Assembly (NCBI GenBank): GCA_039588495.1
Contig: JBDGZR010000007.1
Span: 2,301-66,300 of the forward strand
Direction of reading: 5' to 3'
Origin: Gemmatimonadota bacterium
GTDB lineage: Bacteria; Gemmatimonadota; Gemmatimonadetes; Palauibacterales; Palauibacteraceae
DNA length: 64,000 bases
Shown here: positions 1 to 64,000 of the stretch, in pieces
How positions within the stretch are numbered: position 1 is the first letter of the stretch
Layout of the letters: the number at the start of each line of letters is the position of its first letter
Position numbers and translations under genes: made by a program
The notes under the pieces: generated by a model
Told to the model about the DNA's origin: nothing
What the model saw: only the letters and a program-made list of their open reading frames with translations
The model's database searches: none

Positions 1-1491
<1,491 letters not shown>

Positions 1492-1530
1492 TCCGGCGGC
1501 CTCCGCAACGTAACGCGAGGCCCACCCGCC

Positions 1531-3783
1531 CTAACCCGTCGGCTGATCGTCCCCGTTCAGCTCGCCCGCCATGGCCGGTACGTAGAAACCCTGCGCATAC
1601 TCCTGAACCATGCGGCGGGTCGTGAACCGGGCTCCGGCGATGCGGAGCGCATGCTTCATCTTCCGGATCCAACCCCGGGGAAGACCGCTCTCGTCCCGGT
1701 CGTAGTAGAGGGGAACCACCTCGCGCTCCAGAAGCTCGAACAGCGCGACGAGATCATCGGCATCCTCGTCCGCTCCCGTCTCGGGGAGCGGGAGCGCCCA
1801 ACCGTTCTCGGCCTCGAATCCCTCGGCCCACCAGCCATCCAGCGTGCCGAGCTGCGGCACGGCGTTCAGGGCGGCCTTCATTCCACTGGTGCCCGACGCC
1901 TCGAGCGGCGGCCGCGGGAGGTTCAACCATAGGTCGACGCCCCTCACGAGCCGGGCGGCCACCAGCAGATCGTAGTCCTCCAGGAAGGCGACGCGTCCCT
2001 CGAACCGGGGATCTCGGGTGAAGGAGTACACGCGCTGGAGGATCTCCTTGGCCGGCTCGTCCGCCGGATGCGCCTTCCCGGCGAAGACGATCTGCACCGG
2101 ATGGTGCGCGTCGGTGAGCAGGCGCTGCAGGCGGTCCTCCTCGTGAAACAGGAGATCGGCCCGCTTGTAGGTGGCGAAGCGCCGCGCGAAGCCGATGGTC
2201 AACGGCTCCGGACTGAGCAGCGTGCCGGCCCCCACCAGGTGGACGGCTTCGCTCCACAGGTCCCGCCAACGCTGGCGGGCGTACTCGCGACTGAAGCCGA
2301 GGAGCCGCTCCTTGAGCTCCAGGTGCGCCCGCCACAGGCGTTCGTCATCCAGCTCGAGTACCCGGTCCCAGAGCTCCGGGTCGTCACCTCTCGCGCGCCA
2401 GTCCTCACCCAGGCACTCGTCCAGGAGGTCCATTATCGAGTGCGACATCCAGCTCGACAGATGGACGCCGTTGGTGATCTCGCCGATCGGCACCTCGGAG
2501 GGCTTCCGGCCCGGCCACAGCTTGCGCCACATGTACCGCGTCTCCTGCCCGTGTCTCTTTGACACGGCGTTCACGCGGCCCGAGAGACGGATCGCCGCCG
2601 CCGTCATGTGGAAGGCCCGGTGGTTCGTCTCCGGGTGGAAGCCGAGGCGCAGGAATGCGTCTCGATCCACGCCGAGCTGTCCCCAGTAGTCCCCGGTGCA
2701 GCTCGCGATCAGGTCGGCATCGAAGGTGTCGTGGCCGGCCGGAACCGGCGTGTGGGTGGTGAAAATGCTGCGAGCCCTGACCCGGCGAATGCCCTCCTCG
2801 ATATCCACCCCTTCAACGTGAAGCTCCCGCAGTCGCTCGAGGAGCATGAAGGTCGCGTGACCCTCGTTGGCGTGCCAGGCAACCGGATCGATGCCGAGGG
2901 TCCGGAGGACGCGGACGCCACCGACCCCGAGGATCCACTCCTGCTTGAGGCGGAGCTCCAGCCCCTCGCCGTACAGCTTGCTCGTCAGGTCGCGGTCGGC
3001 CGGGTCGTTCTCCTCCAATCGGGTGTCCAGGAGGTAGATCGGGATCCGGCCGACGACCAGTTTCCAGGCCGCAATGTGGACCTCTCGGCCCGACGTGGTC
3101 ACGCTGGCCAGGGGAACTACCCCGCCGGGTCCGAGCACCCGGGTGAGAGGGGTGGACGCGATGTCGAAGGTCTCGTCGGAGTCCTCCTGCCAGCCATCCA
3201 GCGTGATGATCTGGTCGAAGTAGCCTTTCGAGTAGAGGAGGCCGACCGCGATCAGCGGCACGCCGAGGTCCGAGGCCGCCTTGCAGTGATCACCGGCGAG
3301 GACGCCGAGGCCGCCCGAGTAGATGGGAACTGAGTTGTGAACTCCGAATTCGGCGCAGAAGTAGGCGACCGGCCGCCCGTTCGAGTCGGGGAATCGCTCC
3401 GAGAACCAGGTGGCTTCGGCTGAGAGCTCGCGATGGAAATCGGCCAGAGCCGACTGGTAGAGCCTAAAGAACTCCGGGTCGTTGGCGCACTCGGCCAGGC
3501 GAGCCGGATCGGTGCGGCGCAGGAGATCGATCGGGTTGTTGCGGCTGGCGGCCCACAGCGCCGGATCGATGTGCTCGAACAGCCGCCAGGCGCGCCGGTG
3601 CCAACGCCACGAGAGGTTCATGGCGAGCTCTCGAAGCCCCTCGATCCGCTCGGGCAGGTACGGGATCTTCGTTTCGGCGCTGGTCATCGCGGAGCCAAGT
3701 AACGAGGTGCCAGCGGCTTTGGCAAGGAGAGTTTTGTCCGAGAACGTGTCTAGATACCGTGCACGGCCTGGTGCCGGCGGCAC
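1531..3783 (-). CDS. glgP: alpha-glucan (glycogen/maltodextrin) phosphorylase, GT35 family, long N-terminal type
   Basis: 750-aa ORF with IPYLPERIEGLRELAMNLSWRW, EGHATFMLLERL and the TSGMKAALN PLP-Lys region. An internal ATG at 3687 (MTSAETKIPY) is an alternative start. The gene is convergent with glgB. Confidence 0.85.
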   Translation of the reverse strand: MPPAPGRARYLDTFSDKTLLAKAAGTSLLGSAMTSAETKIPYLPERIEGLRELAMNLSWRWHRRAWRLFEHIDPALWAASRNNPIDLLRRTDPARLAECANDPEFFRLYQSALADFHRELSAEATWFSERFPDSNGRPVAYFCAEFGVHNSVPIYSGGLGVLAGDHCKAASDLGVPLIAVGLLYSKGYFDQIITLDGWQEDSDETFDIASTPLTRVLGPGGVVPLASVTTSGREVHIAAWKLVVGRIPIYLLDTRLEENDPADRDLTSKLYGEGLELRLKQEWILGVGGVRVLRTLGIDPVAWHANEGHATFMLLERLRELHVEGVDIEEGIRRVRARSIFTTHTPVPAGHDTFDADLIASCTGDYWGQLGVDRDAFLRLGFHPETNHRAFHMTAAAIRLSGRVNAVSKRHGQETRYMWRKLWPGRKPSEVPIGEITNGVHLSSWMSHSIMDLLDECLGEDWRARGDDPELWDRVLELDDERLWRAHLELKERLLGFSREYARQRWRDLWSEAVHLVGAGTLLSPEPLTIGFARRFATYKRADLLFHEEDRLQRLLTDAHHPVQIVFAGKAHPADEPAKEILQRVYSFTRDPRFEGRVAFLEDYDLLVAARLVRGVDLWLNLPRPPLEASGTSGMKAALNAVPQLGTLDGWWAEGFEAENGWALPLPETGADEDADDLVALFELLEREVVPLYYDRDESGLPRGWIRKMKHALRIAGARFTTRRMVQEYAQGFYVPAMAGELNGDDQPTG

Positions 3784-3814
3784 CTATGCCGCTGGCGATG
3801 ACCGTCGAACAGAC

Positions 3815-4486
3815 CTAGGCGGTCGGGATGCCCGTCAGATACAAGAACGTCATTCCGTAGTGGGCGAGGCTTCCCGCGACGACGAAGAGGTGGAAGGCCT
3901 CGTGGTAGGAGAACACCCGGTGCCAGAGGCGCGGCTTCACGGCCAGGAAGAGCGAGCCGGTCGTGTAGAGAAGGCCGCCGATGGCAAGCAGAAGGATCGC
4001 CCCGTCGGGCAGAGCCCGGGCGAGCGGTATGACGAGGAACAAGCTCAACCAACCCTGAAAAACCTGCAGGGTGATCGAGAACCAATTGCCCAGGCGAGGG
4101 AAGAAGGCCTTCTGCGCGATCCCGATCGCCGTGATCCCCCACGCGATCGCCAGCGTCGCGACCTTCCACTTCCCCTCCAGGACGATCAGGGCGACGGGCG
4201 TATAGGTACCGGCCACCAGCACGAATATCATCGCGTGGTCGAGCCTCTGCATCCGATGCTTCCACACCTGTTGCCACGGAACCGAGTGGTAGAGGGTACT
4301 CACCGTGTAGAGGAAGATCAGGCTGAGCGCGAAGATGAGGAGGGCGACCTGGCGTGACGTGTCGGGGTCGGCGCGGAGCCACAGGGCCACGGCTCCGGCC
4401 GCGAACAAAACCGCGGCGGCACCATGCAGGATGCCCCGAACGGGGTTTTGCATCCTCCCTAGCGTCAATCGTTCCGTATGATCCAC
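3815..4486 (-). CDS. hemolysin-III / PAQR family channel protein
   Basis: 223-aa ORF with seven predicted TM helices and motifs typical of HlyIII/YqfA, including the EAFHLFVVAGSLAHY C-terminal His motif. Confidence 0.75.
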   Translation of the reverse strand: MDHTERLTLGRMQNPVRGILHGAAAVLFAAGAVALWLRADPDTSRQVALLIFALSLIFLYTVSTLYHSVPWQQVWKHRMQRLDHAMIFVLVAGTYTPVALIVLEGKWKVATLAIAWGITAIGIAQKAFFPRLGNWFSITLQVFQGWLSLFLVIPLARALPDGAILLLAIGGLLYTTGSLFLAVKPRLWHRVFSYHEAFHLFVVAGSLAHYGMTFLYLTGIPTA

Positions 4487-4631
4487 CCATGTCCTCCTTT
4501 AGCGGCGCTTCTGCGCTCGACTAGCGACGCTCCTACGCTCGACGGGGCCAACTGTTTCACCCGCCGGTCCGTCCCGCTGCCTCAAGGACCGGGCCAGACC
4601 CTATTCCACCCAGCCCTGCAGGGTCAGAGGC

Positions 4632-5747
4632 TCAGAAGAAGTACCGCAGACGGAGGTTGAAGGTGATGCTATCCACGTTGTCCTCCGACTGCGTCAGATT
4701 AACCCGGCCCCACAGCGTCTCCACGCCGACGCTGAACTCCTGCCGGCCCGTGTAGAACAGCCCGAGATTGAAGCGCGTGGCGCTCTCGGCAATGTCGGCG
4801 CCTCGGCTGCCGAATAGCTGCGCGTCGATGCCCAGCAAGAAGCCGATCGGCACCGGTGTCACCTCGAGTAGATCGATGTCCGCCACCGCCCCCAGGTTCA
4901 GGATCGTCGTGCCCAGGTCGGCTTCCGGATCGAACTGATCGCCGACGCCGAACTCCGCCCGGCCACGGAGGCCGAACCACTCCAGCGGGCTCCAGGCCCC
5001 ACGGCCTCCGAGCGTGATCGCGTTGCTCCGGCCGCTTACCAGCAGGTCTTCTTCCGTATCCAGTATGCAGTCGGCGACCTCCTCCTCGGCGACCCGCTTC
5101 GCGAACCCGAACGGATCGATCCCTATGATCTTGTTGCTCGAGAAGTCGGCCACGGCTGATAGGAGGAAGCTCTCGGTATGGAACACACGCCCCGTGATTC
5201 CGGCCGCGAACGAGTAGGTGGCGCTCAAGCCCTCGGCGATCAGCGTCTCCGCGTTGGTGCCCGTTCGCACGGCACCACCAAAGCCGATTCTGAGCGCCAG
5301 GAAGTCCACGATCCTCTGCTGATACTCGAAGCCCAGCACCGCGAATGCGATGTCGCCCTGGAGAACCGCGACGGTGTCCGCTTCGGTTAGCACCGGAATG
5401 TTGGCATCCAGCAGGAGGCCGAACCCAGTATTGCTACGGAGGAAGGTCGTAATGAAAGGGTCGGGCACGGTTGAGGTCGGGATGAAGCGGTGGCCCTGCA
5501 GGACCGGCAACCTCCGGTTCTGCACGATCTCCTGGTCCTCTGCACCATCGCTATCCTCACCCGTGCTCTCCGACGAGTCGGCCGGCGCCGTCGAACCGGA
5601 CCTGCTGGCCTTCCGGCTTCCCGTAGCGTCGGCCTGCCTTTCCTCGGCTCCGGGCTGAGACGCCTGAGCGGGTAGCGAGGGTGCTGTGACGGCCAGGAAC
5701 GACGCGGCCAGAACAAGACCGGCCAGCAGTCTGCAAACGACGAACAT
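4632..5747 (-). CDS. outer-membrane beta-barrel protein, family unknown
   Basis: Start set at MFVVCRLLAGLVLAASFLAVTAPSLPAQA, a signal peptide preceded by a GGAGGA RBS. The ORF-track ORF extends to 6047, which I treat as artefactual. The alternating amphipathic pattern and the C-terminal ...NLRLRYFF (terminal Phe) are typical of OM barrels. Confidence 0.6.
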   Translation of the reverse strand: MFVVCRLLAGLVLAASFLAVTAPSLPAQASQPGAEERQADATGSRKASRSGSTAPADSSESTGEDSDGAEDQEIVQNRRLPVLQGHRFIPTSTVPDPFITTFLRSNTGFGLLLDANIPVLTEADTVAVLQGDIAFAVLGFEYQQRIVDFLALRIGFGGAVRTGTNAETLIAEGLSATYSFAAGITGRVFHTESFLLSAVADFSSNKIIGIDPFGFAKRVAEEEVADCILDTEEDLLVSGRSNAITLGGRGAWSPLEWFGLRGRAEFGVGDQFDPEADLGTTILNLGAVADIDLLEVTPVPIGFLLGIDAQLFGSRGADIAESATRFNLGLFYTGRQEFSVGVETLWGRVNLTQSEDNVDSITFNLRLRYFF

Positions 5748-5937
5748 CGGAATCCTCCATGAAGCGAGCGAGAGTTGGCAGCCACAATAGTCCATGTTCA
5801 CTAGAGGTCGCACTACCCTTATGAGAAAGGACTCGCTCTGGGCGGCCAGCACGTCCCCGGCCCGGCCGGACGTGACAAGAGAGGGCCTCGGCATCCATTT
5901 TCCCGGAGAACGAGACCGGCGCCGAAAGGGTGGGCAG

Positions 5938-8616
5938 ATGCCGCAGCTGACGTTCCTGTTGAACGGCCGAGAGAGGGTGGCCGAGTACGAGGAGGGCATG
6001 ACCTTCCTCGAGGTGCTGCGCGATGTGTGCGGCATCACGTCTCCCAAGGACGGGTGCGCGCCCCAGGGCTACTGCGGCTGCTGCGCCATCCTTCTCGACG
6101 GTCGCGCGGTTCTCTCGTGTCTTCGAAAGCCCGAGTCCGTCGCCGGGAAGTCGGTCACCACACTCGAAGGCATCCCCGAGGAACAACGCCGGCTGGTCGC
6201 TGAGGCCTTCGTTCGTGAGGGCGGGCTGCAGTGCGGCTACTGCACGCCCGGGCTGGCAATTCGAACCTGCTCCCTCCTGGACCACCAGGGCACCGATGAC
6301 CGGGAGGCGGTGAGCCGGGCGATCTCGGGCCACCTCTGCCGCTGCACCGGCTTCCAGCGGATCGTCGACGCCATCCGGACGGCCGGCGAAGCCTGGCAGA
6401 ACGGGGGCGAGCTGGCCGATGGAACTCCCAGGCAGCCCTTCTTCTTCGGAGAGAAGTACGGTATCTCCCGAGCCTCGCCTCACGCCCAGAACGGCGTCGG
6501 TGGGAGTCTGGCGCGCTTCCGAGGCGAGGACCATACGCTGGGCGAGAAGCCATACGTCGCCGACATGGTGCGCACCGACATGCTTCATGGGGCGGTGTCT
6601 CTCAGCCGATACCCCAGGGCTCGAGTCGTCCGGATCGACGCCTCATCGGCCCTGACGCTGCCGGGTGTCGAGCGGGTGGTCACGGCCGAAGACGTTCCGG
6701 GCGAGCGCCATGTGGGTCTGATCCGATCCGACTGGCCCGTCTTCGTGGCGCAGGGTGAGGTCACCCGTTGCGTCGGGGATGTCCTCGCACTCGTCCTCGC
6801 CGATACGCCGATTCGGGCGCGCCAGGCCGCCGAAGCCCTCGAGGCCGCCGTCGAGTACGAGGTGCTGACGCCCGTCTCCGATCCGTTCTCCGCCCTGGCC
6901 GACGACGCTCCTGCCGTCCACGAGGGCGGCAACCTCCTGGAGGTGTGCGCCTTCTCGAGAGGTGACGTTGACGCCGCCCTGGCCGGGTCAGCCCACGTCG
7001 TCGAGCAGAGGTTCACCACGCAGAGAATCGAGCACGCTTTTCTGGAGCCGGAGGCCTGTCTGGCCGAACCGTTAGACGGGGGCCGACTCAAGGTGCACAC
7101 GCAGGGTCAGGGCGTGCACGACGACCAGGCCCAGATCGCCGCGGTGCTGGGTGTCGAGGCCGACGCGGTCGAGGTCGAGCTTGTCGCAAACGGCGGCGCC
7201 TTCGGAGGCAAGGAAGACCTGTCCATCCAGGCGCAGACGGCGATCGCCGCTCAGCTGACCGGCCGTCCGGTGCGGACCGTGCTCACGCGGGACGGGTCGA
7301 TCCGGATGCACCCGAAGCGGCACCCGATCTCGCTCGCGTATACGGTCGGGGCCGACTCGGAGGGGCGACTCACGGCCGTCAGGGCGAGGATCGTCGGAGA
7401 CACGGGGGCTTACGCCTCGGTGGGGATGAAGGTGCTCGAGCGCGCGGCCGGTCACTCCTGCGGCCCGTACCGGGTGCCGAATGTCGAGGTCGAGGCAAAG
7501 ACCGTTTACACGAACAATCCGCCCTGTGGCGCGATGCGAGGTTTCGGCGCCAACCAGGCCTCCTTCGCGATCGAGGGTGTCATGGACCTATTGGCGGAGC
7601 GGGTCGGCGTGGACGGCTACGACATCCGGGAACGCAACATTCTCGAGCCCGGAGACCCCTTCGCGACCGGCCAGCTGATGACCGAGAGCTGCGGCATCCG
7701 CCAGACCCTGGAGGCCGTTCGAGACATCTACAAGGACGCCCGATACGCCGGGATCGGCTGCGGGATCAAGAACACGGGGATCGGCAACGGGATGGACGAC
7801 AGCGGGCGCCTGCTGCTCCGCGTCCTGGAGGGCGAGCGGATCGAGATCCTGACCGGATACACGGAGATGGGCCAGGGTCTCTATACCATCCTCCGCCAGG
7901 TCGTCGCCGAAGAGACGGGACTCGATCCGGATCTAATGACGGCACGAACGACCAGCGACCCCCGGGTGCTGTGCGGGATGACGACGGCCTCGCGGGCGAC
8001 CGCGCTCCTCACGGCCGCCGGACAGATCGCCGCCCGCGAGCTCGCCGACGACCTGGAGCGGGCGCCGCTGGACGAGTTCGTGGGGAAGGAATACCACGGC
8101 GAGTACGTGTGCGACTTCACCACCAAGCCGGGCAACGAGATGGAGCATCCGGTCACGCACATGACCTTCAGCTACGCCACCCAGGTCGTCATGCTGGACG
8201 AAGATGGGCGGCTGGAGCGGGTGGTCGCCGCCCATGACGTCGGAAGGGCGATCAACCCCCTGCTTTGCGCGAGCCAGATCGAGGGCTCCGTGCACATGGG
8301 ACTCGGCTATGCGCTCTCCGAGGACCTTCCGTGCACTGATGGCCGGCCCGATTCGACCCTCCTCCGCGACCTGGGCATTCTGAAGGCGAAGGACACGCCG
8401 CCGATCGACGTCATCCTGATCGAGGTCCCCGATGAGGTGGGAGGCTATGGCTCCAAGGGTGTGGGCGAGATCGGCCTCGTGCCGACCGCGGGCGCGGTGG
8501 CCGGCGCGCTGCACGCTTTCGACGGGAAGCGCCGCTTCGATCTACCGATGAGCGACGCCCCGGCCGCGGCGCCCTCCGTTCCGAAGTCACGGCTGAAAGC
8601 CGGGGCGGCCGGCTGA
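5938..8616 (+). CDS. molybdenum hydroxylase (xanthine dehydrogenase/aldehyde oxidase family): N-terminal 2x[2Fe-2S] ferredoxin-like domains fused to the molybdopterin-binding catalytic domain, with no FAD domain (XdhD / D. gigas MOP-like architecture)
   Basis: Start at MPQLTFLLNGRER, ATG at 5938 behind a GGGTGGG RBS. Fe-S motifs CAPQGYCGCC and GLQCGYCTPG...HLCRCTGFQRIV are followed by about 700 aa of a/b-hammerhead plus MoCo-binding domain (AMRGFGANQ, GQGL). Total length about 892 aa. Confidence 0.85.
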   Translation: MPQLTFLLNGRERVAEYEEGMTFLEVLRDVCGITSPKDGCAPQGYCGCCAILLDGRAVLSCLRKPESVAGKSVTTLEGIPEEQRRLVAEAFVREGGLQCGYCTPGLAIRTCSLLDHQGTDDREAVSRAISGHLCRCTGFQRIVDAIRTAGEAWQNGGELADGTPRQPFFFGEKYGISRASPHAQNGVGGSLARFRGEDHTLGEKPYVADMVRTDMLHGAVSLSRYPRARVVRIDASSALTLPGVERVVTAEDVPGERHVGLIRSDWPVFVAQGEVTRCVGDVLALVLADTPIRARQAAEALEAAVEYEVLTPVSDPFSALADDAPAVHEGGNLLEVCAFSRGDVDAALAGSAHVVEQRFTTQRIEHAFLEPEACLAEPLDGGRLKVHTQGQGVHDDQAQIAAVLGVEADAVEVELVANGGAFGGKEDLSIQAQTAIAAQLTGRPVRTVLTRDGSIRMHPKRHPISLAYTVGADSEGRLTAVRARIVGDTGAYASVGMKVLERAAGHSCGPYRVPNVEVEAKTVYTNNPPCGAMRGFGANQASFAIEGVMDLLAERVGVDGYDIRERNILEPGDPFATGQLMTESCGIRQTLEAVRDIYKDARYAGIGCGIKNTGIGNGMDDSGRLLLRVLEGERIEILTGYTEMGQGLYTILRQVVAEETGLDPDLMTARTTSDPRVLCGMTTASRATALLTAAGQIAARELADDLERAPLDEFVGKEYHGEYVCDFTTKPGNEMEHPVTHMTFSYATQVVMLDEDGRLERVVAAHDVGRAINPLLCASQIEGSVHMGLGYALSEDLPCTDGRPDSTLLRDLGILKAKDTPPIDVILIEVPDEVGGYGSKGVGEIGLVPTAGAVAGALHAFDGKRRFDLPMSDAPAAAPSVPKSRLKAGAAG

Positions 8617-10613
8617 TGGAGCTCCAGCCGATCCCCTTCCCCGACCTCGTGCGCCGGATGCGGCGCGAGGTCGAGACGGCCGGCTCGATATTCGATCTCC
8701 CGGTCCGCAAGTGGTGGATTCCGAGCGAGGAGATGGACTTCTCGGCGCTTCATTTCGGACACCGCGCCTCCACGCCGGTCGGACCGGCAGCCGGGCCGCA
8801 CACGCAGCTCGCCCAGAACATCGTGCTCTCCTGGCTGGCGGGAGGCCGGATCATCGAGATCAAGACCGTCCAGGTCAACGACCGGCTCGAGATCCCGCGT
8901 CCCTGCATTCACGTCCCCAACGTCGGCTATAACGTCGAGTGGTCGCAGGAGCTGCTTGTCGAGGAGTCGCTCAACGAGTACGCCAAGGCCGCGTACCTGA
9001 TAGAAATCCTCAAGGCCACGCGCGCGTTCGGCCGGCTCCCCTCCGATCACGGGCTCGACACGGTCTTCGACATCAGCGTCGGCTACGACCTGGAAGGCAT
9101 TCGGAGCGAGAAGGTGACCGGCTTCATCGAGGGAATGAAGGATCCGGCGCGCAGCTTCGACCTGCTGCGAGAAGAGTTACGCGGAGATCTGGCGGAGTTC
9201 TCGGAGATCGACCTGCCCGAACAGATCTCCGACACCGTCACGCTGTCCACCTTCCACGGGTGCCCGGCCGACCAGATCGAGTCCATCTGCCGTTACCTCC
9301 TCGAGGAGGTCGGCCTTCACACGATCATCAAGCTGAACCCCACGCTCCTCGGCTTCGAAGCGGTCCGCGAGATCCTCTTCGACCGGCTCGGCTACACGCA
9401 CCTCAAGCTGCGGCGCGAAGCCTTCGACGTGGACCTCCAGTACGACGACGGCCTCGAGATCCTGAGGCGGCTGCGCTCGGTGGCCGAGAGGCAAGGATCG
9501 GTCATCGGCGCGAAGTTCACGAACACGCTCGTCGTCGAGAACGAGCCGGAGTTCTTCCCGACCCAGACCGACCCCTACATGTACGTATCCGGTCCGCCGC
9601 TGCACGTGATCTCGATGAACCTCATGCAGCGGTTTCGGGAGGACCTGGGCTTCGAGTTCCCTGTCTCCTTCTCGGCCGGCGTGGACGTCAAGAACTTCCC
9701 TGTCGCCGTGGCCTGCGGAATGGTCCCGGTGACGACTTGCACGGACCTCCTCCGACAGGGTGGCTTCGGCCGCCTCCCGGGCTACCTGAAGGCGCTGGGC
9801 AGAGAGATGCAGAAGCACGACGTCACGTCGCGCGAGGCGTACGTGCTCACGGCGGGAGGAAGGGCGGCGGAGGCGGTCGAGGAGGCTTTGACGACATTTC
9901 GGGGCGCAGCGACCGGGAGCGAGCCGTTGTGCGATCCCGAGCAGCGGCGCCGAATCACCGAAATGGCACCGAACGATCTCCCGGCCGCGCTCCGCGCCGT
10001 CGGGGAGGCCGCCGATCTCGACGGGGAGGCGATCCTGCTGCACGCGACCCGCGTCGCCGGCCGGTTGACCGGCCGCGGTATCGTCCCCTCCCTGGTCGAG
10101 GAACCGCGATATCACGCATCGGCCAACTCCAAGGCGCCTCGTCAGATCGACAGCACACTCGCGCTGTACGATTGCATTAACTGCGACCTCTGCATCCAGG
10201 CCTGTCCCAACGACGCGATCTTCTCGTACGAGGCCGAGCCGATCGAGGTGAACGGCTTCGCGATCCGCGAGTCGCACCAGCTCGCCGTGTTCGAAGGAGC
10301 GTGCAACGAGTGCTCCAACTGCGAGATCTACTGTCCCGAGTCGGGCGCCCCGTTCGTCGAGAAGGAGATCGTCTTCCAGGCGCGCGCCGCCTTCGATGAA
10401 TCGAAGCTGGATGGTTTCTGCCGGGCGGGCGACAGGCTCTACGCGCGCCTCGGTGGTCGTGAGTACGAGCTGGAGATCGGCAAGGACGAAGAGATCGCCT
10501 TCGAGAGCCTGGACGCCGAGCTCGACATCACGCGCATGGCGCGGATGCGAACGGTGTGGAACTCGATCTACCGCTCCGATACCCCCAACCCGGTGAACCC
10601 GTCACCCTCGTGA
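8616..10613 (+). CDS. Fe-S flavoprotein: DHOD/DPD-like TIM-barrel domain plus C-terminal 2x[4Fe-4S] ferredoxin domain (YgfK N-terminal-like / PreA-like)
   Basis: The ATG overlaps the upstream stop (TGATG). ASTPVGPAAGPHTQLAQNIVLSWLAGGRIIEIKTVQV resembles the G-x-AAG...IEIGTVT flavin-barrel motif of the DHOD/DPD family. The C-terminus carries CINCDLCIQACP and CNECSNCEIYCP. Confidence 0.6.
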   Translation: MELQPIPFPDLVRRMRREVETAGSIFDLPVRKWWIPSEEMDFSALHFGHRASTPVGPAAGPHTQLAQNIVLSWLAGGRIIEIKTVQVNDRLEIPRPCIHVPNVGYNVEWSQELLVEESLNEYAKAAYLIEILKATRAFGRLPSDHGLDTVFDISVGYDLEGIRSEKVTGFIEGMKDPARSFDLLREELRGDLAEFSEIDLPEQISDTVTLSTFHGCPADQIESICRYLLEEVGLHTIIKLNPTLLGFEAVREILFDRLGYTHLKLRREAFDVDLQYDDGLEILRRLRSVAERQGSVIGAKFTNTLVVENEPEFFPTQTDPYMYVSGPPLHVISMNLMQRFREDLGFEFPVSFSAGVDVKNFPVAVACGMVPVTTCTDLLRQGGFGRLPGYLKALGREMQKHDVTSREAYVLTAGGRAAEAVEEALTTFRGAATGSEPLCDPEQRRRITEMAPNDLPAALRAVGEAADLDGEAILLHATRVAGRLTGRGIVPSLVEEPRYHASANSKAPRQIDSTLALYDCINCDLCIQACPNDAIFSYEAEPIEVNGFAIRESHQLAVFEGACNECSNCEIYCPESGAPFVEKEIVFQARAAFDESKLDGFCRAGDRLYARLGGREYELEIGKDEEIAFESLDAELDITRMARMRTVWNSIYRSDTPNPVNPSPS

Positions 10614-12013
10614 GAAGGCGATTCATCAACCTCAGGGTGCCCGCGAGGCACGACGAGACGAGACCGGCGTCGGTACTGGTCATCGACGGCCTGATCGCAG
10701 AGGTCGCGGCCCCGGACTCGGCGCCGGTGGAGGCGGAGGAGGAGACCCTCGATCTCGGTGGCATGCTCGTGCTTCCCGGCGTGATCGACGGTCACGTGCA
10801 CTTCGACGACCCGGGGTTCACGCATCGGGAGAGCTTCGAGACCGGAACGCGAGCGGCCGCCGCGGGCGGCGTTACCTGCATCGTCGACATGCCCTGCACC
10901 TCCCTCCCCCCGGTCACCTCGGGCGACAACCTCCAGACCAAGCTGGCGGTGATCGAGGCGAAGGCGCACGTCGATTTCATGCTCTGGGGTGGAGTGTCCG
11001 CCAACGCGATGGCCGAGCCGACATGGAGGGCGAACCTGGCGGAGATCGTCCAGGCGGGCGTCGCCTCGATCAAGGTCTACATGCTCTCCGGCATGGAGAC
11101 CTTCCGCGATCTCTCGCGGCCTCAGCTCGCCGAAGCCCTCGAGGAGATCGCCAGGCACCAGGTACCAGTCGGCGTGCATGCGGAAGATCGGGAGATGGTG
11201 CACGAGCTCACGAGGCGCATCCGAGCCGAGGGACGGGACGAGCCTCTGGACTACGCAGCGTCACGCCCTCCGGCCGCCGAGATATCCGCCGTGGCGACCA
11301 TGCGCGACCTCTGCCGGGAGACCGGCGCGCGGGTGCACGTCGTCCACCTGGCCACCGGAGCCGCACTCGACATCGTGACGGCAGCCCGCGACGAAGGCCT
11401 GCCGATGTCGGCGGAGACCTGCCCGCACTTCCTGGAGTTCACCGAGGATGATCTCCGGCGTCAGGGAGCCCTCCTCAAGACGGCACCGGTCGTGAAGGGT
11501 GCGGCGGACCGGGAACGCCTTTGGGAGGGGCTCGCATCGGGTGAGCTGGAGTACGTGGCGACCGATCACGCTGCCGGCCAGTGGCCGGAGGAGAAGCAGA
11601 CCGGCTCGATCTGGACCGACTACGGCGGCGTGCCGGGCGTGGAGCTTTCGCTGCCGTACCTCTACTCTGAGGGCGTCCGCCGGGGGCGGATCACCCTCGA
11701 GCGCCTCACGGAGCTCACGGCATCCGCACCCGCCAGCTTCTTCGGGATCGAAAGGCGGAAAGGGAGGCTCGAGCCCGGCTACGACGCGGACTTCGCGGTC
11801 TTCGCGGACGAGGAGACCTGGAGCGTGAGAGCGGAGAGCCTCCACAATCTCAACCCGTACACCCCGCTCGCAGGGTACGAACTGACCGGCCGGGTACGGG
11901 AGACGTACGTGCGTGGCCAGCCGGTCTTCAGACGTCAAGATGATGGCGGCGAGTGGTTCGGGGATCCCGGCCTCGGGCGACACGTGAGACGCGAATCGAG
12001 GGTCTCGACGTGA
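10610..12013 (+). CDS. cyclic amidohydrolase (hydantoinase/dihydropyrimidinase/allantoinase family, HyuA-like)
   Basis: The GTG start at 10610 overlaps the upstream stop (GTGA). The N-terminus runs ...VLVIDGLIAEV...LDLGGMLVLPGVIDGHVHFDDPGF (D-x-H-x-H metal site). Length about 467 aa. Confidence 0.8.
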   Translation: MRRRFINLRVPARHDETRPASVLVIDGLIAEVAAPDSAPVEAEEETLDLGGMLVLPGVIDGHVHFDDPGFTHRESFETGTRAAAAGGVTCIVDMPCTSLPPVTSGDNLQTKLAVIEAKAHVDFMLWGGVSANAMAEPTWRANLAEIVQAGVASIKVYMLSGMETFRDLSRPQLAEALEEIARHQVPVGVHAEDREMVHELTRRIRAEGRDEPLDYAASRPPAAEISAVATMRDLCRETGARVHVVHLATGAALDIVTAARDEGLPMSAETCPHFLEFTEDDLRRQGALLKTAPVVKGAADRERLWEGLASGELEYVATDHAAGQWPEEKQTGSIWTDYGGVPGVELSLPYLYSEGVRRGRITLERLTELTASAPASFFGIERRKGRLEPGYDADFAVFADEETWSVRAESLHNLNPYTPLAGYELTGRVRETYVRGQPVFRRQDDGGEWFGDPGLGRHVRRESRVST

Positions 12014-13386
12014 GCGAGCTCGAAACCTGGATCCTGGGTAACGGCACGCTGGTGACGGGCGGCTCGCCATCGGGCGTCATCCCGAACGGCGCCGTCGCCT
12101 GGACGGGAGAGCGGATAGCCGCCGCCGGCGAGGAGCCGGCGATCAGGGCGCGCTTCCCGGACGCGCACTACCTGGACGGGCACGGCGGCATCATCATGCC
12201 GGGCCTGGTCAACATCCACCATCACTTCTATTCCGCCCTCGCGAGAGGCCTGGATCCGGGAACGCCCATGCGGAACTTCCCGGAGGTGCTGGATCGTCTC
12301 TGGTGGCGGCTCGACCGCGCGCTGGACGCCGAGGACGTTGGCATCTCGGCCCTCCTGTCGTTGGCGGACTGCGTGCGGCACGGCTGCACGACCGTGTTCG
12401 ACCACCATGCCTCTCCGTCGTGCATCGACGGAAGCCTGGACGCGATCGCCGATGCCGTCGACCAGGCCGGGATCTCGGCGCTCCTCTGCTACGAGATCAC
12501 CGATCGCAACGGGCCCGAAGGCGCCGAGGCGGGGATCGAAGAGAACCTGCGTTTCCAGGCCGAACGGGAGGATGACCCGCGGATCCGCGGCGTGATCGGC
12601 CTCCATGCCAGTTTCACCCTCCACGATGAGACGCTGGCCCAGGTAGCGGAGCGGCGACCGACCGGTGCCGGCTGCCACATCCATGTGGCGGAGGATCCGG
12701 TCGATGTACGCGCGTCGATCGAGTCGTTCGGCGCCGGCCCGGTCGAGCGCCTCGAGCGCTTCGGCCTGCTGGACGAGCGCGCTCTGCTCGCGCACGCGAT
12801 CCACCTCGAGCTGGCGGATTACGAGCGGGTCGCCCGAGCCGGGGCGATCCTCATCCACAACCCGGAGTCGAACGCCAACAACGGCGTCGGCCGCCTGAAC
12901 GTGCCGCGCACCGCCGCCCTGGGCTGCGCGATCGGCCTCGGCACGGATGGCATGTCCTCCTCGATGCTGAGAGCTCTGCGCTTCGCGTTCCTGACTCATC
13001 GAGGCGCAACCGGCGATCCGTCCTCGGGATTCGAGGCGCTGCCGGAGCTGCTGGCCAACAACGCCGCCGTGGCGCGCCGCTTCTTCGCGGAGCCGCTACT
13101 CGGCCAGCTCGTGGAGGGGGCGCCGGCCGACGTCATCGTCGTCGATTCCCCGCCTCCGACGCCGATTTCAGGCGAGAACGCCTTCGGGCACCTCGTCTAC
13201 GGCACCAGCGAGTCTCCCGTGCGGCACACCGTGGCTCGTGGCCGGATCTTGCTGGAGGGTTTCCGACACACGACCCTGGATGCCGAGGCGTTGGCCGCCC
13301 GGGCCCGGGAGCGGGTGCCACCCCTGTGGAAACGGTTTCACGCCCTAGATTGGAACACTCCATATCTAGGCCCGCCAGAGAGATAG
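12010..13386 (+). CDS. SsnA-like aminohydrolase/chlorohydrolase (amidohydrolase superfamily)
   Basis: The GTG start at 12010 overlaps the upstream stop (GTGA). PGLVNIHHHFYSAL (HxH motif), ...HIHVAED... and an overall length near 458 aa fit SsnA/ATZ-TRZ-type deaminases. Confidence 0.75.
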   Translation: MSELETWILGNGTLVTGGSPSGVIPNGAVAWTGERIAAAGEEPAIRARFPDAHYLDGHGGIIMPGLVNIHHHFYSALARGLDPGTPMRNFPEVLDRLWWRLDRALDAEDVGISALLSLADCVRHGCTTVFDHHASPSCIDGSLDAIADAVDQAGISALLCYEITDRNGPEGAEAGIEENLRFQAEREDDPRIRGVIGLHASFTLHDETLAQVAERRPTGAGCHIHVAEDPVDVRASIESFGAGPVERLERFGLLDERALLAHAIHLELADYERVARAGAILIHNPESNANNGVGRLNVPRTAALGCAIGLGTDGMSSSMLRALRFAFLTHRGATGDPSSGFEALPELLANNAAVARRFFAEPLLGQLVEGAPADVIVVDSPPPTPISGENAFGHLVYGTSESPVRHTVARGRILLEGFRHTTLDAEALAARARERVPPLWKRFHALDWNTPYLGPPER

Positions 13387-13396
13387 GATAGATCAC

Positions 13397-14854
13397 TTGA
13401 GTCAGACTCTAGATGCCGCCGCGCGGCAGAGAGCGGTCGAACGGTGCCGGGAACGACGAATCCTCATCCCGACGTTCGCCCAGATGAGGGATCCTGCGGG
13501 ACTGGATCCGTCTCTGGTGGCCGAGCTGGCGGAGATCGACATGCAGGCCGTGCATCCGCTCAATCTCTTCCGAATCACCTGGCACAACGACCCTGATTCC
13601 GGAACCTTCGGAGACGTCAACTATCTCGAGCTTCCATCCGAGCTCACCGGGGTCCCCGCCCGGATCGTCGGCCTCGTCGGGGAGCACTTCCCGACCGGCG
13701 CGCACAAGGTGGGAGCTGCTTTCGGCTGCCTGGTCCCCAGGCTGGTGAGCGGCGCGTTCGACCCGACGGCCAATCGTGCCGTGTGGCCATCCACCGGCAA
13801 CTACTGCCGAGGCGGCGCGTTCGACAGCGCGCTGCTGGGGTGCCGAGCGGTGGCGATCCTCCCGGAGGAGATGAGCCGGGAGCGCTTCGACTGGTTGGAG
13901 GGGATGGGAGCCGAGATCATCCGGACGCCGGGGAGCGAAAGCAACGTCAAGGAGGTCTTCGACGCCTGCTGGGAGCTGCGCCACTCCGATCCGGACGCGG
14001 TCGTCTTCAACCAGTTCGACGAATTCGGCAACTACCTCTGGCACCGCGGCGTCACCGCTCCGGCCGCCGAGTCCGTGTTCCGGTCCCTGGCCGGCGAGAG
14101 CGACCGCTTCGCCGCCTGGGTTTCGGCGACGGGCTCGGCGGGCACGCTGGGCGCAGGTGACTGGCTCAAGAAGCAATTCCCCGGCTGCCGGATCACGGCC
14201 GCCGAGGCACTCCAGTGCCCCACCATGCTGATGGCCGGCTTCGGAGCGCACCGCATCGAGGGGATCGGGGACAAGCACGTGCCCTGGATCCTCAACGTGC
14301 GGAACACCGACCTGGTGTCGGCGATCGATGACGAGGCCACCATGAGCCTCACGCGGCTGTTCAACGAACCGGCCGGAAGGGCGGTTCTTCTCGACTACGG
14401 GGTTCCGGAAGACGTGATCGCGCAGCTGCCGCTCCTCGGCTTTTCCGGCATCTGCAACGCGCTCGCCGCGATCAAGACGGCCCGCTACTTCGAGCTCGAT
14501 CGTCACGACATCCTCCTCACGTCCTTCACCGACTCGGTGGAGCTGTACCGCACCCGGCTCGACGAGATGAGAACCGAGCGCGGAGAGTACACGGAGCGCC
14601 AGGCCGCGGTCGACCTCGAGCACTACCTGCTCGGAGCCACCACCGACCACCTTCGGGAGCTGCGCTACACGGATCGGAAGGCGATTCACAATCTCAAGTA
14701 CTTCACCTGGGTCGAGCAGCAGGGCAAGACGGTCCAGGAGCTGAACGCCCTCTGGGATCCGGGCTTCTGGGACCGGTTGGCAGACTGGCTCCCCGAGTGG
14801 GACGCAGCGATCGAAGCCTTTAACGAGGAGACCGGCGTAACGTATGGCGCATAG
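13397..14854 (+). CDS. fold-type-II PLP-dependent enzyme of the tryptophan-synthase-beta-like lyase/thiolase clade
   Basis: 485 aa. FPTGAHKVGAAFG resembles the TrpB HTGAHKxN PLP-lysine motif. A Gly-rich loop (GSAGTLGAG) is present, and about 100 aa at the N-terminus go beyond TrpB. Confidence 0.6.
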   Translation: MSQTLDAAARQRAVERCRERRILIPTFAQMRDPAGLDPSLVAELAEIDMQAVHPLNLFRITWHNDPDSGTFGDVNYLELPSELTGVPARIVGLVGEHFPTGAHKVGAAFGCLVPRLVSGAFDPTANRAVWPSTGNYCRGGAFDSALLGCRAVAILPEEMSRERFDWLEGMGAEIIRTPGSESNVKEVFDACWELRHSDPDAVVFNQFDEFGNYLWHRGVTAPAAESVFRSLAGESDRFAAWVSATGSAGTLGAGDWLKKQFPGCRITAAEALQCPTMLMAGFGAHRIEGIGDKHVPWILNVRNTDLVSAIDDEATMSLTRLFNEPAGRAVLLDYGVPEDVIAQLPLLGFSGICNALAAIKTARYFELDRHDILLTSFTDSVELYRTRLDEMRTERGEYTERQAAVDLEHYLLGATTDHLRELRYTDRKAIHNLKYFTWVEQQGKTVQELNALWDPGFWDRLADWLPEWDAAIEAFNEETGVTYGA

Positions 14855-16061
14855 CGAAGCACCGGCGGCACTGGAAGCGGCGGGCCGCTTCGAGGTCGAC
14901 ATCGTCCGCTTCCTGCGTGAGATGATCGCCATTCCGGCCGAAAGCCGACGCGAGGGCGAGCGCTGCGAGCGGGTGCGACAGGAGTACGAGCAGCTCGGAT
15001 TCGACGAGGTCGGATTCGACCGACTCGGCAACGTGGTCGCGCGGATCGGTGACGGCCCGTTCACGATTCTCATGGACGGACACATCGACTGCGTCGGCGT
15101 CGGGGACCGGGACGCCTGGGAGCACGACCCGTTCGCCGGCAAGCTCGAGGACGGCAAGGTCTGGGGTCGAGGAGCCGTCGACGAGCTGCCGGCGATCGCG
15201 TGCATGGCCTACGGGGCTGCTATCGCCCGAAGCCGCGGCCTGCCGCCTAACGTGACGCTCTATCTCACCGCTTCGGTGATGGAGGAGGACTGCGACGGCT
15301 ACTGCCTTCTCCATCTCATCGAGCAGGAAGGGATCCGCCCCGATGTCGTCGTCATCGGTGAACCGACCGATCTCGGCGTCTACCGCGGCCAGCGTGGACG
15401 CGTGGAAGCGACGATCTCGGCCAAGGGGCGATCCTCACACGCCGCTCATCCGGAGGAAGGGGTCAACGCCCTTTACAAGCTCGCGCCGATCATCTCCGAC
15501 ATCGAGGCCTTGAACGACCGCCTGCCCTCCGACGATTTCCTCGGCAAGGGCACGGTCGTGGTCTCGAATATCGAGTGCACCACCGTCTCCCTGAACGCGG
15601 TACCCGACAGCGCGCGGATCACCATTGATCGGCGGCTAACCGCCGGAGAGTCGGCCGATGCAGCGCTCGACGAGCTGCGCTCACTTCCCCATATGGGCGA
15701 TGCGGAGGTCGAGCTCCTGCAGTATGACGAGCTGAGCTGGCGTGGAGAGCGGGCCCGCCAGGAGAAGTTCTTCCCGAGCTGGGTGCTGCCGGAGGAGCAT
15801 CCGCTCGTGCGCGGCGTGGCCGGTGCCGTGGAGGCGGTGCTCGGCTCACCGCCAGCCGTCTCCCGCTGGTCCTTCTCCACGAACGGCGTAGCGACGATGG
15901 GGCGGCACGGCATCCCGACGGTGGGCTTCGCGCCCGGCCTGGAGGAGCTCTCCCACACGACGGGCGAATGGGTGGCGGTCGAGGACTTGGTGCGGGCAAC
16001 CGCCGTGTACAGCCTGATCCCGGCTTTCCTTTCCTCGCTCGAGAAGGAGCTCGCCCCGTGA
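14844..16061 (+). CDS. M20 family metallo-hydrolase (YgeY-like; N-carbamoyl-amino-acid amidohydrolase/ArgE/DapE type)
   Basis: 405 aa. MDGHIDCVGVGDRDAWEHDPF plus GRGAVDE match M20 metal-site motifs. The start overlaps the upstream gene by 11 nt. Confidence 0.8.
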   Translation: MAHSEAPAALEAAGRFEVDIVRFLREMIAIPAESRREGERCERVRQEYEQLGFDEVGFDRLGNVVARIGDGPFTILMDGHIDCVGVGDRDAWEHDPFAGKLEDGKVWGRGAVDELPAIACMAYGAAIARSRGLPPNVTLYLTASVMEEDCDGYCLLHLIEQEGIRPDVVVIGEPTDLGVYRGQRGRVEATISAKGRSSHAAHPEEGVNALYKLAPIISDIEALNDRLPSDDFLGKGTVVVSNIECTTVSLNAVPDSARITIDRRLTAGESADAALDELRSLPHMGDAEVELLQYDELSWRGERARQEKFFPSWVLPEEHPLVRGVAGAVEAVLGSPPAVSRWSFSTNGVATMGRHGIPTVGFAPGLEELSHTTGEWVAVEDLVRATAVYSLIPAFLSSLEKELAP

Positions 16062-17050
16062 GGACATCCGTCGTCATCCCTCCTGGCCTCAAGGGGCGCG
16101 ACTTCATCTCGACGCAGGACTGGACGGTTGAGGAGCTCGAGACGCTGTTCATACTCGCCGAGCAACTCAAGCGGGCCAGGGAGGCCGGAGAGCGGAGCCC
16201 GCTTCTCCCCGACAAGACGCTGTACATGATCTTCTTCGATGCCTCGACGCGAACGCGCAACTCCTTTGAGACGGGAATCACCCAGCTGGGCGGACACGGC
16301 ATCTATCTCTCGCCGGATCGGATGCAGATCAGCCACGGAGAGAACGCCAAGGACACGGCCAACATCCTGTCTCGGTACGGAGAGGCGATCGCGATCCGGC
16401 ACTGCACCTTCGGCGAGGGCAATGGCTACGTCCGGGAGGTCGCGGCGCACGCCGATGTCCCGGTCCTCAGCATGCAGGATGACATCTACCATCCCTGTCA
16501 GATCCTGGCCGACTACATGACGGTTCGAGAACGTTTCGCGGACACGCGAGGTCTGAAGATCGGGGTGGCCTGGACGAGTGCTCCCAACTACGTAAGGCCG
16601 ATCTCCGTGCCGCAGAGCCTCGTTCTGATGATGCCGCGCTTCGGTCTGGACGTGACCCTAGCCTACCCGCCCGAGTTCCGCCTCATGCCGGAGATCGAGG
16701 AGCAGGCGAAGGCCAACGCGGAAGCCGGCGGCGGCCGCTTCCGGATCACGCACACGTTCGAGGAGGCGTTCGAGGACGCGGATGTCGTGGTCCCGAAATC
16801 ATGGGGACCTCTGGTTCACACCTCCGATACGGCGGAGGGACGTCGTCTGATCGAAGCCTACCCGGATTGGCGGTGCGATGCCGAGCGCATCGCCCTCGGG
16901 AAGGAGCATCTGATATACATGCACCCGCTTCCGGCGGACCGCGGCCGAGAGGTGACGGACGAGGTGATCGACGGGCCGCACTCGGCCGTGTACGACGAAG
17001 CCGAGAACCGGCTCCATGTGCAGAAGGCCCTGATGGCTTTGGTCATGTGA
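16058..17050 (+). CDS. carbamoyltransferase of the OTCase/ATCase superfamily, YgeW-like
   Basis: The GTG start at 16058 overlaps the upstream stop (GTGA). FFDASTRTRNSFETG matches the STRTR carbamoyl-phosphate motif, and HPLPADRG is the C-terminal HxLP motif. Confidence 0.8.
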   Translation: MRTSVVIPPGLKGRDFISTQDWTVEELETLFILAEQLKRAREAGERSPLLPDKTLYMIFFDASTRTRNSFETGITQLGGHGIYLSPDRMQISHGENAKDTANILSRYGEAIAIRHCTFGEGNGYVREVAAHADVPVLSMQDDIYHPCQILADYMTVRERFADTRGLKIGVAWTSAPNYVRPISVPQSLVLMMPRFGLDVTLAYPPEFRLMPEIEEQAKANAEAGGGRFRITHTFEEAFEDADVVVPKSWGPLVHTSDTAEGRRLIEAYPDWRCDAERIALGKEHLIYMHPLPADRGREVTDEVIDGPHSAVYDEAENRLHVQKALMALVM

Positions 17051-17096
17051 ACGGCGCTTATCGCACCGTCCGGAGTCGTGCCGGGAGCGGCGACCT

Positions 17097-18335
17097 GTGA
17101 GCGGCTTCGGGCTCCGGTGCACCGAGTGCGGGCGGGAGTACACGGAGGACCCGGCGCTCCTGGTCTGCGAGGCGTGCGCCGCGCTGCAGAGGCCGGGTGG
17201 TCCGACACGTGGGGTACTCGAGATCGAGCTGGAGGTGCTCCCTGAGGAGTGGCCCGAAGCCAGGCCCTCCGACACCGACTTCCTCGAGGCCTTCCTCCCG
17301 TTCTCGGATCCATCCGCCGTGGCTCCGCTGGATGTCGGCGGGACGCCGCTCCTGCCTGCCCCCCGCCTGCGGGAGGCTCTGGATCTGCCCAGGCTCTGGG
17401 TCAAGGATGATACGCGCAATCCGAGCGGGTCGACGAAGGACCGGGCCTCTCTGCTCGTCGTCGCCAAGGCCAGCGAGTACGGCTTCGATACCGTTGCCGC
17501 GGCCTCCACCGGCAACGCTGCCGCCGCGCTGGCGGCCGTCGGAGCCGCGGCCGGCATCCGGGCGGTCGTATTCGTTCCCGAGTCGGCGCCGGAGGCGAAG
17601 CTCGTGCAGATCCTGTGCTACGGGGCGGACGTGGTTCGTGTGCAGGGAAGCTACGACGACGCCTTCGACCTCTGCCTCGCCTCCTGCGACGCCTTCGGCT
17701 GGTACAACCGAAACACGGCTCTCAACCCGTTCACGATCGAGGGCAAGAAGACCGCCGCGCTGGAGATAGCCGCCGCCATGTCACCGCAGCCACCCGACGT
17801 GGTGCTCGTGCCGACCGGCGATGGGGTGATACTGGCCGGCGTGGCGAAGGGGTTCCAGGACCTTGTGCGCGCCGGCCTCCTCCCCCGAATGCCGCGCCTG
17901 ATCGCCGTTCAGCCGGAGGGATCGGCCGGGATCGTGACGGCCTTCCGCGACGGAACCGAGAGCGTGACCCCCGTGCCGAACGCAGCCAGCGTGGCCGACA
18001 GCTTGACGGTGGGCACGCCACGCAACGCGATTCTCTGTCTGAGGCGCATCAGAGAGTCGAAGGGTGGCGCGGTCGCCGTCTCCGATGAGGAGATCCTCGA
18101 AGCCATCCCGTACCTGGCTTCCCACACGGGCGTGTTCGCAGAGCCCGCCGGCGCGGCGGCTCTGGCCGGGCTTCACCGGGCGCTGGAGGAAAGCCAGGTA
18201 GCGTCCGACGAGCGGATCGTGCTCTTGGTTACGGGTTCCGGTCTGAAGGACGTTCCCGCCGCCAGCCAGACGGTCGAACGGCCGGAGCCGATAGCCCCGG
18301 ACCTGGGAGCCGTGGCGAAGCTCTTCGACCTCTAA
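17097..18335 (+). CDS. fold-type-II PLP-dependent enzyme (cysteine synthase/threonine synthase-like) with an N-terminal Cys4 zinc ribbon
   Basis: GTG start. CTECG...CEAC at the N-terminus. NPSGSTKDRAS is a PALP-family PLP-Lys motif, and GSGLKD lies near the C-terminus. Confidence 0.65.
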   Translation: MSGFGLRCTECGREYTEDPALLVCEACAALQRPGGPTRGVLEIELEVLPEEWPEARPSDTDFLEAFLPFSDPSAVAPLDVGGTPLLPAPRLREALDLPRLWVKDDTRNPSGSTKDRASLLVVAKASEYGFDTVAAASTGNAAAALAAVGAAAGIRAVVFVPESAPEAKLVQILCYGADVVRVQGSYDDAFDLCLASCDAFGWYNRNTALNPFTIEGKKTAALEIAAAMSPQPPDVVLVPTGDGVILAGVAKGFQDLVRAGLLPRMPRLIAVQPEGSAGIVTAFRDGTESVTPVPNAASVADSLTVGTPRNAILCLRRIRESKGGAVAVSDEEILEAIPYLASHTGVFAEPAGAAALAGLHRALEESQVASDERIVLLVTGSGLKDVPAASQTVERPEPIAPDLGAVAKLFDL

Positions 18336-18372
18336 GTCTTCGCCGTCTGTGTGGTTCGGGTCGACGGCCGGA

Positions 18373-19200
18373 TCACTCCTCTTCGAACAGCCCGGCCGCC
18401 TTTTCGGCGGAGACCAGGATCCCCTTGATCATCGCCGAGCTGAAGCCCTGGTGCTCCATCTCGTTGAGGCCGGCGATCGTGCAGCCGCGAGGGGTCGTGA
18501 CGCGATCGATCTCGGCTTCGGGATGGTTCTCGGCGTTCAGGAGCAGAGAGGCGGCGCCCTTGGCGGTCTGGGCGGCGAGCAGCATCGCTTCCTCGGGGTG
18601 GAAGCCTATCTCTATCCCGCCCTGCGACGCTGCACGGATCGAGCGGAGGAAGAAGGCGATACCGCAGGCGCAGGTCGCGGTGGCACTCGTCATGAGCTCC
18701 TCGTCGATCACGAGCGTCTTCCCCACCGCGTCGAAGAGCGAGGTCGCCTGTTCCAACGCCTCGGAGGCGGGGTCGCCGGCCAGGCAGGTCATCGACTCGC
18801 AGATGCCGATCGCCGTGTTCGGCATCGCCCTGGCGACCGGAACGGGCGCGCCGATGTGCTCCCGGATGTCGGCAATCCTCACATCGGAGACCACCGATAT
18901 CAGAACATGCCGTTCGGGATCGAGGGACTCCCGGATCTCCTCCAGGAGCACGACGAGTTGCTGCGGCTGAACGGCGATAAGAACGGTGTCGGCGCGTCCG
19001 ACCGCCTCGACGTTGTCGGTCGTGACGGCGAAGCCCTGCGCGGCGAGCGGCTCGAGCGCTTCGGCGTGCCGCCTGGTTATGGTGATCTGACCCGGATCGC
19101 ACTTCCAGGAGGCCACCCACCCCCTGGCCAGCGCCTGGCCGAGGTTGCCGCCGCCCAGGATGGCTACGTTGCTCGTCTTCGGCTCTGACATCGTCATCAC
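18373..19200 (-). CDS. proC: pyrroline-5-carboxylate reductase
   Basis: 275 aa. NVAILGGGNLGQALARGW is the Rossmann NAD(P) motif, and the gene is homologous to P5CR along its full length. Antisense ORFs 18349..19188 and 18332..19120 are rejected. Confidence 0.85.
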   Translation of the reverse strand: MMTMSEPKTSNVAILGGGNLGQALARGWVASWKCDPGQITITRRHAEALEPLAAQGFAVTTDNVEAVGRADTVLIAVQPQQLVVLLEEIRESLDPERHVLISVVSDVRIADIREHIGAPVPVARAMPNTAIGICESMTCLAGDPASEALEQATSLFDAVGKTLVIDEELMTSATATCACGIAFFLRSIRAASQGGIEIGFHPEEAMLLAAQTAKGAASLLLNAENHPEAEIDRVTTPRGCTIAGLNEMEHQGFSSAMIKGILVSAEKAAGLFEEE

Positions 19201-19264
19201 TCGTTGCCTTCGGCTCTATGCGTGGACGCGGTGTGCTGAACAGCTATCGCCGCTCTTCGGGCAG

Positions 19265-19320
19265 CCGATATGGTACCGCTGGCGGTACCATTACTGTAGT
19301 AGCGGATATGGTACCGTTGG
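19265..19320. promoter_or_regulatory. candidate operator: perfect 10-2-10 palindrome ATGGTACCGC-TG-GCGGTACCAT (~19270..19291) inside a 19-nt direct repeat (CGATATGGTACCGCTGGC / CGGATATGGTACCGTTGGC) with 38-bp periodicity
   Basis: Read directly from the proC / DUF983 divergent intergenic region. There are three GGTACC cores within 50 bp of otherwise GC-rich DNA. Confidence 0.4.
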
Positions 19321-19377
19321 CATCCACCGAAGCGCGACGGTCTTGGATCTCTGCCCGTGCAAGTTGACATTCGCGGC

Positions 19378-19749
19378 ATGCTCCGCACGACGTTCAGGCA
19401 CCGCTGCCCGGCTTGCGGGCGAGGAAGCCTGTTCCGCACAAGATACACGTTGCAGCGACGATGTCCTGAATGTGGGCTGGACCTGGAAGGTGAGCACGGT
19501 GCCCACTACGGGGGACCGATCATCTTCGGCTACACGGTCAGCGGGCTGGCCGGTCTCGCCGCCTTCTTCCTACTCTTCCGCACGTTCGGCTACGCGACCT
19601 GGGTCTTGTGGGCCTCGGTCCTGGCTGCCGCCGCGGCCCTACTCCTGACCTTCCGGCACATCAAGGCCCACTGGACCTGGTGGCTGTGGTCCGTCGGCGA
19701 GCTCGGCAGCCATGAAGCCGGCCGGTCCGATCCTGGCCGGCGTAGATGA
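19378..19749 (+). CDS. DUF983-like membrane protein with an N-terminal zinc ribbon
   Basis: RCPACGRGSLF...RCPECGLDLEGEHGAHYGGPIIFGY followed by two TM helices. The start is set at the internal Met (MLRTTF). Confidence 0.5.
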   Translation: MLRTTFRHRCPACGRGSLFRTRYTLQRRCPECGLDLEGEHGAHYGGPIIFGYTVSGLAGLAAFFLLFRTFGYATWVLWASVLAAAAALLLTFRHIKAHWTWWLWSVGELGSHEAGRSDPGRRR

Positions 19750-19849
19750 GATCGGCCGCCACCAACCACGCCGCCGACAGCGCGAACAGGATGAAGAACT
19801 GGCCATTCTTCCTCCGAGATGCGTTGGCTGAAGGGTGGACTGCAGGAAG

Positions 19850-20776
19850 CTACGGACCGCTGAACCAGCGGTACTGGTAGGCGCCCAGGATCGTATTGTA
19901 GTCGCCGCCCTTTCCCGCTCTCAAGCCCGTGATGAAGGCGAACTTGATCGAATCGTGGTTCGAGATCGGGAACGCGAACGTGACGCCGAGACGCCAGTTG
20001 CTGATCTCCGTGTCCTTCTCCTCGCCGTTCACCGAGGTTCTTCCGCCCCGGCCATACCCGACATCCGCGGCGGCCCAGAAACCCGGATCGAACTGGTAAG
20101 TCACGTGGCCCTGGAGAGCGGCGATCGGATTCTGCGACAGGGTGTCCCCACCGAAGAAGTCCGTGTTGTTCGTATAGAACCACGCGGCGGCCGCGGCTTC
20201 CAGTACCCAGCGCGAGAGATTCTGGGACACACCCAGCTGCGGACGGAAGACCCAGCGGTTGGAGCCAAGGTTGAGGAGCCGGTCAGGATCGTACTGACCC
20301 AACGGCACCCATACCTGAAGGCCTCCTCCGAAGATCGTGCCGGGCTTGTACGAGGCGAACTCTTTCGGGCTCAGGGCCGGCGCCCCTTTGAACAGGACGG
20401 AAAAGCGAACTCGCGGGTCTCCGAGGCCGGTGGCCGATCGCGTCGTGTCCTGTCCCTCGAGCTTTCCCTTCCAATCCCCACCGGCGACCGGGACGATCGC
20501 GTCGATCTTGGCCGAGGCTCCGAACACGTTCAGCGTCCGCACGTAACCGGCGGTGAGGATCACCAGGCGGGCATCCAGATCCTCTACCGGTACGGCAGGG
20601 TCCAGAAGGATGTTGCCGAAGGAGTAGCCGAAGGCGCCGAGGACGATGTTCATGCCGGTCGGTGCCGGCGAGAACAGCCTCGGCTCCAACTCCTGGGCGC
20701 TGGCGCTGGCGTGCGCGAGAGCGATCGCCACCAGTGCGATCGACCCACAGAGGAAGCGCCGCGATCGTCTACTCAC
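19850..20776 (-). CDS. outer-membrane beta-barrel protein (transporter/MetA-pathway phenol-degradation-like family)
   Basis: Signal peptide MSRRSRRFLCGSIALVAIALAHASASAQ, alternating beta-strand pattern, C-terminal ...YQYRWFSGP. Confidence 0.6.
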   Translation of the reverse strand: MSRRSRRFLCGSIALVAIALAHASASAQELEPRLFSPAPTGMNIVLGAFGYSFGNILLDPAVPVEDLDARLVILTAGYVRTLNVFGASAKIDAIVPVAGGDWKGKLEGQDTTRSATGLGDPRVRFSVLFKGAPALSPKEFASYKPGTIFGGGLQVWVPLGQYDPDRLLNLGSNRWVFRPQLGVSQNLSRWVLEAAAAAWFYTNNTDFFGGDTLSQNPIAALQGHVTYQFDPGFWAAADVGYGRGGRTSVNGEEKDTEISNWRLGVTFAFPISNHDSIKFAFITGLRAGKGGDYNTILGAYQYRWFSGP

Positions 20777-21082
20777 TCGGCAGTGATGGTTTCGGCCCGC
20801 CGGAGCGGAGGCGCCTCAAGGGACGGGCACAGCCGTTAGGGTAATCGCCGACGGCAGATCCGCATCGAGGTCGAACGGCCCGGCGAGCGGGACCGCTGGA
20901 ATCAGACTGCAATCCGCTTACGCGCCCTCTATCGTTCCGCCGCCCATCCACCTTCCCGCTGCCAGGCCAAAGCCCTTCGACCAAGCATACGCCAGCGTAT
21001 TGTAACCGGCCAGAAAACTCCCGAACCTCGGGTGAGTCATGCACGGGCAAGTCCGTTAATCGCGGTCGGACGCCGAGCGTTC

Positions 21083-21976
21083 TCAGAACAACGCGAACAC
21101 GCCGTAGAGTTGGAGACCGCTGTAGCGGTAGGTGACCTTCAGCTTCGGATCCTCGCTCTCCTTCACCTGCAGCTTCGTGTACGCGAACCGGAGTCCGGCG
21201 CCGAAACCGCGCGTGAAGAAGTACTCGGCTCCGAGGTTCGCGTCGCCGACCGACGCGCTGATCGTGGACACGCTCACGTAGAGGCCTCCCGCCCTTCCGC
21301 TGACGATCATCCGGGAGAGCGGCGCCCAGTTGACGTCGAGTCCCAGCGCGGCCACCGGAAAAGTGGCGTCTGTGCGCTCCTCGAACCCCGCGAAGTCCTC
21401 ATCGCCGACCTTTCCCACGGCCGCTATCCCGGTCTTGGTGAACATGGCGCTGAGCCCGAGGCCGACTCCCACCTCTATCTTGTCGCGCGCCAGGAAGGAA
21501 AAGGAGTACCCGAGCTGGGCGAATTGCGTCCTGAAGTCCGATTCGACCACGGCGTTGACCGGAAAGATCTCTTCCCCGAACACGATCGCCGTGTCGAGCA
21601 CCACATTGCTGTTACGACTGAGACTGAAGTAGCCGTAGCTGATCCGATGCCGGCGGCCCAACCGCACGTACCCGCCCGCCCGAAAATCGAATTTCTTCGT
21701 GTCGAAGCCGAGGTCATCTTCCAGATCGATCTCGGTCCCCTCTCCGGGTAGAGCATCAGAGTCCAGCCGGAGATTCGTGTTGAAGAAGCTCGCGAAAGCT
21801 CCAACCTCGATCCGGAAGCGCTGGTAGAGCTGATTCGGCGCTTCCTCCTCGATCGACTCCTGCTCGGACTGGCTCTCCGCTTCCTGAGACCAGGCGGTGT
21901 TCGCGCCAGCCAGCACCGGCAGTGCGATGAGGGCAGCCACACGGGCAAAGCTTCGACGATTCTTGGGACTTCTCAT
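21083..21976 (-). CDS. outer-membrane beta-barrel protein
   Basis: Signal peptide MRSPKNRRSFARVAALIALPVLAGANTAWSQ, then an acidic linker. C-terminal ...LQLYGVFALF ends in Phe. Confidence 0.55.
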   Translation of the reverse strand: MRSPKNRRSFARVAALIALPVLAGANTAWSQEAESQSEQESIEEEAPNQLYQRFRIEVGAFASFFNTNLRLDSDALPGEGTEIDLEDDLGFDTKKFDFRAGGYVRLGRRHRISYGYFSLSRNSNVVLDTAIVFGEEIFPVNAVVESDFRTQFAQLGYSFSFLARDKIEVGVGLGLSAMFTKTGIAAVGKVGDEDFAGFEERTDATFPVAALGLDVNWAPLSRMIVSGRAGGLYVSVSTISASVGDANLGAEYFFTRGFGAGLRFAYTKLQVKESEDPKLKVTYRYSGLQLYGVFALF

Positions 21977-22163
21977 TGGATGTCCTAATTGAGGCACAGG
22001 AGATCAAGGACCAACTTCGTTCACGCACTTGGGTCGGCACAAGGGCGCAGGAGTGGACAGCGGCCCCTCATCGGCCTTCCTTACGCTGCGCAGCGATGAT
22101 CGCTGCCCGTTCGCCCTCTGAAAGAACGCAATCAGGACGGTAAACGACACATGAGAGGCATCC

Positions 22164-23066
22164 ATGAAGGATGAATCGACCGCCCTGAAGATCTCGGCCG
22201 GTGCCAACCTGTTCTTCGGTCTTCTCGGCATCGGCTTCGCCCTGCTCACCCAATCGGGGGCCATCCTGCTGGACGGCTTCTTCTCGTTCATCGGTTTCGG
22301 AATCGGGTTGCTCACCCTCAAGGTCTCTGGCCTGGTGGAGAGGCCTGACGACGACTGGTTCCACTTCGGCTACGCGTACTTCGAGCCGTTTCTGAACGCC
22401 GTGCGCGGGCTGATCCTCCTGGCGGTGACCGGCTACGCCCTCGTCTCCGCCATCATCTCCCTCCTCCACGGGGGGCGGGAGATCGTTCCTGGCTGGGCTC
22501 TGGCGTACGCCGTGATCGCCGTGGTCGGCTGCTTCACCCTCGCGTGGATCCAGCGCCGGGCCGCCCGCGCCAACGAGTCGCCACTGCTCGACGTGGACGC
22601 CAAGGCCTGGCTCATGGACGGCGTGCTCAGCCTCGTCGTGGCCGGTGCGTTTCTCGGGGCGCTGCTCATCCAGGGTACGCGCTGGGATCCGGTCGTCGAC
22701 TACGTCGACCCGGCGCTGGTCGTCCTGCTGGTGCTTCTCGTGCTTCCCGTACCGCTCAAGATCGTCGCGGACAACCTCGGAGAGCTATTGCGGGTCGCGC
22801 CGGAGCCGGAGGTCCAGGCGGAAGTGAAGCACCGCTTCGCGCAGGCGGTTGAGGGGCAGGGCTTCCGCGATACGCGCGTCAGGATGATCGCTGCGGGGAG
22901 GTACTTCTATCTCCTCAATCACATCCGGCTTGGCAGCACCTTCCGCATCCAGCGGGTGGGGGAGCTGGACGCGATCCGGGCCGACATCCACGCGGCCCTG
23001 GAAGATCTCCACCCCCGACTCGTGATCGACACCGTGTTCACGGAGGACGAGCGCTGGATGGGCTGA
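22164..23066 (+). CDS. cation diffusion facilitator (CDF) family divalent-metal efflux transporter
   Basis: 300 aa with six TM helices and then a cytoplasmic domain. It matches the CDF/FieF/CzcD family overall, including the LLDG (TM2) and DYVDPA motifs. Confidence 0.8.
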   Translation: MKDESTALKISAGANLFFGLLGIGFALLTQSGAILLDGFFSFIGFGIGLLTLKVSGLVERPDDDWFHFGYAYFEPFLNAVRGLILLAVTGYALVSAIISLLHGGREIVPGWALAYAVIAVVGCFTLAWIQRRAARANESPLLDVDAKAWLMDGVLSLVVAGAFLGALLIQGTRWDPVVDYVDPALVVLLVLLVLPVPLKIVADNLGELLRVAPEPEVQAEVKHRFAQAVEGQGFRDTRVRMIAAGRYFYLLNHIRLGSTFRIQRVGELDAIRADIHAALEDLHPRLVIDTVFTEDERWMG

Positions 23067-23163
23067 TCCGGGTGGATCACTCTTGCGGTGCGGGTGTGGT
23101 TGACCGCTTCTTGAGCGCCCGCTGACCGCGCGTGGACCACTCCCCGACTCGAGGAGGCCGCAG

Positions 23164-23586
23164 ATGAAGTTCGGGCTAACGCCGCTTCAGGCGAAGGTGT
23201 TGGGCATCTCGAGGATCGCGATCGGCTTCCTGTTCTGGGTGCACGGCGCGCAGAAGCTGTTCGGCTGGTTCGGCGGCTTCGGGGAGGCCGGCACCGCCGA
23301 GCTCATGTCTCGCTTCGGAGCCGCCGGGCTGATCGAGTTCTTCGCCGGCCTCCTGATCATGCTCGGGCTCTTCACCGTTCCCGCCGCCATCATCGCATCG
23401 GGCCAGATGGCCGTGGCGTACTTCTGGATGCACGTGCCCCGCGGCAGCCTCTTCCATTGGGAGAACGGCGGAGAGAAGGTTGCCTTCTACGCCTTCTTCT
23501 TCCTTCTGCTGGCCGCCCTCGGCGCCGGCGCGTTCTCCATCGACGGGGCGATGCGCAGGCGGAAAGACGGGGCGCCTACCGGCTAG
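23164..23586 (+). CDS. DoxX family membrane protein
   Basis: 140 aa with four TM helices and a DoxX-like pattern (VLGISRIAIGFLFWVHGAQKL). Confidence 0.65.
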   Translation: MKFGLTPLQAKVLGISRIAIGFLFWVHGAQKLFGWFGGFGEAGTAELMSRFGAAGLIEFFAGLLIMLGLFTVPAAIIASGQMAVAYFWMHVPRGSLFHWENGGEKVAFYAFFFLLLAALGAGAFSIDGAMRRRKDGAPTG

Positions 23587-23600
23587 CGCGACCTCGCGGC

Positions 23601-26270
23601 TCAGACCAACTCGAAGCGGCCCTGGAAGAAGCGGAGCTTGCCGGGCTCGTAGACGAACTTGAGGCCCGTGAGCTCGTCGCGGCGCTCGTGGACCCGGATG
23701 ATCCCGTCGGCGACGGCGCGCATGTGGTCGTTCGTGTAGACGCGGCGCGGGATCGTCAGCCGGACCAGTTCCAGGGCCGGCCGGTAGTTCTCTCCCGTCT
23801 CCGGGTTCCGCCCCTTGGAGACGTTTCCCCGCTCCATCGCGCGCACTCCGGTCTCGACGAAGATCTCGGCCGCCAGCCGCTGAGCGGGGAACTCATCCTG
23901 GTCGATGTGGGAGAGGAAGCGCTTCGCGTCCAGGAAGATCGCGTGGCTCCCCGGCGGCGTAACGATCGGCACGCCGGCGTCCAGCAGCATCTCGCCCAGC
24001 AGCTGGGTCTGGCGGACGCGCGCGCGGATGTAGCGGTCGTCCACCATCTCTTCGACCCCTCGGGCGATAGCGGCCAGGTCTGCTGTAGAGAGGCCGCCAT
24101 CCGTCACGTTGCCTTCGTAGATCCTGAGCAGTTCCTCCGCCTTGCGGGTCCACTCCTCGTTCTCCCTGAAGGCGAGGATCCCGCCGATGTTGATCAGAAA
24201 GTCCTTCTTGCCGCTGACCGTCGCCCCGTCCCCGTAGATCATCATCTCCCGGAGGATGTCCTTGATCGGAATGTCGGAGTAACGGGGATCGCGGCTCTGG
24301 ATCATGTAGGCGTTCTCGACGACCCGAGTGGCATCGAAGAAGACGGGGATGCCGACCGATCCACAGTAGGCGTAGACCTCTTTCATGTTGTCCATGCTGA
24401 CCGGCTGGCCGCCCGCCATGTTCACGGAGTGCTCGAACGAGACGTAGGCCACCTCCTCCGCCCCGTGCTCGTCCACCAGGGCCCGCAGCTTGCCCAGGTC
24501 GATGTCGCCCTTCCACGGGTGCTCGCTCTCCGGGTTCTTCGCCTCGTCCACGATGACGTCGACGAAGACGCCGCCGGCCAGCTCCTGGTGCAGCTTGGTG
24601 GTGGTGAAATACATGTTGCCCGGCACCAGCTGTCCCGGCCGGATCATGATCTGACTCAGGATGTGCTCGGCCGCCCTGCCCTGATGGGTTGGAATGATGT
24701 ACTCGTAGCCCAGGCTATCCTGCAGCACCTCGACGAACCGGTGATACTCATCGGTGGTCTTGGGGCTCGCGCGCACGCCGTCGTAGGCCGACCACTGGTC
24801 GACGCTCATCGCCGAGGTGCCCGAGTCGGTCAGGAGGTCGATCGTCACATCGGCCGACCTGAGGAGGAAGGTGTTGTAGCCGGCCGTGCGGATCGCCCGC
24901 TCGCGACGGCGGCGTGACAGCTCTCCGACTCGCTCGACGGTGTGGATCTCGTAGGAGAACGTGTCGAACCTGTAGGGATCGAGATCGGGGAAGCCCCAGT
25001 GATAGGCCATCGCGTCGCGCCAGCTCCCCACCGCCGTGGCCTGCATCGGCGAGATCTTCTCGCGCTGCCGGTAGAGGCTGATGATCGCATCGGCCACCTG
25101 GTCCAGCTGCTCGTTTGTCATCGCGAGCCGAGGGATCTGCACCGGGACGATGTTCCGGCTCACCGTCGGGTGCGGCGCGACCGCGCGCACGCCGGACATC
25201 AGATAGAGGGCGGCCGAGAAAGTGTCTTGAGCGTATTCGCCGGCCTGCGGCAGGAACTCCTCAGCCATCACGTAGGCTCCGTCGCAACCCCGCTCGAGCG
25301 GCACGCCCCCGTCCCGCAGGCGCCGCGTGAAGCGCTCCGTCTGGTGCATCACCCAGCGCACCTCGGCCTCGTCGCACATCTCCAGCAGGCCCCGAGCCAG
25401 TACCTCCATCGTGCGGCCTGCCATGCCTCCGTAGGTGTGCAAGCCCTCGTAGACCACCACCTCGTTCATGAACTTCTCGTGGTCGTCCGGATTGTCCGTC
25501 GTGATGATCCCGCCGGTGTTCGACTTCGGGTCCTGGGCTCCGTCGAGCTGGAGGATGTGGCCCGTCTTCACGATCTGGCCCACGATCTCGGCGATCCGAC
25601 GATCCGCCTGGCCCGGCTCGTGGCGCTGGATGTACCAGGCATTCTCGATCACGCGCGAGCCGTCGACGACGAGCCGGACTCCGTAGCGATCCGCCAGGGA
25701 CCGCACGGCGCGCAGGTTTGCGAGGCTGAACGGATGCTGACCGTCCGCGAAGGCCGGAAGATCGATGATCGGCACGCCGCCCTCGCCCAGCGCCTCTTCC
25801 AGCTTCTCCAGATCCAGGTTCCCCGTGAAGATCGGCTCCTCGCGATCGCGCACATCCAGGACCTGAGCTCCCTGGGGGGTGAGCACGTCGATTCGACCCC
25901 GGGCGTTGCTCGGCACGACGGAGCCGGCCGGAACAAGGGTCGCCACGATGAGCTTGAGGCAGCCGAGGATGTTGTGAGTGGGACACACGTAGCCGTGCCC
26001 CAGTACCTCGCGGACAGCCTCCTGCAGGCGCTCGAAGTTCCGGCTCCCGGCGTACGCCTCGTCCCCGATCAGCTGGCCCGCCAGCTGCTCCTGACTGAAG
26101 GCGCTCGTCCCGAGCGAGCACATGTCGAAGCTCACCTGGGAGGGCGTCAGGTTGTAGACGTTGAAGTCGGCATCCGCCAGATACTTCTTCCGCTCCTCCC
26201 GGGTCGGGAAGGACAGCAGGCGTACTGTCTTAATCTTGTGCGGCTCGCACACCGGCACCTTGGCGCCCAC
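23601..26270 (-). CDS. tandem-duplicated tryptophanase/tyrosine-phenol-lyase (beta-eliminating lyase) fusion, 889 aa
   Basis: The C-terminal half is full-length and TnaA-like (LLTDSGTSAMS, IPTHQGRAAE, VSGKKDFLINIGG carrying the PLP Lys, FPAQ, LRLTIPRRVYT). The N-terminal half is also TnaA-like (GDEAYAGSRNF, SRVIENAWYIQ, YEGLHTYGG), but it has PTHNILGC in place of PTHQGRxAE and DPKSNTGG in place of SxKKD, suggesting loss of the PLP lysine. GTG start at 26270. Confidence 0.8.
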   Translation of the reverse strand: MGAKVPVCEPHKIKTVRLLSFPTREERKKYLADADFNVYNLTPSQVSFDMCSLGTSAFSQEQLAGQLIGDEAYAGSRNFERLQEAVREVLGHGYVCPTHNILGCLKLIVATLVPAGSVVPSNARGRIDVLTPQGAQVLDVRDREEPIFTGNLDLEKLEEALGEGGVPIIDLPAFADGQHPFSLANLRAVRSLADRYGVRLVVDGSRVIENAWYIQRHEPGQADRRIAEIVGQIVKTGHILQLDGAQDPKSNTGGIITTDNPDDHEKFMNEVVVYEGLHTYGGMAGRTMEVLARGLLEMCDEAEVRWVMHQTERFTRRLRDGGVPLERGCDGAYVMAEEFLPQAGEYAQDTFSAALYLMSGVRAVAPHPTVSRNIVPVQIPRLAMTNEQLDQVADAIISLYRQREKISPMQATAVGSWRDAMAYHWGFPDLDPYRFDTFSYEIHTVERVGELSRRRRERAIRTAGYNTFLLRSADVTIDLLTDSGTSAMSVDQWSAYDGVRASPKTTDEYHRFVEVLQDSLGYEYIIPTHQGRAAEHILSQIMIRPGQLVPGNMYFTTTKLHQELAGGVFVDVIVDEAKNPESEHPWKGDIDLGKLRALVDEHGAEEVAYVSFEHSVNMAGGQPVSMDNMKEVYAYCGSVGIPVFFDATRVVENAYMIQSRDPRYSDIPIKDILREMMIYGDGATVSGKKDFLINIGGILAFRENEEWTRKAEELLRIYEGNVTDGGLSTADLAAIARGVEEMVDDRYIRARVRQTQLLGEMLLDAGVPIVTPPGSHAIFLDAKRFLSHIDQDEFPAQRLAAEIFVETGVRAMERGNVSKGRNPETGENYRPALELVRLTIPRRVYTNDHMRAVADGIIRVHERRDELTGLKFVYEPGKLRFFQGRFELV

Positions 26271-26274
26271 GCGT

Positions 26275-27432
26275 CTAGTCTCCCCGTCCCGGGGTGGTTG
26301 TCGGCTCCACGAACGGCGGCGGCGTCTCCGTCGTGTGCGGCGGAAGCACGGGGTAGCGCACGTTCGGCTGCTCTCCGTTCAGGCTCTCCAGGAAGGCGAC
26401 GATGGCATCAACGTCTCCAGGGGTGAGCTCGGCGCCCAGTTGCACCGACCCCATCACGTCGACCGCCTCGCCCAGATCCCATACTCCACCCGAGTGAAAG
26501 TAGGGAGCGGTCAGAGCCACGTTGCGCAGCGACGGCGCCTTGAACACATACTCATCGGCGACCGTGCGGGTGACCTCGAACCTGCCCTTGTCGTTTGGCG
26601 GCAAGACATCGGCCCCCGGCTTCCGCGCGACACCGAACGGAAAATAATCCGATCCGCCGACGTTCATTCCGGCATGGCAGGCGGCGCAGCCCTTCTCCAT
26701 GAACAGGCCAAGGCCAGCAAGCTCCGCTCCCGTCAACGCCTCCTCATCTCCCTCGAGAAAACGGTCGAACCGGCAGCCGGGGGTGGTCAGGGTCGCCTCG
26801 AACGCCTCGATGGCCCTCGCCATGTTCTCGAAGGTCACCGGCTCCGCATCATCCGGGAACGCCTTCTCGAATCTCTCGACGTACTCCGGAATGCTCCGCA
26901 GCGTCGCCACTACACGATCCGGCGTGCTGTTCATCTCGACAGCCGCCTGCACGGGGCCCATCGCCTGCTCCATGAGATCTTCCGCGCGGCCGTCCCAGAA
27001 CTGGGCGATGTTGAACACTGCGTTCAGGACGGTCGGCGCGTTTCTCGGACCCTTCTGCCACCCGTGCCCGATGGACGTCTCCATCAGATCGACTCCGCCG
27101 AGGCCGAGGTTGTGGCAGGTGTTGCAGCTGATCAGCCAGCTGGACGAGAGCCGGGGCTCGAAGAAGAGCATCTTCCCGAGCTCCACCTTTTCGGGGGTCA
27201 GGGGGTTCGTCTCCAAAACCGGCAGGGTCGAGGAGATCGGCTGGAAGACGGTCGCCGCGCTCGCGACCAGGGATTCGGCTCCAGGCGGGGCGGTCTGTGC
27301 CATCCCGGTCGTCTCGGTCATCGCGGCCCCGGCGGTTTCATTCCCCTGCTGGGGGCCCGCCTGGCCGCAGGCGCCGAGCACGAGGGCAGCTGCGAGGGTT
27401 GTCGATGCAGGTGAGATCGCGTGATATCGCAT
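26275..27432 (-). CDS. di-haem cytochrome c peroxidase (CcpA/MauG family) lipoprotein
   Basis: Lipobox LVLGAC. Two CxxCH sites (CNTCH and CAACH). Family-typical PSLRNVALTAPYFHSGGVWDL. Its stop lies 4 nt upstream of the tryptophanase-fusion start. Confidence 0.85.
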   Translation of the reverse strand: MRYHAISPASTTLAAALVLGACGQAGPQQGNETAGAAMTETTGMAQTAPPGAESLVASAATVFQPISSTLPVLETNPLTPEKVELGKMLFFEPRLSSSWLISCNTCHNLGLGGVDLMETSIGHGWQKGPRNAPTVLNAVFNIAQFWDGRAEDLMEQAMGPVQAAVEMNSTPDRVVATLRSIPEYVERFEKAFPDDAEPVTFENMARAIEAFEATLTTPGCRFDRFLEGDEEALTGAELAGLGLFMEKGCAACHAGMNVGGSDYFPFGVARKPGADVLPPNDKGRFEVTRTVADEYVFKAPSLRNVALTAPYFHSGGVWDLGEAVDVMGSVQLGAELTPGDVDAIVAFLESLNGEQPNVRYPVLPPHTTETPPPFVEPTTTPGRGD

Positions 27433-27622
27433 GATGACCTCCCGTGGCGGTGGCTATGCACCGCCGGCGTTAAGCACAAGTCCCGACCTGACAGGACGAT
27501 ACCGGCGCGCATCGAACCAAGCTGTCGGGAATAGTATGACGTTCGTCGGGGGGATCTCCGCGCCGGGCTGTAAGGATATCTCCTACGCGAGGCTCGGGGC
27601 TGGACGCAGAGCGCGGCCTCCG

Positions 27623-27651
27623 TTGACGAGGCCGCCGGTTCGTTGTACTAG
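27623..27651 (+). promoter_or_regulatory. possible sigma70-type promoter (TTGACG, 17-nt spacer, TACTAG) for the cupin gene
   Basis: Read from the sequence about 40 nt upstream of the ATG at 27693. The -10 element is weak. Confidence 0.25.
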
Positions 27652-27692
27652 AAGGGCTCGCAGCGCACGCATCTTCTGCTCGGAGGCAACCC

Positions 27693-28211
27693 ATGCCCGT
27701 CAACGTGTTCGCCAACTTCGAGGACGGCCTCAAGCCCTCGGCAAGGCAGCGCGACCACTTCATCACCGACCTCGATTTCGACGATGAGCACCTCTGGGTC
27801 CCCTACGGCGAGACTGCCTGGTTTCAGCCCTGCCGATTCGATGTCACCACCGGCGGCTTCACGGCCGTCCTGAAGGCCCTTCCGGGCACGGTGGTTCCGA
27901 AGCACTACCACGTCAGCACCGTTCAGGGTTGGACGCTGCAGGGAAGCTGGCGGTACCTGGAGCACGATTGGGTCGCGACGGCGGGCACCTTCATCTTCGA
28001 GCCCTCGGGCGAGTCCCACACGCTCGTCGTCCCAGAGGATGCGACCGAGACGGCGATCATCCTGTTCGTCGTGAGCGGCGCGCTGATATTCACCGACGAC
28101 GAGGGCAACTTCGCGGCGTACGAGGATGGTTTCACCATGCTCGAGCTCGCGCGCGCCCACTACCTCGAGCAGGGCCTGGACACCTCGCGCCTCGACGCCC
28201 TGATTCGCTAG
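27693..28211 (+). CDS. cupin-fold protein (2,4'-dihydroxyacetophenone-dioxygenase-like)
   Basis: 172 aa with a His-containing cupin motif (PKHYHVSTVQGWTLQGSWRY...FEPSGESHT). Confidence 0.55.
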   Translation: MPVNVFANFEDGLKPSARQRDHFITDLDFDDEHLWVPYGETAWFQPCRFDVTTGGFTAVLKALPGTVVPKHYHVSTVQGWTLQGSWRYLEHDWVATAGTFIFEPSGESHTLVVPEDATETAIILFVVSGALIFTDDEGNFAAYEDGFTMLELARAHYLEQGLDTSRLDALIR

Positions 28212-28252
28212 CTCGCCGAGCCCCGCCGCCTCAGCAGGGCAAGCGCCCATCT

Positions 28253-30841
28253 TCAGTAGGCGAAGCCCATCTTGATGTAGAGGCCCTGGTCCTGGGTGCT
28301 CGTCGCGTAGGTGATGGAGAGAATGGAGCGCGTGCCCCGGAGCGCGATCCAGATCCCACCGCCGTAGCCGGTGTGGAAGCCGCCGGGCGACTCTCCGTCT
28401 ACCCAGACGCGCCCGAGATCGAACATCCCGAGGATCCCGAAGCTGGAGGGGAAGATGAGACGGTAGTCGAAGAGGTCGAGTCGAAGAGAGCCGCTCCCGT
28501 AGAGGGACGCATCTCCCGCGAACCGCTGCATCGGCCAGCCGCGGAGGCTCTCGTTTCCACCGATGTAGGCCAGATCGTAGAACGGGGTGAGACCCCAGAC
28601 CTTCTTGCCGCCCGCCCGCACCGCGAACTCCGACTGGCGCCATCCGATCGGAAAGCCCGCCCCGCTTGCCAGCTCCGCGGTACCATACGGCTCGACCACA
28701 TCCAGGATCGCCGGATAGAAGCCGCCGCCCACGTGCAGCCAGAGGTGAGGGCTCGGATCGGCCACCTCGAACAGCCCCGGCCGCCGGGTCTGGAGGTCGA
28801 ACCTGAGCAGCGTGCCCAGTGACGTGAAGTCGTCCGCGCCGTAGGGATCCAGCTGCCCGACGAGACGATCCGGGTCATCGGAGGTGTTCGAGTACCCGCC
28901 GGAGACGACGAGCGCCAGATCCGCCAGCGGCCCGAGCGACCAGCCGATGCCGCCCTCGCCCTTGAGAACGGTCTGCCTGGCGTCGAAGAAGTCGTCTCCG
29001 CTGCCGAGCCCGGGAGGAAGCACCGTGTCGTTGCCGACGCCATAGAAGTGCAGGATCTCGAGACTCGAAAGGTTGACGTCGATCGGCACGAACAAGGAGG
29101 AGTTCGCGGGCCGGAAATCGGCTTCGAACCGGAGCGCTCCCCTTCCCTTCGTCGCGACCCGTCCATCCAGCTTGAGCTTGGAGGCGTAAGGGTCCTTCCG
29201 GAAGCCGTAATCGAACCACGTGTAACCGTAGCCTAGAACCAGGAAATAGTCCGGGCTGTAGCCGATCGTCCCCATCCCGAACCCCATCCCGCCCCAGTGC
29301 CTTGGCGGAGGCTTGGAGTTGGGCGGCGGAATCAGCGGCGCATCGGGATAAGGCTTGGCGTTGACACCTCCGCTCCGCTCCCCCGTCACCCGGTTGGTGC
29401 CTCGCCAATCGTACAGGCTCACGTTCCCGGTCCGGGTCGCGAAGTGGAACTCGTCGTCTCCCGGACCCCCGATCACCCGCACCTTGACCGGGAAACCTCG
29501 GTCTCCGCGGAACACCACCCGATCATCGCCGCCGTGCATGTAGAGGCGGATCTCGCTCGTCTCGCCTCTCTCGAAGCGGCGGCGGAAGTACGGCTCCGAG
29601 TCGGGCGCCGCCGACCGGATCGAGACGTCGACTCCGCCGCCGCCGAGGGCCGTGGACACCTCGGCGATATCAGCCGCATCGGTCGCGTGCACGTACGGCT
29701 CCCGCGCCAGCAGGGCGTAGAGCTCGGAGCTCGCCTGCGGGAGGCCGTCGCGGCGGCTGACGAGAGAGCCGAGGATGAAATCACCCTCCACCGCCTGGAT
29801 CTCGGGCGGAAGCCGCTCCACCGCGCCCTCGATCACCTCGTTCGGGAGCCTCGCCGCGAGCGCCGCCGCCGTGCTGTCCCAAACCGATCGGTCGAGCTCG
29901 GTCAGGAAGCGGCGGTCCTGGAAGCGCGCGTTGTAATGGAGGTTGAGGACGTTTCCGTACGTTTCCCGGAACGTCGAGACAGCCGGAAACCGCTGGCGAC
30001 CCAGGCTCGGGAGGAGGCCGTCGAACTTGGCGAACGCCTGGTCCCGGTCCCGGGGTATCGGCCGCCAGCCGGGCGTCGAGTCGGCAAAGCTGGCCCACTT
30101 CCACTGGTCCGCATGACGATCCCAGTCGCCGACGAGCATGTCCAGGAGCCGGGCGGTGAGGTAGGCGCGCGAGTACACGCGCTCGCCCGGGCCACGCTGG
30201 ACGAGATCCATGAGCTCCTCGGAGCCGATCACGTCCTCGGCGCCGGCAAAGGCGGCGATCGCCTCCTCTTCGTCGACAGGACGCTCCTGAAGCAGCCCCA
30301 GCACCCCTGCGAATTCGTCACGGAACTCCCCCAGCGAGGCATCGTCGGGAAGCACCCAGAGGGTCGGGCGGGCATGAGGGACGCCAGCCGCCACGAGCAA
30401 CGAGTCGGCGACCAGGGCTCCGGCCGGGAACTGGGTGCTCATCTGATCCTGGGCGATGCTCTCGACGAAGGTGTTGCGCAGGAGCTCGGGTACCAGCGGT
30501 GTCGCGTTCTTGTAGACGGAGCGGAAGGCGTACGGTTTTCCGTCGGCCCCCGCGAACCAGAGAGACTTGGTCTGAAGCCCCCCGCCCGCGCTCAACGGCG
30601 TGAGTCCGCCGGCATAAACCGAAAGATCCAGAACCGGGACCTGAATGCTGGACGTCCACGCGTCCCGGTAGTGGGCGCCCCACAGGAAACGGTGGAAGCC
30701 ACCGGCCGCGTAGTCCGGACCGGGGACGACGGTAACCGTGTCGGGAGGAGCGGGCGCAGCCGTCACGCTCTGGGCGTCCGCCCGGGGGGCCGCCAGGAGA
30801 GATAGAGAAGCTCCGAGGGCGAAGATCGATCCGAGTCTCAT
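28253..30841 (-). CDS. large secreted/outer-membrane protein, 862 aa, with a C-terminal beta-barrel-like region
   Basis: Signal peptide MRLGSIFALGASLSLLAAPRADAQ. The N-terminal ~550 aa have no motif I recognise. The C-terminal 300 aa are Gly/aromatic-rich, show an alternating pattern, and end ...LYIKMGFAY (Omp85-like terminus). Confidence 0.45.
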   Translation of the reverse strand: MRLGSIFALGASLSLLAAPRADAQSVTAAPAPPDTVTVVPGPDYAAGGFHRFLWGAHYRDAWTSSIQVPVLDLSVYAGGLTPLSAGGGLQTKSLWFAGADGKPYAFRSVYKNATPLVPELLRNTFVESIAQDQMSTQFPAGALVADSLLVAAGVPHARPTLWVLPDDASLGEFRDEFAGVLGLLQERPVDEEEAIAAFAGAEDVIGSEELMDLVQRGPGERVYSRAYLTARLLDMLVGDWDRHADQWKWASFADSTPGWRPIPRDRDQAFAKFDGLLPSLGRQRFPAVSTFRETYGNVLNLHYNARFQDRRFLTELDRSVWDSTAAALAARLPNEVIEGAVERLPPEIQAVEGDFILGSLVSRRDGLPQASSELYALLAREPYVHATDAADIAEVSTALGGGGVDVSIRSAAPDSEPYFRRRFERGETSEIRLYMHGGDDRVVFRGDRGFPVKVRVIGGPGDDEFHFATRTGNVSLYDWRGTNRVTGERSGGVNAKPYPDAPLIPPPNSKPPPRHWGGMGFGMGTIGYSPDYFLVLGYGYTWFDYGFRKDPYASKLKLDGRVATKGRGALRFEADFRPANSSLFVPIDVNLSSLEILHFYGVGNDTVLPPGLGSGDDFFDARQTVLKGEGGIGWSLGPLADLALVVSGGYSNTSDDPDRLVGQLDPYGADDFTSLGTLLRFDLQTRRPGLFEVADPSPHLWLHVGGGFYPAILDVVEPYGTAELASGAGFPIGWRQSEFAVRAGGKKVWGLTPFYDLAYIGGNESLRGWPMQRFAGDASLYGSGSLRLDLFDYRLIFPSSFGILGMFDLGRVWVDGESPGGFHTGYGGGIWIALRGTRSILSITYATSTQDQGLYIKMGFAY

Positions 30842-31067
30842 GTCGCAATACCGATCCTATCCGCAGTGAGGCCGACGCCAGCCGGCTTCGACAAGGTAGC
30901 GGCCGCAGGCCGTCGGGCGAACGCCATCCATGTGGGGGAATGCCCGACACCCGGTCGCAGACTCCTCCCGATAGGCCGGGATGCCGTATCCTCGTAGCCT
31001 TTTGAAGAGTCTTAGCAGTGAATCGGTTCCATCTCCGGGCGCACCTAGAGCAGGAACGAGCTTCGAC

Positions 31068-32717
31068 GTGAAGAGGCCCGACACCTTCGATGTCTGCGTG
31101 ATCGGCACGGGGGCCGGCGGCGGTACCATGATCCGGGAGCTGACGGCCGCCGGCTTTCGGGTCGTCGCGCTCCAGCGGGGACCCTACCTCCGCAACCAGG
31201 ATTTCGTCAGCGACGATGAGCTGACGACCGCACGGCTCTTCTCACCCGACCAGATCGAGACCTGGCGCCGCGACGAGAACAGCCCCGAGGAACGAGGGCG
31301 CTTCAACTACGTCGCGCACTGCGTGGGCGGCACCATGACCATCTGGGGCGCCTGGAACTGGCGGTTCCGGCCGGACGAGTTCCGAGTGCTCTCCACCGAG
31401 GGCCCGGTGCCGGGAGCCAGCCTGGCGGATTGGCCCGTCCAATACGAGGAGCTCGAGCCGTACTACGAGCGTGCCGAGTGGGACTTCGGGGTGGCGGGAG
31501 ACGCCGGAGCCAACCTGTTCGGTCCTCCGAGGAAGCGCGGCTTTCCCAACCCGCCGATACCCGAGCGCACGGCCGCCCGCCGGTTCGGCATCGGCGGCGC
31601 ACGGCTGGGCTACCATCCCTTCCCCACCCCGATGGCGATCAACACGCAGCCCTACGGCTCGAGGGCGGGCTGTCTCTACGGCGGCGCCTGCTCCGGTTTC
31701 GGCTGTCCGATGGGCGCCAAGGCGACGACGCTGTCCGTGTCGGTTCCGAAGGCGGAGGCTTCGGGGCTGCTGGACCTCCGGCCCTACTCGCTCGCCTTCG
31801 AGATCACGCTCGGGAAGCACGGATACGCGCGTAGCGTCCGATACCTGGATCAGGAAACGGGGGGGGAGCGAGAGGTCTTCGCACGCCACATCGTCGTGGC
31901 CGGAAACGCGATCGGCACGCCCCACCTGCTCCAGATGTCCATGTCCGGCGCCTTCCCGGACGGGCTCGGGAACTCGAGCGGACTGGTGGGCCGGAACCTC
32001 ATGTTCCACATGGTGGTCCAGGCCTCCTACGTGATCGACGAAGCGGCGCACGGCTTCGCCGGGCTCGAGACCCACAAGGCGATCGACGACCTTCACCCCA
32101 GCGATCCGAGCCGCGGTTTCATCCGCGGCGGTGTGGTCATCGAGGCGAACTTCCCGCAGAAGCAACCGCTGGCTTACGCCCTGGTCAGCCACGCCGGATA
32201 CGGGAACGGAGGGCCGGCGTGGGGACGCGAGTTCAAGGACTACCTGCGGAAGTTCCCCCGGATCGCCGGGGCCGCGGCCCTTCTCGAGGATCTCCCGATG
32301 GAGGAGAACCGGATCGATCTCAACCCACACGTGACGGACGCCTACGGCCTCCCTGCCCCGCGGATCACCCACAGGCAGCACCCCAACGATCTGGCCATGG
32401 CCGCCTGGTACGAAAAGCGGCTCCTCGAGATCGCCGACGCGGCCGGCGGCCAGGAGAGCTGGGTGCCGATCACCGTGACCGCGGACCGGCCCATGAGAGG
32501 AGGCTCGCACCTCATGGGGACGTGCCGCATGGGGACCGATCCTGAGCGCTCCGTGGTGGACCGTTGGTGCCGGAGCCACGACGTCCCGAACCTCTGGATC
32601 GTGGACGGCAGCGTCTTCCCGACATCCGCGGGCTACAATCCCACACTCACCATCCTCGCCAACGCGTATCGGGTGGCCGACCACTTCGTCGCCGAGGCTA
32701 GGAAGGGAGCGTTGTGA
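31068..32717 (+). CDS. GMC-family FAD-dependent oxidoreductase (gluconate-2-dehydrogenase flavoprotein-like)
   Basis: GTG start placed before FDVCVIGTGAGGG (dinucleotide-binding fold). The C-terminus carries GGSHLMGTCRMG...VVDRWCRSHDVPNLWIVDGSVFP, the GMC active-site region. Confidence 0.75.
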   Translation: MKRPDTFDVCVIGTGAGGGTMIRELTAAGFRVVALQRGPYLRNQDFVSDDELTTARLFSPDQIETWRRDENSPEERGRFNYVAHCVGGTMTIWGAWNWRFRPDEFRVLSTEGPVPGASLADWPVQYEELEPYYERAEWDFGVAGDAGANLFGPPRKRGFPNPPIPERTAARRFGIGGARLGYHPFPTPMAINTQPYGSRAGCLYGGACSGFGCPMGAKATTLSVSVPKAEASGLLDLRPYSLAFEITLGKHGYARSVRYLDQETGGEREVFARHIVVAGNAIGTPHLLQMSMSGAFPDGLGNSSGLVGRNLMFHMVVQASYVIDEAAHGFAGLETHKAIDDLHPSDPSRGFIRGGVVIEANFPQKQPLAYALVSHAGYGNGGPAWGREFKDYLRKFPRIAGAAALLEDLPMEENRIDLNPHVTDAYGLPAPRITHRQHPNDLAMAAWYEKRLLEIADAAGGQESWVPITVTADRPMRGGSHLMGTCRMGTDPERSVVDRWCRSHDVPNLWIVDGSVFPTSAGYNPTLTILANAYRVADHFVAEARKGAL

Positions 32718-33370
32718 TGCTTCCCCTCCCCGTGCTGGATCCGCAGCCCCGCTCCAGGCTGACCAGAAGGGAGTTCTTCGCCCGGAGCGCCCTCTGCGGG
32801 AGTACCCTGTGGCTTCTCTGGAGCCTGCCGCGTCCCCTGGCCCTGAAAGCCTCGCGCCAGTCCACCGAGCGTCTCGTCTTCTCTGAGGCCGAATGGAAGC
32901 TCGTCGAAGCAATCAGCGGCCGGATCATCCCCACGGACGAAGATCCCGGGGCCGTCGAAGCGGGTTGCGTGAATTTCATCGACAAGGCCCTGGCGTACGA
33001 AGAAGCGGATCTGCGGAGCCTGTACCAGGCCGCACTGAGAGCCATAGACGGCCTGGGGGAGGCCCGCTTCGGCCAGCCCTTCGTCGACCAACCGGCGGAG
33101 CGGCAGGACGAGATCCTCCGGGCGCTCGAGTCCGGTGACGTGCCCGGCTGGTCCTCCGACAGGGCATCGCCCGGCGAGTTCCTTCAGATCATATGTACCC
33201 ACACGATCATCGGGTTCCTGGCCGACCCGTCGTACGGGGGAAACCGGGACTACGCGGGATGGAAGCTGATCGGCTATCCGGGGCCGCGGCACGAGTTCGG
33301 CGGGTACACGCCGAAGCAGATGATCGGAGAGGAGAAGATCCAGACGGTCTGGGGCGGCGAGACGGACTGA
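32714..33370 (+). CDS. gluconate 2-dehydrogenase subunit-3-like protein with a Tat signal
   Basis: ATGA overlap with the GMC gene. Twin-arginine motif SRLTRREFFARSAL. Family-typical DEDPGAVEAGCVNFID. Confidence 0.65.
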   Translation: MMLPLPVLDPQPRSRLTRREFFARSALCGSTLWLLWSLPRPLALKASRQSTERLVFSEAEWKLVEAISGRIIPTDEDPGAVEAGCVNFIDKALAYEEADLRSLYQAALRAIDGLGEARFGQPFVDQPAERQDEILRALESGDVPGWSSDRASPGEFLQIICTHTIIGFLADPSYGGNRDYAGWKLIGYPGPRHEFGGYTPKQMIGEEKIQTVWGGETD

Positions 33371-33436
33371 CCTCGGCCACAGCGGCCGAGGGAATACCAG
33401 TCGGGGGGTTGAGTATCGGGCTGGCGAGCCTACCCT

Positions 33437-34654
33437 CTAGCGGCCCTTTCTTCTTCGAACACCTCTCGACAGCGCCGAGCGCGGCCGGTCGTCCGTGCCG
33501 GTGCCGTTCTTCGCGGCGAGGCCCGGTCCCGGTGTCGGCGGCGTCGTCGAAGGCTCGTAATCCGGTACGATCTCCCGCTCGATGGTCTCGCCCATGAGGG
33601 TCTCGATGTCCCGGACGAGGTGCCAGTCGTTTGGCGACATGAGGGTCACCGCTTCGCCGGTGTCGTCCCCGCGGGCGGTGCGGCCTACGCGGTGGACGTA
33701 GTCCCGAGGATCGTCGGGAACGTCGAAGTTGATGACGTGCCTGATCCCGCAGATGTCCAGCCCTCGCGCCGCCACGTTCGTAGCAACCAGCACCCGCGTC
33801 TCTCCGGAGCGGAAGCTCTCCAGGCTCCGGTCACGCAGACGCTGGGGCTTGCCGCCGTGAAGGTCATCGACCGAGACGCCGCTCGACTCGAAATACTCGG
33901 CGAGATAGCTCGTCGTGTCTCGTCTCCGGGTGAAGATCAGCACCTGGCCGGCAGTCCTCTCCTCGAGCAGATGGAGCAGCAGCTGGTGCTTGGCCGGCCA
34001 ATCCACGGGGTGAATGACCTGCCGGATTCCCTCGGCCGCCCTCTCGAGCCCCACCTCGACGCGCACCGGATCTTCCATCATCTCGTGCGCGAGCCAGAGC
34101 ACCCCACCCGGCATGGTGGCCGAGAAGAGCAGCGTCTGCCGGGTCCGGGGGGTGGCACGGACGATCGCTTTCACGTCGTCGATGAACCCCATGTCCAGCA
34201 TGCGGTCGGCCTCGTCCAGCACCAGGACCTCGACCTCCGAGAGGTCTGCCGAGCCCCGGCGTATGTGGTCGAGGAGCCTACCGGGCGTGGCGACGAGCAC
34301 GTCGCAGCCGTAGCCCAGCTCCCGTGCCTCGGATCCGACGTGCGTCCCGCCGTGCACGACGACGCATTCCACATCGGAGGTGAGCGCGTAGGTCTCGATC
34401 GCAGCGCCTACCTGCTGCGCGAGCTCGCGAGTCGGGGTGATGACGAGGCCTCTGGGTCGGCCGTGAACGGCGTCGTCGCTCAGACGCTGGATCATCGGAA
34501 GCGTGAACGCCGCGGTCTTCCCCGTTCCCGTGTTGGCGGTCGCCAGCAAATCCCGGCCCTCCAGAGCCGCCGGGACGGCCTGCCGCTGGATCTCCGTGGG
34601 CCGGGTGTAGCCCGCTCGCAGGACGGCGTCCAACAGCCTGGGCGCCAGCCCCAA
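33437..34654 (-). CDS. DEAD-box ATP-dependent RNA helicase
   Basis: Q-motif (PTEIQRQAVP), motif I ANTGTGKTAAF, motif Ia PTRELAQQ, DEAD as VLDEADRML, SAT, HRVGRTARG. The annotated start is a TTG. The conserved upstream F...LGL residues are encoded in frame but lack an ATG/GTG start. Confidence 0.8.
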   Translation of the reverse strand: MGLAPRLLDAVLRAGYTRPTEIQRQAVPAALEGRDLLATANTGTGKTAAFTLPMIQRLSDDAVHGRPRGLVITPTRELAQQVGAAIETYALTSDVECVVVHGGTHVGSEARELGYGCDVLVATPGRLLDHIRRGSADLSEVEVLVLDEADRMLDMGFIDDVKAIVRATPRTRQTLLFSATMPGGVLWLAHEMMEDPVRVEVGLERAAEGIRQVIHPVDWPAKHQLLLHLLEERTAGQVLIFTRRRDTTSYLAEYFESSGVSVDDLHGGKPQRLRDRSLESFRSGETRVLVATNVAARGLDICGIRHVINFDVPDDPRDYVHRVGRTARGDDTGEAVTLMSPNDWHLVRDIETLMGETIEREIVPDYEPSTTPPTPGPGLAAKNGTGTDDRPRSALSRGVRRRKGR

Positions 34655-34933
34655 TTCGGCGAAGGTCGCGTCCGGGGACGCTATGTCCGTCAGCTCGCTT
34701 TGAGTGTTTGCAGCGGATGCGGCCTGATCTGTGTCGTTGTGATGTGTTTCGAGGTCGATAATCGTTGATTCCTCGGATGGCGTTGCTGATCGTGAATGCC
34801 CCGGCCGCGCGGGGCTAGGGTGGGAAACCTCCGGATACCCGACATGCTGCCTTCTGATCCCGGGGGCGTGGCCCTCCCCGGGCGCGAGCCATGCCGAGCA
34901 GCCTCGACCGGCCCGGCGTGCCGAGCCGTCAGC

Positions 34934-35224
34934 TCAGCGCACGACCTGGTACGTCCGGAGATCCAGATCCCCGGCGAGCAGATCAGGGAAGTTCGCGATG
35001 GCGTTCTGGATATGCTCGGTCTCGAAGTGGGCCTCGAGCGCTTCCTCGCTCGTCCACTCCTCGACGAAGGTGAACTTGGCCGGGTCCTCCAGGCTCTCGA
35101 GCATCTCGTAGCTGACGCAGCCTGCCTCCTGCCTGGTCGGAACGACGAGCCCCTCCAGCAGCTCCCGAAGCTCGCTCGCCTTCTCGGGATGAGCCTGCAG
35201 GTGGGCGACCACTCGAATGGCCAT
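34934..35224 (-). CDS. antibiotic-biosynthesis-monooxygenase (ABM) domain protein
   Basis: 96 aa with an ABM fold pattern (VAHLQAHPEK...EPGCVSYEM...EEWTSEEALEAHFETEH). Confidence 0.65.
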   Translation of the reverse strand: MAIRVVAHLQAHPEKASELRELLEGLVVPTRQEAGCVSYEMLESLEDPAKFTFVEEWTSEEALEAHFETEHIQNAIANFPDLLAGDLDLRTYQVVR

Positions 35225-35824
35225 CTACTCTTCCTTTTTCTTTACCCGGGGCCGGAACCCGACGGTGAGGAACAGGTTGAAGGAAGCGCCCATGTTGTCG
35301 GAGCCGACGATGAGGAAGGTGTAGGGCTCGGCCGCGACGTACCAGTGTCCCAGCTGGTAACCGAACGCCACGCCGCCCGACAGATCCAGCGCGGTCTCGC
35401 TGATCTTGCCCTCGATGCTCCCGCGCTCCGTGGTGATGAAGGCCGCCGCGATGTTCCCGGCCCCCCTGATCATGAAGGGCTTGTCCAGAAACGCTCCGCC
35501 GCCCTCGATGCCCAGGAAGGTGGACTTCTGATCAAAGAACTCGTCGTCACGCACAAACGTTCCGCCGCCGTTGTACATGGCCCACGCGCCGACGTAGGCC
35601 GGCTGGCCGAAGAGCAGCGGGAACTCGATCCCGACCGAGCCGCCGACCATGCCGCCGTACCCGTCGCCGAAGCCGTATCCGCCCTGCAGCCGCCCGGCGA
35701 ACAAGCCGTATCCGCCCTGCAGCCGCCCGGCGAACTGCGCCTGCGCCGCGCCCGGCGACGCGGCCAGGGCGAGCAGGATGAGCAGCGAGCCCATGACGAT
35801 TCGGGCGCTACGCCGGTCTTGCAT
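35225..35824 (-). CDS. Gly-rich secreted protein, OM-barrel-like
   Basis: Signal peptide MQDRRSARIVMGSLLILLALAASPGAAQA. Contains the tandem peptide repeat FAGRLQGGYG x2, encoded by a perfect 33-bp DNA duplication. Its stop abuts the ABM gene start. Confidence 0.5.
   Translation of the reverse strand: MQDRRSARIVMGSLLILLALAASPGAAQAQFAGRLQGGYGLFAGRLQGGYGFGDGYGGMVGGSVGIEFPLLFGQPAYVGAWAMYNGGGTFVRDDEFFDQKSTFLGIEGGGAFLDKPFMIRGAGNIAAAFITTERGSIEGKISETALDLSGGVAFGYQLGHWYVAAEPYTFLIVGSDNMGASFNLFLTVGFRPRVKKKEE
35668..35733. repeat. perfect 33-bp tandem duplication (AAGCCGTATCCGCCCTGCAGCCGCCCGGCGAAC x2) inside the 35225..35824 CDS
   Basis: Seen directly in the sequence. It is in frame and encodes FAGRLQGGYG twice. 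Confidence 0.8.
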
Positions 35825-35955
35825 GGATCACATCCTTTCAGCTCGAACCCTGAGTCGCGTTCCAACCGGGAGCTCGGGGGGGGAATCTTCACTCTGCCAT
35901 CGCGCGGCGCCAGGCGCGGACCGCGATCGGAGTCGGCCTAGGGCGGGCCGACCGC

Positions 35956-36678
35956 TCAGCGTAGATCCGGATTGAAAAAGAAGGCGAACTGCAACCGACG
36001 GAAGATCCGATCCTGGAAGATCTGCCACAGAAAGCCCGTATGAAAGCACATCGTACGGGTGATCTGATAGGCCAGCGCGACATAGACCCGATCCTGGTCG
36101 AAGGCCCTCTCGCGCCCGCCCGTGTTGATGAAGAGCTCGTTGTAGGAGGCGAGGAAAAGGGTGTTCGGCTGGATCGTCTTTCGGGTCAACGGAAACTGCA
36201 GCAGGAGCATATACCTGAGCCGGGTCGAGAAGCCGGTCTCCTCGGCTTCATCGAGCCGGATCCACCTCTCCTCGAACCGATACCTGTGGAAGAGCCGGAC
36301 TCGCCAAACGGGGCTTCGAAGGATCAGCTGCTGGAAGAAGTGGTTCTGACTGGTGCCGATGCCCTCCTCCTCGAACGGCCAGCTCTTCACGTAGGTATAG
36401 CCCAAGCTGAAGAACGGGCCGTTGTTCAGGTGGAAGTTGACGGCCGGCCTGAGGATCAGCACATGGGGATTGGAGGCGGCCTCCCACGTCCAGTACTCCA
36501 CTTCCGTATGGATGCTGAAACGGTCGCTGATCCGGTTGTCCCCGAAGTACTGGAGCCAGGTTCCGAGTCGGTCGCTCGGATCGTCCTGTGCACTGAGCGG
36601 GGTGGCGGAGAGGGCGGAGAGAAGGAGCGCGAAGCAGAGGTACGCAGCTGCCGCTGACGCCGCACGCGCAGAAGACAC
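35956..36678 (-). CDS. secreted DUF2490-like protein
   Basis: Signal peptide, then the Trp/Tyr/Phe-rich pattern typical of DUF2490 (TWLQYFGDNRISDRFSIHTEVEYW...). Confidence 0.45.
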   Translation of the reverse strand: MSSARAASAAAAYLCFALLLSALSATPLSAQDDPSDRLGTWLQYFGDNRISDRFSIHTEVEYWTWEAASNPHVLILRPAVNFHLNNGPFFSLGYTYVKSWPFEEEGIGTSQNHFFQQLILRSPVWRVRLFHRYRFEERWIRLDEAEETGFSTRLRYMLLLQFPLTRKTIQPNTLFLASYNELFINTGGRERAFDQDRVYVALAYQITRTMCFHTGFLWQIFQDRIFRRLQFAFFFNPDLR

Positions 36679-36960
36679 GGTCTTTCGACTTTCCCACCCG
36701 CGGGTCGGACGAGGCTCGAGCCACGCCCGCCGGGTGTTCTACGACGATCTATTCACTTCTGAACCCGCCGCAGGCGCCCGAAGGGCGAACGAGGCGAAAA
36801 CGACGGATCCCTCGGCGACACCACGATGTCACGAAAGGAGGATATGAGGGAGTCGGGAAGTTCTCATATCCGCGTGTGGTGGAAAGTCTTACGCGGGGAA
36901 CCCTCGCCGGGAGGGCTCCCCGCGCTCAACAGGCATCGATGAGGAGCTCGAAGCGCGCGT

Positions 36961-37776
36961 TCAGGGAAGAGCGGCGATCCAGGCGCCGTCCTCCAACCAC
37001 TTTTTACGCAGCTGCTCGAGGAGCCCCGTCTTCTCGAACGCGTCGAGATAGTTATCGATGAGGTTGTGGAGCATCGGATCGTTGCCCGGCATCGCGATGC
37101 CGATGGGCTCGATCGTCAGTGGCTCCCGCAACGTGGCCAGGCCCTCGTTCGGGAACCGCATCAGAGAGAGCAGACAGATCGGCATGTCCGCCACGAGCGC
37201 GTCGATCGCTCCCGCCATGAGCATGTTCACGGCCTCGTCGTAATCCGACACCGTGATCAGCTGCGCGTTGGGCGTGTACCTCTCGGCGAACTCCTGACTC
37301 GTCGAGTTCGACAGAGCGGCCAGCCGGATCTCGGGCGTGTTGAGATCCTCGGTGTTGCTCGCGGCGGCCAGAGTCGTGGACTTCGTGAGGATCGACTTGC
37401 CCGAGAGCATGTACGGCCCCACGAACGCGGACGTCTGCGCCCGCCGGGGCGTGATCGCCATGCCCGACATCACCAAGTCCACCGCCCCCTCGTCCATCGC
37501 GCCGAGCAGCTCCCCGAACGGACGGTTCACGATCTCGAGCTCCATGCCCATCGCCCCGGCAATCAGGTTGGCGAGGTCCACCTCGAGGCCGAGCATCTGG
37601 CCGCCGCGCCCGCGCACGTTGAACGGAGGCTGGTTGGCGGACATTCCCACACGAAGCGTCCCGCTCTGGACGATGCGGTCCAGAACCGGCGACTCCTGCG
37701 CCTCGACCGTGGCGCTCGCCGCCAGCAGGCCGGTCCCGAGCGCCAGGCCCAGGAAGAGGTTCCGTAGATTAGCCAA
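36961..37776 (-). CDS. periplasmic amino-acid-binding protein (ABC/solute-binding family 3)
   Basis: Signal peptide plus SBP_bac_3-like motifs (GTLRVGMSANQPPF, DLVMSGMAITPRR). No permease or ATPase gene sits next to it. Confidence 0.7.
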   Translation of the reverse strand: MANLRNLFLGLALGTGLLAASATVEAQESPVLDRIVQSGTLRVGMSANQPPFNVRGRGGQMLGLEVDLANLIAGAMGMELEIVNRPFGELLGAMDEGAVDLVMSGMAITPRRAQTSAFVGPYMLSGKSILTKSTTLAAASNTEDLNTPEIRLAALSNSTSQEFAERYTPNAQLITVSDYDEAVNMLMAGAIDALVADMPICLLSLMRFPNEGLATLREPLTIEPIGIAMPGNDPMLHNLIDNYLDAFEKTGLLEQLRKKWLEDGAWIAALP

Positions 37777-37870
37777 TTCTATCTCCTTTGCTAGTCGTGT
37801 TCTCTTGCGTGCGTGCAGTTTGGCGCCGAGCAGACGCGGGCGCTACCGCATGCTGCCACGAGAATCCGGT

Positions 37871-38458
37871 TCAGAACCCGAACCGCGCTCCCAGCTCGAT
37901 GAACCACTCGTTCCTCTTCACGCTCTCGCCGCCCACCTCGAAGATGTTCCCGAGCCCGAAATCGTAGCCCGCATCGATCGACAAGACCACGAAGTCGAAG
38001 CCCAATCCGGCCCGACCCGACCACAGCGTGCCCTTCAGGTCCTCCTTGAGGATGCCCAGGTCGTTATCCGAGACGCCCGTTGGGAAAGACGGCGTGACTC
38101 CGCCGAATATCCGGAGCGCCAGCGGCCGGCTCTTGATCAGCTTGACGCCGATGCCGACCGGAACGCTGACGTCCTGAATCCTAAGATCGTCCGTCGTGCC
38201 CCCGCCAGCGGGGATCGTGACATCCGCACCGGCGGTCGACCAGAAGACGCCCACTTCGACGTAGAGGCGGCCGCCCGCGCGGACCCTGCCTCCGGCCTCG
38301 AACCCGATCCCGGTGTCGGAGTCGATGTCGGTTCCCGAGTAGTTCACGAACGTGACGCCGAGCTGCGGGACGATCAGCTCCACGACCTGGGCCGATGCCG
38401 AAGCCCCCCAGGCGAGGGTGAACAGCCCGACCAGCAAGAGCGTGCGCGCGCGTGGCAT
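37871..38458 (-). CDS. small outer-membrane beta-barrel protein (OmpW/OmpA-barrel-like)
   Basis: Signal peptide MPRARTLLLVGLFTLAWGASASAQ, eight alternating strands, C-terminal ...IELGARFGF. Confidence 0.6.
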   Translation of the reverse strand: MPRARTLLLVGLFTLAWGASASAQVVELIVPQLGVTFVNYSGTDIDSDTGIGFEAGGRVRAGGRLYVEVGVFWSTAGADVTIPAGGGTTDDLRIQDVSVPVGIGVKLIKSRPLALRIFGGVTPSFPTGVSDNDLGILKEDLKGTLWSGRAGLGFDFVVLSIDAGYDFGLGNIFEVGGESVKRNEWFIELGARFGF

Positions 38459-38668
38459 CCCCGTCTCCCCTTCCGTCGTTCGCGGGCCCCTTCAAGCCCG
38501 GTCGGCTTCCGTCGGCCGGATCCTATCGCGGGTGCCGCCCCGTATCAAATGCGCTGGAATACGGGAGCGCCGGCGGGAGCGCTGCGCGAACCGGCCGACG
38601 CGCCGGGTTGCACAGCGAATCCGACATCGCTACTGCGTGAGGAGCGCACGAGAACCGACCTGCACCCG

Positions 38669-38692
38669 AAGGGATTAACAAAGGGATTAACA
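38669..38692. repeat. 12-bp tandem duplication AGGGATTAACAA x2 ending 0-1 nt before the ATG of the amidotransferase gene
   Basis: Seen directly. Each unit carries an AGGGA Shine-Dalgarno-like core. The element is AT-rich in a GC-rich genome. Confidence 0.7.
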
Positions 38693-38693
38693 A

Positions 38694-39515
38694 ATGTGCC
38701 GATGGCTTGCATACTCGGGAGAATCGATCCACCTGGAGGAGTTGCTGCTCAAGCCGGAGCGGTCCCTGATCGAACAGAGCCTCCAGGCCCGCGGCGGCAC
38801 GACCACGAACGGAGATGGATTCGGCGTTGGCTGGTACGGCGCCGCGGAGACACCCGGGCTCTACAAGTCGGTGCGGCCTGCCTGGAATGACTCGAACCTC
38901 CTCAGCATGGCCGCCCACCTCTCTTCTCCGCTCTTCGTGGCTCACGTGAGGGCGACGACCGGAACGACCATCCAGCGCAGCAACTGCCACCCCTTTCAGC
39001 ACGACTCGTGGCTCTTCATGCACAACGGCGAGATCCGCGGCTTCCGCGACATCAAGCGCGAGCTCGTGATGGAGGTCGACCCCGCCCTCTTCCCGGAGAT
39101 CGAGGGGACGACGGACTCCGAGATCATGTTCTACCTTGCCTGGACGTTCGGGTTGGAGGCCGATCCGGTGGCGGCGATGGAGCGGACGGTGGGTCTCGTG
39201 GAAGAGGTCGGAGGGCGCCACGGGATCGAGCATCCCATGCAGATGACGGTGGGCATCACAGATGGCCGGCGGATCTACGCGTTTCGGTACTCCTCGGAGG
39301 GGAAGTCGTACACCCTGTATCACAGCATGAGCATGGAGGCTCTGCACGAGCTCGACCCCGCAACCCGGCGTTTCTCCGACGACGCTCGGGTCGTCGTCTC
39401 GGAGCCGTTGACGGATCTGTCGGACTATTGGGTCCAGATCCCGGAGAGCACGGCGGTGCTGGTGGAAGGCGGAGACGTGGAGATGGTGCCGTTCGTCCCG
39501 GCGCCGCCTGCCTGA
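38694..39515 (+). CDS. class-II (Ntn) glutamine amidotransferase domain protein (EgtC/YafJ-like)
   Basis: MCRWLAY with the Cys2 nucleophile. Family-typical GDGFGVGWY...HVRATTG...NCHPF. Confidence 0.75.
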   Translation: MCRWLAYSGESIHLEELLLKPERSLIEQSLQARGGTTTNGDGFGVGWYGAAETPGLYKSVRPAWNDSNLLSMAAHLSSPLFVAHVRATTGTTIQRSNCHPFQHDSWLFMHNGEIRGFRDIKRELVMEVDPALFPEIEGTTDSEIMFYLAWTFGLEADPVAAMERTVGLVEEVGGRHGIEHPMQMTVGITDGRRIYAFRYSSEGKSYTLYHSMSMEALHELDPATRRFSDDARVVVSEPLTDLSDYWVQIPESTAVLVEGGDVEMVPFVPAPPA

Positions 39516-39589
39516 GCGTTTCGGCGGCACTCCACTGGCGCTAGCCTGACGCTCCGGCGCGCCGCCGGCATGACGCCCCGCCGCCCTCT

Positions 39590-40888
39590 CTAGTCGTCGG
39601 GAGCCGGATCAGGAAGGATCGCGTTCAGCAGGAGGGCGGCGAGCCCGCCCGTGATCAGCCCCGTGCCGATGAAGTTCCGGAGGCCCTCCGGGAGGTGCTG
39701 AAGCGCCTCCGGCCTCAGCTCTACCCCCAGGCCCAGGCCCACCGCGATCGCCAGGACCACCAGGCTGCGCTGCGTAAGGGGCACGCTGCGACGGAAGATG
39801 GCCGCGCCGCTCGCGAATATCATCGAGAACATGACGAGGCCGGCTCCGCCGATGACGGAGGGCGGGATCGTGGCCAGCGCCGCGGAGATCTTCGGCACGA
39901 GCCCGAGGAGGACCAGGAGCCCTCCGGTCACGGCGGTCACGTGCCGGCTCACGACGCCTGTGAAGTTCACGAGTCCGACGTTCTGCGAGTAGGAGGTCGT
40001 CGGAAACGCGCCGAAGAGTGCGGCCAGCCCGCTGCTCGCACCGTCGGCCACGAGGCCTCCCTTGAGCTCGCGATCGGTAGGCTCGCGACCGGCCGCTGCG
40101 ATCACCCCCGTGATGTCTCCGATCGTCTCGATCGAGCTGATCACGTAGATGAAGGCCATGATGAGGATGGCGCTCCACTCGAAGGTCAGGCCGAACGGTA
40201 GGGGCCTCGGCACCGAGAGCCAGGCGGCGCTCGATACCGCCGTGAAATCCACCGCGCCGAAGATCACCGACAGCACGTACCCGACGAGGACTCCGGCCAG
40301 GACGCTCGCATACGCCAGAAAGCCGCTCGCATACTGGTTGAGGACCAGGGTGACGAGAAGGACGACGGATGCGATCCCCAGATTCCGAAGGGATCCGTAG
40401 TCCTCCGCTCCGATCCCGCCGGCTGCGTAATCGACGCCGACCGGAATCAGCGTGAGGCCGATGAGCATCACCACGACGCTCGTGACGAGGGGCGGAAACC
40501 ACCGCCTCACGCGGGAAAAGGAAAAGCCGATGACGACTTCGACGAAGGCCGCCGCCAGGCATGCTCCGAACACCGCGGCCAGGCCGGCGCGGCTCCCGAC
40601 CGCGATGCTTCCACCGACGAACGCGATGCTGGTGCCCATGACAATCGGTATCCGGCCTCCCACCGGACCGATCGGATATGCCTGGACGAGCGTGGAGAGG
40701 CCGGCGACGAGAAGGACCGCCTGAACGAGGACGCCTGTCTGTCCGGCGGCCAGTCCCAGCGCGCCGGCGATGAGAAGGGGCGGCGTGATGTTGCCGAGCA
40801 GCATCGCCACGAGGTGTTGAGCCCCGAGCGCGAGCCCCTCCCCGACGGGAGGCCTGTCGTCTACATCGTAGATGAGCCCCTTACGCAC
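39590..40888 (-). CDS. nucleobase:cation symporter-2 (NCS2) family permease (xanthine/uracil/purine permease-like)
   Basis: 432 aa, about 12-14 TM helices, with NCS2 signature regions (QHLVAMLLGNITPPLLI, ...FGAFPTTSYSQNVGLV). Confidence 0.8.
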   Translation of the reverse strand: MRKGLIYDVDDRPPVGEGLALGAQHLVAMLLGNITPPLLIAGALGLAAGQTGVLVQAVLLVAGLSTLVQAYPIGPVGGRIPIVMGTSIAFVGGSIAVGSRAGLAAVFGACLAAAFVEVVIGFSFSRVRRWFPPLVTSVVVMLIGLTLIPVGVDYAAGGIGAEDYGSLRNLGIASVVLLVTLVLNQYASGFLAYASVLAGVLVGYVLSVIFGAVDFTAVSSAAWLSVPRPLPFGLTFEWSAILIMAFIYVISSIETIGDITGVIAAAGREPTDRELKGGLVADGASSGLAALFGAFPTTSYSQNVGLVNFTGVVSRHVTAVTGGLLVLLGLVPKISAALATIPPSVIGGAGLVMFSMIFASGAAIFRRSVPLTQRSLVVLAIAVGLGLGVELRPEALQHLPEGLRNFIGTGLITGGLAALLLNAILPDPAPDD

Positions 40889-41318
40889 GCACGACGCGCG
40901 TGGCGAAGATCTTGTCGTGCCACGCCTCGCCCTTCGGGTCGAACGCCGCCCAGATGAAGCCCAGACCGAAGAGGAAGCCGCTCACCGCGTAGCCGAGCGT
41001 GCCGCGAAGGCCGGCGCGCAGGAAGGAGATCGCCCCGCCCCCGTTATCGTCCACCCGGATCTCGAGCAGCTTCATGCCCACCGACTGCCCGCTGCTGCTC
41101 CACAGGTAGCCGAAGTAGACGAATTGGAGCAGAATGAGGATAGGAATCATGATGAGGAAACTCAGGCCGGTAAGGAGTCCCAGCACATTGCTCTCGGTCG
41201 CCGAGGCCAGGCCGGCCATCATGCCGAAGGGTATTAGGATCACCCAGGCGAGGACGCTCAAAGCAACCTCGTCGATAATATAAGCGATGAACCGGGAACC
41301 GAAGCTGGCGTTGCCCAT
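40881..41318 (-). CDS. RDD-family membrane protein
   Basis: The internal start MGNASFGSRFIAYIIDEVAL fits RDD-family N-termini. Three TM helices. Overlaps the NCS2 gene start by 8 nt. Confidence 0.55.
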   Translation of the reverse strand: MGNASFGSRFIAYIIDEVALSVLAWVILIPFGMMAGLASATESNVLGLLTGLSFLIMIPILILLQFVYFGYLWSSSGQSVGMKLLEIRVDDNGGGAISFLRAGLRGTLGYAVSGFLFGLGFIWAAFDPKGEAWHDKIFATRVVRA

Positions 41319-41385
41319 GAGCTGCCCCTTTTTTTGGTGTCGCCGCGCGAGGAGGGACCGCGAGCCGAAAGCAGGATCTCTGAGG

Positions 41386-42249
41386 ATGCGTGATCGACGC
41401 CCGATCCTGCCAGTGCTATCGATTCTATGGGCACTCTCTGCCGCGTCTGCGGCCGGGCAGGAGACACCCCCGCCGGACCCGATCGACATGGTGGACCGAG
41501 GCCTCCCGATTCCTCACGGCTTCCAGCAGGACAACGTCGCGCAGCAGCGTGCCTCGCTCTTCGGCATTCGGCCCGCCTTCACGATCCGCTCGTGGGAGAG
41601 CCATCCGTGGGGTCTGCGGGCCCGTCTCGCCATTCAGTTCGCCGGGCTGGACTTCCGCTCCGCCGAAGGCGTCGATCTCGAGAAGGTGTCGCTCGCCGCG
41701 ATCATGCCCGGCGTCGAGTTCGTCTTCCCCACCGGCCGCCGCTCGCTCTTTCGCCCGTTCCTGGACGTCGGCGTCGGCTCGAGCACCGGGCTCGACAACC
41801 CTGCGCTGATCGCGGCCGTCGGAGCACAGCAGGAGTTCGTCTTTCCGGCCGGCCGCTTCGAGCTGAGCCTCGAACCGAAGCTGGAGTACACGAGGGCGTT
41901 CGTGAGCGGCGCCAGAGACGACGATTTCGGGGCTCTCAGCGCCTACACGGACGCGCGGCATCCACTCCCATTCCGGATTGGCGGCCGGCGACCCGAGCTC
42001 GGGGTCTACTTCAAGGGGAGCTACCTCTTTTCGCCGCTGGACTTCAGGTCCCTGGACGGCGAAGGAGCCGCGGTGGAGTACGAGTTCCAGATCGGCGCGC
42101 TGTTCAGCTTCAAGAAGCCGCCGAAGCTCTGGTTCATCCCGGTGCCGATGATCGGATTCGGATACGCCTTCGGCGACGACTGGAGCGGCATCCGCATCAG
42201 GGTCGGAGGTGACCGCCTTCTACGGCTGCCCCTCGGGCCGGGCGAATAG
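41386..42249 (+). CDS. secreted hypothetical protein, probably beta-rich/OM-associated
   Basis: Start chosen at MRDRRPILPVLSILWALSAASAAGQ (signal peptide). No recognised domain. Ends ...LGPGE* inside a tandem repeat. Confidence 0.45.
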   Translation: MRDRRPILPVLSILWALSAASAAGQETPPPDPIDMVDRGLPIPHGFQQDNVAQQRASLFGIRPAFTIRSWESHPWGLRARLAIQFAGLDFRSAEGVDLEKVSLAAIMPGVEFVFPTGRRSLFRPFLDVGVGSSTGLDNPALIAAVGAQQEFVFPAGRFELSLEPKLEYTRAFVSGARDDDFGALSAYTDARHPLPFRIGGRRPELGVYFKGSYLFSPLDFRSLDGEGAAVEYEFQIGALFSFKKPPKLWFIPVPMIGFGYAFGDDWSGIRIRVGGDRLLRLPLGPGE

Positions 42250-42293
42250 GGCCGGGCGAATGGGGCCGGGCGAATAGGTGGCGGGGCGAGTAG
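42235..42293. repeat. tandem array of about four units of a 14-bp motif (GGCCGGGCGAATAG, GGCCGGGCGAATGG, GGCCGGGCGAATAG, degenerate GTGGCGGGGCGAGTAG) spanning the stop codon of the 41386..42249 gene
   Basis: Seen directly between the convergent genes 41386..42249 and 42309..44285. Confidence 0.7.
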
Positions 42294-42308
42294 GCTTCCG
42301 GGCGGGAC

Positions 42309-44285
42309 TCAGCCGGCCGCTTCGAGGTTCAGAGGATAACCCTCGCGAATGAGCCCCTCCGCTTCCAGAGGCCCGACGGGACCGGAGAAGTAGAAGCCCT
42401 GTGCCTGCGAGCAGCCCGTGGCGCGCAGGTGCACGAACTGCTGCCTCGTCTCGATCCCCTCGGCGATCACGTCGACATCGAGGTTGTTCGCCAGCATCAC
42501 GATCGTGCGCGCGACGCCGCCGCGACGGAGCTCGTGTTGAGCGCGGCTCACGAAGGTCCGGTCGATCTTCAGCGCGTGCACCGGGACGGTGTGAAGCAGA
42601 CTCAGGGACGAGTAACCGGTGCCGAAGTCGTCGATGGCTACCTTGATGCCGATCTCCTGAATGAGACCCAGGACGCGCTCCGCGTTCGCCGGGTCCTTCA
42701 TCAGATCCGTCTCGCTGATGTCGAACCTGACCTGCTCGCCGAGGATTCCGTTCCGCTCCAGGATGTCGCGCACCCGACCGGCGAACTCCTTATGAAAGAG
42801 CTGGCGACCGGCCACGTTGATGGCGACGGGCGGCGGCGTCTCGGGCGCCAGGTTGTCCTGCCACAGCCTGATCTGCTGGCAGGTTCTCTCGATCACCCAG
42901 TATCCGAGCTGGTGGATGAGCGGAGACGCGACGGCCACCGGGATGAAGACGTTGGGCGGCACGATGCCCATCTCGGCGTGGCGCCACCGGATGAAGGCCT
43001 CGAGTCCGGTGATTCTGCCGTCTTCGAGGCAGACGATCGGCTGGTACTCGAGGAAGAAGTCCTTCCGCTGAAGAGCTCCGGCCAGCTCGCCCTCGATCTG
43101 CCTGCGGCGCTCCTCGCTTCCGTCCGACACGGCATCGAAGAACTGAACGCGCAGCTTGGACTCCCGCGCCCGACTCAGGGCGATCTCGGCGTCGCCGAGG
43201 ATCGCATCGACCGTGTCGTACGCGGGCCCCCCGAACACCAGCCCGATGGCCGGGTCGAGCTTCACCTCCGTCGAGCCTAGCGGGAACGGCCGCTGGAGCG
43301 CCGCCAGGATGCGGTCAGCTGCCTCCTTCGCCTCCTCGACCACCTGAATCTCTTCCAGCACCGTGATCAGACGGTCACCGCTCCGTGCCACGGTATCGGC
43401 GGGCCGAAGGAGTCCGGCCAATCTCCGAGCCGCGGCCAGCAGGACCTGGTCTGCACGCTCGGCGCCCTCTGCGTCACGCACGCGCTGCAGGCCCTCCGAC
43501 TGAACGAGCAGGACGGCGAAAACGCGGCGTGAGGAGCGGCGGCGGCCGCGGATGGACTGCCGGATTCGGTCCTTGAGGATCGGCGTACCCGGGAGACCTG
43601 TGAGCGGGTCGTAAAGCTCCGACTGTTCCCGCAGCTCCTCCATCGAGGCGATCATCGTCCGTGCGTGCTGGGCGACGTTCTGCACCGCTCCGCGCATGCG
43701 CCCGAGCGATGCGTTGTGCGAGAGCTCCGCCGTGAGGATTCTCAGAAGCTCGTGCACCTCTCCGCCGATAATCACCCTTTCGGTAAAGAGCTGCACGGCG
43801 GCCACGGCCTGCCCTTCCGCGAGGACGGGCAACGTCGCGACGCCGTGAAGCTCCGCCGACCGAAAGACGTCCATGACCTTCCAGTCAGGGAGATCCGCCA
43901 CGGCCTTCAGCTCGAGCGTGTCGGGGATCTCGAGCTTCCCATCGAGCCGGTCGCGGATTTGAGCGATCTCCAGACCGGGCTCGATCCGCCATCGATCGGA
44001 CGCCGAGCCGGGCCGGTGGATGCGCCCGACCGGCGAACGAAGCAGATCCCCCAGCTCTGCGAGGACCGACTCGAGCGCCTCATCCAGCGCCACGTCGGGG
44101 GCACCGATGGCCATGATGAGGTCCAGAAACCGGGCGCGAGCCTCGGGGTCCAGCGGTCGGCCGCGAACTCGAGTCGACGAAGCCTCCCGATAAGAGTCTT
44201 CCGGGGGGGGCTCGGCATCGGATTCGTACGACGTAGCGGTCAGGAGCTCCTCGGTTGGCGAGGGCTTGGATCGATTGCGGTTCAC
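42309..44285 (-). CDS. signalling protein: N-terminal sensory region, a GGDEF domain with degenerate active site, and a C-terminal EAL phosphodiesterase
   Basis: The EAL region carries QPIV, FIPVAVASP, IAIDDFGTGYSSLS and LKIDRTFV. At the GGDEF signature position the GGDEF-like domain reads SGDRL. Confidence 0.8.
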   Translation of the reverse strand: MNRNRSKPSPTEELLTATSYESDAEPPPEDSYREASSTRVRGRPLDPEARARFLDLIMAIGAPDVALDEALESVLAELGDLLRSPVGRIHRPGSASDRWRIEPGLEIAQIRDRLDGKLEIPDTLELKAVADLPDWKVMDVFRSAELHGVATLPVLAEGQAVAAVQLFTERVIIGGEVHELLRILTAELSHNASLGRMRGAVQNVAQHARTMIASMEELREQSELYDPLTGLPGTPILKDRIRQSIRGRRRSSRRVFAVLLVQSEGLQRVRDAEGAERADQVLLAAARRLAGLLRPADTVARSGDRLITVLEEIQVVEEAKEAADRILAALQRPFPLGSTEVKLDPAIGLVFGGPAYDTVDAILGDAEIALSRARESKLRVQFFDAVSDGSEERRRQIEGELAGALQRKDFFLEYQPIVCLEDGRITGLEAFIRWRHAEMGIVPPNVFIPVAVASPLIHQLGYWVIERTCQQIRLWQDNLAPETPPPVAINVAGRQLFHKEFAGRVRDILERNGILGEQVRFDISETDLMKDPANAERVLGLIQEIGIKVAIDDFGTGYSSLSLLHTVPVHALKIDRTFVSRAQHELRRGGVARTIVMLANNLDVDVIAEGIETRQQFVHLRATGCSQAQGFYFSGPVGPLEAEGLIREGYPLNLEAAG

Positions 44286-44602
44286 CGATTTATCCTCATC
44301 GCGTCACGATTGGAGATCGTGCCTCTCGGGAAGTCCGAATTGGCAGGTGCCGTGCCAGTATCGGCCGGTGAACCCGGGGTATTCACATGCCCCGGCGCGA
44401 GATGCCTAGAAAATGGACGATGACACGCGGCTAAGCGACTGTATCGCGGGATGTTCGACCGTTACGGCTCAGCCTGGCAACCTGGGCGTTCGGGCCCATG
44501 CGGAAAGCGTGGATCGAGCCGGCGAAGCCGGGAATGCCGACCGGCGCTCCCCACCAGACGGGCGTTGCGCCCGGCCTGTGGCACTACTGGCGTTCGGCGA
44601 GG

Positions 44603-45364
44603 TTACGGAGGTGGCTCCGTGGCCGCCCGTCCTACGGGGATGAGGTAGAGGGGCCGCTGGTCTTCCGGCAGGGCCAGAGCTTCGCTCAGTCGGGCATCGT
44701 CGAAGGCGCCCATGGGGACCGCCGCGAGACCGAGCGCGACGGCCTCCAGCAGGATGTTCTGGCCCGCGTGGCCGGCCTCCATGTGGACGTAGCGGGGCGC
44801 CCGCGCCCCGTACTTCACCGCGGTTCGCTTTTGGACCGCGGCGATGGCGAAGATGGCCGGAGCATCGCCGAGCGCGTCCTGGTACAGGCCGGCCTCCTGC
44901 ATGGCGGGCCGCGGGTCGCCCGGTGCGTGGAGGGTGAGACCGTGCAGAGCCGGGTCGTAGTGAAAGAGCCCGTCGGGAGTGCCCACGTAGAGCTCGAGAG
45001 GATAGAGCGCCCCGGCGGAGGGTGCCGTCCGGTGGCCCGCGTCGTCGGTCACCCCCTGCGCCGCCCACAGAAGCTGGCCGATCTCGGCCTCGGTCAGCGG
45101 GGTGTCCGCGAACGCCCGAACCGAGCGTCGCCTCTCCAGCGCCTCCTCGAGGGATATCTCCCCGACCCTTCGCGGCTCGGGAAGCGCCCGCTCCTGAAGC
45201 AGGATCGTCTTCGGCACGATCGTCTCCCCCGTCATCTCCCCTTTCATGCTCCGGCGACGCATCTCCTCGGCTTCGACGCTCCGGCCGCAAGCCGCCGTTC
45301 CCACCGCCACGATGACGGCGACGAGCGCGCAGGCGCTCGGCAGGCGGACGCGAGGCGGGATCAC
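44603..45364 (-). CDS. nitroreductase-family (SagB/TdsD-like) protein with a lipoprotein signal
   Basis: Only the C-terminal 254 aa of the 547-aa ORF-track ORF are treated as coding. A GTG lies 2 nt after the porB stop, giving MIPPRVRLPSACALVAVIVAVGTAAC (lipobox). The body carries nitroreductase motifs (RRSVRAF, PSAGALYP, HMEAGHAGQNI). Confidence 0.6.
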   Translation of the reverse strand: MIPPRVRLPSACALVAVIVAVGTAACGRSVEAEEMRRRSMKGEMTGETIVPKTILLQERALPEPRRVGEISLEEALERRRSVRAFADTPLTEAEIGQLLWAAQGVTDDAGHRTAPSAGALYPLELYVGTPDGLFHYDPALHGLTLHAPGDPRPAMQEAGLYQDALGDAPAIFAIAAVQKRTAVKYGARAPRYVHMEAGHAGQNILLEAVALGLAAVPMGAFDDARLSEALALPEDQRPLYLIPVGRAATEPPP

Positions 45365-45366
45365 GG

Positions 45367-46401
45367 CTATCCGGCGGCGACCGCCTCCTCGTAGGGGAAC
45401 TCCTCGGCCAGCACCTTCAGGCGCGCGAAGCGCTCCCGGCAGACCCGGCGCGTCGTCTCCAGGTCGACCTCGTCGTCCCTGAAGCGGCGTTGATGCTGGA
45501 AGTACATCGCCGGATCGGTCCAATCCGGCTCCACATTGATCCGGTAGGCGTGCCCGCCCCACACCTCGTAGAGCGGGAAGAGGCCGCTCGCCACGGCGAC
45601 GCGCACCAGCTCCACCGACTCGGCGGGCTCCGATTTCCACCCCGTCGGACACGGCGAGTGCATGAGCAGGAAGCGCGTCCCGCTGATCGAGAACGCCGTC
45701 TTGAGCTTGCGGCTGAAGTCCTCCGGGTGAGCGATCGACAGGGTCGCCGCGTACGGGATCCGGTGCGCCGCCATGATCGCCAGGATGTCCTTCTTGTCCT
45801 CGCTTTTCCCCTCCGGCGTCGTCGACGTTCGTGCGCCCGGGGGCGTGGCCGATGAGCGCTGACCTCCCGTGTTTCCGTAGATCTCGTTGTCGTAGCAGAT
45901 GTAGATGATGTTGTCGTCGCGCTCGGCCGCCGCGGAGAGGGTGGCCATCCCGATGTCGTACGTGCCCCCATCGCCTGCCCAGCAGATCACCTGGCCGGAC
46001 TCTTCGTTCAGGTCGCGGATGCAGGCCAGCCCGGAGGCGACCGCCGCCGCCGAGGCGAACGTCGTGCACACCGTCGGCACGCCGTAGCTCGTCGTCGGGA
46101 AGGCTCCCGCCGTCACGGCGCCGCAGCAGGCCGGGATGGCGAGCGTGCAGGTATCCCCGACGTCGGCCAGGGCGCGGCCGAGCATGGTAAGGCCCACGCT
46201 CATGCCGCAGCCGCCGCAGTTCGTGTTGCCCGCGCGGAGCAGGCACTCCTCGGTGCAGGGGATCGGCGCCGTCGCGAACCCCTCCAGCCTGCCCAGGCCG
46301 ATCTCCTCTTCCCGGCTGAGCTCGCGGTCCTGTTGGCCGGGCTCGCGGCCCTCGCGTCCGAGCGCGCCATCCGGCGCTCCAGATCCCCGTCCGGCGGTCA
46401 T
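45367..46401 (-). CDS. porB: 2-oxoacid (pyruvate):ferredoxin oxidoreductase beta subunit, TPP-binding
   Basis: Start set at MTAGRG, overlapping the porA stop (ATGA); the ORF-track ORF extends to 46518. TPP-binding motif GDGGTYDIG...YDNEIYGNTGGQ. Cys cluster CGGCG...C. Confidence 0.85.
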   Translation of the reverse strand: MTAGRGSGAPDGALGREGREPGQQDRELSREEEIGLGRLEGFATAPIPCTEECLLRAGNTNCGGCGMSVGLTMLGRALADVGDTCTLAIPACCGAVTAGAFPTTSYGVPTVCTTFASAAAVASGLACIRDLNEESGQVICWAGDGGTYDIGMATLSAAAERDDNIIYICYDNEIYGNTGGQRSSATPPGARTSTTPEGKSEDKKDILAIMAAHRIPYAATLSIAHPEDFSRKLKTAFSISGTRFLLMHSPCPTGWKSEPAESVELVRVAVASGLFPLYEVWGGHAYRINVEPDWTDPAMYFQHQRRFRDDEVDLETTRRVCRERFARLKVLAEEFPYEEAVAAG

Positions 46402-47591
46402 CGCTTCGCCTCCTTCCCGACCCCGATTCCCAGCCAGACCGGCTTGCCCATGTCGTCCCGCTCGCGGAGATCGGCGACGACCTCGTCGATCATCGAGGGC
46501 GTCACGTCGCCCCCGCACAGGCCCGTCAGGTAGCCCTGGATCAGCAGCTCGTCACCGTCGCCCTGGAAGACGGATCGCAACTCCTGCCAGAAGATGCCGC
46601 CCACTCCGGCGGCGTAGTTGCGGTCCAGCACCGCCACCTTCTTCGCGCTTCGGCAGGCTTCTCTCACAGCCGCTTCCGGGAACGGCCGGAACATCTTGAT
46701 CTTGATCAGGCCGATCTTCTCGCCTTCATCCCGACGGCGGCGGACGACCTCCCGCGCCGTCGTGGCAATCGTGCCGGAGACGACGAGCACCTCTTCCGCG
46801 TCATCCGTGAAGAAAGTCTGAATCGCGTTCCCGGGGTCCCGTCCCATCTCCTCGATGAACGCGTACCGGCACTCCTCGAAGGCTTCCGGCACCCGCTCCA
46901 TCGCCTCGTCGATCTCGAGCCTCTGCGACATCGCGACGTTGGGCCACACGAGGCCTCCGAGCGTCGTCGGAGCCTCGTGCCTCAGGCGGTGCGGGAGGTC
47001 GAGATCCGGGAGGTAGCGATCCACCTCCTCCTGCTCGGGCAGCTCGGTCCCCATCTGCGTGTGCGACAGGATAAACGCGTCCAGCGCGACCAGGGCGGGC
47101 AGCAGGATCCGGCGGTCTTCCGCCAACCGGAAGGAGAGCAGCGTCGTGTCCAGCACCTCCTGGTTGTCCTCGCAGTAGAACTGGATCCAGGGGAAGTCCC
47201 GCAGCATCAGGGTGTCGCCCTGGTCCGCCCAGATGTTCCAGGGCGGCCCTAGGGTCCGGTTGACCGCCACCATGACGATCGGCAGCCGGTAGAAGCCGGC
47301 CACCATGATGTTCTCGACCATGTAGGCGATCCCGTTCGAAGAGCTGGCCGTGAACGCCCGTGCGCCGGCCAGCGAGGCACCGATCGACACGCCCATGGCG
47401 CTGTGCTCGCTCTCCACCGGAACCACGCGTGTCTTCGAGAACGGAAACCTCGCGACGTACTCGACGATCTCCGTCTGCGGCGTGATCGGGTAGATGCCGC
47501 AGGTCGCGCCGCGCGCGTGCCGGTTGGCCTCGGCGGCTGCGCCGAGGGCGTATCCGGCGGCGTGGTTGCCCGTAACCAGTTCGGCAGGCAT
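46398..47591 (-). CDS. porA: 2-oxoacid (pyruvate):ferredoxin oxidoreductase alpha subunit
   Basis: 397 aa with PorA/KorA family similarity (GNHAAGYALGAAAEA...GIYPITPQTEIVEY). Confidence 0.85.
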   Translation of the reverse strand: MPAELVTGNHAAGYALGAAAEANRHARGATCGIYPITPQTEIVEYVARFPFSKTRVVPVESEHSAMGVSIGASLAGARAFTASSSNGIAYMVENIMVAGFYRLPIVMVAVNRTLGPPWNIWADQGDTLMLRDFPWIQFYCEDNQEVLDTTLLSFRLAEDRRILLPALVALDAFILSHTQMGTELPEQEEVDRYLPDLDLPHRLRHEAPTTLGGLVWPNVAMSQRLEIDEAMERVPEAFEECRYAFIEEMGRDPGNAIQTFFTDDAEEVLVVSGTIATTAREVVRRRRDEGEKIGLIKIKMFRPFPEAAVREACRSAKKVAVLDRNYAAGVGGIFWQELRSVFQGDGDELLIQGYLTGLCGGDVTPSMIDEVVADLRERDDMGKPVWLGIGVGKEAKR

Positions 47592-47621
47592 CGATGCTCC
47601 TATTGGGGACTCACAGGTGGC

Positions 47622-49925
47622 TTAAAGGTGGCTCATCAGGATCACGTTTCGCGGACACTCCGTCACGCAGACGCCGCAGCCCTTGCAGAAGGAGTAGTCG
47701 AACACGAGCTCGTGGCCGACCCGCTTGAGGACCCCCTCGGGGCAGTACGTCACACAGAGATCGCACTCGTTGCAGACGCCGCAGGAGAGGCAGCGCGTCG
47801 CTTCCGCCGCGTCCGTCAGGCCCGTGTGGATCTCGTCGAAGGTGGACCGGCGGACCTCCGGCGCGACCGCATCTCCCTCCGAGACAGCCAGCCTCTCGAA
47901 CAGGTGAAGACGCATGGCGTCGGCTCGAATGACATCGTCGTGCCAGACGTCGACGTCCCGCCGAGCCGCCGCGTGCTCCGTGATCGTCAGATGCTCGCCG
48001 CTGAGAGCCGCGTGCATCTGGAAGGCGGACCGCCGCCCGCTTCCGATGGCGCCCGCCACCGTTCCATCGTTGGTGGCCAGATCGCCCACGGCGAATACCG
48101 GCGTCTCGAGCAGGCCGAGCAGCCGCTCCCCCTCGCGCACTTCGGTGCCCTCCGGAAAGACGCTCATGTCGGGTGATTGCCCCAGGGCCAGGATCACGCG
48201 GTGGCATGGGAGCTCGAAGTCGGAGCCCTCGATCTCGACGGGCCGCCTACGTCCCGACTCATCCGGCTCACCCAGCTCCATGCGGCGGCAGACGAGCTGA
48301 TAGACTCGACGGCGGCTTCCATCCGTACCGCCTGACCCGTTGGCGCCGTTGCCCCCTCGAGTACGGTCCGGCCGAAGCACGATCGGCTGGGTGAGGAAGT
48401 CGATCGGCACCCCTTCCTCCAGCGCCTCGTCGATCTCCTCGCGGATCGCCGGCATCTCGTTCCGGGTCCGCCGATACACGACCTTGACGCTGTCGGCTCC
48501 GAGCCGGAGCGCCGATCGCGCGGCGTCCATCGCCGTGTTGCCTCCGCCCACGACGACCACGTCCTCCCCATCCACTCGCACCTCGTTCCGGTGCGTACGA
48601 TCGAGGAAGTCGATTCCCTGCTCCACTGCCTCGCTGTCCCCGACCCCCAGCCGCAGCCCGCGGAGCTCCTGGAGCCCGGTCGCCACGAGCACGGCGTCGA
48701 CGCCTCGCGTCAGGTCGAGGAGAGTGGGGCGATCGATCGGATGCTCCGTCACCACCCGGACACTGAGGCCGAGGACGCGGCCTATCTCCCGGTCCAGCAC
48801 ATCCTCGGGAAGCCTGAACTGAGGAATGCCGGTTCGCAGGAGTCCTCCGATCTCCGGACCCGACTCGTAGATCGTCACGCCGTAGCCCAACCGGGCCAGC
48901 TGATAGGCCGCCGAGAGTCCGGCCGGCCCCGAGCCGACAACGGCGACCTTCTCTCCCCGGCTCGCCAGTGGCTCGATTGCGACCTCGCCGGTATCTCCCG
49001 CGAAGCGCTCGAGTTGGCGCACGTTCACGGCGCCGTCCAGCTCCACTCGGTTGCAGGAATCCATGCACGGCGCCGGGCAGACCCGCCCGCAGGTCGACGG
49101 AAACGGCGTGGTCCGAAGCAGTATCTCTAGAGCGCCGTCCGTGTCATCCCCGGCCAACGCGTGCAGGAATCCCTGCACGTCGTTGCCCGCCGGGCACACG
49201 TGATTGCACGGCGGGACGTACTGCTGCCGCTTCGGCTGCTGCGTGGCCCACTGGCCGGTCTTGATCCCCGGCAACCCGCCGCCGGCGCCCTCCAGGAAGC
49301 TGGGCCCGCGCTCGGTGGCCACGAACGGCGAGGTCGCCGCGCCGTCCTCCTTCCCTTCCATCGCTTCGGTGACGCCGGGCAGCTCCGCGCAGCGCACGCG
49401 CTCGAAGGCCTCGGCGGCAGCGGTCTCGTTCCCGCCCCCGAAGCCCAAGTGCTGTAGAGCAGCCTGCATCTCATCGAGCGGAATCTCCAGCACCGCACCG
49501 ACGGCTCCCGCGAGCGCGGTGTTCACGATCGGCACGCTCCGGGTCCCCAGTTCGTTGTCGCGCGCGATCGCCGTGGCGTCCACCGTCGCCACGCGGTTCT
49601 GCGGGTATCGGTCGGCGAAGCTCTCCGGCCGCTGGTCCGTGTTGATGAGGATCCAGCCGCCCGGCTCGAGGCCGTCCGCGACCGCCGGGCCGATAAGGGT
49701 CGGATCGAGGACGATCACGTGATCCGGCGCGTAGATGAGGTTCCGGTTGGCGATCGCCTCGTCGTCGTAGCGGCAGAACGCCTGCAATGGGGCGCCGGAC
49801 CGCTCCGCGGCGTACAAACCGAACGCCTGCACGGACTGACCCTGGAGGAAGCGGGAGGTGGCGATGATCTTCGCCAACGTCACGCCTCCCTGGCCTCCGC
49901 GCCCGTGTATTCGAATCTCGACCAT
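47622..49925 (-). CDS. fusion protein: OFOR gamma subunit + GltD-like NAD(P)H:FAD oxidoreductase (glutamate-synthase small-subunit fold) + OFOR delta subunit (2x[4Fe-4S])
   Basis: Start at MVEIRIHGRGGQGG behind an AAGGAGAT RBS; the ORF-track ORF extends to 50072. The N-terminus is PorG-like. The middle carries CNHVCPAG...CGRVCPAPCMDSC Fe-S ligands, then VAVVGSGPAGLSAAYQLARLG and VVVVGGGNTAMDAA dinucleotide folds. The C-terminus carries CLSCGVCNECDLCVTYCP and CKGCGVCVTECP. Confidence 0.8.
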   Translation of the reverse strand: MVEIRIHGRGGQGGVTLAKIIATSRFLQGQSVQAFGLYAAERSGAPLQAFCRYDDEAIANRNLIYAPDHVIVLDPTLIGPAVADGLEPGGWILINTDQRPESFADRYPQNRVATVDATAIARDNELGTRSVPIVNTALAGAVGAVLEIPLDEMQAALQHLGFGGGNETAAAEAFERVRCAELPGVTEAMEGKEDGAATSPFVATERGPSFLEGAGGGLPGIKTGQWATQQPKRQQYVPPCNHVCPAGNDVQGFLHALAGDDTDGALEILLRTTPFPSTCGRVCPAPCMDSCNRVELDGAVNVRQLERFAGDTGEVAIEPLASRGEKVAVVGSGPAGLSAAYQLARLGYGVTIYESGPEIGGLLRTGIPQFRLPEDVLDREIGRVLGLSVRVVTEHPIDRPTLLDLTRGVDAVLVATGLQELRGLRLGVGDSEAVEQGIDFLDRTHRNEVRVDGEDVVVVGGGNTAMDAARSALRLGADSVKVVYRRTRNEMPAIREEIDEALEEGVPIDFLTQPIVLRPDRTRGGNGANGSGGTDGSRRRVYQLVCRRMELGEPDESGRRRPVEIEGSDFELPCHRVILALGQSPDMSVFPEGTEVREGERLLGLLETPVFAVGDLATNDGTVAGAIGSGRRSAFQMHAALSGEHLTITEHAAARRDVDVWHDDVIRADAMRLHLFERLAVSEGDAVAPEVRRSTFDEIHTGLTDAAEATRCLSCGVCNECDLCVTYCPEGVLKRVGHELVFDYSFCKGCGVCVTECPRNVILMSHL

Positions 49926-50078
49926 CGAGCGGATCTCCTTGCCTGCGGAACGGCTCCCGCAACTTGCTACAAAGCTAGGAAGGGCTGTGGGATAGGTCTG
50001 TAGGGCGGGTTTCGCGACAAGATGTGGTGGAATCTCCCGCAGGATGCCTGGGCCGGGGGGAGATCCCCGCAAGAACGG

Positions 50079-50468
50079 TCAGAGTCGGCGGATACGGTAC
50101 GCCCATAACGGCGCCAGCAGGGTCGTGAACGGCACGAGCACCCAGATCCGACCCCGGAGGATGTCGTAATCGGCGAGCAGCATCTCCCAGGAGTTGCCGA
50201 ACAGGAAATGGCCGGCGATAAACTCGAAGGCAAAGGCGAGCAAGACCCACACGATCCCGACGGCCAGGGCATCGCGGCGCGAAGCCGGACCGATCCAGCC
50301 GAGGCTGACGACCGCAACGGCCAGGATCACGATGCAGAAGACCACGGTGCTGGTCACGTGGCCCGCCTGCTCGCCGACGGCGGGCGTGATGAACACCTCC
50401 CGCACCGTCCCGTTCAGGATGGCGAGGAAAGCGAGGAGGAACCAGATAATCGTCGCTCGGAGTAGCAT
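50079..50468 (-). CDS. small integral membrane protein, four TM helices
   Basis: Start at MLLRATIIWFLLAFLAI. Hydrophobic profile. No recognised family. Confidence 0.4.
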   Translation of the reverse strand: MLLRATIIWFLLAFLAILNGTVREVFITPAVGEQAGHVTSTVVFCIVILAVAVVSLGWIGPASRRDALAVGIVWVLLAFAFEFIAGHFLFGNSWEMLLADYDILRGRIWVLVPFTTLLAPLWAYRIRRL

Positions 50469-50491
50469 GGGTGCTCGTCCCTTCGCCGTCG

Positions 50492-51028
50492 CTAGCTCGG
50501 GTGCCGTGGAGCCAGGATCGGCAGATACGCCCTCCACGGCCCGACCTTCGCATCCAGCTGCTTGGCCATCACGCGCCCGATCTGTGCGATGTGACCCAGA
50601 TCGTGAACCACCCAGGTCGAGAGCAGCTCGCCGAGGGAGACGACGCCGAGGTCGGGATGAAGGCCCGTCCGGCCGAAGTCCGCCGGCTCGAGCTCCAGCT
50701 CCTCGAGGATCTCGAGGTTCTTCGCTCTCAATCCCTCGAACTCGGCGAGGAGGTCCTCGAGGCTCTTGCCGCGCGATTCCTCGTACTGCGCGAAGCGGTC
50801 GAACGGCTCGAAGGCCTGCGTCTCCCCGTGCTCCAGGATGATCCGCAGGCGAGGGATCCAGTCGGTTCGCTCCCCATGAACCAGGTGGCCCAGGATGTCG
50901 TAGGGGCTCCAGGTCTCCTCCCCTTCGCTCCCCTGCTCCAGCTCCTCCGGGATTCCCTCCAGCATCGCTCGAAGCACGTCGGGCGTCCGCCCCAGAACCG
51001 CGAACGCCGACTCCAGATCTATCTCCAT
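50492..51028 (-). CDS. DinB/YfiT-like (DinB_2) four-helix-bundle metal-binding protein
   Basis: 178 aa. YDILGHLVHGERTDW and VVHDLGHIAQI are His-motifs typical of DinB_2. Confidence 0.65.
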   Translation of the reverse strand: MEIDLESAFAVLGRTPDVLRAMLEGIPEELEQGSEGEETWSPYDILGHLVHGERTDWIPRLRIILEHGETQAFEPFDRFAQYEESRGKSLEDLLAEFEGLRAKNLEILEELELEPADFGRTGLHPDLGVVSLGELLSTWVVHDLGHIAQIGRVMAKQLDAKVGPWRAYLPILAPRHPS

Positions 51029-51035
51029 CGCGCCC

Positions 51036-53306
51036 TCAACCTACTACGATCTGCCAGATCCGCGTCACGGCAAAGCAGACCGAGAACCCCATCGCGAGGG
51101 GCAGAAGAGCCGAGACCGTCGTCCACCTCACGCTGCCGGTCTCGCGATAGATCGTGTAGAGGGTGGTCGAGCACGGGTTGTGAAGGAGGCTGAAGAGCAT
51201 GAGGCTCACGGCCGTCAGCAGGGTCCAGCCGCCCGCCCTGAGAAGCTCCCCCATGGCGAACGCCGATTCCGGCTCGAACATCACCCCGGTCTCGGCGCCG
51301 ACCCCCGCGATCCCCGCAGAGAGCACCGTGAGCATGAGGACCGTCGGAATCACGATCTCGTTGGCCGGGATCGCGACGACGTAGGCGAGCAGGATTACGC
51401 CGTTGAGCCCGATCAGCAGGCCGAGCGGGTTCAGCCACGAGATGAAGTGCCCGGCCAGCGGCGTCCCTCCGACGGAGACGTTCGCCACCAGCCAGATGAC
51501 GGCACCCGCCGGCGCGGCGAACAACACGGCTCGCCAGAGGACGATCAACGTTCGATCGATTACCGACGTGTAGAGCGTTTGGAGGATCCGCGGCGGGCGA
51601 TAGGGCGGGAGCTCCAGGCTGAACGTCGTCGCCTCTCCTCTCAGGAGCGTGCGCGACAGGAGCCAGGATGCCGCGAACATGGCCACGATTCCGATCAGAG
51701 CGACCGCGACGACGGCGACTGCCGAAACGAGACCCGCGAGATGGGCGGGAACGAGGGCGCCGATGAAGATCGTCGCGATCAGGATCTGCGTGGGCCAGCG
51801 CCCGTTGCAGAGTGAGAAGTTATTGGTGATGACCGCGATCAACCTCTCGCGCGGACTGTCGATGACGCGCGTCGCCACGACCCCGGCCGCGTTGCAGCCG
51901 AAGCCCATGCACATCGTGAGGGACTGCTTCCCGTGGGCGCCGACCCTCCGGAACATGCCATCCAGGTTGAAGGCGACCCTCGGCAGGTACCCGAAGTCCT
52001 CCAGCAGGGTGAACAGGGGGAAGAAGATCGCCATCGGCGGAAGCATCACGCTGACCACCCACGCGGTGGCCAGGTAGACGCCGTCGATGAGAACGCCGCT
52101 CGCCCACCCGGGGAAGCGCACGGCCTCCGCGAGGCCCAGGAGCCAGGGGCGCCCGTTCTCGATCAGCAGGACGCTGAGAAGCCTCGATGGGACGTTCGCG
52201 CCGACGATCGTGATCCAGAAGACCGCGGCGAGGATCAGGAGCATCAAGGGAAAGCCGAGCCACCGGCTGGTCAGAACGAGATCCAACCTTCGGTCCAGAT
52301 CGAACTTCACGCGCCGGAGACCCCGCTTCTCGCTCCTCCGGGCGATCCCCTCGGCGGCCGCGAATACGGTCTCCACGACGGTGTCGTGAAAGTCCCGGGG
52401 AAGCTCCCACCTGAGCGCAGAGGCTTGCTCGAGCACCCTCCTACGTGCCGCCGCCGATGTGTCGGACGAACCCGGCGGCAATCTCGTCACGTCGGTCGGA
52501 ACGCCGCCGCCGGTCTCGGCGCTCGCGCCATCGGTACCGATGATCCGACCGACGTCTCCGCTTCGAAACGCCTCCTCTACGGATTCATCCGCGTTGAGTA
52601 GCCTGAGCGCCACCCAACGTGCGTTCGGCAGGTCCGGGTAGATGTTCTCGACCATCGGAACGAGCCGTTCGATCACCTGCTCCACCGGCTCGGCGTGCCT
52701 CTCGATCCGCCGCGGCCTGGTCTCGATCGATCCGCTCGCCACGCCGTCGATCGCCTCGAGCAAGTCGGGGATTCCGTCGCCCCGGCGCGCCACGGTCGGC
52801 ACCACCGGCACCCCGAGCTCCTCGGTCAGGCGGCCCGGATCGATTGCGATGCCGTGCCGCCGGGCCTCGTCCATGAGATTCAGGCAGACGACCACCCGGT
52901 CCGTGATCTCGAGGATTTGCAGGACGAGGTTCAGGTTGCGCTCGAGCTGCGTCGCGTCCACGACGACGACCGTGACGTCCGGACGACCGAAGAGGACGAA
53001 GTCCCTCGCCACCTCCTCGTCGGTGCTTCCCGCCTGAAGCGAGTAGGTGCCGGGGAGATCCACGACCTTCACCCGCTTCCCGTCGCGGGAGTACACGCCC
53101 TCCGCCCGGACGACGGTCTTGCCCGGCCAGTTGCCGGTATGCTGCCTCAAGCCGGTGAGCTCGTTGAAGACCGTGCTTTTCCCCGTGTTCGGATTCCCGG
53201 CCAGCGCGACGAGGTAGTCCCACCGGCCCGGGCTCAGACCCAGGCGCACGAGGCTCTCGGTTCTCGCGTCGCAGCCTCGGCAGGGCTCGGCGGACAGGCT
53301 CATCAT
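51036..53306 (-). CDS. feoB: ferrous iron transporter FeoB
   Basis: 756 aa. N-terminal G-domain GNPNTGKSTVFNELTG, DLPGTYSL. The C-terminal polytopic membrane domain carries FeoB gate motifs. Confidence 0.9.
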   Translation of the reverse strand: MMSLSAEPCRGCDARTESLVRLGLSPGRWDYLVALAGNPNTGKSTVFNELTGLRQHTGNWPGKTVVRAEGVYSRDGKRVKVVDLPGTYSLQAGSTDEEVARDFVLFGRPDVTVVVVDATQLERNLNLVLQILEITDRVVVCLNLMDEARRHGIAIDPGRLTEELGVPVVPTVARRGDGIPDLLEAIDGVASGSIETRPRRIERHAEPVEQVIERLVPMVENIYPDLPNARWVALRLLNADESVEEAFRSGDVGRIIGTDGASAETGGGVPTDVTRLPPGSSDTSAAARRRVLEQASALRWELPRDFHDTVVETVFAAAEGIARRSEKRGLRRVKFDLDRRLDLVLTSRWLGFPLMLLILAAVFWITIVGANVPSRLLSVLLIENGRPWLLGLAEAVRFPGWASGVLIDGVYLATAWVVSVMLPPMAIFFPLFTLLEDFGYLPRVAFNLDGMFRRVGAHGKQSLTMCMGFGCNAAGVVATRVIDSPRERLIAVITNNFSLCNGRWPTQILIATIFIGALVPAHLAGLVSAVAVVAVALIGIVAMFAASWLLSRTLLRGEATTFSLELPPYRPPRILQTLYTSVIDRTLIVLWRAVLFAAPAGAVIWLVANVSVGGTPLAGHFISWLNPLGLLIGLNGVILLAYVVAIPANEIVIPTVLMLTVLSAGIAGVGAETGVMFEPESAFAMGELLRAGGWTLLTAVSLMLFSLLHNPCSTTLYTIYRETGSVRWTTVSALLPLAMGFSVCFAVTRIWQIVVG

Positions 53307-54301
53307 CGCGCGCTATCCGGCTCACCCGGCGAGCCGGCCGAAGCGGGCTCAATCTCGATCGACGCCGCCTGGTCGCGCCGGAAAGCGATGAGCGCGCCGC
53401 GGATACGGTACGCCACCGGATCGCCGCCCGAGCTCGACAGCTCCGGGGTGATCGTGGTGCCGGGCACCACGCCCAGGTCCAATAGGCGTCTCCGGTTCGG
53501 TCCCTGGCAGGTCGGCGAGATCCGGCTCACCGTCACCGCCTCTCCCAGGCCAGCATCCGCCAGCGTCTTCACCGGCTCGCCGGCGGCGACCCCGGCGGGG
53601 AACGGCTCGACCGTCACGTTGGCGGCCGCCACGGTGTCCAGAACCTGCTCGCGGCCGGCGATGCGCAGCCGCAGAACCTCGGCGTCCGCCTCCAGAACCT
53701 GAACGCCGGAACCCGGCGCGAAGCCCTGGGCCACGAGGGTCTCGAAGATCTCGGGGGGCTCGTCCTCGACGTGGATCACCTCCGCGCTCCGACCGGCGTC
53801 GAGTCGCGTGAGCGGAGTGCCCCTCGGGGGCGGAAGCTCGCCCTCCCGGGTCGGGATCGGATCGCCGTGCGGGTCGAAGAGGGGCCGGCCCAAGCGGAGA
53901 TCGAGCTCTTCGGTCTCTTCCTCGGTCAGCCGGTGCTCCATCCGGTCGGCCGCCGGGTGCCAGCTAGCCGGTTCCGCCCCGGTTCGATGCGCCAGATAGT
54001 GCTCCCAGAGGCGGTGGGTCCGCAGAACCCTGACGGCCGAGCGCCGCCCCTCCTCCGTGAGGCCGAAGGCCTCTCCTTCGGGGCGCACGAGAGCCAGGCC
54101 TTCCAGGCTCGTCAGCAGACGGGCCGCGGAATCCCGCGATGATTCCAGGCTACCGGCGAGGCTTTCCAGGGTGCAGGGTCTGCCCGCCCGCTCGCAGTCG
54201 TACAGGTGCTTCAGGGCATCTTCGAGAGAGATTCGCTCGGCGGCCTCGCGGCGGCGCTCGCGGGACTGGAACGGCCTGAAGCGGTACCAGAACGCACTCA
54301 T
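53303..54301 (-). CDS. DtxR/IdeR-like metal-dependent regulator fused to two FeoA (SH3-like) domains
   Basis: The N-terminal wHTH and dimerisation region includes RTHRLWEHYL...MEHRLTEEETEELDLRLGRPLFDPHGDPIP, as in DtxR. Two consecutive FeoA-like modules follow (LTRLDAGRSAEVIHV...GFAPGSGVQVLE and KTLADAGLGEAVTVSRI...GVVPGTTITPEL...AYRIRGALIAFR). Overlaps the feoB start by 4 nt. Confidence 0.7.
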   Translation of the reverse strand: MSAFWYRFRPFQSRERRREAAERISLEDALKHLYDCERAGRPCTLESLAGSLESSRDSAARLLTSLEGLALVRPEGEAFGLTEEGRRSAVRVLRTHRLWEHYLAHRTGAEPASWHPAADRMEHRLTEEETEELDLRLGRPLFDPHGDPIPTREGELPPPRGTPLTRLDAGRSAEVIHVEDEPPEIFETLVAQGFAPGSGVQVLEADAEVLRLRIAGREQVLDTVAAANVTVEPFPAGVAAGEPVKTLADAGLGEAVTVSRISPTCQGPNRRRLLDLGVVPGTTITPELSSSGGDPVAYRIRGALIAFRRDQAASIEIEPASAGSPGEPDSAR

Positions 54302-54424
54302 GGCTGCTCTTGAATGGTTGAAATTTAGGGACGTCTAAATTTGTGTCTGCGGGAGCCCGGAGGCAAGGGCTTCGTTCCCGCTCGTTCAGGCTTGGTGCTC
54401 TTCAGCCCGAGTCCTTCTCGCCCG

Positions 54425-54610
54425 TCAGCCCGAGTCCTTCCTGCTTGCCAGCATGAGCCCGCTGGCCGCGGCCAGCAGGAGCAGCGGAAGGAAGAGCGGC
54501 AGGCTGGAGATCCCCAGGGAGGCTAGAACGAAGAGCACGATGGCAACCACGCCGGAGAGGATACCGGCGCCGCGAAGCCAGCGAACGTCACGATCGGATG
54601 AGTTGCTCAT
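54425..54610 (-). CDS. possible small membrane protein (~61 aa)
   Basis: Internal start MSNSSDRDV. One or two TM helices. No homology recognised, so it may be spurious. Confidence 0.25.
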   Translation of the reverse strand: MSNSSDRDVRWLRGAGILSGVVAIVLFVLASLGISSLPLFLPLLLLAAASGLMLASRKDSG

Positions 54611-54632
54611 CTGCGTTCCTGTCCTTGCAGCG

Positions 54633-55094
54633 TCAGCCTTTCTTGCTTCTCCGCACCCTGCGGCCATCCTCGTATCGAACGATAAACTCGTCCACCCCCA
54701 CCGATCCGATCGTGTCGCCGATCAGGCCCAGCGGAAGGTCATCCAGCTTCCTGAACCGCACGCACGACTGTCCCACGTCCAGGCGCTTTCCGGTCGCCCT
54801 GTACGCGTCCTCGAACTCCTGGCGCCCCACATCGTCCATGTAGATGCCGGTCAGATAGACCGCCATGTGGTTCTTCTGGGAAGCCAGCGCCGCATACATG
54901 AGCGGCTTCTTGTTGTAGGTGTCCGGGTAGCGCTCCAGCGGAACCTCGTAGGAAATCATCCCCCAGTTCATGGCCTCCTTGAGGCCATCCGGGAGGTTGG
55001 CGACGATTACCTCGCGGACCCTCTCGATCGCTTCCCTCCGGTCGGCGGGCAACCCGCACAGGTAGTCCTCTACCGTCGCAGCTTCGGATCGCAT
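54633..55094 (-). CDS. DUF1801 (YdhG/YjbR-like) domain protein
   Basis: The start at MRSEAATVEDYLCGLPADRREA matches DUF1801 N-termini. The ORF-track ORF extends to 55229. Confidence 0.55.
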   Translation of the reverse strand: MRSEAATVEDYLCGLPADRREAIERVREVIVANLPDGLKEAMNWGMISYEVPLERYPDTYNKKPLMYAALASQKNHMAVYLTGIYMDDVGRQEFEDAYRATGKRLDVGQSCVRFRKLDDLPLGLIGDTIGSVGVDEFIVRYEDGRRVRRSKKG

Positions 55095-55204
55095 GTCACC
55101 CTCCAGACGTTTTGTGCAATCTCCACGCCTTCGATCGTCACCCCGTCTGTAAAGGCTGTCAACCGGACGGCCATGTCGATCGAAGATCAAAGAGGAGACG
55201 AGCG

Positions 55205-57199
55205 ATGAAGACCCGTGCCCTGGCCGCATTGATACTCAGCCTCGCGGCGGTCGTCCCGATCTCACGGTGGGCGGCCTCATCCGCCGCCTCCTCCGATGTC
55301 CCAAACGTGCCGTCCAGGACGGAGCTCGACACGCCGGAGGCAACGACTGACGTGCCCGACGTCACCTTTTCCGGCGTCGTTCGGGACGGGGATACGGGCC
55401 GGCCCCTATCCGGCGCGGAGGTTGTCCTCGAGGGAACCTCTCACGTCGCCCTGACGGATGCGGACGGCCGGTTCTTCATCGTCATCGCTGACGACGCCCT
55501 CCTGGGCACTACCGTGACCCTGGTGGCGCGGCTGGCTGGCTACGAGGAGGCACGTCGGGAGGTGCGCGTCAGCCGCGCGAGCGTACGGGTCGAGTTCAGG
55601 CTCACGCCGCTCATCGTGGCGCTCGAGGAGATGGTCGTCGACAACGCCGAGGCGAAAGCGCCCCCCGGTGTCGCCGGGGACGTGAGGTTCTACGCCGCGC
55701 AGGCGTCGATGGCGGGCGGGCGAGGCCGTCTCAAGGGCCGGTACAACCCCAACTTCCACACCGAGAGCTACGCACGCATCGATGAGAACCCGTGGCTCGC
55801 CGTCGAGAACAACCCGCTCTCGACCTTCTCGATCGACGTGGACCGCGCCTCGTACACGAACGTCCGGCGTCTCATCCTGGGCGGCGATCGCCCGCCGATC
55901 GACGCGGTGCGCATCGAGGAGATGGTCAACTACTTCACGTACGATTACCCCGACGTTAACGGGGAGCACCCGTTCGGGATCACGACCGACGTGGCGAACG
56001 CACCGTGGAGGCCGCAGCACCGGCTGGTTCGAATCGGGGTGCAGGGACGTCGCATGGACCTTGATGAGCTGCCTCCAAGCAACCTGGTCTTCCTGCTCGA
56101 CGTCTCGGGTTCGATGCAGCCCTACAACAAGCTGCCGCTCCTCAAGAAGTCCCTGCGCCTTTTGGTGAACGAGCTCCGCCCCGAGGATCGCGTCGCAATC
56201 GTCGTCTACGCGGGTGCGGCCGGGGTGGTGCTCCCTTCCGAGTCGGGCCGCGAGAAGGAGAAGATCCTCGACGCGCTCGAGGGCCTCGAAGCTGGCGGCT
56301 CCACGGCGGGCGGCGCCGGTATCTCGCTCGCCTACAAGATGGGGGCGGATAACTTCATCGAGGGGGGCAACAACCGGGTGATCCTCGCCACCGATGGCGA
56401 CTTCAACATCGGCGCGTCGAGCGACGCCGAGATGGTCCGCCTGATCGAAGAGAAGAGGAAGCACGGCATCTTCCTCACGGTACTCGGCTTCGGGATGGGT
56501 AACCTGAAGGACTCCAAGATGGAGGCGCTCGCCGATCACGGGAACGGCAACTACGCGTACATCGACAACCTGCTCGAGGCGCGGAAGGTCCTCGTCACGG
56601 AGATGGGCGGGACGCTCCTGACGATCGCGAAGGACGTGAAGATCCAGGTCGAGTTCAACCCGGCGCGAGTGCAGGCCTACCGGCTGATCGGGTACGAGAA
56701 CCGGCTGCTGGCCGCCGAGGATTTCAACGACGACGCGAAGGACGCGGGCGAGCTGGGGGCCGGCCACTCGGTGACCGCGCTCTACGAGGTCGTGCCCGTT
56801 GGGGCTCCGTCAGTGAAGACGGGGTCGGTCGATCCGCTCCGCTACCAGCGACCCGAGGAGGGATCGGAAGAGGACGCATCGGAGGCCCGACGCGCCGGTG
56901 AGGAAGACGAGCTGCTGTTCGTGAAGCTCCGCTACAAGGCACCCGACGGCGACCGCAGCCGGCTGATCGAGTTGCCGGTGCCGGACCGGGCCGCAGAGGC
57001 CTCGACCGATCTGCGCTTCGCGGCCTCGGTCGCAGCGTTCGGCATGCTGCTTCGCGACTCGGAACAGTGCGGAGACTTCACGCTGGCCGAGGTGTCCCGA
57101 CTCGCCCGCGGCTCGCTGGGCGAGGACCGGCATGGCTACCGCGCCGAGTTCGTCCGCCTCGTGGAAGCGACGCGGGAGCTGAGCCTGCTCGAAAGCTAG
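55205..57199 (+). CDS. secreted von Willebrand factor A (vWA) domain protein with an N-terminal carboxypeptidase-regulatory-like domain and a C-terminal DUF3520-like region (YfbK-like)
   Basis: Start at MKTRALAALILSLAAVV (signal peptide) behind an AGAGGAGA RBS. The CarbopepD-reg-like part is VTFSGVVRDGDTGRPLSGAEVVLEG. The vWA MIDAS site is LVFLLDVSGSM. The ORF-track ORF starts earlier, at 55112. Confidence 0.75.
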   Translation: MKTRALAALILSLAAVVPISRWAASSAASSDVPNVPSRTELDTPEATTDVPDVTFSGVVRDGDTGRPLSGAEVVLEGTSHVALTDADGRFFIVIADDALLGTTVTLVARLAGYEEARREVRVSRASVRVEFRLTPLIVALEEMVVDNAEAKAPPGVAGDVRFYAAQASMAGGRGRLKGRYNPNFHTESYARIDENPWLAVENNPLSTFSIDVDRASYTNVRRLILGGDRPPIDAVRIEEMVNYFTYDYPDVNGEHPFGITTDVANAPWRPQHRLVRIGVQGRRMDLDELPPSNLVFLLDVSGSMQPYNKLPLLKKSLRLLVNELRPEDRVAIVVYAGAAGVVLPSESGREKEKILDALEGLEAGGSTAGGAGISLAYKMGADNFIEGGNNRVILATDGDFNIGASSDAEMVRLIEEKRKHGIFLTVLGFGMGNLKDSKMEALADHGNGNYAYIDNLLEARKVLVTEMGGTLLTIAKDVKIQVEFNPARVQAYRLIGYENRLLAAEDFNDDAKDAGELGAGHSVTALYEVVPVGAPSVKTGSVDPLRYQRPEEGSEEDASEARRAGEEDELLFVKLRYKAPDGDRSRLIELPVPDRAAEASTDLRFAASVAAFGMLLRDSEQCGDFTLAEVSRLARGSLGEDRHGYRAEFVRLVEATRELSLLES

Positions 57200-57215
57200 T
57201 CCGCTTCGGCCTCCT

Positions 57216-58106
57216 CTAGGCCGCCTCGTAGGCCGGAACCAGAACCTCGGCCGCGAACGTCTCGAGGGACGTGGGCGTGGTGTTGGCGGCCAAGCGGCCC
57301 TCCAGCGACCTGACCAATCCGTCGTTGAACGCCCGGGCCATCTCCGAGTAGAGCGCGGCTATGCTCGCCGAGATGCCCATCTGGGCGAGCGCGGCCTCGA
57401 AGTCCTCGTACGGAAACTGTACGTAGGGCAGCTCCGGAATTCCGATCGCATCCCCGATGATTCCGTTCGCCTCCGCCATCGTGAGGTCTCGCGGCCCGAG
57501 GAGCTCCCGGACGACGAAGCCCGAGAAATCCGGCGCCATCAGCGCTTCCGCCGCCGCCTCTGCGATGTCCATCGTGGCGATCATCGGCAGCGAGGTGTCC
57601 GGAGCGATCGCGCTCCCGTTGATCCCCTGATGCTTGATCAAACCCAATGTCTCGAGGTGGTTCTCGAAGAAGAACCCGGGACGCAGCGCCAGCACATCGA
57701 CTCCCTCGAGCGACCGCAACCGCCCTTCCTGCCGGTGCAGCCCGGCGATCGGTCCGGTACCCGCCGGCTGATCGGCTCCGACGCTGCTGAGGAAGACGAC
57801 ACGGCCGACGCCGGCCTCCCGGATCGCCCTGACGATCGCCTCACCGGCCTGATCCTGGAACGCCGGATAGTCCTCGACCACGACGCTCGGTGGAATCAGG
57901 GTGTAGACCGCGTCGGCGCCGCTGAAGGCACCGGTCAGGTAATCCGCATCCGTGGCCTCGCCCACCGCCGCCTCCGCACCCTTGTCGACCAGGCCGGCGA
58001 GCCGCTCCGTCGATCGACCCAGCGCGCGTACCTCCGACCCCGCCGCGAGCAGTCGCTCGCTGATCAGGCGTCCCGTGTGTCCCGTCGCACCCATCACTGC
58101 GATCAC
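57216..58106 (-). CDS. NmrA-like NAD(P)H-binding protein (atypical SDR)
   Basis: MIAVMGATGHTGRLISERLL is a Rossmann GxxGxxG motif. 296 aa. Confidence 0.7.
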   Translation of the reverse strand: MIAVMGATGHTGRLISERLLAAGSEVRALGRSTERLAGLVDKGAEAAVGEATDADYLTGAFSGADAVYTLIPPSVVVEDYPAFQDQAGEAIVRAIREAGVGRVVFLSSVGADQPAGTGPIAGLHRQEGRLRSLEGVDVLALRPGFFFENHLETLGLIKHQGINGSAIAPDTSLPMIATMDIAEAAAEALMAPDFSGFVVRELLGPRDLTMAEANGIIGDAIGIPELPYVQFPYEDFEAALAQMGISASIAALYSEMARAFNDGLVRSLEGRLAANTTPTSLETFAAEVLVPAYEAA

Positions 58107-58124
58107 CGCCGCCTCCTTGGTTGG

Positions 58125-59909
58125 CTATTCCGGTCTCGCCTCCGTCGGCTCGAGCGCGGGAACCCCCTCCCGCCGTGCAGCCAGCAGTCGCCGCACGGCG
58201 GCCACCGCCTCGAACAGGAGCCAGAGCTCGAGCACGAAGATAGCGCCACCGACCACGAGGAGAAGCGTCTGGCTCTCGCTCCGGTACCTGATGAGGTTGA
58301 GGACCATCGCCCAGGTCGTCATGACGAGGACGAAGCTCATCGGCACGACCGTGACCCAGGCCGGCCGCCTCAGCCTGAGCAGGAAGAGGCTGACGATCAG
58401 GAGCGTGAGTCCCGCCAGCAGCTGGTTCGTGGTCCCGAACAGGGGCCAGATCCGCATCCCGCCCGCTCCCCGGTCCAGGCCGAGGGCCAGGAGGGCGGAG
58501 CTGCCAACCGCCACCAGCGTGGCCAGCCACCTGTTCTGAAGCACCTTCACGCGGTACTGGACGCCCAGCTCACCGATGATGTAGCGCTGGAGCCGAACGC
58601 TCGTGTCGAGGCTGGTGGCCGCGAAGCTGATCACGATCACTGCGGCGAAGATCGTGGCCACGGCATGCGGGATGCCCAGGCCCTCGGCGATCACGCCGAC
58701 CCCGTTCACGAAGGCCGTCGTCGCGCCGGCAGAGGCGCTGGCCCACGAGCCGTAGTGCTCGTGCCAGCCGTCGAGCCCCACGAAGAGGGCGAACCCGGCC
58801 GTCGTGGCGATGATGGAGGTGACCGCCAGGGTCCCTTCCCCGAGGGCGCCGCCATAGCCGACGTATCTGGCGTCCGTCTGTTTGGAGAGCTGCTTCGAGG
58901 ACGTGCCGGACCCAACCAGGCCGTGGAAGCCGCTGATCGCCCCGCAGGCGATCGTGATGAACAGCAGGGGCAGCCAGTTCGGAGCGTCGGCAGGCAGGCT
59001 CAGGTTGATGGCGGGGGCGACGACGCGCGGGTTGGTGACGAACACGCCCGCCCCGATCAGCGCCAGGGCGACGAAGAGCTGGTGGCCGTTCACGTAGTCG
59101 CGGGGCTGGAGGAGCAGCCACACCGGGAGGACGCTGGCGAAGAACGTGTAGACGAACAGCACCACGATCCAGCCCACTCGTTGGCCATCCGCCCGGGCCG
59201 CCTCCGCCGCCAGCCCCGCGTCGCCACCGGCCGCCTGCATCTCGGCCGCGGTGGGGCCGAAGCCGATCATGTCAGGGAGCTCGAACGGCACATACTGCCC
59301 GAACCAGATGAGCGCGTAGAGTATCAGCAGGGCCGCGATCGAAGGCAGCAGGATGCCGGCGCCGGTCCGGTAGATCAGGAATCCCACGACCAACGCCACG
59401 GCCAGCGACCCCCAGACGGGAAGCACCGCGCCGGGGTTGCTCATGAACAGGTTGGCGATGATCACCGCGAACACCGCGTTGACCATCAGGAGCAGGAAGA
59501 AGATCACGAACAGGAAGAGCACCCTGGCCCGGTCTCCGATGATCGACTGCGTGAGCGTGCCTATCGAGTTGCCCTTGTGACGCGTGGAGATCCACAGGGC
59601 GGCGAAATCGTGTACCGCCCCCGCGAACACGGTTCCCAGCACGACCCAGAGAAAGGCGGGCAGCCAGCCCCAGATCACGGCGATCGCCGGACCCACGATC
59701 GGCGCCGCCCCCGCCACCGAGGTGAAGTGGTGGCCGAAGAGCACGTGCTTGTTGGTCGGCACGTAGTCGACGCCGTCCTCGAACTGATGCGCCGGCGTGA
59801 CGAAGTCGGGATCCAGCTGGTATATGCGCCGGGCGATGTAGCGCGAGTAGACGAGGTAGCCGGTCACAAAGGCCGAGACTCCGACGACGAGCAGGACGAT
59901 GGCGCTCAC
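58125..59909 (-). CDS. cstA: carbon starvation protein A family transporter (CstA/BtsT-like)
   Basis: 594 aa, about 16 TM helices. CstA N-terminal signature (TPAHQFEDGVDYVPTNKHVLFGHHFTSVAGAAPIVGPA). Confidence 0.85.
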   Translation of the reverse strand: MSAIVLLVVGVSAFVTGYLVYSRYIARRIYQLDPDFVTPAHQFEDGVDYVPTNKHVLFGHHFTSVAGAAPIVGPAIAVIWGWLPAFLWVVLGTVFAGAVHDFAALWISTRHKGNSIGTLTQSIIGDRARVLFLFVIFFLLLMVNAVFAVIIANLFMSNPGAVLPVWGSLAVALVVGFLIYRTGAGILLPSIAALLILYALIWFGQYVPFELPDMIGFGPTAAEMQAAGGDAGLAAEAARADGQRVGWIVVLFVYTFFASVLPVWLLLQPRDYVNGHQLFVALALIGAGVFVTNPRVVAPAINLSLPADAPNWLPLLFITIACGAISGFHGLVGSGTSSKQLSKQTDARYVGYGGALGEGTLAVTSIIATTAGFALFVGLDGWHEHYGSWASASAGATTAFVNGVGVIAEGLGIPHAVATIFAAVIVISFAATSLDTSVRLQRYIIGELGVQYRVKVLQNRWLATLVAVGSSALLALGLDRGAGGMRIWPLFGTTNQLLAGLTLLIVSLFLLRLRRPAWVTVVPMSFVLVMTTWAMVLNLIRYRSESQTLLLVVGGAIFVLELWLLFEAVAAVRRLLAARREGVPALEPTEARPE

Positions 59910-60976
59910 GCCGAGCTCTCCGCGTCGCCGCCGTCAATCTCGATCATAGTCTCATGTGTTGTCTCAGGTAGCATGCCGTAAGTGCCCCATAATGATTTAC
60001 CTAACTCGCGGATAGCATCGGTCCCTACGGGATCTTCCTCCCGCATCGTGACGCGCCAAAGCGGCCACTCTCCAAGATCCTCCTGGATCTTCGCCAGGTA
60101 TTCCGCCTGCCTGGCCTTCCGCCGGTCCACGAAGTCGCCGACAAGATCGTCCGGCAATACCTGATTCACCAGAATCCCGGCGACGGGGATGCCGTGCTTT
60201 CCGAGCGCCCGCGCCGCCCTTCGCGTTTCCCAGATCGGGAGGCGTTCCGGCAGCACGACGAAGACGAACGCCGTTTGCTCGGCATCCGTCAGCACGCCAC
60301 GGGCTCTCAGGAAACGGGCGCGGCGCTCCTCCAGGGCCTGCAGGACGGGATCGTCATCCGAGGGCGCGTCCTCGGCCGCGGCGCCCGCCACGTTCCTCCA
60401 CATTCGGCCCGCGGCAGTCAGCTTGCGGCGGCGGCCGATCAGGCCGGTGATCCAGGCGGACATCTGCTCCGGGAGCGAGAGAAGCTGCAGGGTATGACCG
60501 GTGGGAGCGGTGTCGAAGACGACCCGGTCGAATTCCCTGCCCTCCTCCTCGAGGATGCGCGTGAAACGCTCGAACAGGGCCGCTTCCGTCGCTCCGGGCG
60601 AGGCACGGGCGATGTCGATCTGACGCTCGACCTCCGCCACAAGGCGCGGCGCCACCGACTCGGCGATCCGCCCTTTGACGTCCGCTATGTACCGATCCGC
60701 CTCTCGCTCGGGGGCGAGCTCCATCGCCCAGCAGTCCGCGACCACCGGTCTCGGATCGGGGCCCAGGTCGGCGCCGAGGATGTCGCTTGTGGAATGCGCC
60801 GGATCGGTCGACACGAGCAGCGTGCGGAGCCGCCGATCCGCCAAAGCCAACGCCGTGGCCGAGGCCAGGGTCGTCTTTCCAACGCCACCCTTACCCCCGA
60901 AGAAGATGAGCCTGCGGCTCAGCAACAGCGAAACCCCCCTTCGGGAGGGGTCTCCAGCCCCAACCGGAGGTGCCAC
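59906..60976 (-). CDS. ArsA/Get3-family P-loop ATPase, single domain
   Basis: RLIFFGGKGGVGKTT (deviant Walker A) and DTAPTGHTLQLL match the ArsA/Get3 family. The stop overlaps the cstA start by 4 nt. An alternative TTG start lies 17 codons in, directly before the P-loop. Confidence 0.75.
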   Translation of the reverse strand: MAPPVGAGDPSRRGVSLLLSRRLIFFGGKGGVGKTTLASATALALADRRLRTLLVSTDPAHSTSDILGADLGPDPRPVVADCWAMELAPEREADRYIADVKGRIAESVAPRLVAEVERQIDIARASPGATEAALFERFTRILEEEGREFDRVVFDTAPTGHTLQLLSLPEQMSAWITGLIGRRRKLTAAGRMWRNVAGAAAEDAPSDDDPVLQALEERRARFLRARGVLTDAEQTAFVFVVLPERLPIWETRRAARALGKHGIPVAGILVNQVLPDDLVGDFVDRRKARQAEYLAKIQEDLGEWPLWRVTMREEDPVGTDAIRELGKSLWGTYGMLPETTHETMIEIDGGDAESSA

Positions 60977-61224
60977 TCGTGGAAACTCTCGATGAGCTCG
61001 GGATACAGCTCCAGCAGGTAGAACTGCGTCGGGTTCGGGACGCCGAGGAGATCCGAGAAGCCGGCGAGAAAGAAGAGATCGCGCTGCCGCAGGTACTCAC
61101 GGTGGATCTCGGCCCGGTAGGGGGCGATGTACATGCCCTCGTAGATCTCCCGCGCGCTGCGGAGTCGGCGCTTCACGGATGCCCAGATGCGATGTCGCAG
61201 ACTCGCGTCCCGGCGCCTTCGCAT
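60919..61224 (-). CDS. hypothetical small basic protein (~101 aa)
   Basis: ORF MRRRRDASLRHRIWASVKRRL...FHEWHLRLGLETPPEGGFRCC with high GC3. No homology recognised. It ends within the first codons of the ArsA-like gene. Confidence 0.3.
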   Translation of the reverse strand: MRRRRDASLRHRIWASVKRRLRSAREIYEGMYIAPYRAEIHREYLRQRDLFFLAGFSDLLGVPNPTQFYLLELYPELIESFHEWHLRLGLETPPEGGFRCC

Positions 61225-61232
61225 CGAGCCGG

Positions 61233-61724
61233 TCAGCTCTCGGCGCGGCGAATCGCGCCGGCCTCGATCAGTCGATTGCGGATGCGCTCGACGCGCCGCC
61301 GGTTCACCCCAAAATCGGAGGTCCCGATCCGTGAGGCAGACCGCACGGCGATCACGCCCTCCTCGGAGCGGAGATGAAACTCCACGTCGTCCACGAATCG
61401 AAACAAGCGGCTCGTCTCCTCGGCGTGAATGTAATCGACGGTCCGGGTGAGGACTCGTGTGCGCGCGCTCGATGAGAGCACATCCTGCAGTGCGTCCCAC
61501 GCCGCATCGGCCTCTATGGCGAGGCGAAAGGGCTCGATTCCGTGCTCCGAATCCGAGTCATCGCTACACACGCAGTTGGAGGTGGAAGGACAGGGCGACA
61601 GACGCGATTCGGTGACGCCCAGGTTGTCCGGTCGAGACCCGCCGCAGCCGATCGCCAGACCGGCGACCAGGACGACGCCGCTTACGGGTCGACGCGCGCC
61701 AGCTCGAAGAATACTCCCTCCCAT
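61233..61724 (-). CDS. DUF1499-family lipoprotein
   Basis: Lipobox LVAGLAIGC, then SPCPSTSNCVCS (the DUF1499 CP-S-PNCV motif). The ORF-track ORF is longer, up to 62075. The start is uncertain. Confidence 0.55.
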   Translation of the reverse strand: MGGSILRAGARRPVSGVVLVAGLAIGCGGSRPDNLGVTESRLSPCPSTSNCVCSDDSDSEHGIEPFRLAIEADAAWDALQDVLSSSARTRVLTRTVDYIHAEETSRLFRFVDDVEFHLRSEEGVIAVRSASRIGTSDFGVNRRRVERIRNRLIEAGAIRRAES

Positions 61725-62140
61725 ATCGTGAGCAGCGAGCCATCGGCCCGGAGAATCAGCAGCGAGCCCGGGCCGGCCCAAGCGGCGGCGCAGCCGACCT
61801 CGACCATCTGAATGGAACCGGTCAGGTCGAGGAAGGCGGGATCGAGGCGATAGTCGGAGCCGAAATCCGCCGGATCGACCTCGCGATCCGAGTAAGCGGG
61901 CGGGCGGCAGCCTCGGTCGCCAAAACGGGCCTCGGCCGCCGAGAAGGTGGCCTCCGTACCCACGAGCGCCTGCGCCTCTTCCGCCGTCAGCGCGTGGAAG
62001 CCCGGCATATCGTAACCGATCACCTCCCAACGACCGATGTACCCGGGCTCTGGTCCCCGCTCCGACGGCCCGCACGCAAGCGTCAGACAGACGAGCAGCA
62101 GTTGCGAAACTCCAATCGCACCGCGCCTGAACATCGGCAT
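61682..62140 (-). CDS. hypothetical lipoprotein
   Basis: Start at MPMFRRGAIGVSQLLLVCLTLAC (lipobox LTLAC). No recognised domain. Confidence 0.4.
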   Translation of the reverse strand: MPMFRRGAIGVSQLLLVCLTLACGPSERGPEPGYIGRWEVIGYDMPGFHALTAEEAQALVGTEATFSAAEARFGDRGCRPPAYSDREVDPADFGSDYRLDPAFLDLTGSIQMVEVGCAAAWAGPGSLLILRADGSLLTIWEGVFFELARVDP

Positions 62141-62712
62141 CAGCCGCACGCGTCGTAGCCCCTGACCGGTACGCCGCGCTTCATCTCGAGCCACCCCTCG
62201 CGGCCGTCGTTCGTTCGGACCTTCACCCACCATACGGTGACTGGATCGGCCTCTGTCCAGGCCGGCATTTCGATGCCAGGCGGATCTTCCGGAGTGTCCC
62301 AGAAGGCCTCGACCTCCCAGGTCGAGCCGTCCACCCAGAGGTTGAAGAACCCTTCGCCCAGGTAGTCGAGAGCGTACACGGTGTCGCCCGGAGCGAACCG
62401 AAGGCTGTCGAGGCCGGTCTCACCCGGCCGCAGCGCGAGGGCTGCATGCCGTTCTCTCACCACGACTACGCCCGGCTCGAGCACGTGCACCTCTCCGGTG
62501 AGCGCGACGAACAGCTCCTCTTCTCGAAGAGTGAAGAGCGTGTCGCGCTCGGGGCCTCGCTGGGCGAGGACCGGTAAATCGCCCAGCGCCATCCAGGCGC
62601 CGTAGACGCAGCACTCGCCCGGACAAGCCCCGTTCCGGACCAGCGGGAAGTCGAGATCCGCCTGGCCGCGGAGCGTAGCCGGAACGACCAGCATCGCGAC
62701 CGCCACGAGCAT
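62140..62712 (-). CDS. hypothetical secreted protein
   Basis: The start at MLVAVAMLVVPATLRGQA gives a signal peptide. Cys-rich (CPGECC). The ORF-track ORF extends to 62919. Confidence 0.4.
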   Translation of the reverse strand: MLVAVAMLVVPATLRGQADLDFPLVRNGACPGECCVYGAWMALGDLPVLAQRGPERDTLFTLREEELFVALTGEVHVLEPGVVVVRERHAALALRPGETGLDSLRFAPGDTVYALDYLGEGFFNLWVDGSTWEVEAFWDTPEDPPGIEMPAWTEADPVTVWWVKVRTNDGREGWLEMKRGVPVRGYDACG

Positions 62713-62765
62713 TCCGGACGCTGCTGCTCGTCGAGCTCCGCAAAGGGCCCTGCTGGGACGCACGC

Positions 62766-63635
62766 TCACGCCGGCACACCCGTCAGTCGTGCACTCTCGT
62801 TCCACAGCTCCTCGGCCAGCTCCCGGTCGTACGCCTGATCCGCCGCCTTCGACTCCTCCTCCACATGAAAGTATCGGCCGTCCACATCCGTCGCCGCCGC
62901 TTCGACGGCCACGCGGCACACGGCCCTGCCGCCCGTGGAGGGCCGCTTCATGAACGGCTTGAAGGCCCGCATCATGAGGCTCAGCGGGTTGAGGTTCTGG
63001 TTCCAGATGCGCGTCGAGAGCACCCCCGGATGAAGCGCGGCTGCCGTGATGCCGGCCTCGCCCATCCTCCGGGAAAGCTCGAAGGCGAACAGCACGTTGG
63101 CGAGCTTGGAGTCCGCATACGCCTGGAGACCCTTGAACGGGATGCGTGCGGTCAGGATGTCCTCCAGAGGCGCCTTCCTCAGGTCTCCGCTGCGGTGGCC
63201 GTCCGAGCTGACGTTGATCACGCGCCCGCCGGCCTCCGTGAGCTGGTCCACAAGCAGGTGAGTGAGGACGAAATGGCCCAGGTGATTGACCGCCATCGTC
63301 ATCTCGAAACCGTCTTCCGTCATCTCGCGCCGGGCCCGGTAGACGCCGGCGTTGTTGACGAGCACATCGATGGAGCCCGCGGCGGCTAGCCGTGAGGCAA
63401 GATCCCGCACCGAGCTCAGCGATGAGAGGTCGGCCACCTCGAGCCGAACCCGGGAATCGGAGCTCTCCTTCCGGACTGCGTCGAGCGCCGCGCTTCCACG
63501 CTGCTCGCTTCGGCAGACCATCACGACCGACGCCCCTCCAGCGGCGAGCAGCCCCGTGGCTGACCGACCGACTCCCGAGTTCGCACCCGTCACCACGGCC
63601 AGCAGATCGGCGGCGGAATCACTCATCCGCGGCAC
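62766..63635 (-). CDS. short-chain dehydrogenase/reductase (SDR)
   Basis: VVTGANSGVGRSA (TGxxxGxG), NNAG, and a catalytic Y-x3-K region (YADSKLANVLFAFEL). Confidence 0.8.
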   Translation of the reverse strand: MPRMSDSAADLLAVVTGANSGVGRSATGLLAAGGASVVMVCRSEQRGSAALDAVRKESSDSRVRLEVADLSSLSSVRDLASRLAAAGSIDVLVNNAGVYRARREMTEDGFEMTMAVNHLGHFVLTHLLVDQLTEAGGRVINVSSDGHRSGDLRKAPLEDILTARIPFKGLQAYADSKLANVLFAFELSRRMGEAGITAAALHPGVLSTRIWNQNLNPLSLMMRAFKPFMKRPSTGGRAVCRVAVEAAATDVDGRYFHVEEESKAADQAYDRELAEELWNESARLTGVPA

Positions 63636-64000
63636 GCCTCCGACGGATCGCCGGTGTTCGTGGCAGCGGCCGCCGCCTGCAGCAGCGCCGCCGTCTCCTC
63701 ATCCAGGGTCAGGTCGGGCGCATGGGAGGAATCCAACTCCAGGGCAACGGGAAGTCCCCTGGGATCGGAGCCCGTCAGCCGGCCATATATGACGAGCGCC
63801 GCCAGATAGGTGGCGGCAGGACTCGGGTGAAAGGCGTCCGGCCCGTACAGACCGAGATCCGGATCGCGGCACCAGGCCTGGCGCCACGCATCTCCGACGG
63901 GAAACAGCATGCCATCCGCCGAGTCCGCGGCCATCGCGTACGACTCGAGCACGCCCTCGAAGTCGTAGCGGCGCGTGCTCGCCGGCCACACCATGTAGAG
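63623..64000 (-). CDS. C-terminal fragment of a probable SGNH/GDSL-type hydrolase; the gene continues past the window end
   Basis: GPDAFHPSPAATYLAALVIY resembles SGNH block V (DxxH). The 5' part of the gene lies outside the window. Confidence 0.35.
   Translation of the reverse strand, partial: LYMVWPASTRRYDFEGVLESYAMAADSADGMLFPVGDAWRQAWCRDPDLGLYGPDAFHPSPAATYLAALVIYGRLTGSDPRGLPVALELDSSHAPDLTLDEETAALLQAAAAATNTGDPSEACRG

Follow-up and report, generated by a model that had tools for sequence, protein, structure and literature searches.

Reductive degradation of urate in described systems

A reductive pathway of uric acid degradation has been described for E. coli, where its genes are arranged as ygeW-ygeX-ygeY-hyuA-yqeA ... 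ygfK-ssnA-ygfM-xdhD (Li et al. 2025, PMC12507026), and for C. sporogenes, where the 2,8-dioxopurine pathway includes xdhAC (DOPDH) and ygfK (DOPOR) (Liu et al. 2025, 10.1101/2025.04.24.650524). YgeX is the last enzyme of the published pathway, which was reconstructed in C. sporogenes and E. coli, and a dependence on selenium was demonstrated in C. sporogenes (10.1101/2025.04.24.650524). A variant in C. difficile employs UacX (PydA-like, FMN only) and UacY (Li et al. 2025, PMC12507026), and a ferredoxin-type external electron donor has been proposed for the Clostridium enzymes (PMC12507026). The functions referred to below for the orthologous enzymes of E. coli, C. difficile and C. sporogenes are taken from these two studies (PMC12507026; 10.1101/2025.04.24.650524).

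In a 64-kb stretch of DNA from a Gemmatimonadota bacterium (the window), eight genes, g1 to g8, occupy positions 5938-18335, and they probably form a single operon that encodes the reductive pathway (2,8-dioxopurine or 'yanthine' route) in a Gemmatimonadota form. This is an environmental variant of the pathway published in 2025, with stripped-down redox enzymes and with two uncharacterised vitamin B6 (PLP) enzymes where the final enzyme of the described systems would be expected, and oxygen-free breakdown of urate is very probably to be assigned to this soil or sediment-type organism. Curated cut-offs were passed by g1 (TIGR03311), g4 (SsnA), g6 (YgeY) and g3 (allantoinase). The original prediction, viz. 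a variant of the ygeW-ygeY-hyuA-ssnA-ygfK-xdhD set in a high-GC, non-gut host, is supported: in the HMM comparisons that it proposed, the TIGR03311, SsnA and YgeY models were passed, YgeW and full-length YgfK remained below their cut-offs, and g2 matches the termini of YgfK. The locus has in common with E. coli SsnA (37% identity over the full length), YgeY (46%) and the N- and C-terminal parts of YgfK (41% and 35%), as well as a cyclic amidohydrolase, a carbamoyltransferase and an Fe-S/Mo hydroxylase, and the order of the reactions is plausibly the same. However, all of the genes here are in one compact operon, whereas those of E. coli are in several units.

Organization of the operon

The eight ORFs, all co-directional on the plus strand, were confirmed in the sequence, and 7 of the 8 have a GC3 as high as is expected for genuine genes, with g7 marginally below the GC3 filter. 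Their tight packing had been described correctly: by direct reading, the g1/g2 junction is TGATG (1-nt overlap), the g2/g3, g3/g4 and g6/g7 junctions are GTGA (4-nt overlaps), and g5 and g6 overlap by 11 nt. The g4/g5 junction is a gap of 10 nt, with AGGA upstream of the TTG start of g5, and g7 and g8 are separated by 46 nt. Exact-sequence look-up matched g1 (892 aa), g2 (665 aa), g6 (405 aa) and g8 (412 aa) to public gene calls; the JGI call for g3 (467 aa) begins at GTGA, and the TTG start of g5 is backed by full-length N-terminal conservation among its homologues. Translational coupling extends through the whole set. Short start/stop overlaps are common in bacterial operons, and the tight packing, although by itself nothing unusual, supports the likely co-transcription of g1 to g8. 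The identical eight-gene order, with the same spacing, is repeated in the sister loci L004, L005 and L007, and due to this the arrangement is to be regarded as conserved and not as a result of chance. The intergenic leader or promoter region upstream of g1 (5770-5937, plus strand) shares short aligned blocks with L004 and L005; an Rfam search of it gave no family match and its predicted fold is no stabler than that of shuffled sequence (z-score 0.15).

The redox enzymes g1 and g2

The gene g1 (5938-8616) encodes a fused 2x[2Fe-2S] and molybdopterin hydroxylase of the selenium-dependent XDH/XdhAC type, which scores 876.8 bits against TIGR03311 (curated cut-off 830.45; model positions 2-845 of 848 covered) and contains the Pfam domains Fer2_2, Ald_Xan_dh_C, MoCoBD_1 and MoCoBD_2. 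It had been called XdhD-like, and it is indeed an Fe-S/Mo hydroxylase, but one of the clostridial/enterococcal fused TIGR03311 type and not an orthologue of XdhD, its score against the XdhD model TIGR03313 (224 bits) being far below the cut-off of 1102. It is 26% identical to EcXdhD and 27% to EcXdhA, and it falls with neither CO dehydrogenase nor isoquinoline oxidoreductase. In comparison to E. coli, the Mo enzyme is thus from another lineage and YgfM is lacking; no FAD subunit accompanies g1. In C. sporogenes the hydroxylase is likewise a fused Fe-S/Mo protein without a FAD subunit, which does not use NAD(P)H, and the Mo domains of its XdhAC (residues 307-839) end near the 848 positions of TIGR03311. 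Enzymes of TIGR03311, a family named 'selenium-dependent xanthine dehydrogenase', are presumed to depend on selenium. The XOR-type motifs GGKE, RGFG and GVGE (the full E/R/E triad) are all present in g1, whereas EcXdhD has Q in the first two, and with this full xanthine-oxidase-type triad g1 could be a xanthine dehydrogenase instead of, or besides, a urate dehydroxylase.

The product of g2 (8616-10613) is a 'short YgfK', which combines an FMN barrel of the DPD/DHODH type with a 2x[4Fe-4S] ferredoxin domain at the C-terminus. By tblastn, it aligns with YgfK residues 5-405 (41% identity) and 905-1015 (35%), and YgfK 456-951, the FAD/NAD(P)H (GltD-like) module, is missing. Hence, of the earlier description as a DPD/YgfK-like flavin-FeS protein, the likeness to both ends of YgfK holds, but an entire module is gone. 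Only positions 4-397 of the 1012 in TIGR03315 are matched (428 bits; cut-off 835), and the Pfam search located Fer4_7 at 520-575 and no match to PF01180. The best structural matches of its AF2 model (pLDDT 72) are pig DPD and DHODH. The best 120 database homologues of g2 are all 549-757 aa long (most of them 660-735), and none of these 120 has a Pyr_redox domain. The same logic is seen in C. difficile, where both reductases lack a FAD or NAD(P)H module, which implies ferredoxin or another external donor of low potential; however, g2 is derived from YgfK and not from the PF01180 DHO_dh/PydA lineage. Since neither g1 nor g2 has a pyridine-nucleotide module, an external low-potential electron carrier would be needed for both, e.g. 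ferredoxin; the operon itself encodes no electron donor.

The hydrolases and the carbamoyltransferase

The gene g3 (10610-12013) encodes a cyclic amidohydrolase, in agreement with its earlier placement in the hydantoinase family, but it is the allantoinase model TIGR03178 that is passed (397.7; cut-off 357.85) and not the D-hydantoinase model TIGR02033 (257.5; cut-off 393), and its identity to EcHyuA is 31%. Where E. coli has HyuA, this locus thus has an allantoinase-like enzyme. A counterpart of g3 is present in L004, L005, L007 and L105, but there is none in the otherwise syntenic L002, L006 (a locus that ends within the carbamoyltransferase gene) and L009, and due to this the ring-opening scheme may be different in these sister operons. 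The expected SsnA aminohydrolase is g4 (12010-13386; 458 aa), which scores 455.6 against the SsnA model NF005540 (cut-off 444) and 434.9 against TIGR03314 (cut-off 455.5). The assignment of g6 (14844-16061) as a YgeY-family M20 amidohydrolase was likewise confirmed, both by NF009555 (461; cut-off 321) and by TIGR03526 (450; cut-off 321.5).

The carbamoyltransferase g7 (16058-17050; 330 aa), a short relative which takes the place of YgeW of E. coli, falls under every curated cut-off (OTC 269 vs 306; YgeW 208 vs 453). In BLAST comparisons it is 36% identical to EcYgeW (202 bits) and 30% to EcArgI (133 bits); it shares the PKSW and PxSVPQ motifs with YgeW, and it lacks the DxWxSMG motif of OTC and the three YgeW insertions. 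The sequence thus places g7 in a short clade with YgeW motifs that fails both the YgeW and the OTC models. It had been predicted as YgeW-like, which is correct as to the motifs but not as to the YgeW model. An ordinary ArgF is ruled out by the failed OTC cut-offs, the lack of DxWxSMG and the presence of both YgeW motifs. In C. difficile, the hydrolase UacY replaces the carbamoyltransferase, which is retained here.

The two PLP enzymes

The gene g5 (13397-14854; 485 aa), which has no counterpart in the E. coli and Clostridium clusters, was predicted to be TrpB-like; it does encode a PLP enzyme, but the fold is that of CysK/CBS, with a unique helical C-terminal extension. It matches PF00291 only (cysK TIGR01139, 93 vs cut-off 351). 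The structures nearest to its AF2 model (pLDDT 79, pTM 0.85) are those of CysK and CBS, with an identity of about 25%, the nearest solved relatives being cysteine synthase/CBS (e.g. 8SRT, 4L27; 75 bits; Foldseek E = 3e-14), and relative to CysK it has about 80 extra N-terminal and about 145 extra C-terminal residues. The PLP-binding Lys104, the S-T-G-N loop and the G-S-x-G-T loop are invariant in the family, copies of which, 55-86% identical, are present in at least 597 GTDB species; in 29 of 38 well-flanked loci they are accompanied by other pathway genes. By these comparisons g5 is a highly conserved protein outside any named family.

The second fold-type II PLP enzyme, g8 (17097-18335), was also correctly recognised as such. 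It is ThrC-like with an N-terminal Cys4 zinc ribbon, scoring 193 against thrC TIGR00260 (cut-off 167) and 294 against PRK08197 (cut-off 303), and its nearest solved relatives are the threonine synthases of T. thermophilus (1UIM) and A. aeolicus (2ZSJ) (199 bits). These differ from g8 in lacking the zinc ribbon and in carrying STGNT, NPxR and GNAGN, the motifs that bind the substrate phosphate, where all 29 of the 29 g8 family members have STGNA, NP(F/Y)T and GDG. Comparison with EcYgeX showed no orthologue of it in the operon. YgeX, g5 and g8 share the fold-type II PLP superfamily and, as proposed for g5 and g8, a place at the end of the pathway, but no orthology: g8 is 22% identical to EcYgeX over 294 aa (E = 8e-9) and the alignment of g5 covers only 44 aa. 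It is proposed that g8 is a non-orthologous substitute for YgeX (diaminopropionate ammonia-lyase). The absence of a YgeX orthologue had not been remarked upon in the original prediction.

Related loci in other phyla

In a set of 162 related loci, which span more than 10 phyla, the genes for g5 and g8 recur inside such clusters, and in scans of many phyla seeded with either gene both are found amid genes for the Mo hydroxylase, YgfK, SsnA, HyuA-like enzymes, carbamoyltransferase, carbamate kinase and M20 hydrolases. A metagenome scan seeded with g8 placed it within SsnA/Mo/carbamoyltransferase/M20/carbamate kinase clusters, and YgeX in 0 of 80. No locus in the g5- and g8-seeded scans had both YgeX and g8; the single YgeX among the 162 loci is in L072, which is without g8. 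Because L072 has YgeX together with g5, the latter is evidently not merely part of a YgeX replacement. This conservation of the arrangement across phyla, like the gene order, family memberships and domain losses described above, is a direct observation. L002 and L009 contain near-identical operons plus carbamate kinase, which also adjoins the g7 homologues of other loci.

Proposed pathway and alternative interpretations

We infer every substrate and product from the homologous enzymes of E. coli and Clostridium, whose characterisation dates from 2025. The pathway would begin with g1, as a urate dehydroxylase (DOPDH) removing the C6 hydroxyl to give 2,8-dioxopurine, which g2, as a 2,8-dioxopurine reductase dependent on the external donor, would then dearomatise. 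Hydrolytic opening of the pyrimidine ring of the reduced purine by g4 would yield ureidomethyl-hydantoin, and g3, in the role of HyuA, would open the hydantoin (or 5-ureido-dihydrouracil) ring to give 2,3-diureidopropionate. Only a single CH2 distinguishes ureidomethyl-hydantoin from allantoin, and due to this an allantoinase homologue would be a sensible ring opener. One ureido group would be phosphorolysed by g7 to carbamoyl phosphate and the other hydrolysed by g6, leaving 2,3-diaminopropionate, a C3 amino acid that g8 and g5, standing in for the absent YgeX, would turn into pyruvate and ammonia. The roles of g5 and g8 are predicted from genomic context, and their division of labour, as well as the identity of the electron donor, are likewise predictions.

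The entry substrate would not be urate, although the architecture would be the same, if g1 were a selenium-dependent xanthine/hypoxanthine dehydrogenase or a hydroxylase of another N-heterocycle, which we consider unlikely. The XOR-type triad of g1, altered at two positions in the proven urate reductase EcXdhD, the name of TIGR03311 and a xanthine-permease-type transporter within the window are in its favour. Further, the electrons of the hydroxylation might pass via Fe-S chains to g2, making an external donor unneeded; neither g1 nor g2 has a flavin/NAD(P)H module and their genes are translationally coupled, and by our arithmetic on the published steps there is no net redox change between hypoxanthine and dihydro-2,8-dioxopurine. 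However, in C. sporogenes the fused Fe-S/Mo enzyme XdhAC, whose length is near that of TIGR03311, has been shown experimentally to form 2,8-dioxopurine from urate (10.1101/2025.04.24.650524), the C6 substituent on all common purines needs reductive removal before SsnA-type chemistry can yield a C3 diamino acid, and the operon has a single Mo enzyme.

There is very little likelihood of an anaerobic allantoin-type pathway, comparable to allB-allC-OXTCase-allK of E. coli, in which an allantoinase, an M20 allantoate amidohydrolase and a carbamoyltransferase lead to carbamoyl phosphate. Although g3 passes TIGR03178 and an M20 hydrolase and a carbamoyltransferase are both there, g6 passes the YgeY models (461 vs 321) and not AllC, no part in allantoin degradation is played by SsnA, a YgfK-type reductase or a Mo hydroxylase, and searches of the window found no ureidoglycine/ureidoglycolate enzymes, uricase, HIU hydrolase or carbamate kinase, whereas the reductive-pathway set is consistently present in related loci. 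It is just as improbable that g5, g7 and g8 are an ordinary cysteine synthase, ornithine carbamoyltransferase and threonine synthase beside a purine-catabolic cluster. JGI does name g5 'cysteine synthase', OTC is the best HMM for g7, and g8 passes the generic thrC model, but the cysK score of g5 and the OTC scores of g7 are below the cut-offs, g7 has no DxWxSMG, the g8 family is without three motifs invariant in solved ThrCs, and the three genes are interleaved or overlapping with pathway genes and co-occur with them across phyla.

Other genes in the window

In comparison to E. coli, carbamate kinase, YqeB/C, MocA, a sigma-54 regulator and a transporter are not in the operon; carbamate kinase is also outside the cluster in C. 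sporogenes. Within the 64 kb there is no gene for carbamate kinase, YgfM, YqeB/C or SelD, as had been noted earlier, or for MocA. The lack of carbamate kinase, SelD, YqeB/C and MocA, despite the presumed selenium dependence of TIGR03311 enzymes, weighs against the proposed pathway, as does that of a YgeX orthologue. An NCS2 permease of the xanthine/urate type is encoded on the minus strand at 39590-40981 (TIGR03173 pbuX, 436.8 vs cut-off 414; 37% identity to EcUacT and 33% to XanQ), and, although unlinked at 21 kb from the operon, it may supply the substrate.

Organization of the operon and related loci

The eight genes (g1 to g8) are located on the plus strand between positions 5938 and 18335, in a window of uniform GC content (about 66%), and the ORFs and junctions as read in the sequence bear out the overlapping eight-gene arrangement described in the original prediction. 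The g1/g2 junction is TGATG, those of g2/g3, g3/g4 and g6/g7 are GTGA, g5 and g6 overlap by 11 nt, and gaps of 10 nt and 46 nt separate g4 from g5 and g7 from g8, respectively. A GC3 filter of >0.78 is passed by seven of the eight ORFs, with g7 lying below it; the exact products of g1, g2, g6 and g8 are present among public gene calls, and the public call for g3 is a protein of 467 aa starting at the GTGA. Gene packing of this kind is typical of operons and it is kept in the sister loci. The operon is flanked on its 5' side by a divergently oriented gene, for which Pfam gave no match, and on its 3' side by a convergent proC gene.

Among the 162 related loci that were compared, L004, L005 and L007 are the closest. 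L004 is from a Gemmatimonadales MAG and shows an identical gene order and 83-90% amino-acid identity, and L005 is located on the Gemmatimonadota chromosome CP070670. The same eight-gene operon, with 65-82% amino-acid identity, is found in L007 (CAXMRU010000295.1), which is labelled as an Akkermansiaceae MAG. Because the GC content of L007 is 66.9%, this label is probably due to mis-binning, and otherwise it would indicate horizontal transfer. In operons of the Acidobacteriota type (L002, positions 3753-16008, L006 and L009), g3 is lacking and the SsnA gene directly follows g2. A carbamate kinase gene is found 3' of g8 in L002 and L009, and L006 stops inside the carbamoyltransferase gene, before that point is reached.

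In the region 5' of g1 (positions 5770-5937), short blocks are conserved in L004 and L005, viz. CACAATAGTCC, about 130 nt upstream, and further blocks CCATTTTTCCGGAGAACG...CGCCGAAAGGGTGGG ahead of the g1 start codon. These conserved blocks may represent a promoter or an operator. A riboswitch or leader RNA at this position was considered and rejected, as there was no Rfam match at gathering thresholds, a search at E <= 1 gave one 17-bit chance match, and the fold z-score was 0.15. Scanning of the operon for sigma-70 promoters and intrinsic terminators revealed no terminators and a single promoter-like site, in antisense orientation, and these numbers do not exceed those in shuffled sequences; such a scan is uninformative for this phylum and is silent on internal promoters.

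Probable assignment of the operon to reductive urate degradation

The oxygen-free pathway for urate was worked out only in 2025, and gut bacteria are where it has been studied, for its relevance to gout. In this pathway, urate is converted to 2,8-dioxopurine by XdhD-YgfM in E. coli or by the fused XdhAC in C. sporogenes, and then to dihydro-2,8-dioxopurine by YgfK, or by UacX in C. difficile; SsnA then yields ureidomethyl-hydantoin and HyuA 2,3-diureidopropionate (PMC12507026; 10.1101/2025.04.24.650524). YgeW (or the hydrolase UacY) gives rise to a mono-ureido compound and carbamoyl phosphate, from which ATP is obtained via carbamate kinase, YgeY forms 2,3-diaminopropionate, and YgeX converts the latter into pyruvate and ammonia (PMC12507026; 10.1101/2025.04.24.650524). 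According to a commentary on the pathway, the points still open are its stereochemistry, the donor of electrons to XdhAC and the sequence in which the ureido groups are cleaved. Based on homology and synteny, g1-g8 likely form one operon by which urate is degraded reductively, and in which the steps would follow the published pathway order, both reductases would be donor-dependent, and a new PLP end-module would take the place of YgeX. The locus would thus represent a new version of the recently described pathway, compact and differently equipped, in Gemmatimonadota. The original prediction had proposed the urate gene set and this part of it is supported, but several of its details required correction, viz. 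the identity of g1, the loss of a module from g2 and the allantoinase-like nature of g3.

The first gene of the operon, g1 (5938-8616), encodes a fused Fe-S/molybdopterin hydroxylase as expected for a reductive urate cluster, and over its full length it matches the NCBIfam model TIGR03311 ("selenium-dependent xanthine dehydrogenase") with a score of 876.8 against a cut-off of 830.45. In its length and domain order it is similar to C. sporogenes XdhAC (Mo domains at residues 307-839) and to EF_2570, the sole fused Mo enzyme in the cluster of E. faecalis. It had been labelled XdhD-like. However, its score with TIGR03313 is only 224 versus a cut-off of 1101.9, and the GGKE, RGFG and GVGE residues of XOR-type enzymes are kept in g1, with E and R at the two sites where E. 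coli XdhD contains Q. As judged from these sequence characters, g1 is not an orthologue of XdhD.

The second gene, g2 (8616-10613), appears to encode a short form of YgfK, in which the regions corresponding to YgfK residues 5-405 (41% identity) and 905-1015 (35%) are present but residues 456-951, forming the GltD-like FAD/NAD(P)H module, are missing. Because this module is missing, g2, which covers only positions 4-397 of the 1012 in TIGR03315 and also contains a 4Fe-4S dicluster domain, scores 428 against the cut-off of 835. The best 120 database relatives of g2 are all 549-757 aa in length (most of them 660-735) and contain Fer4 domains only, and the AF2 model of g2 (pLDDT 72) shows its best matches to pig dihydropyrimidine dehydrogenase and dihydroorotate dehydrogenases. 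Both of the reductive enzymes (g1 and g2) are therefore without an entry point for pyridine nucleotides, similar to the reductive enzymes of the C. difficile variant. As natural minimal versions of these redox enzymes, g1 and g2 should be of value for studies of the electron donor.

The product of g3 (10610-12013) passes the allantoinase model TIGR03178 (397.7 versus 357.85), but not the D-hydantoinase model TIGR02033 (257.5 versus 393). It belongs to the same superfamily as HyuA (31% identity), but it is not a hydantoinase/dihydropyrimidinase of the HyuA type. As allantoin and ureidomethyl-hydantoin are only one methylene apart, an allantoinase-like enzyme in the place of HyuA would be chemically reasonable. 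The proposed identities of g4 (12010-13386) and g6 (14844-16061) are both upheld: g4, which is 37% identical to E. coli SsnA, exceeds the cut-off of NF005540 (455.6 versus 444) for SsnA, the marker used by Li et al., and g6, with 46% identity to E. coli YgeY, passes two YgeY models (461 versus 321 for NF009555 and 450 versus about 321 for the other). The carbamoyltransferase g7 (16058-17050) passes no carbamoyltransferase model in NCBIfam. Its scores with the YgeW models are 208 versus 453 and 198 versus 500, and those with the ornithine carbamoyltransferase models TIGR00658 and NF001986 are 250 versus 281 and 269 versus 306, respectively. It is nearer to YgeW (35-36% identity) than to ArgI and contains the YgeW motifs PKSW and xxPxSVPQ, the ornithine-binding motif DxWxSMG being replaced by PKSWG, but it lacks the three insertions found in YgeW. 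The clade to which g7 belongs consists of proteins of about 325 aa from several phyla, whose genes are usually adjoined by carbamate kinase.

The XOR-type active site of g1 also bears on a different possibility, viz. that g1 is, wholly or in addition, a xanthine or hypoxanthine dehydrogenase and that the operon starts from another purine. By our arithmetic, the conversion of hypoxanthine to dihydro-2,8-dioxopurine would be redox-neutral overall. We nonetheless regard this possibility as unlikely. The interpretation of the locus in terms of an allantoin-type pathway is poorly supported, and the same holds for a chance co-location of biosynthetic genes.

The two PLP enzymes and the absence of YgeX

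An orthologue of YgeX is absent from the window, where only weak partial matches to it are seen, in g8 (22% identity, E = 8e-9) and over 44 aa of g5. YgeX was seen at just one of the 162 related loci (L072), which contains g5 and lacks g8. For g5 (13397-14854), a protein of 485 aa, the sole match is to the generic PALP domain, and the cut-offs for CysK/CysM are failed (93 versus 351 for TIGR01139 and 86 versus 344 for TIGR01136). The fold is that of CysK/CBS (about 25% identity), and no variation is seen within the family at the PLP lysine or in the STGN and phosphate loops. A helical C-terminal extension is distinctive of these proteins, and a structure search for a known domain in this extension matched the CysK/CBS core alone. 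Thus, g5 is a distinct family. It is highly conserved (71-90% identity among the best 120 database clusters), a library of 1.8 billion representatives contains few full-length clusters of it at the 50% identity level, and matches to it were obtained for at least 597 GTDB species, all of them MAGs, from more than 10 phyla. Among the 38 g5 loci whose flanks extend over 8 kb or more on either side, other pathway families accompany g5 in 29, and in 22 their number is three or higher. A distant homologue (P0250, 43% identity) is located in L088 (307-2867), directly 3' of a MoaA-type Mo-cofactor gene on a 3.9-kb contig. The gene context of such distant homologues is uninformative owing to the shortness of their contigs.

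The other PLP enzyme, g8 (17097-18335; 412 aa), passes the generic thrC model TIGR00260 (193 versus 167) and narrowly misses PRK08197 (294 versus 303). Threonine synthases of solved structure contain the motifs STGNT, NPxR and GNAGN, the residues of which reportedly hold the substrate phosphate in the T. thermophilus enzyme. In g8 and 28 of its relatives, these motifs are replaced by STGNA, NP(F/Y)T (with M in a few cases) and GDG, and most members of the family carry an N-terminal zinc ribbon. Judged by these motifs, the g8 family is diverged from ThrC. A metagenome scan seeded with g8 yielded 80 loci, 46 of which are at least 8 kb in length. Among these 46 loci, SsnA, the Mo hydroxylase and the carbamoyltransferase are each present in 18, M20 in 17, carbamate kinase in 14 and g5 in 19, and 10 contain another fold-II PLP gene that is 28-43% identical to g5. 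In the five of these 10 loci that were examined (L111, at 8897-9934, L107, L117, L125 and L137), the latter is a CysK-like ORF of canonical length (345 aa) immediately 5' of g8. In this separate clade of clusters, it occupies the position that is taken elsewhere by the 485-aa g5 type, which suggests that a CysK-family enzyme was recruited a second time, independently.

In our reading, the predicted role of g8 is that of a non-orthologous stand-in for YgeX, which would be joined by a CysK-family enzyme as a further partner, recruited repeatedly. Other roles for g5 were also considered. Its replacing YgeY is rejected, because 13 of the 82 loci found with g5 as the seed contain both genes, as do more of those found with g8. 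A function in sulfuration or selenation of the Mo cofactor is not supported, as g5 tracks the downstream genes (HyuA-like, g8 and carbamoyltransferase) more than the Mo enzyme. A wider proposal can be put forward only tentatively, viz. that, except in gut Bacillota and Enterobacteria, YgeX is replaced at the end of the reductive urate pathway by a module of two PLP enzymes, made up of a ThrC-derived enzyme devoid of the phosphate-site motifs and a CysK-family partner recruited at least twice (the 485-aa and 345-aa types). This module would act on 2,3-diaminopropionate or beta-ureidoalanine by a new type of chemistry, for which one candidate is the direct elimination of urea and another is racemisation with a subsequent stereospecific deamination, and both reductive steps would rely on Fe-S-only enzymes fed by a low-potential donor. 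If this proposal is true, the chemistry of the PLP module will bear on the stereochemistry of the pathway and the order of ureido cleavage. The genomic context also suggests a role for two abundant families that are now annotated as "cysteine synthase" (g5) and "threonine synthase" (g8). In the neighbourhood survey by Li et al., any PF00291 neighbour of SsnA was counted as YgeX, and due to this the substitution of YgeX is hidden in the published survey (PMC12507026).

Other genes in the window, electron supply and host

The absence of carbamate kinase, YgfM, YqeB/YqeC and SelD, which had been noted from the sequence alone, is confirmed within the 64 kb by homology searches and HMM scans. For carbamate kinase, the best tblastn match in the window, obtained with the kinase of L002 as query, has an E value of 0.7 and there is no AA_kinase Pfam match; in C. 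sporogenes, this enzyme is encoded outside of the cluster, elsewhere in the genome. In the comparison with the ygeV-uacT region of E. coli K-12, no match was found in the window for YqeA, YqeB, YqeC, YgfM or MocA, and Pfam/NCBIfam scans of essentially all other window ORFs detected neither a SelD-type protein nor carbamate kinase. A pbuX-type NCS2 permease is encoded on the minus strand at 39590-40981, 21 kb from the operon; it scores above the cut-off of TIGR03173, the model for xanthine permeases (437 versus 414), and shares 37% identity with UacT, the urate transporter of E. coli.

The sole match in the window to the missing middle module of YgfK (31% identity) lies within a cluster for a 2-oxoacid:ferredoxin oxidoreductase (45367-50078), which is encoded on the minus strand, opposite to the operon and 30 kb away from it. 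This cluster encodes PorB-like and PorA-like proteins and a protein of 818 aa in which PorC and PorD are fused with a GltD-like FAD/NAD(P)H part, the latter providing the match. It could tie the oxidation of pyruvate to low-potential electrons and might conceivably supply reducing power.

Close relatives of parts of the operon are found in Acidobacteriota, Chloroflexota, Elusimicrobiota, Bacteroidota, Verrucomicrobiota, Planctomycetota, Myxococcota and other phyla, and reductive degradation of purines may therefore be a common route to nitrogen and carbon in soils and sediments. The window also contains genes for a di-haem cytochrome c peroxidase (26275-27453, minus strand) and for a GMC oxidoreductase whose partner resembles subunit 3 of gluconate 2-dehydrogenase (30975-33370, plus strand). 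The presence of these genes suggests that, despite the "anaerobic" pathway, the host has an oxygen-exposed lifestyle, and it is therefore unlikely to be a strict anaerobe. A further ORF of 889 aa is located on the minus strand at 23601-26270; following an N-terminal part of about 470 aa with no Pfam match, its residues 478-854 correspond to a beta-eliminating lyase domain (PF01212, E = 1.6e-91) of the tryptophanase/tyrosine phenol-lyase type.
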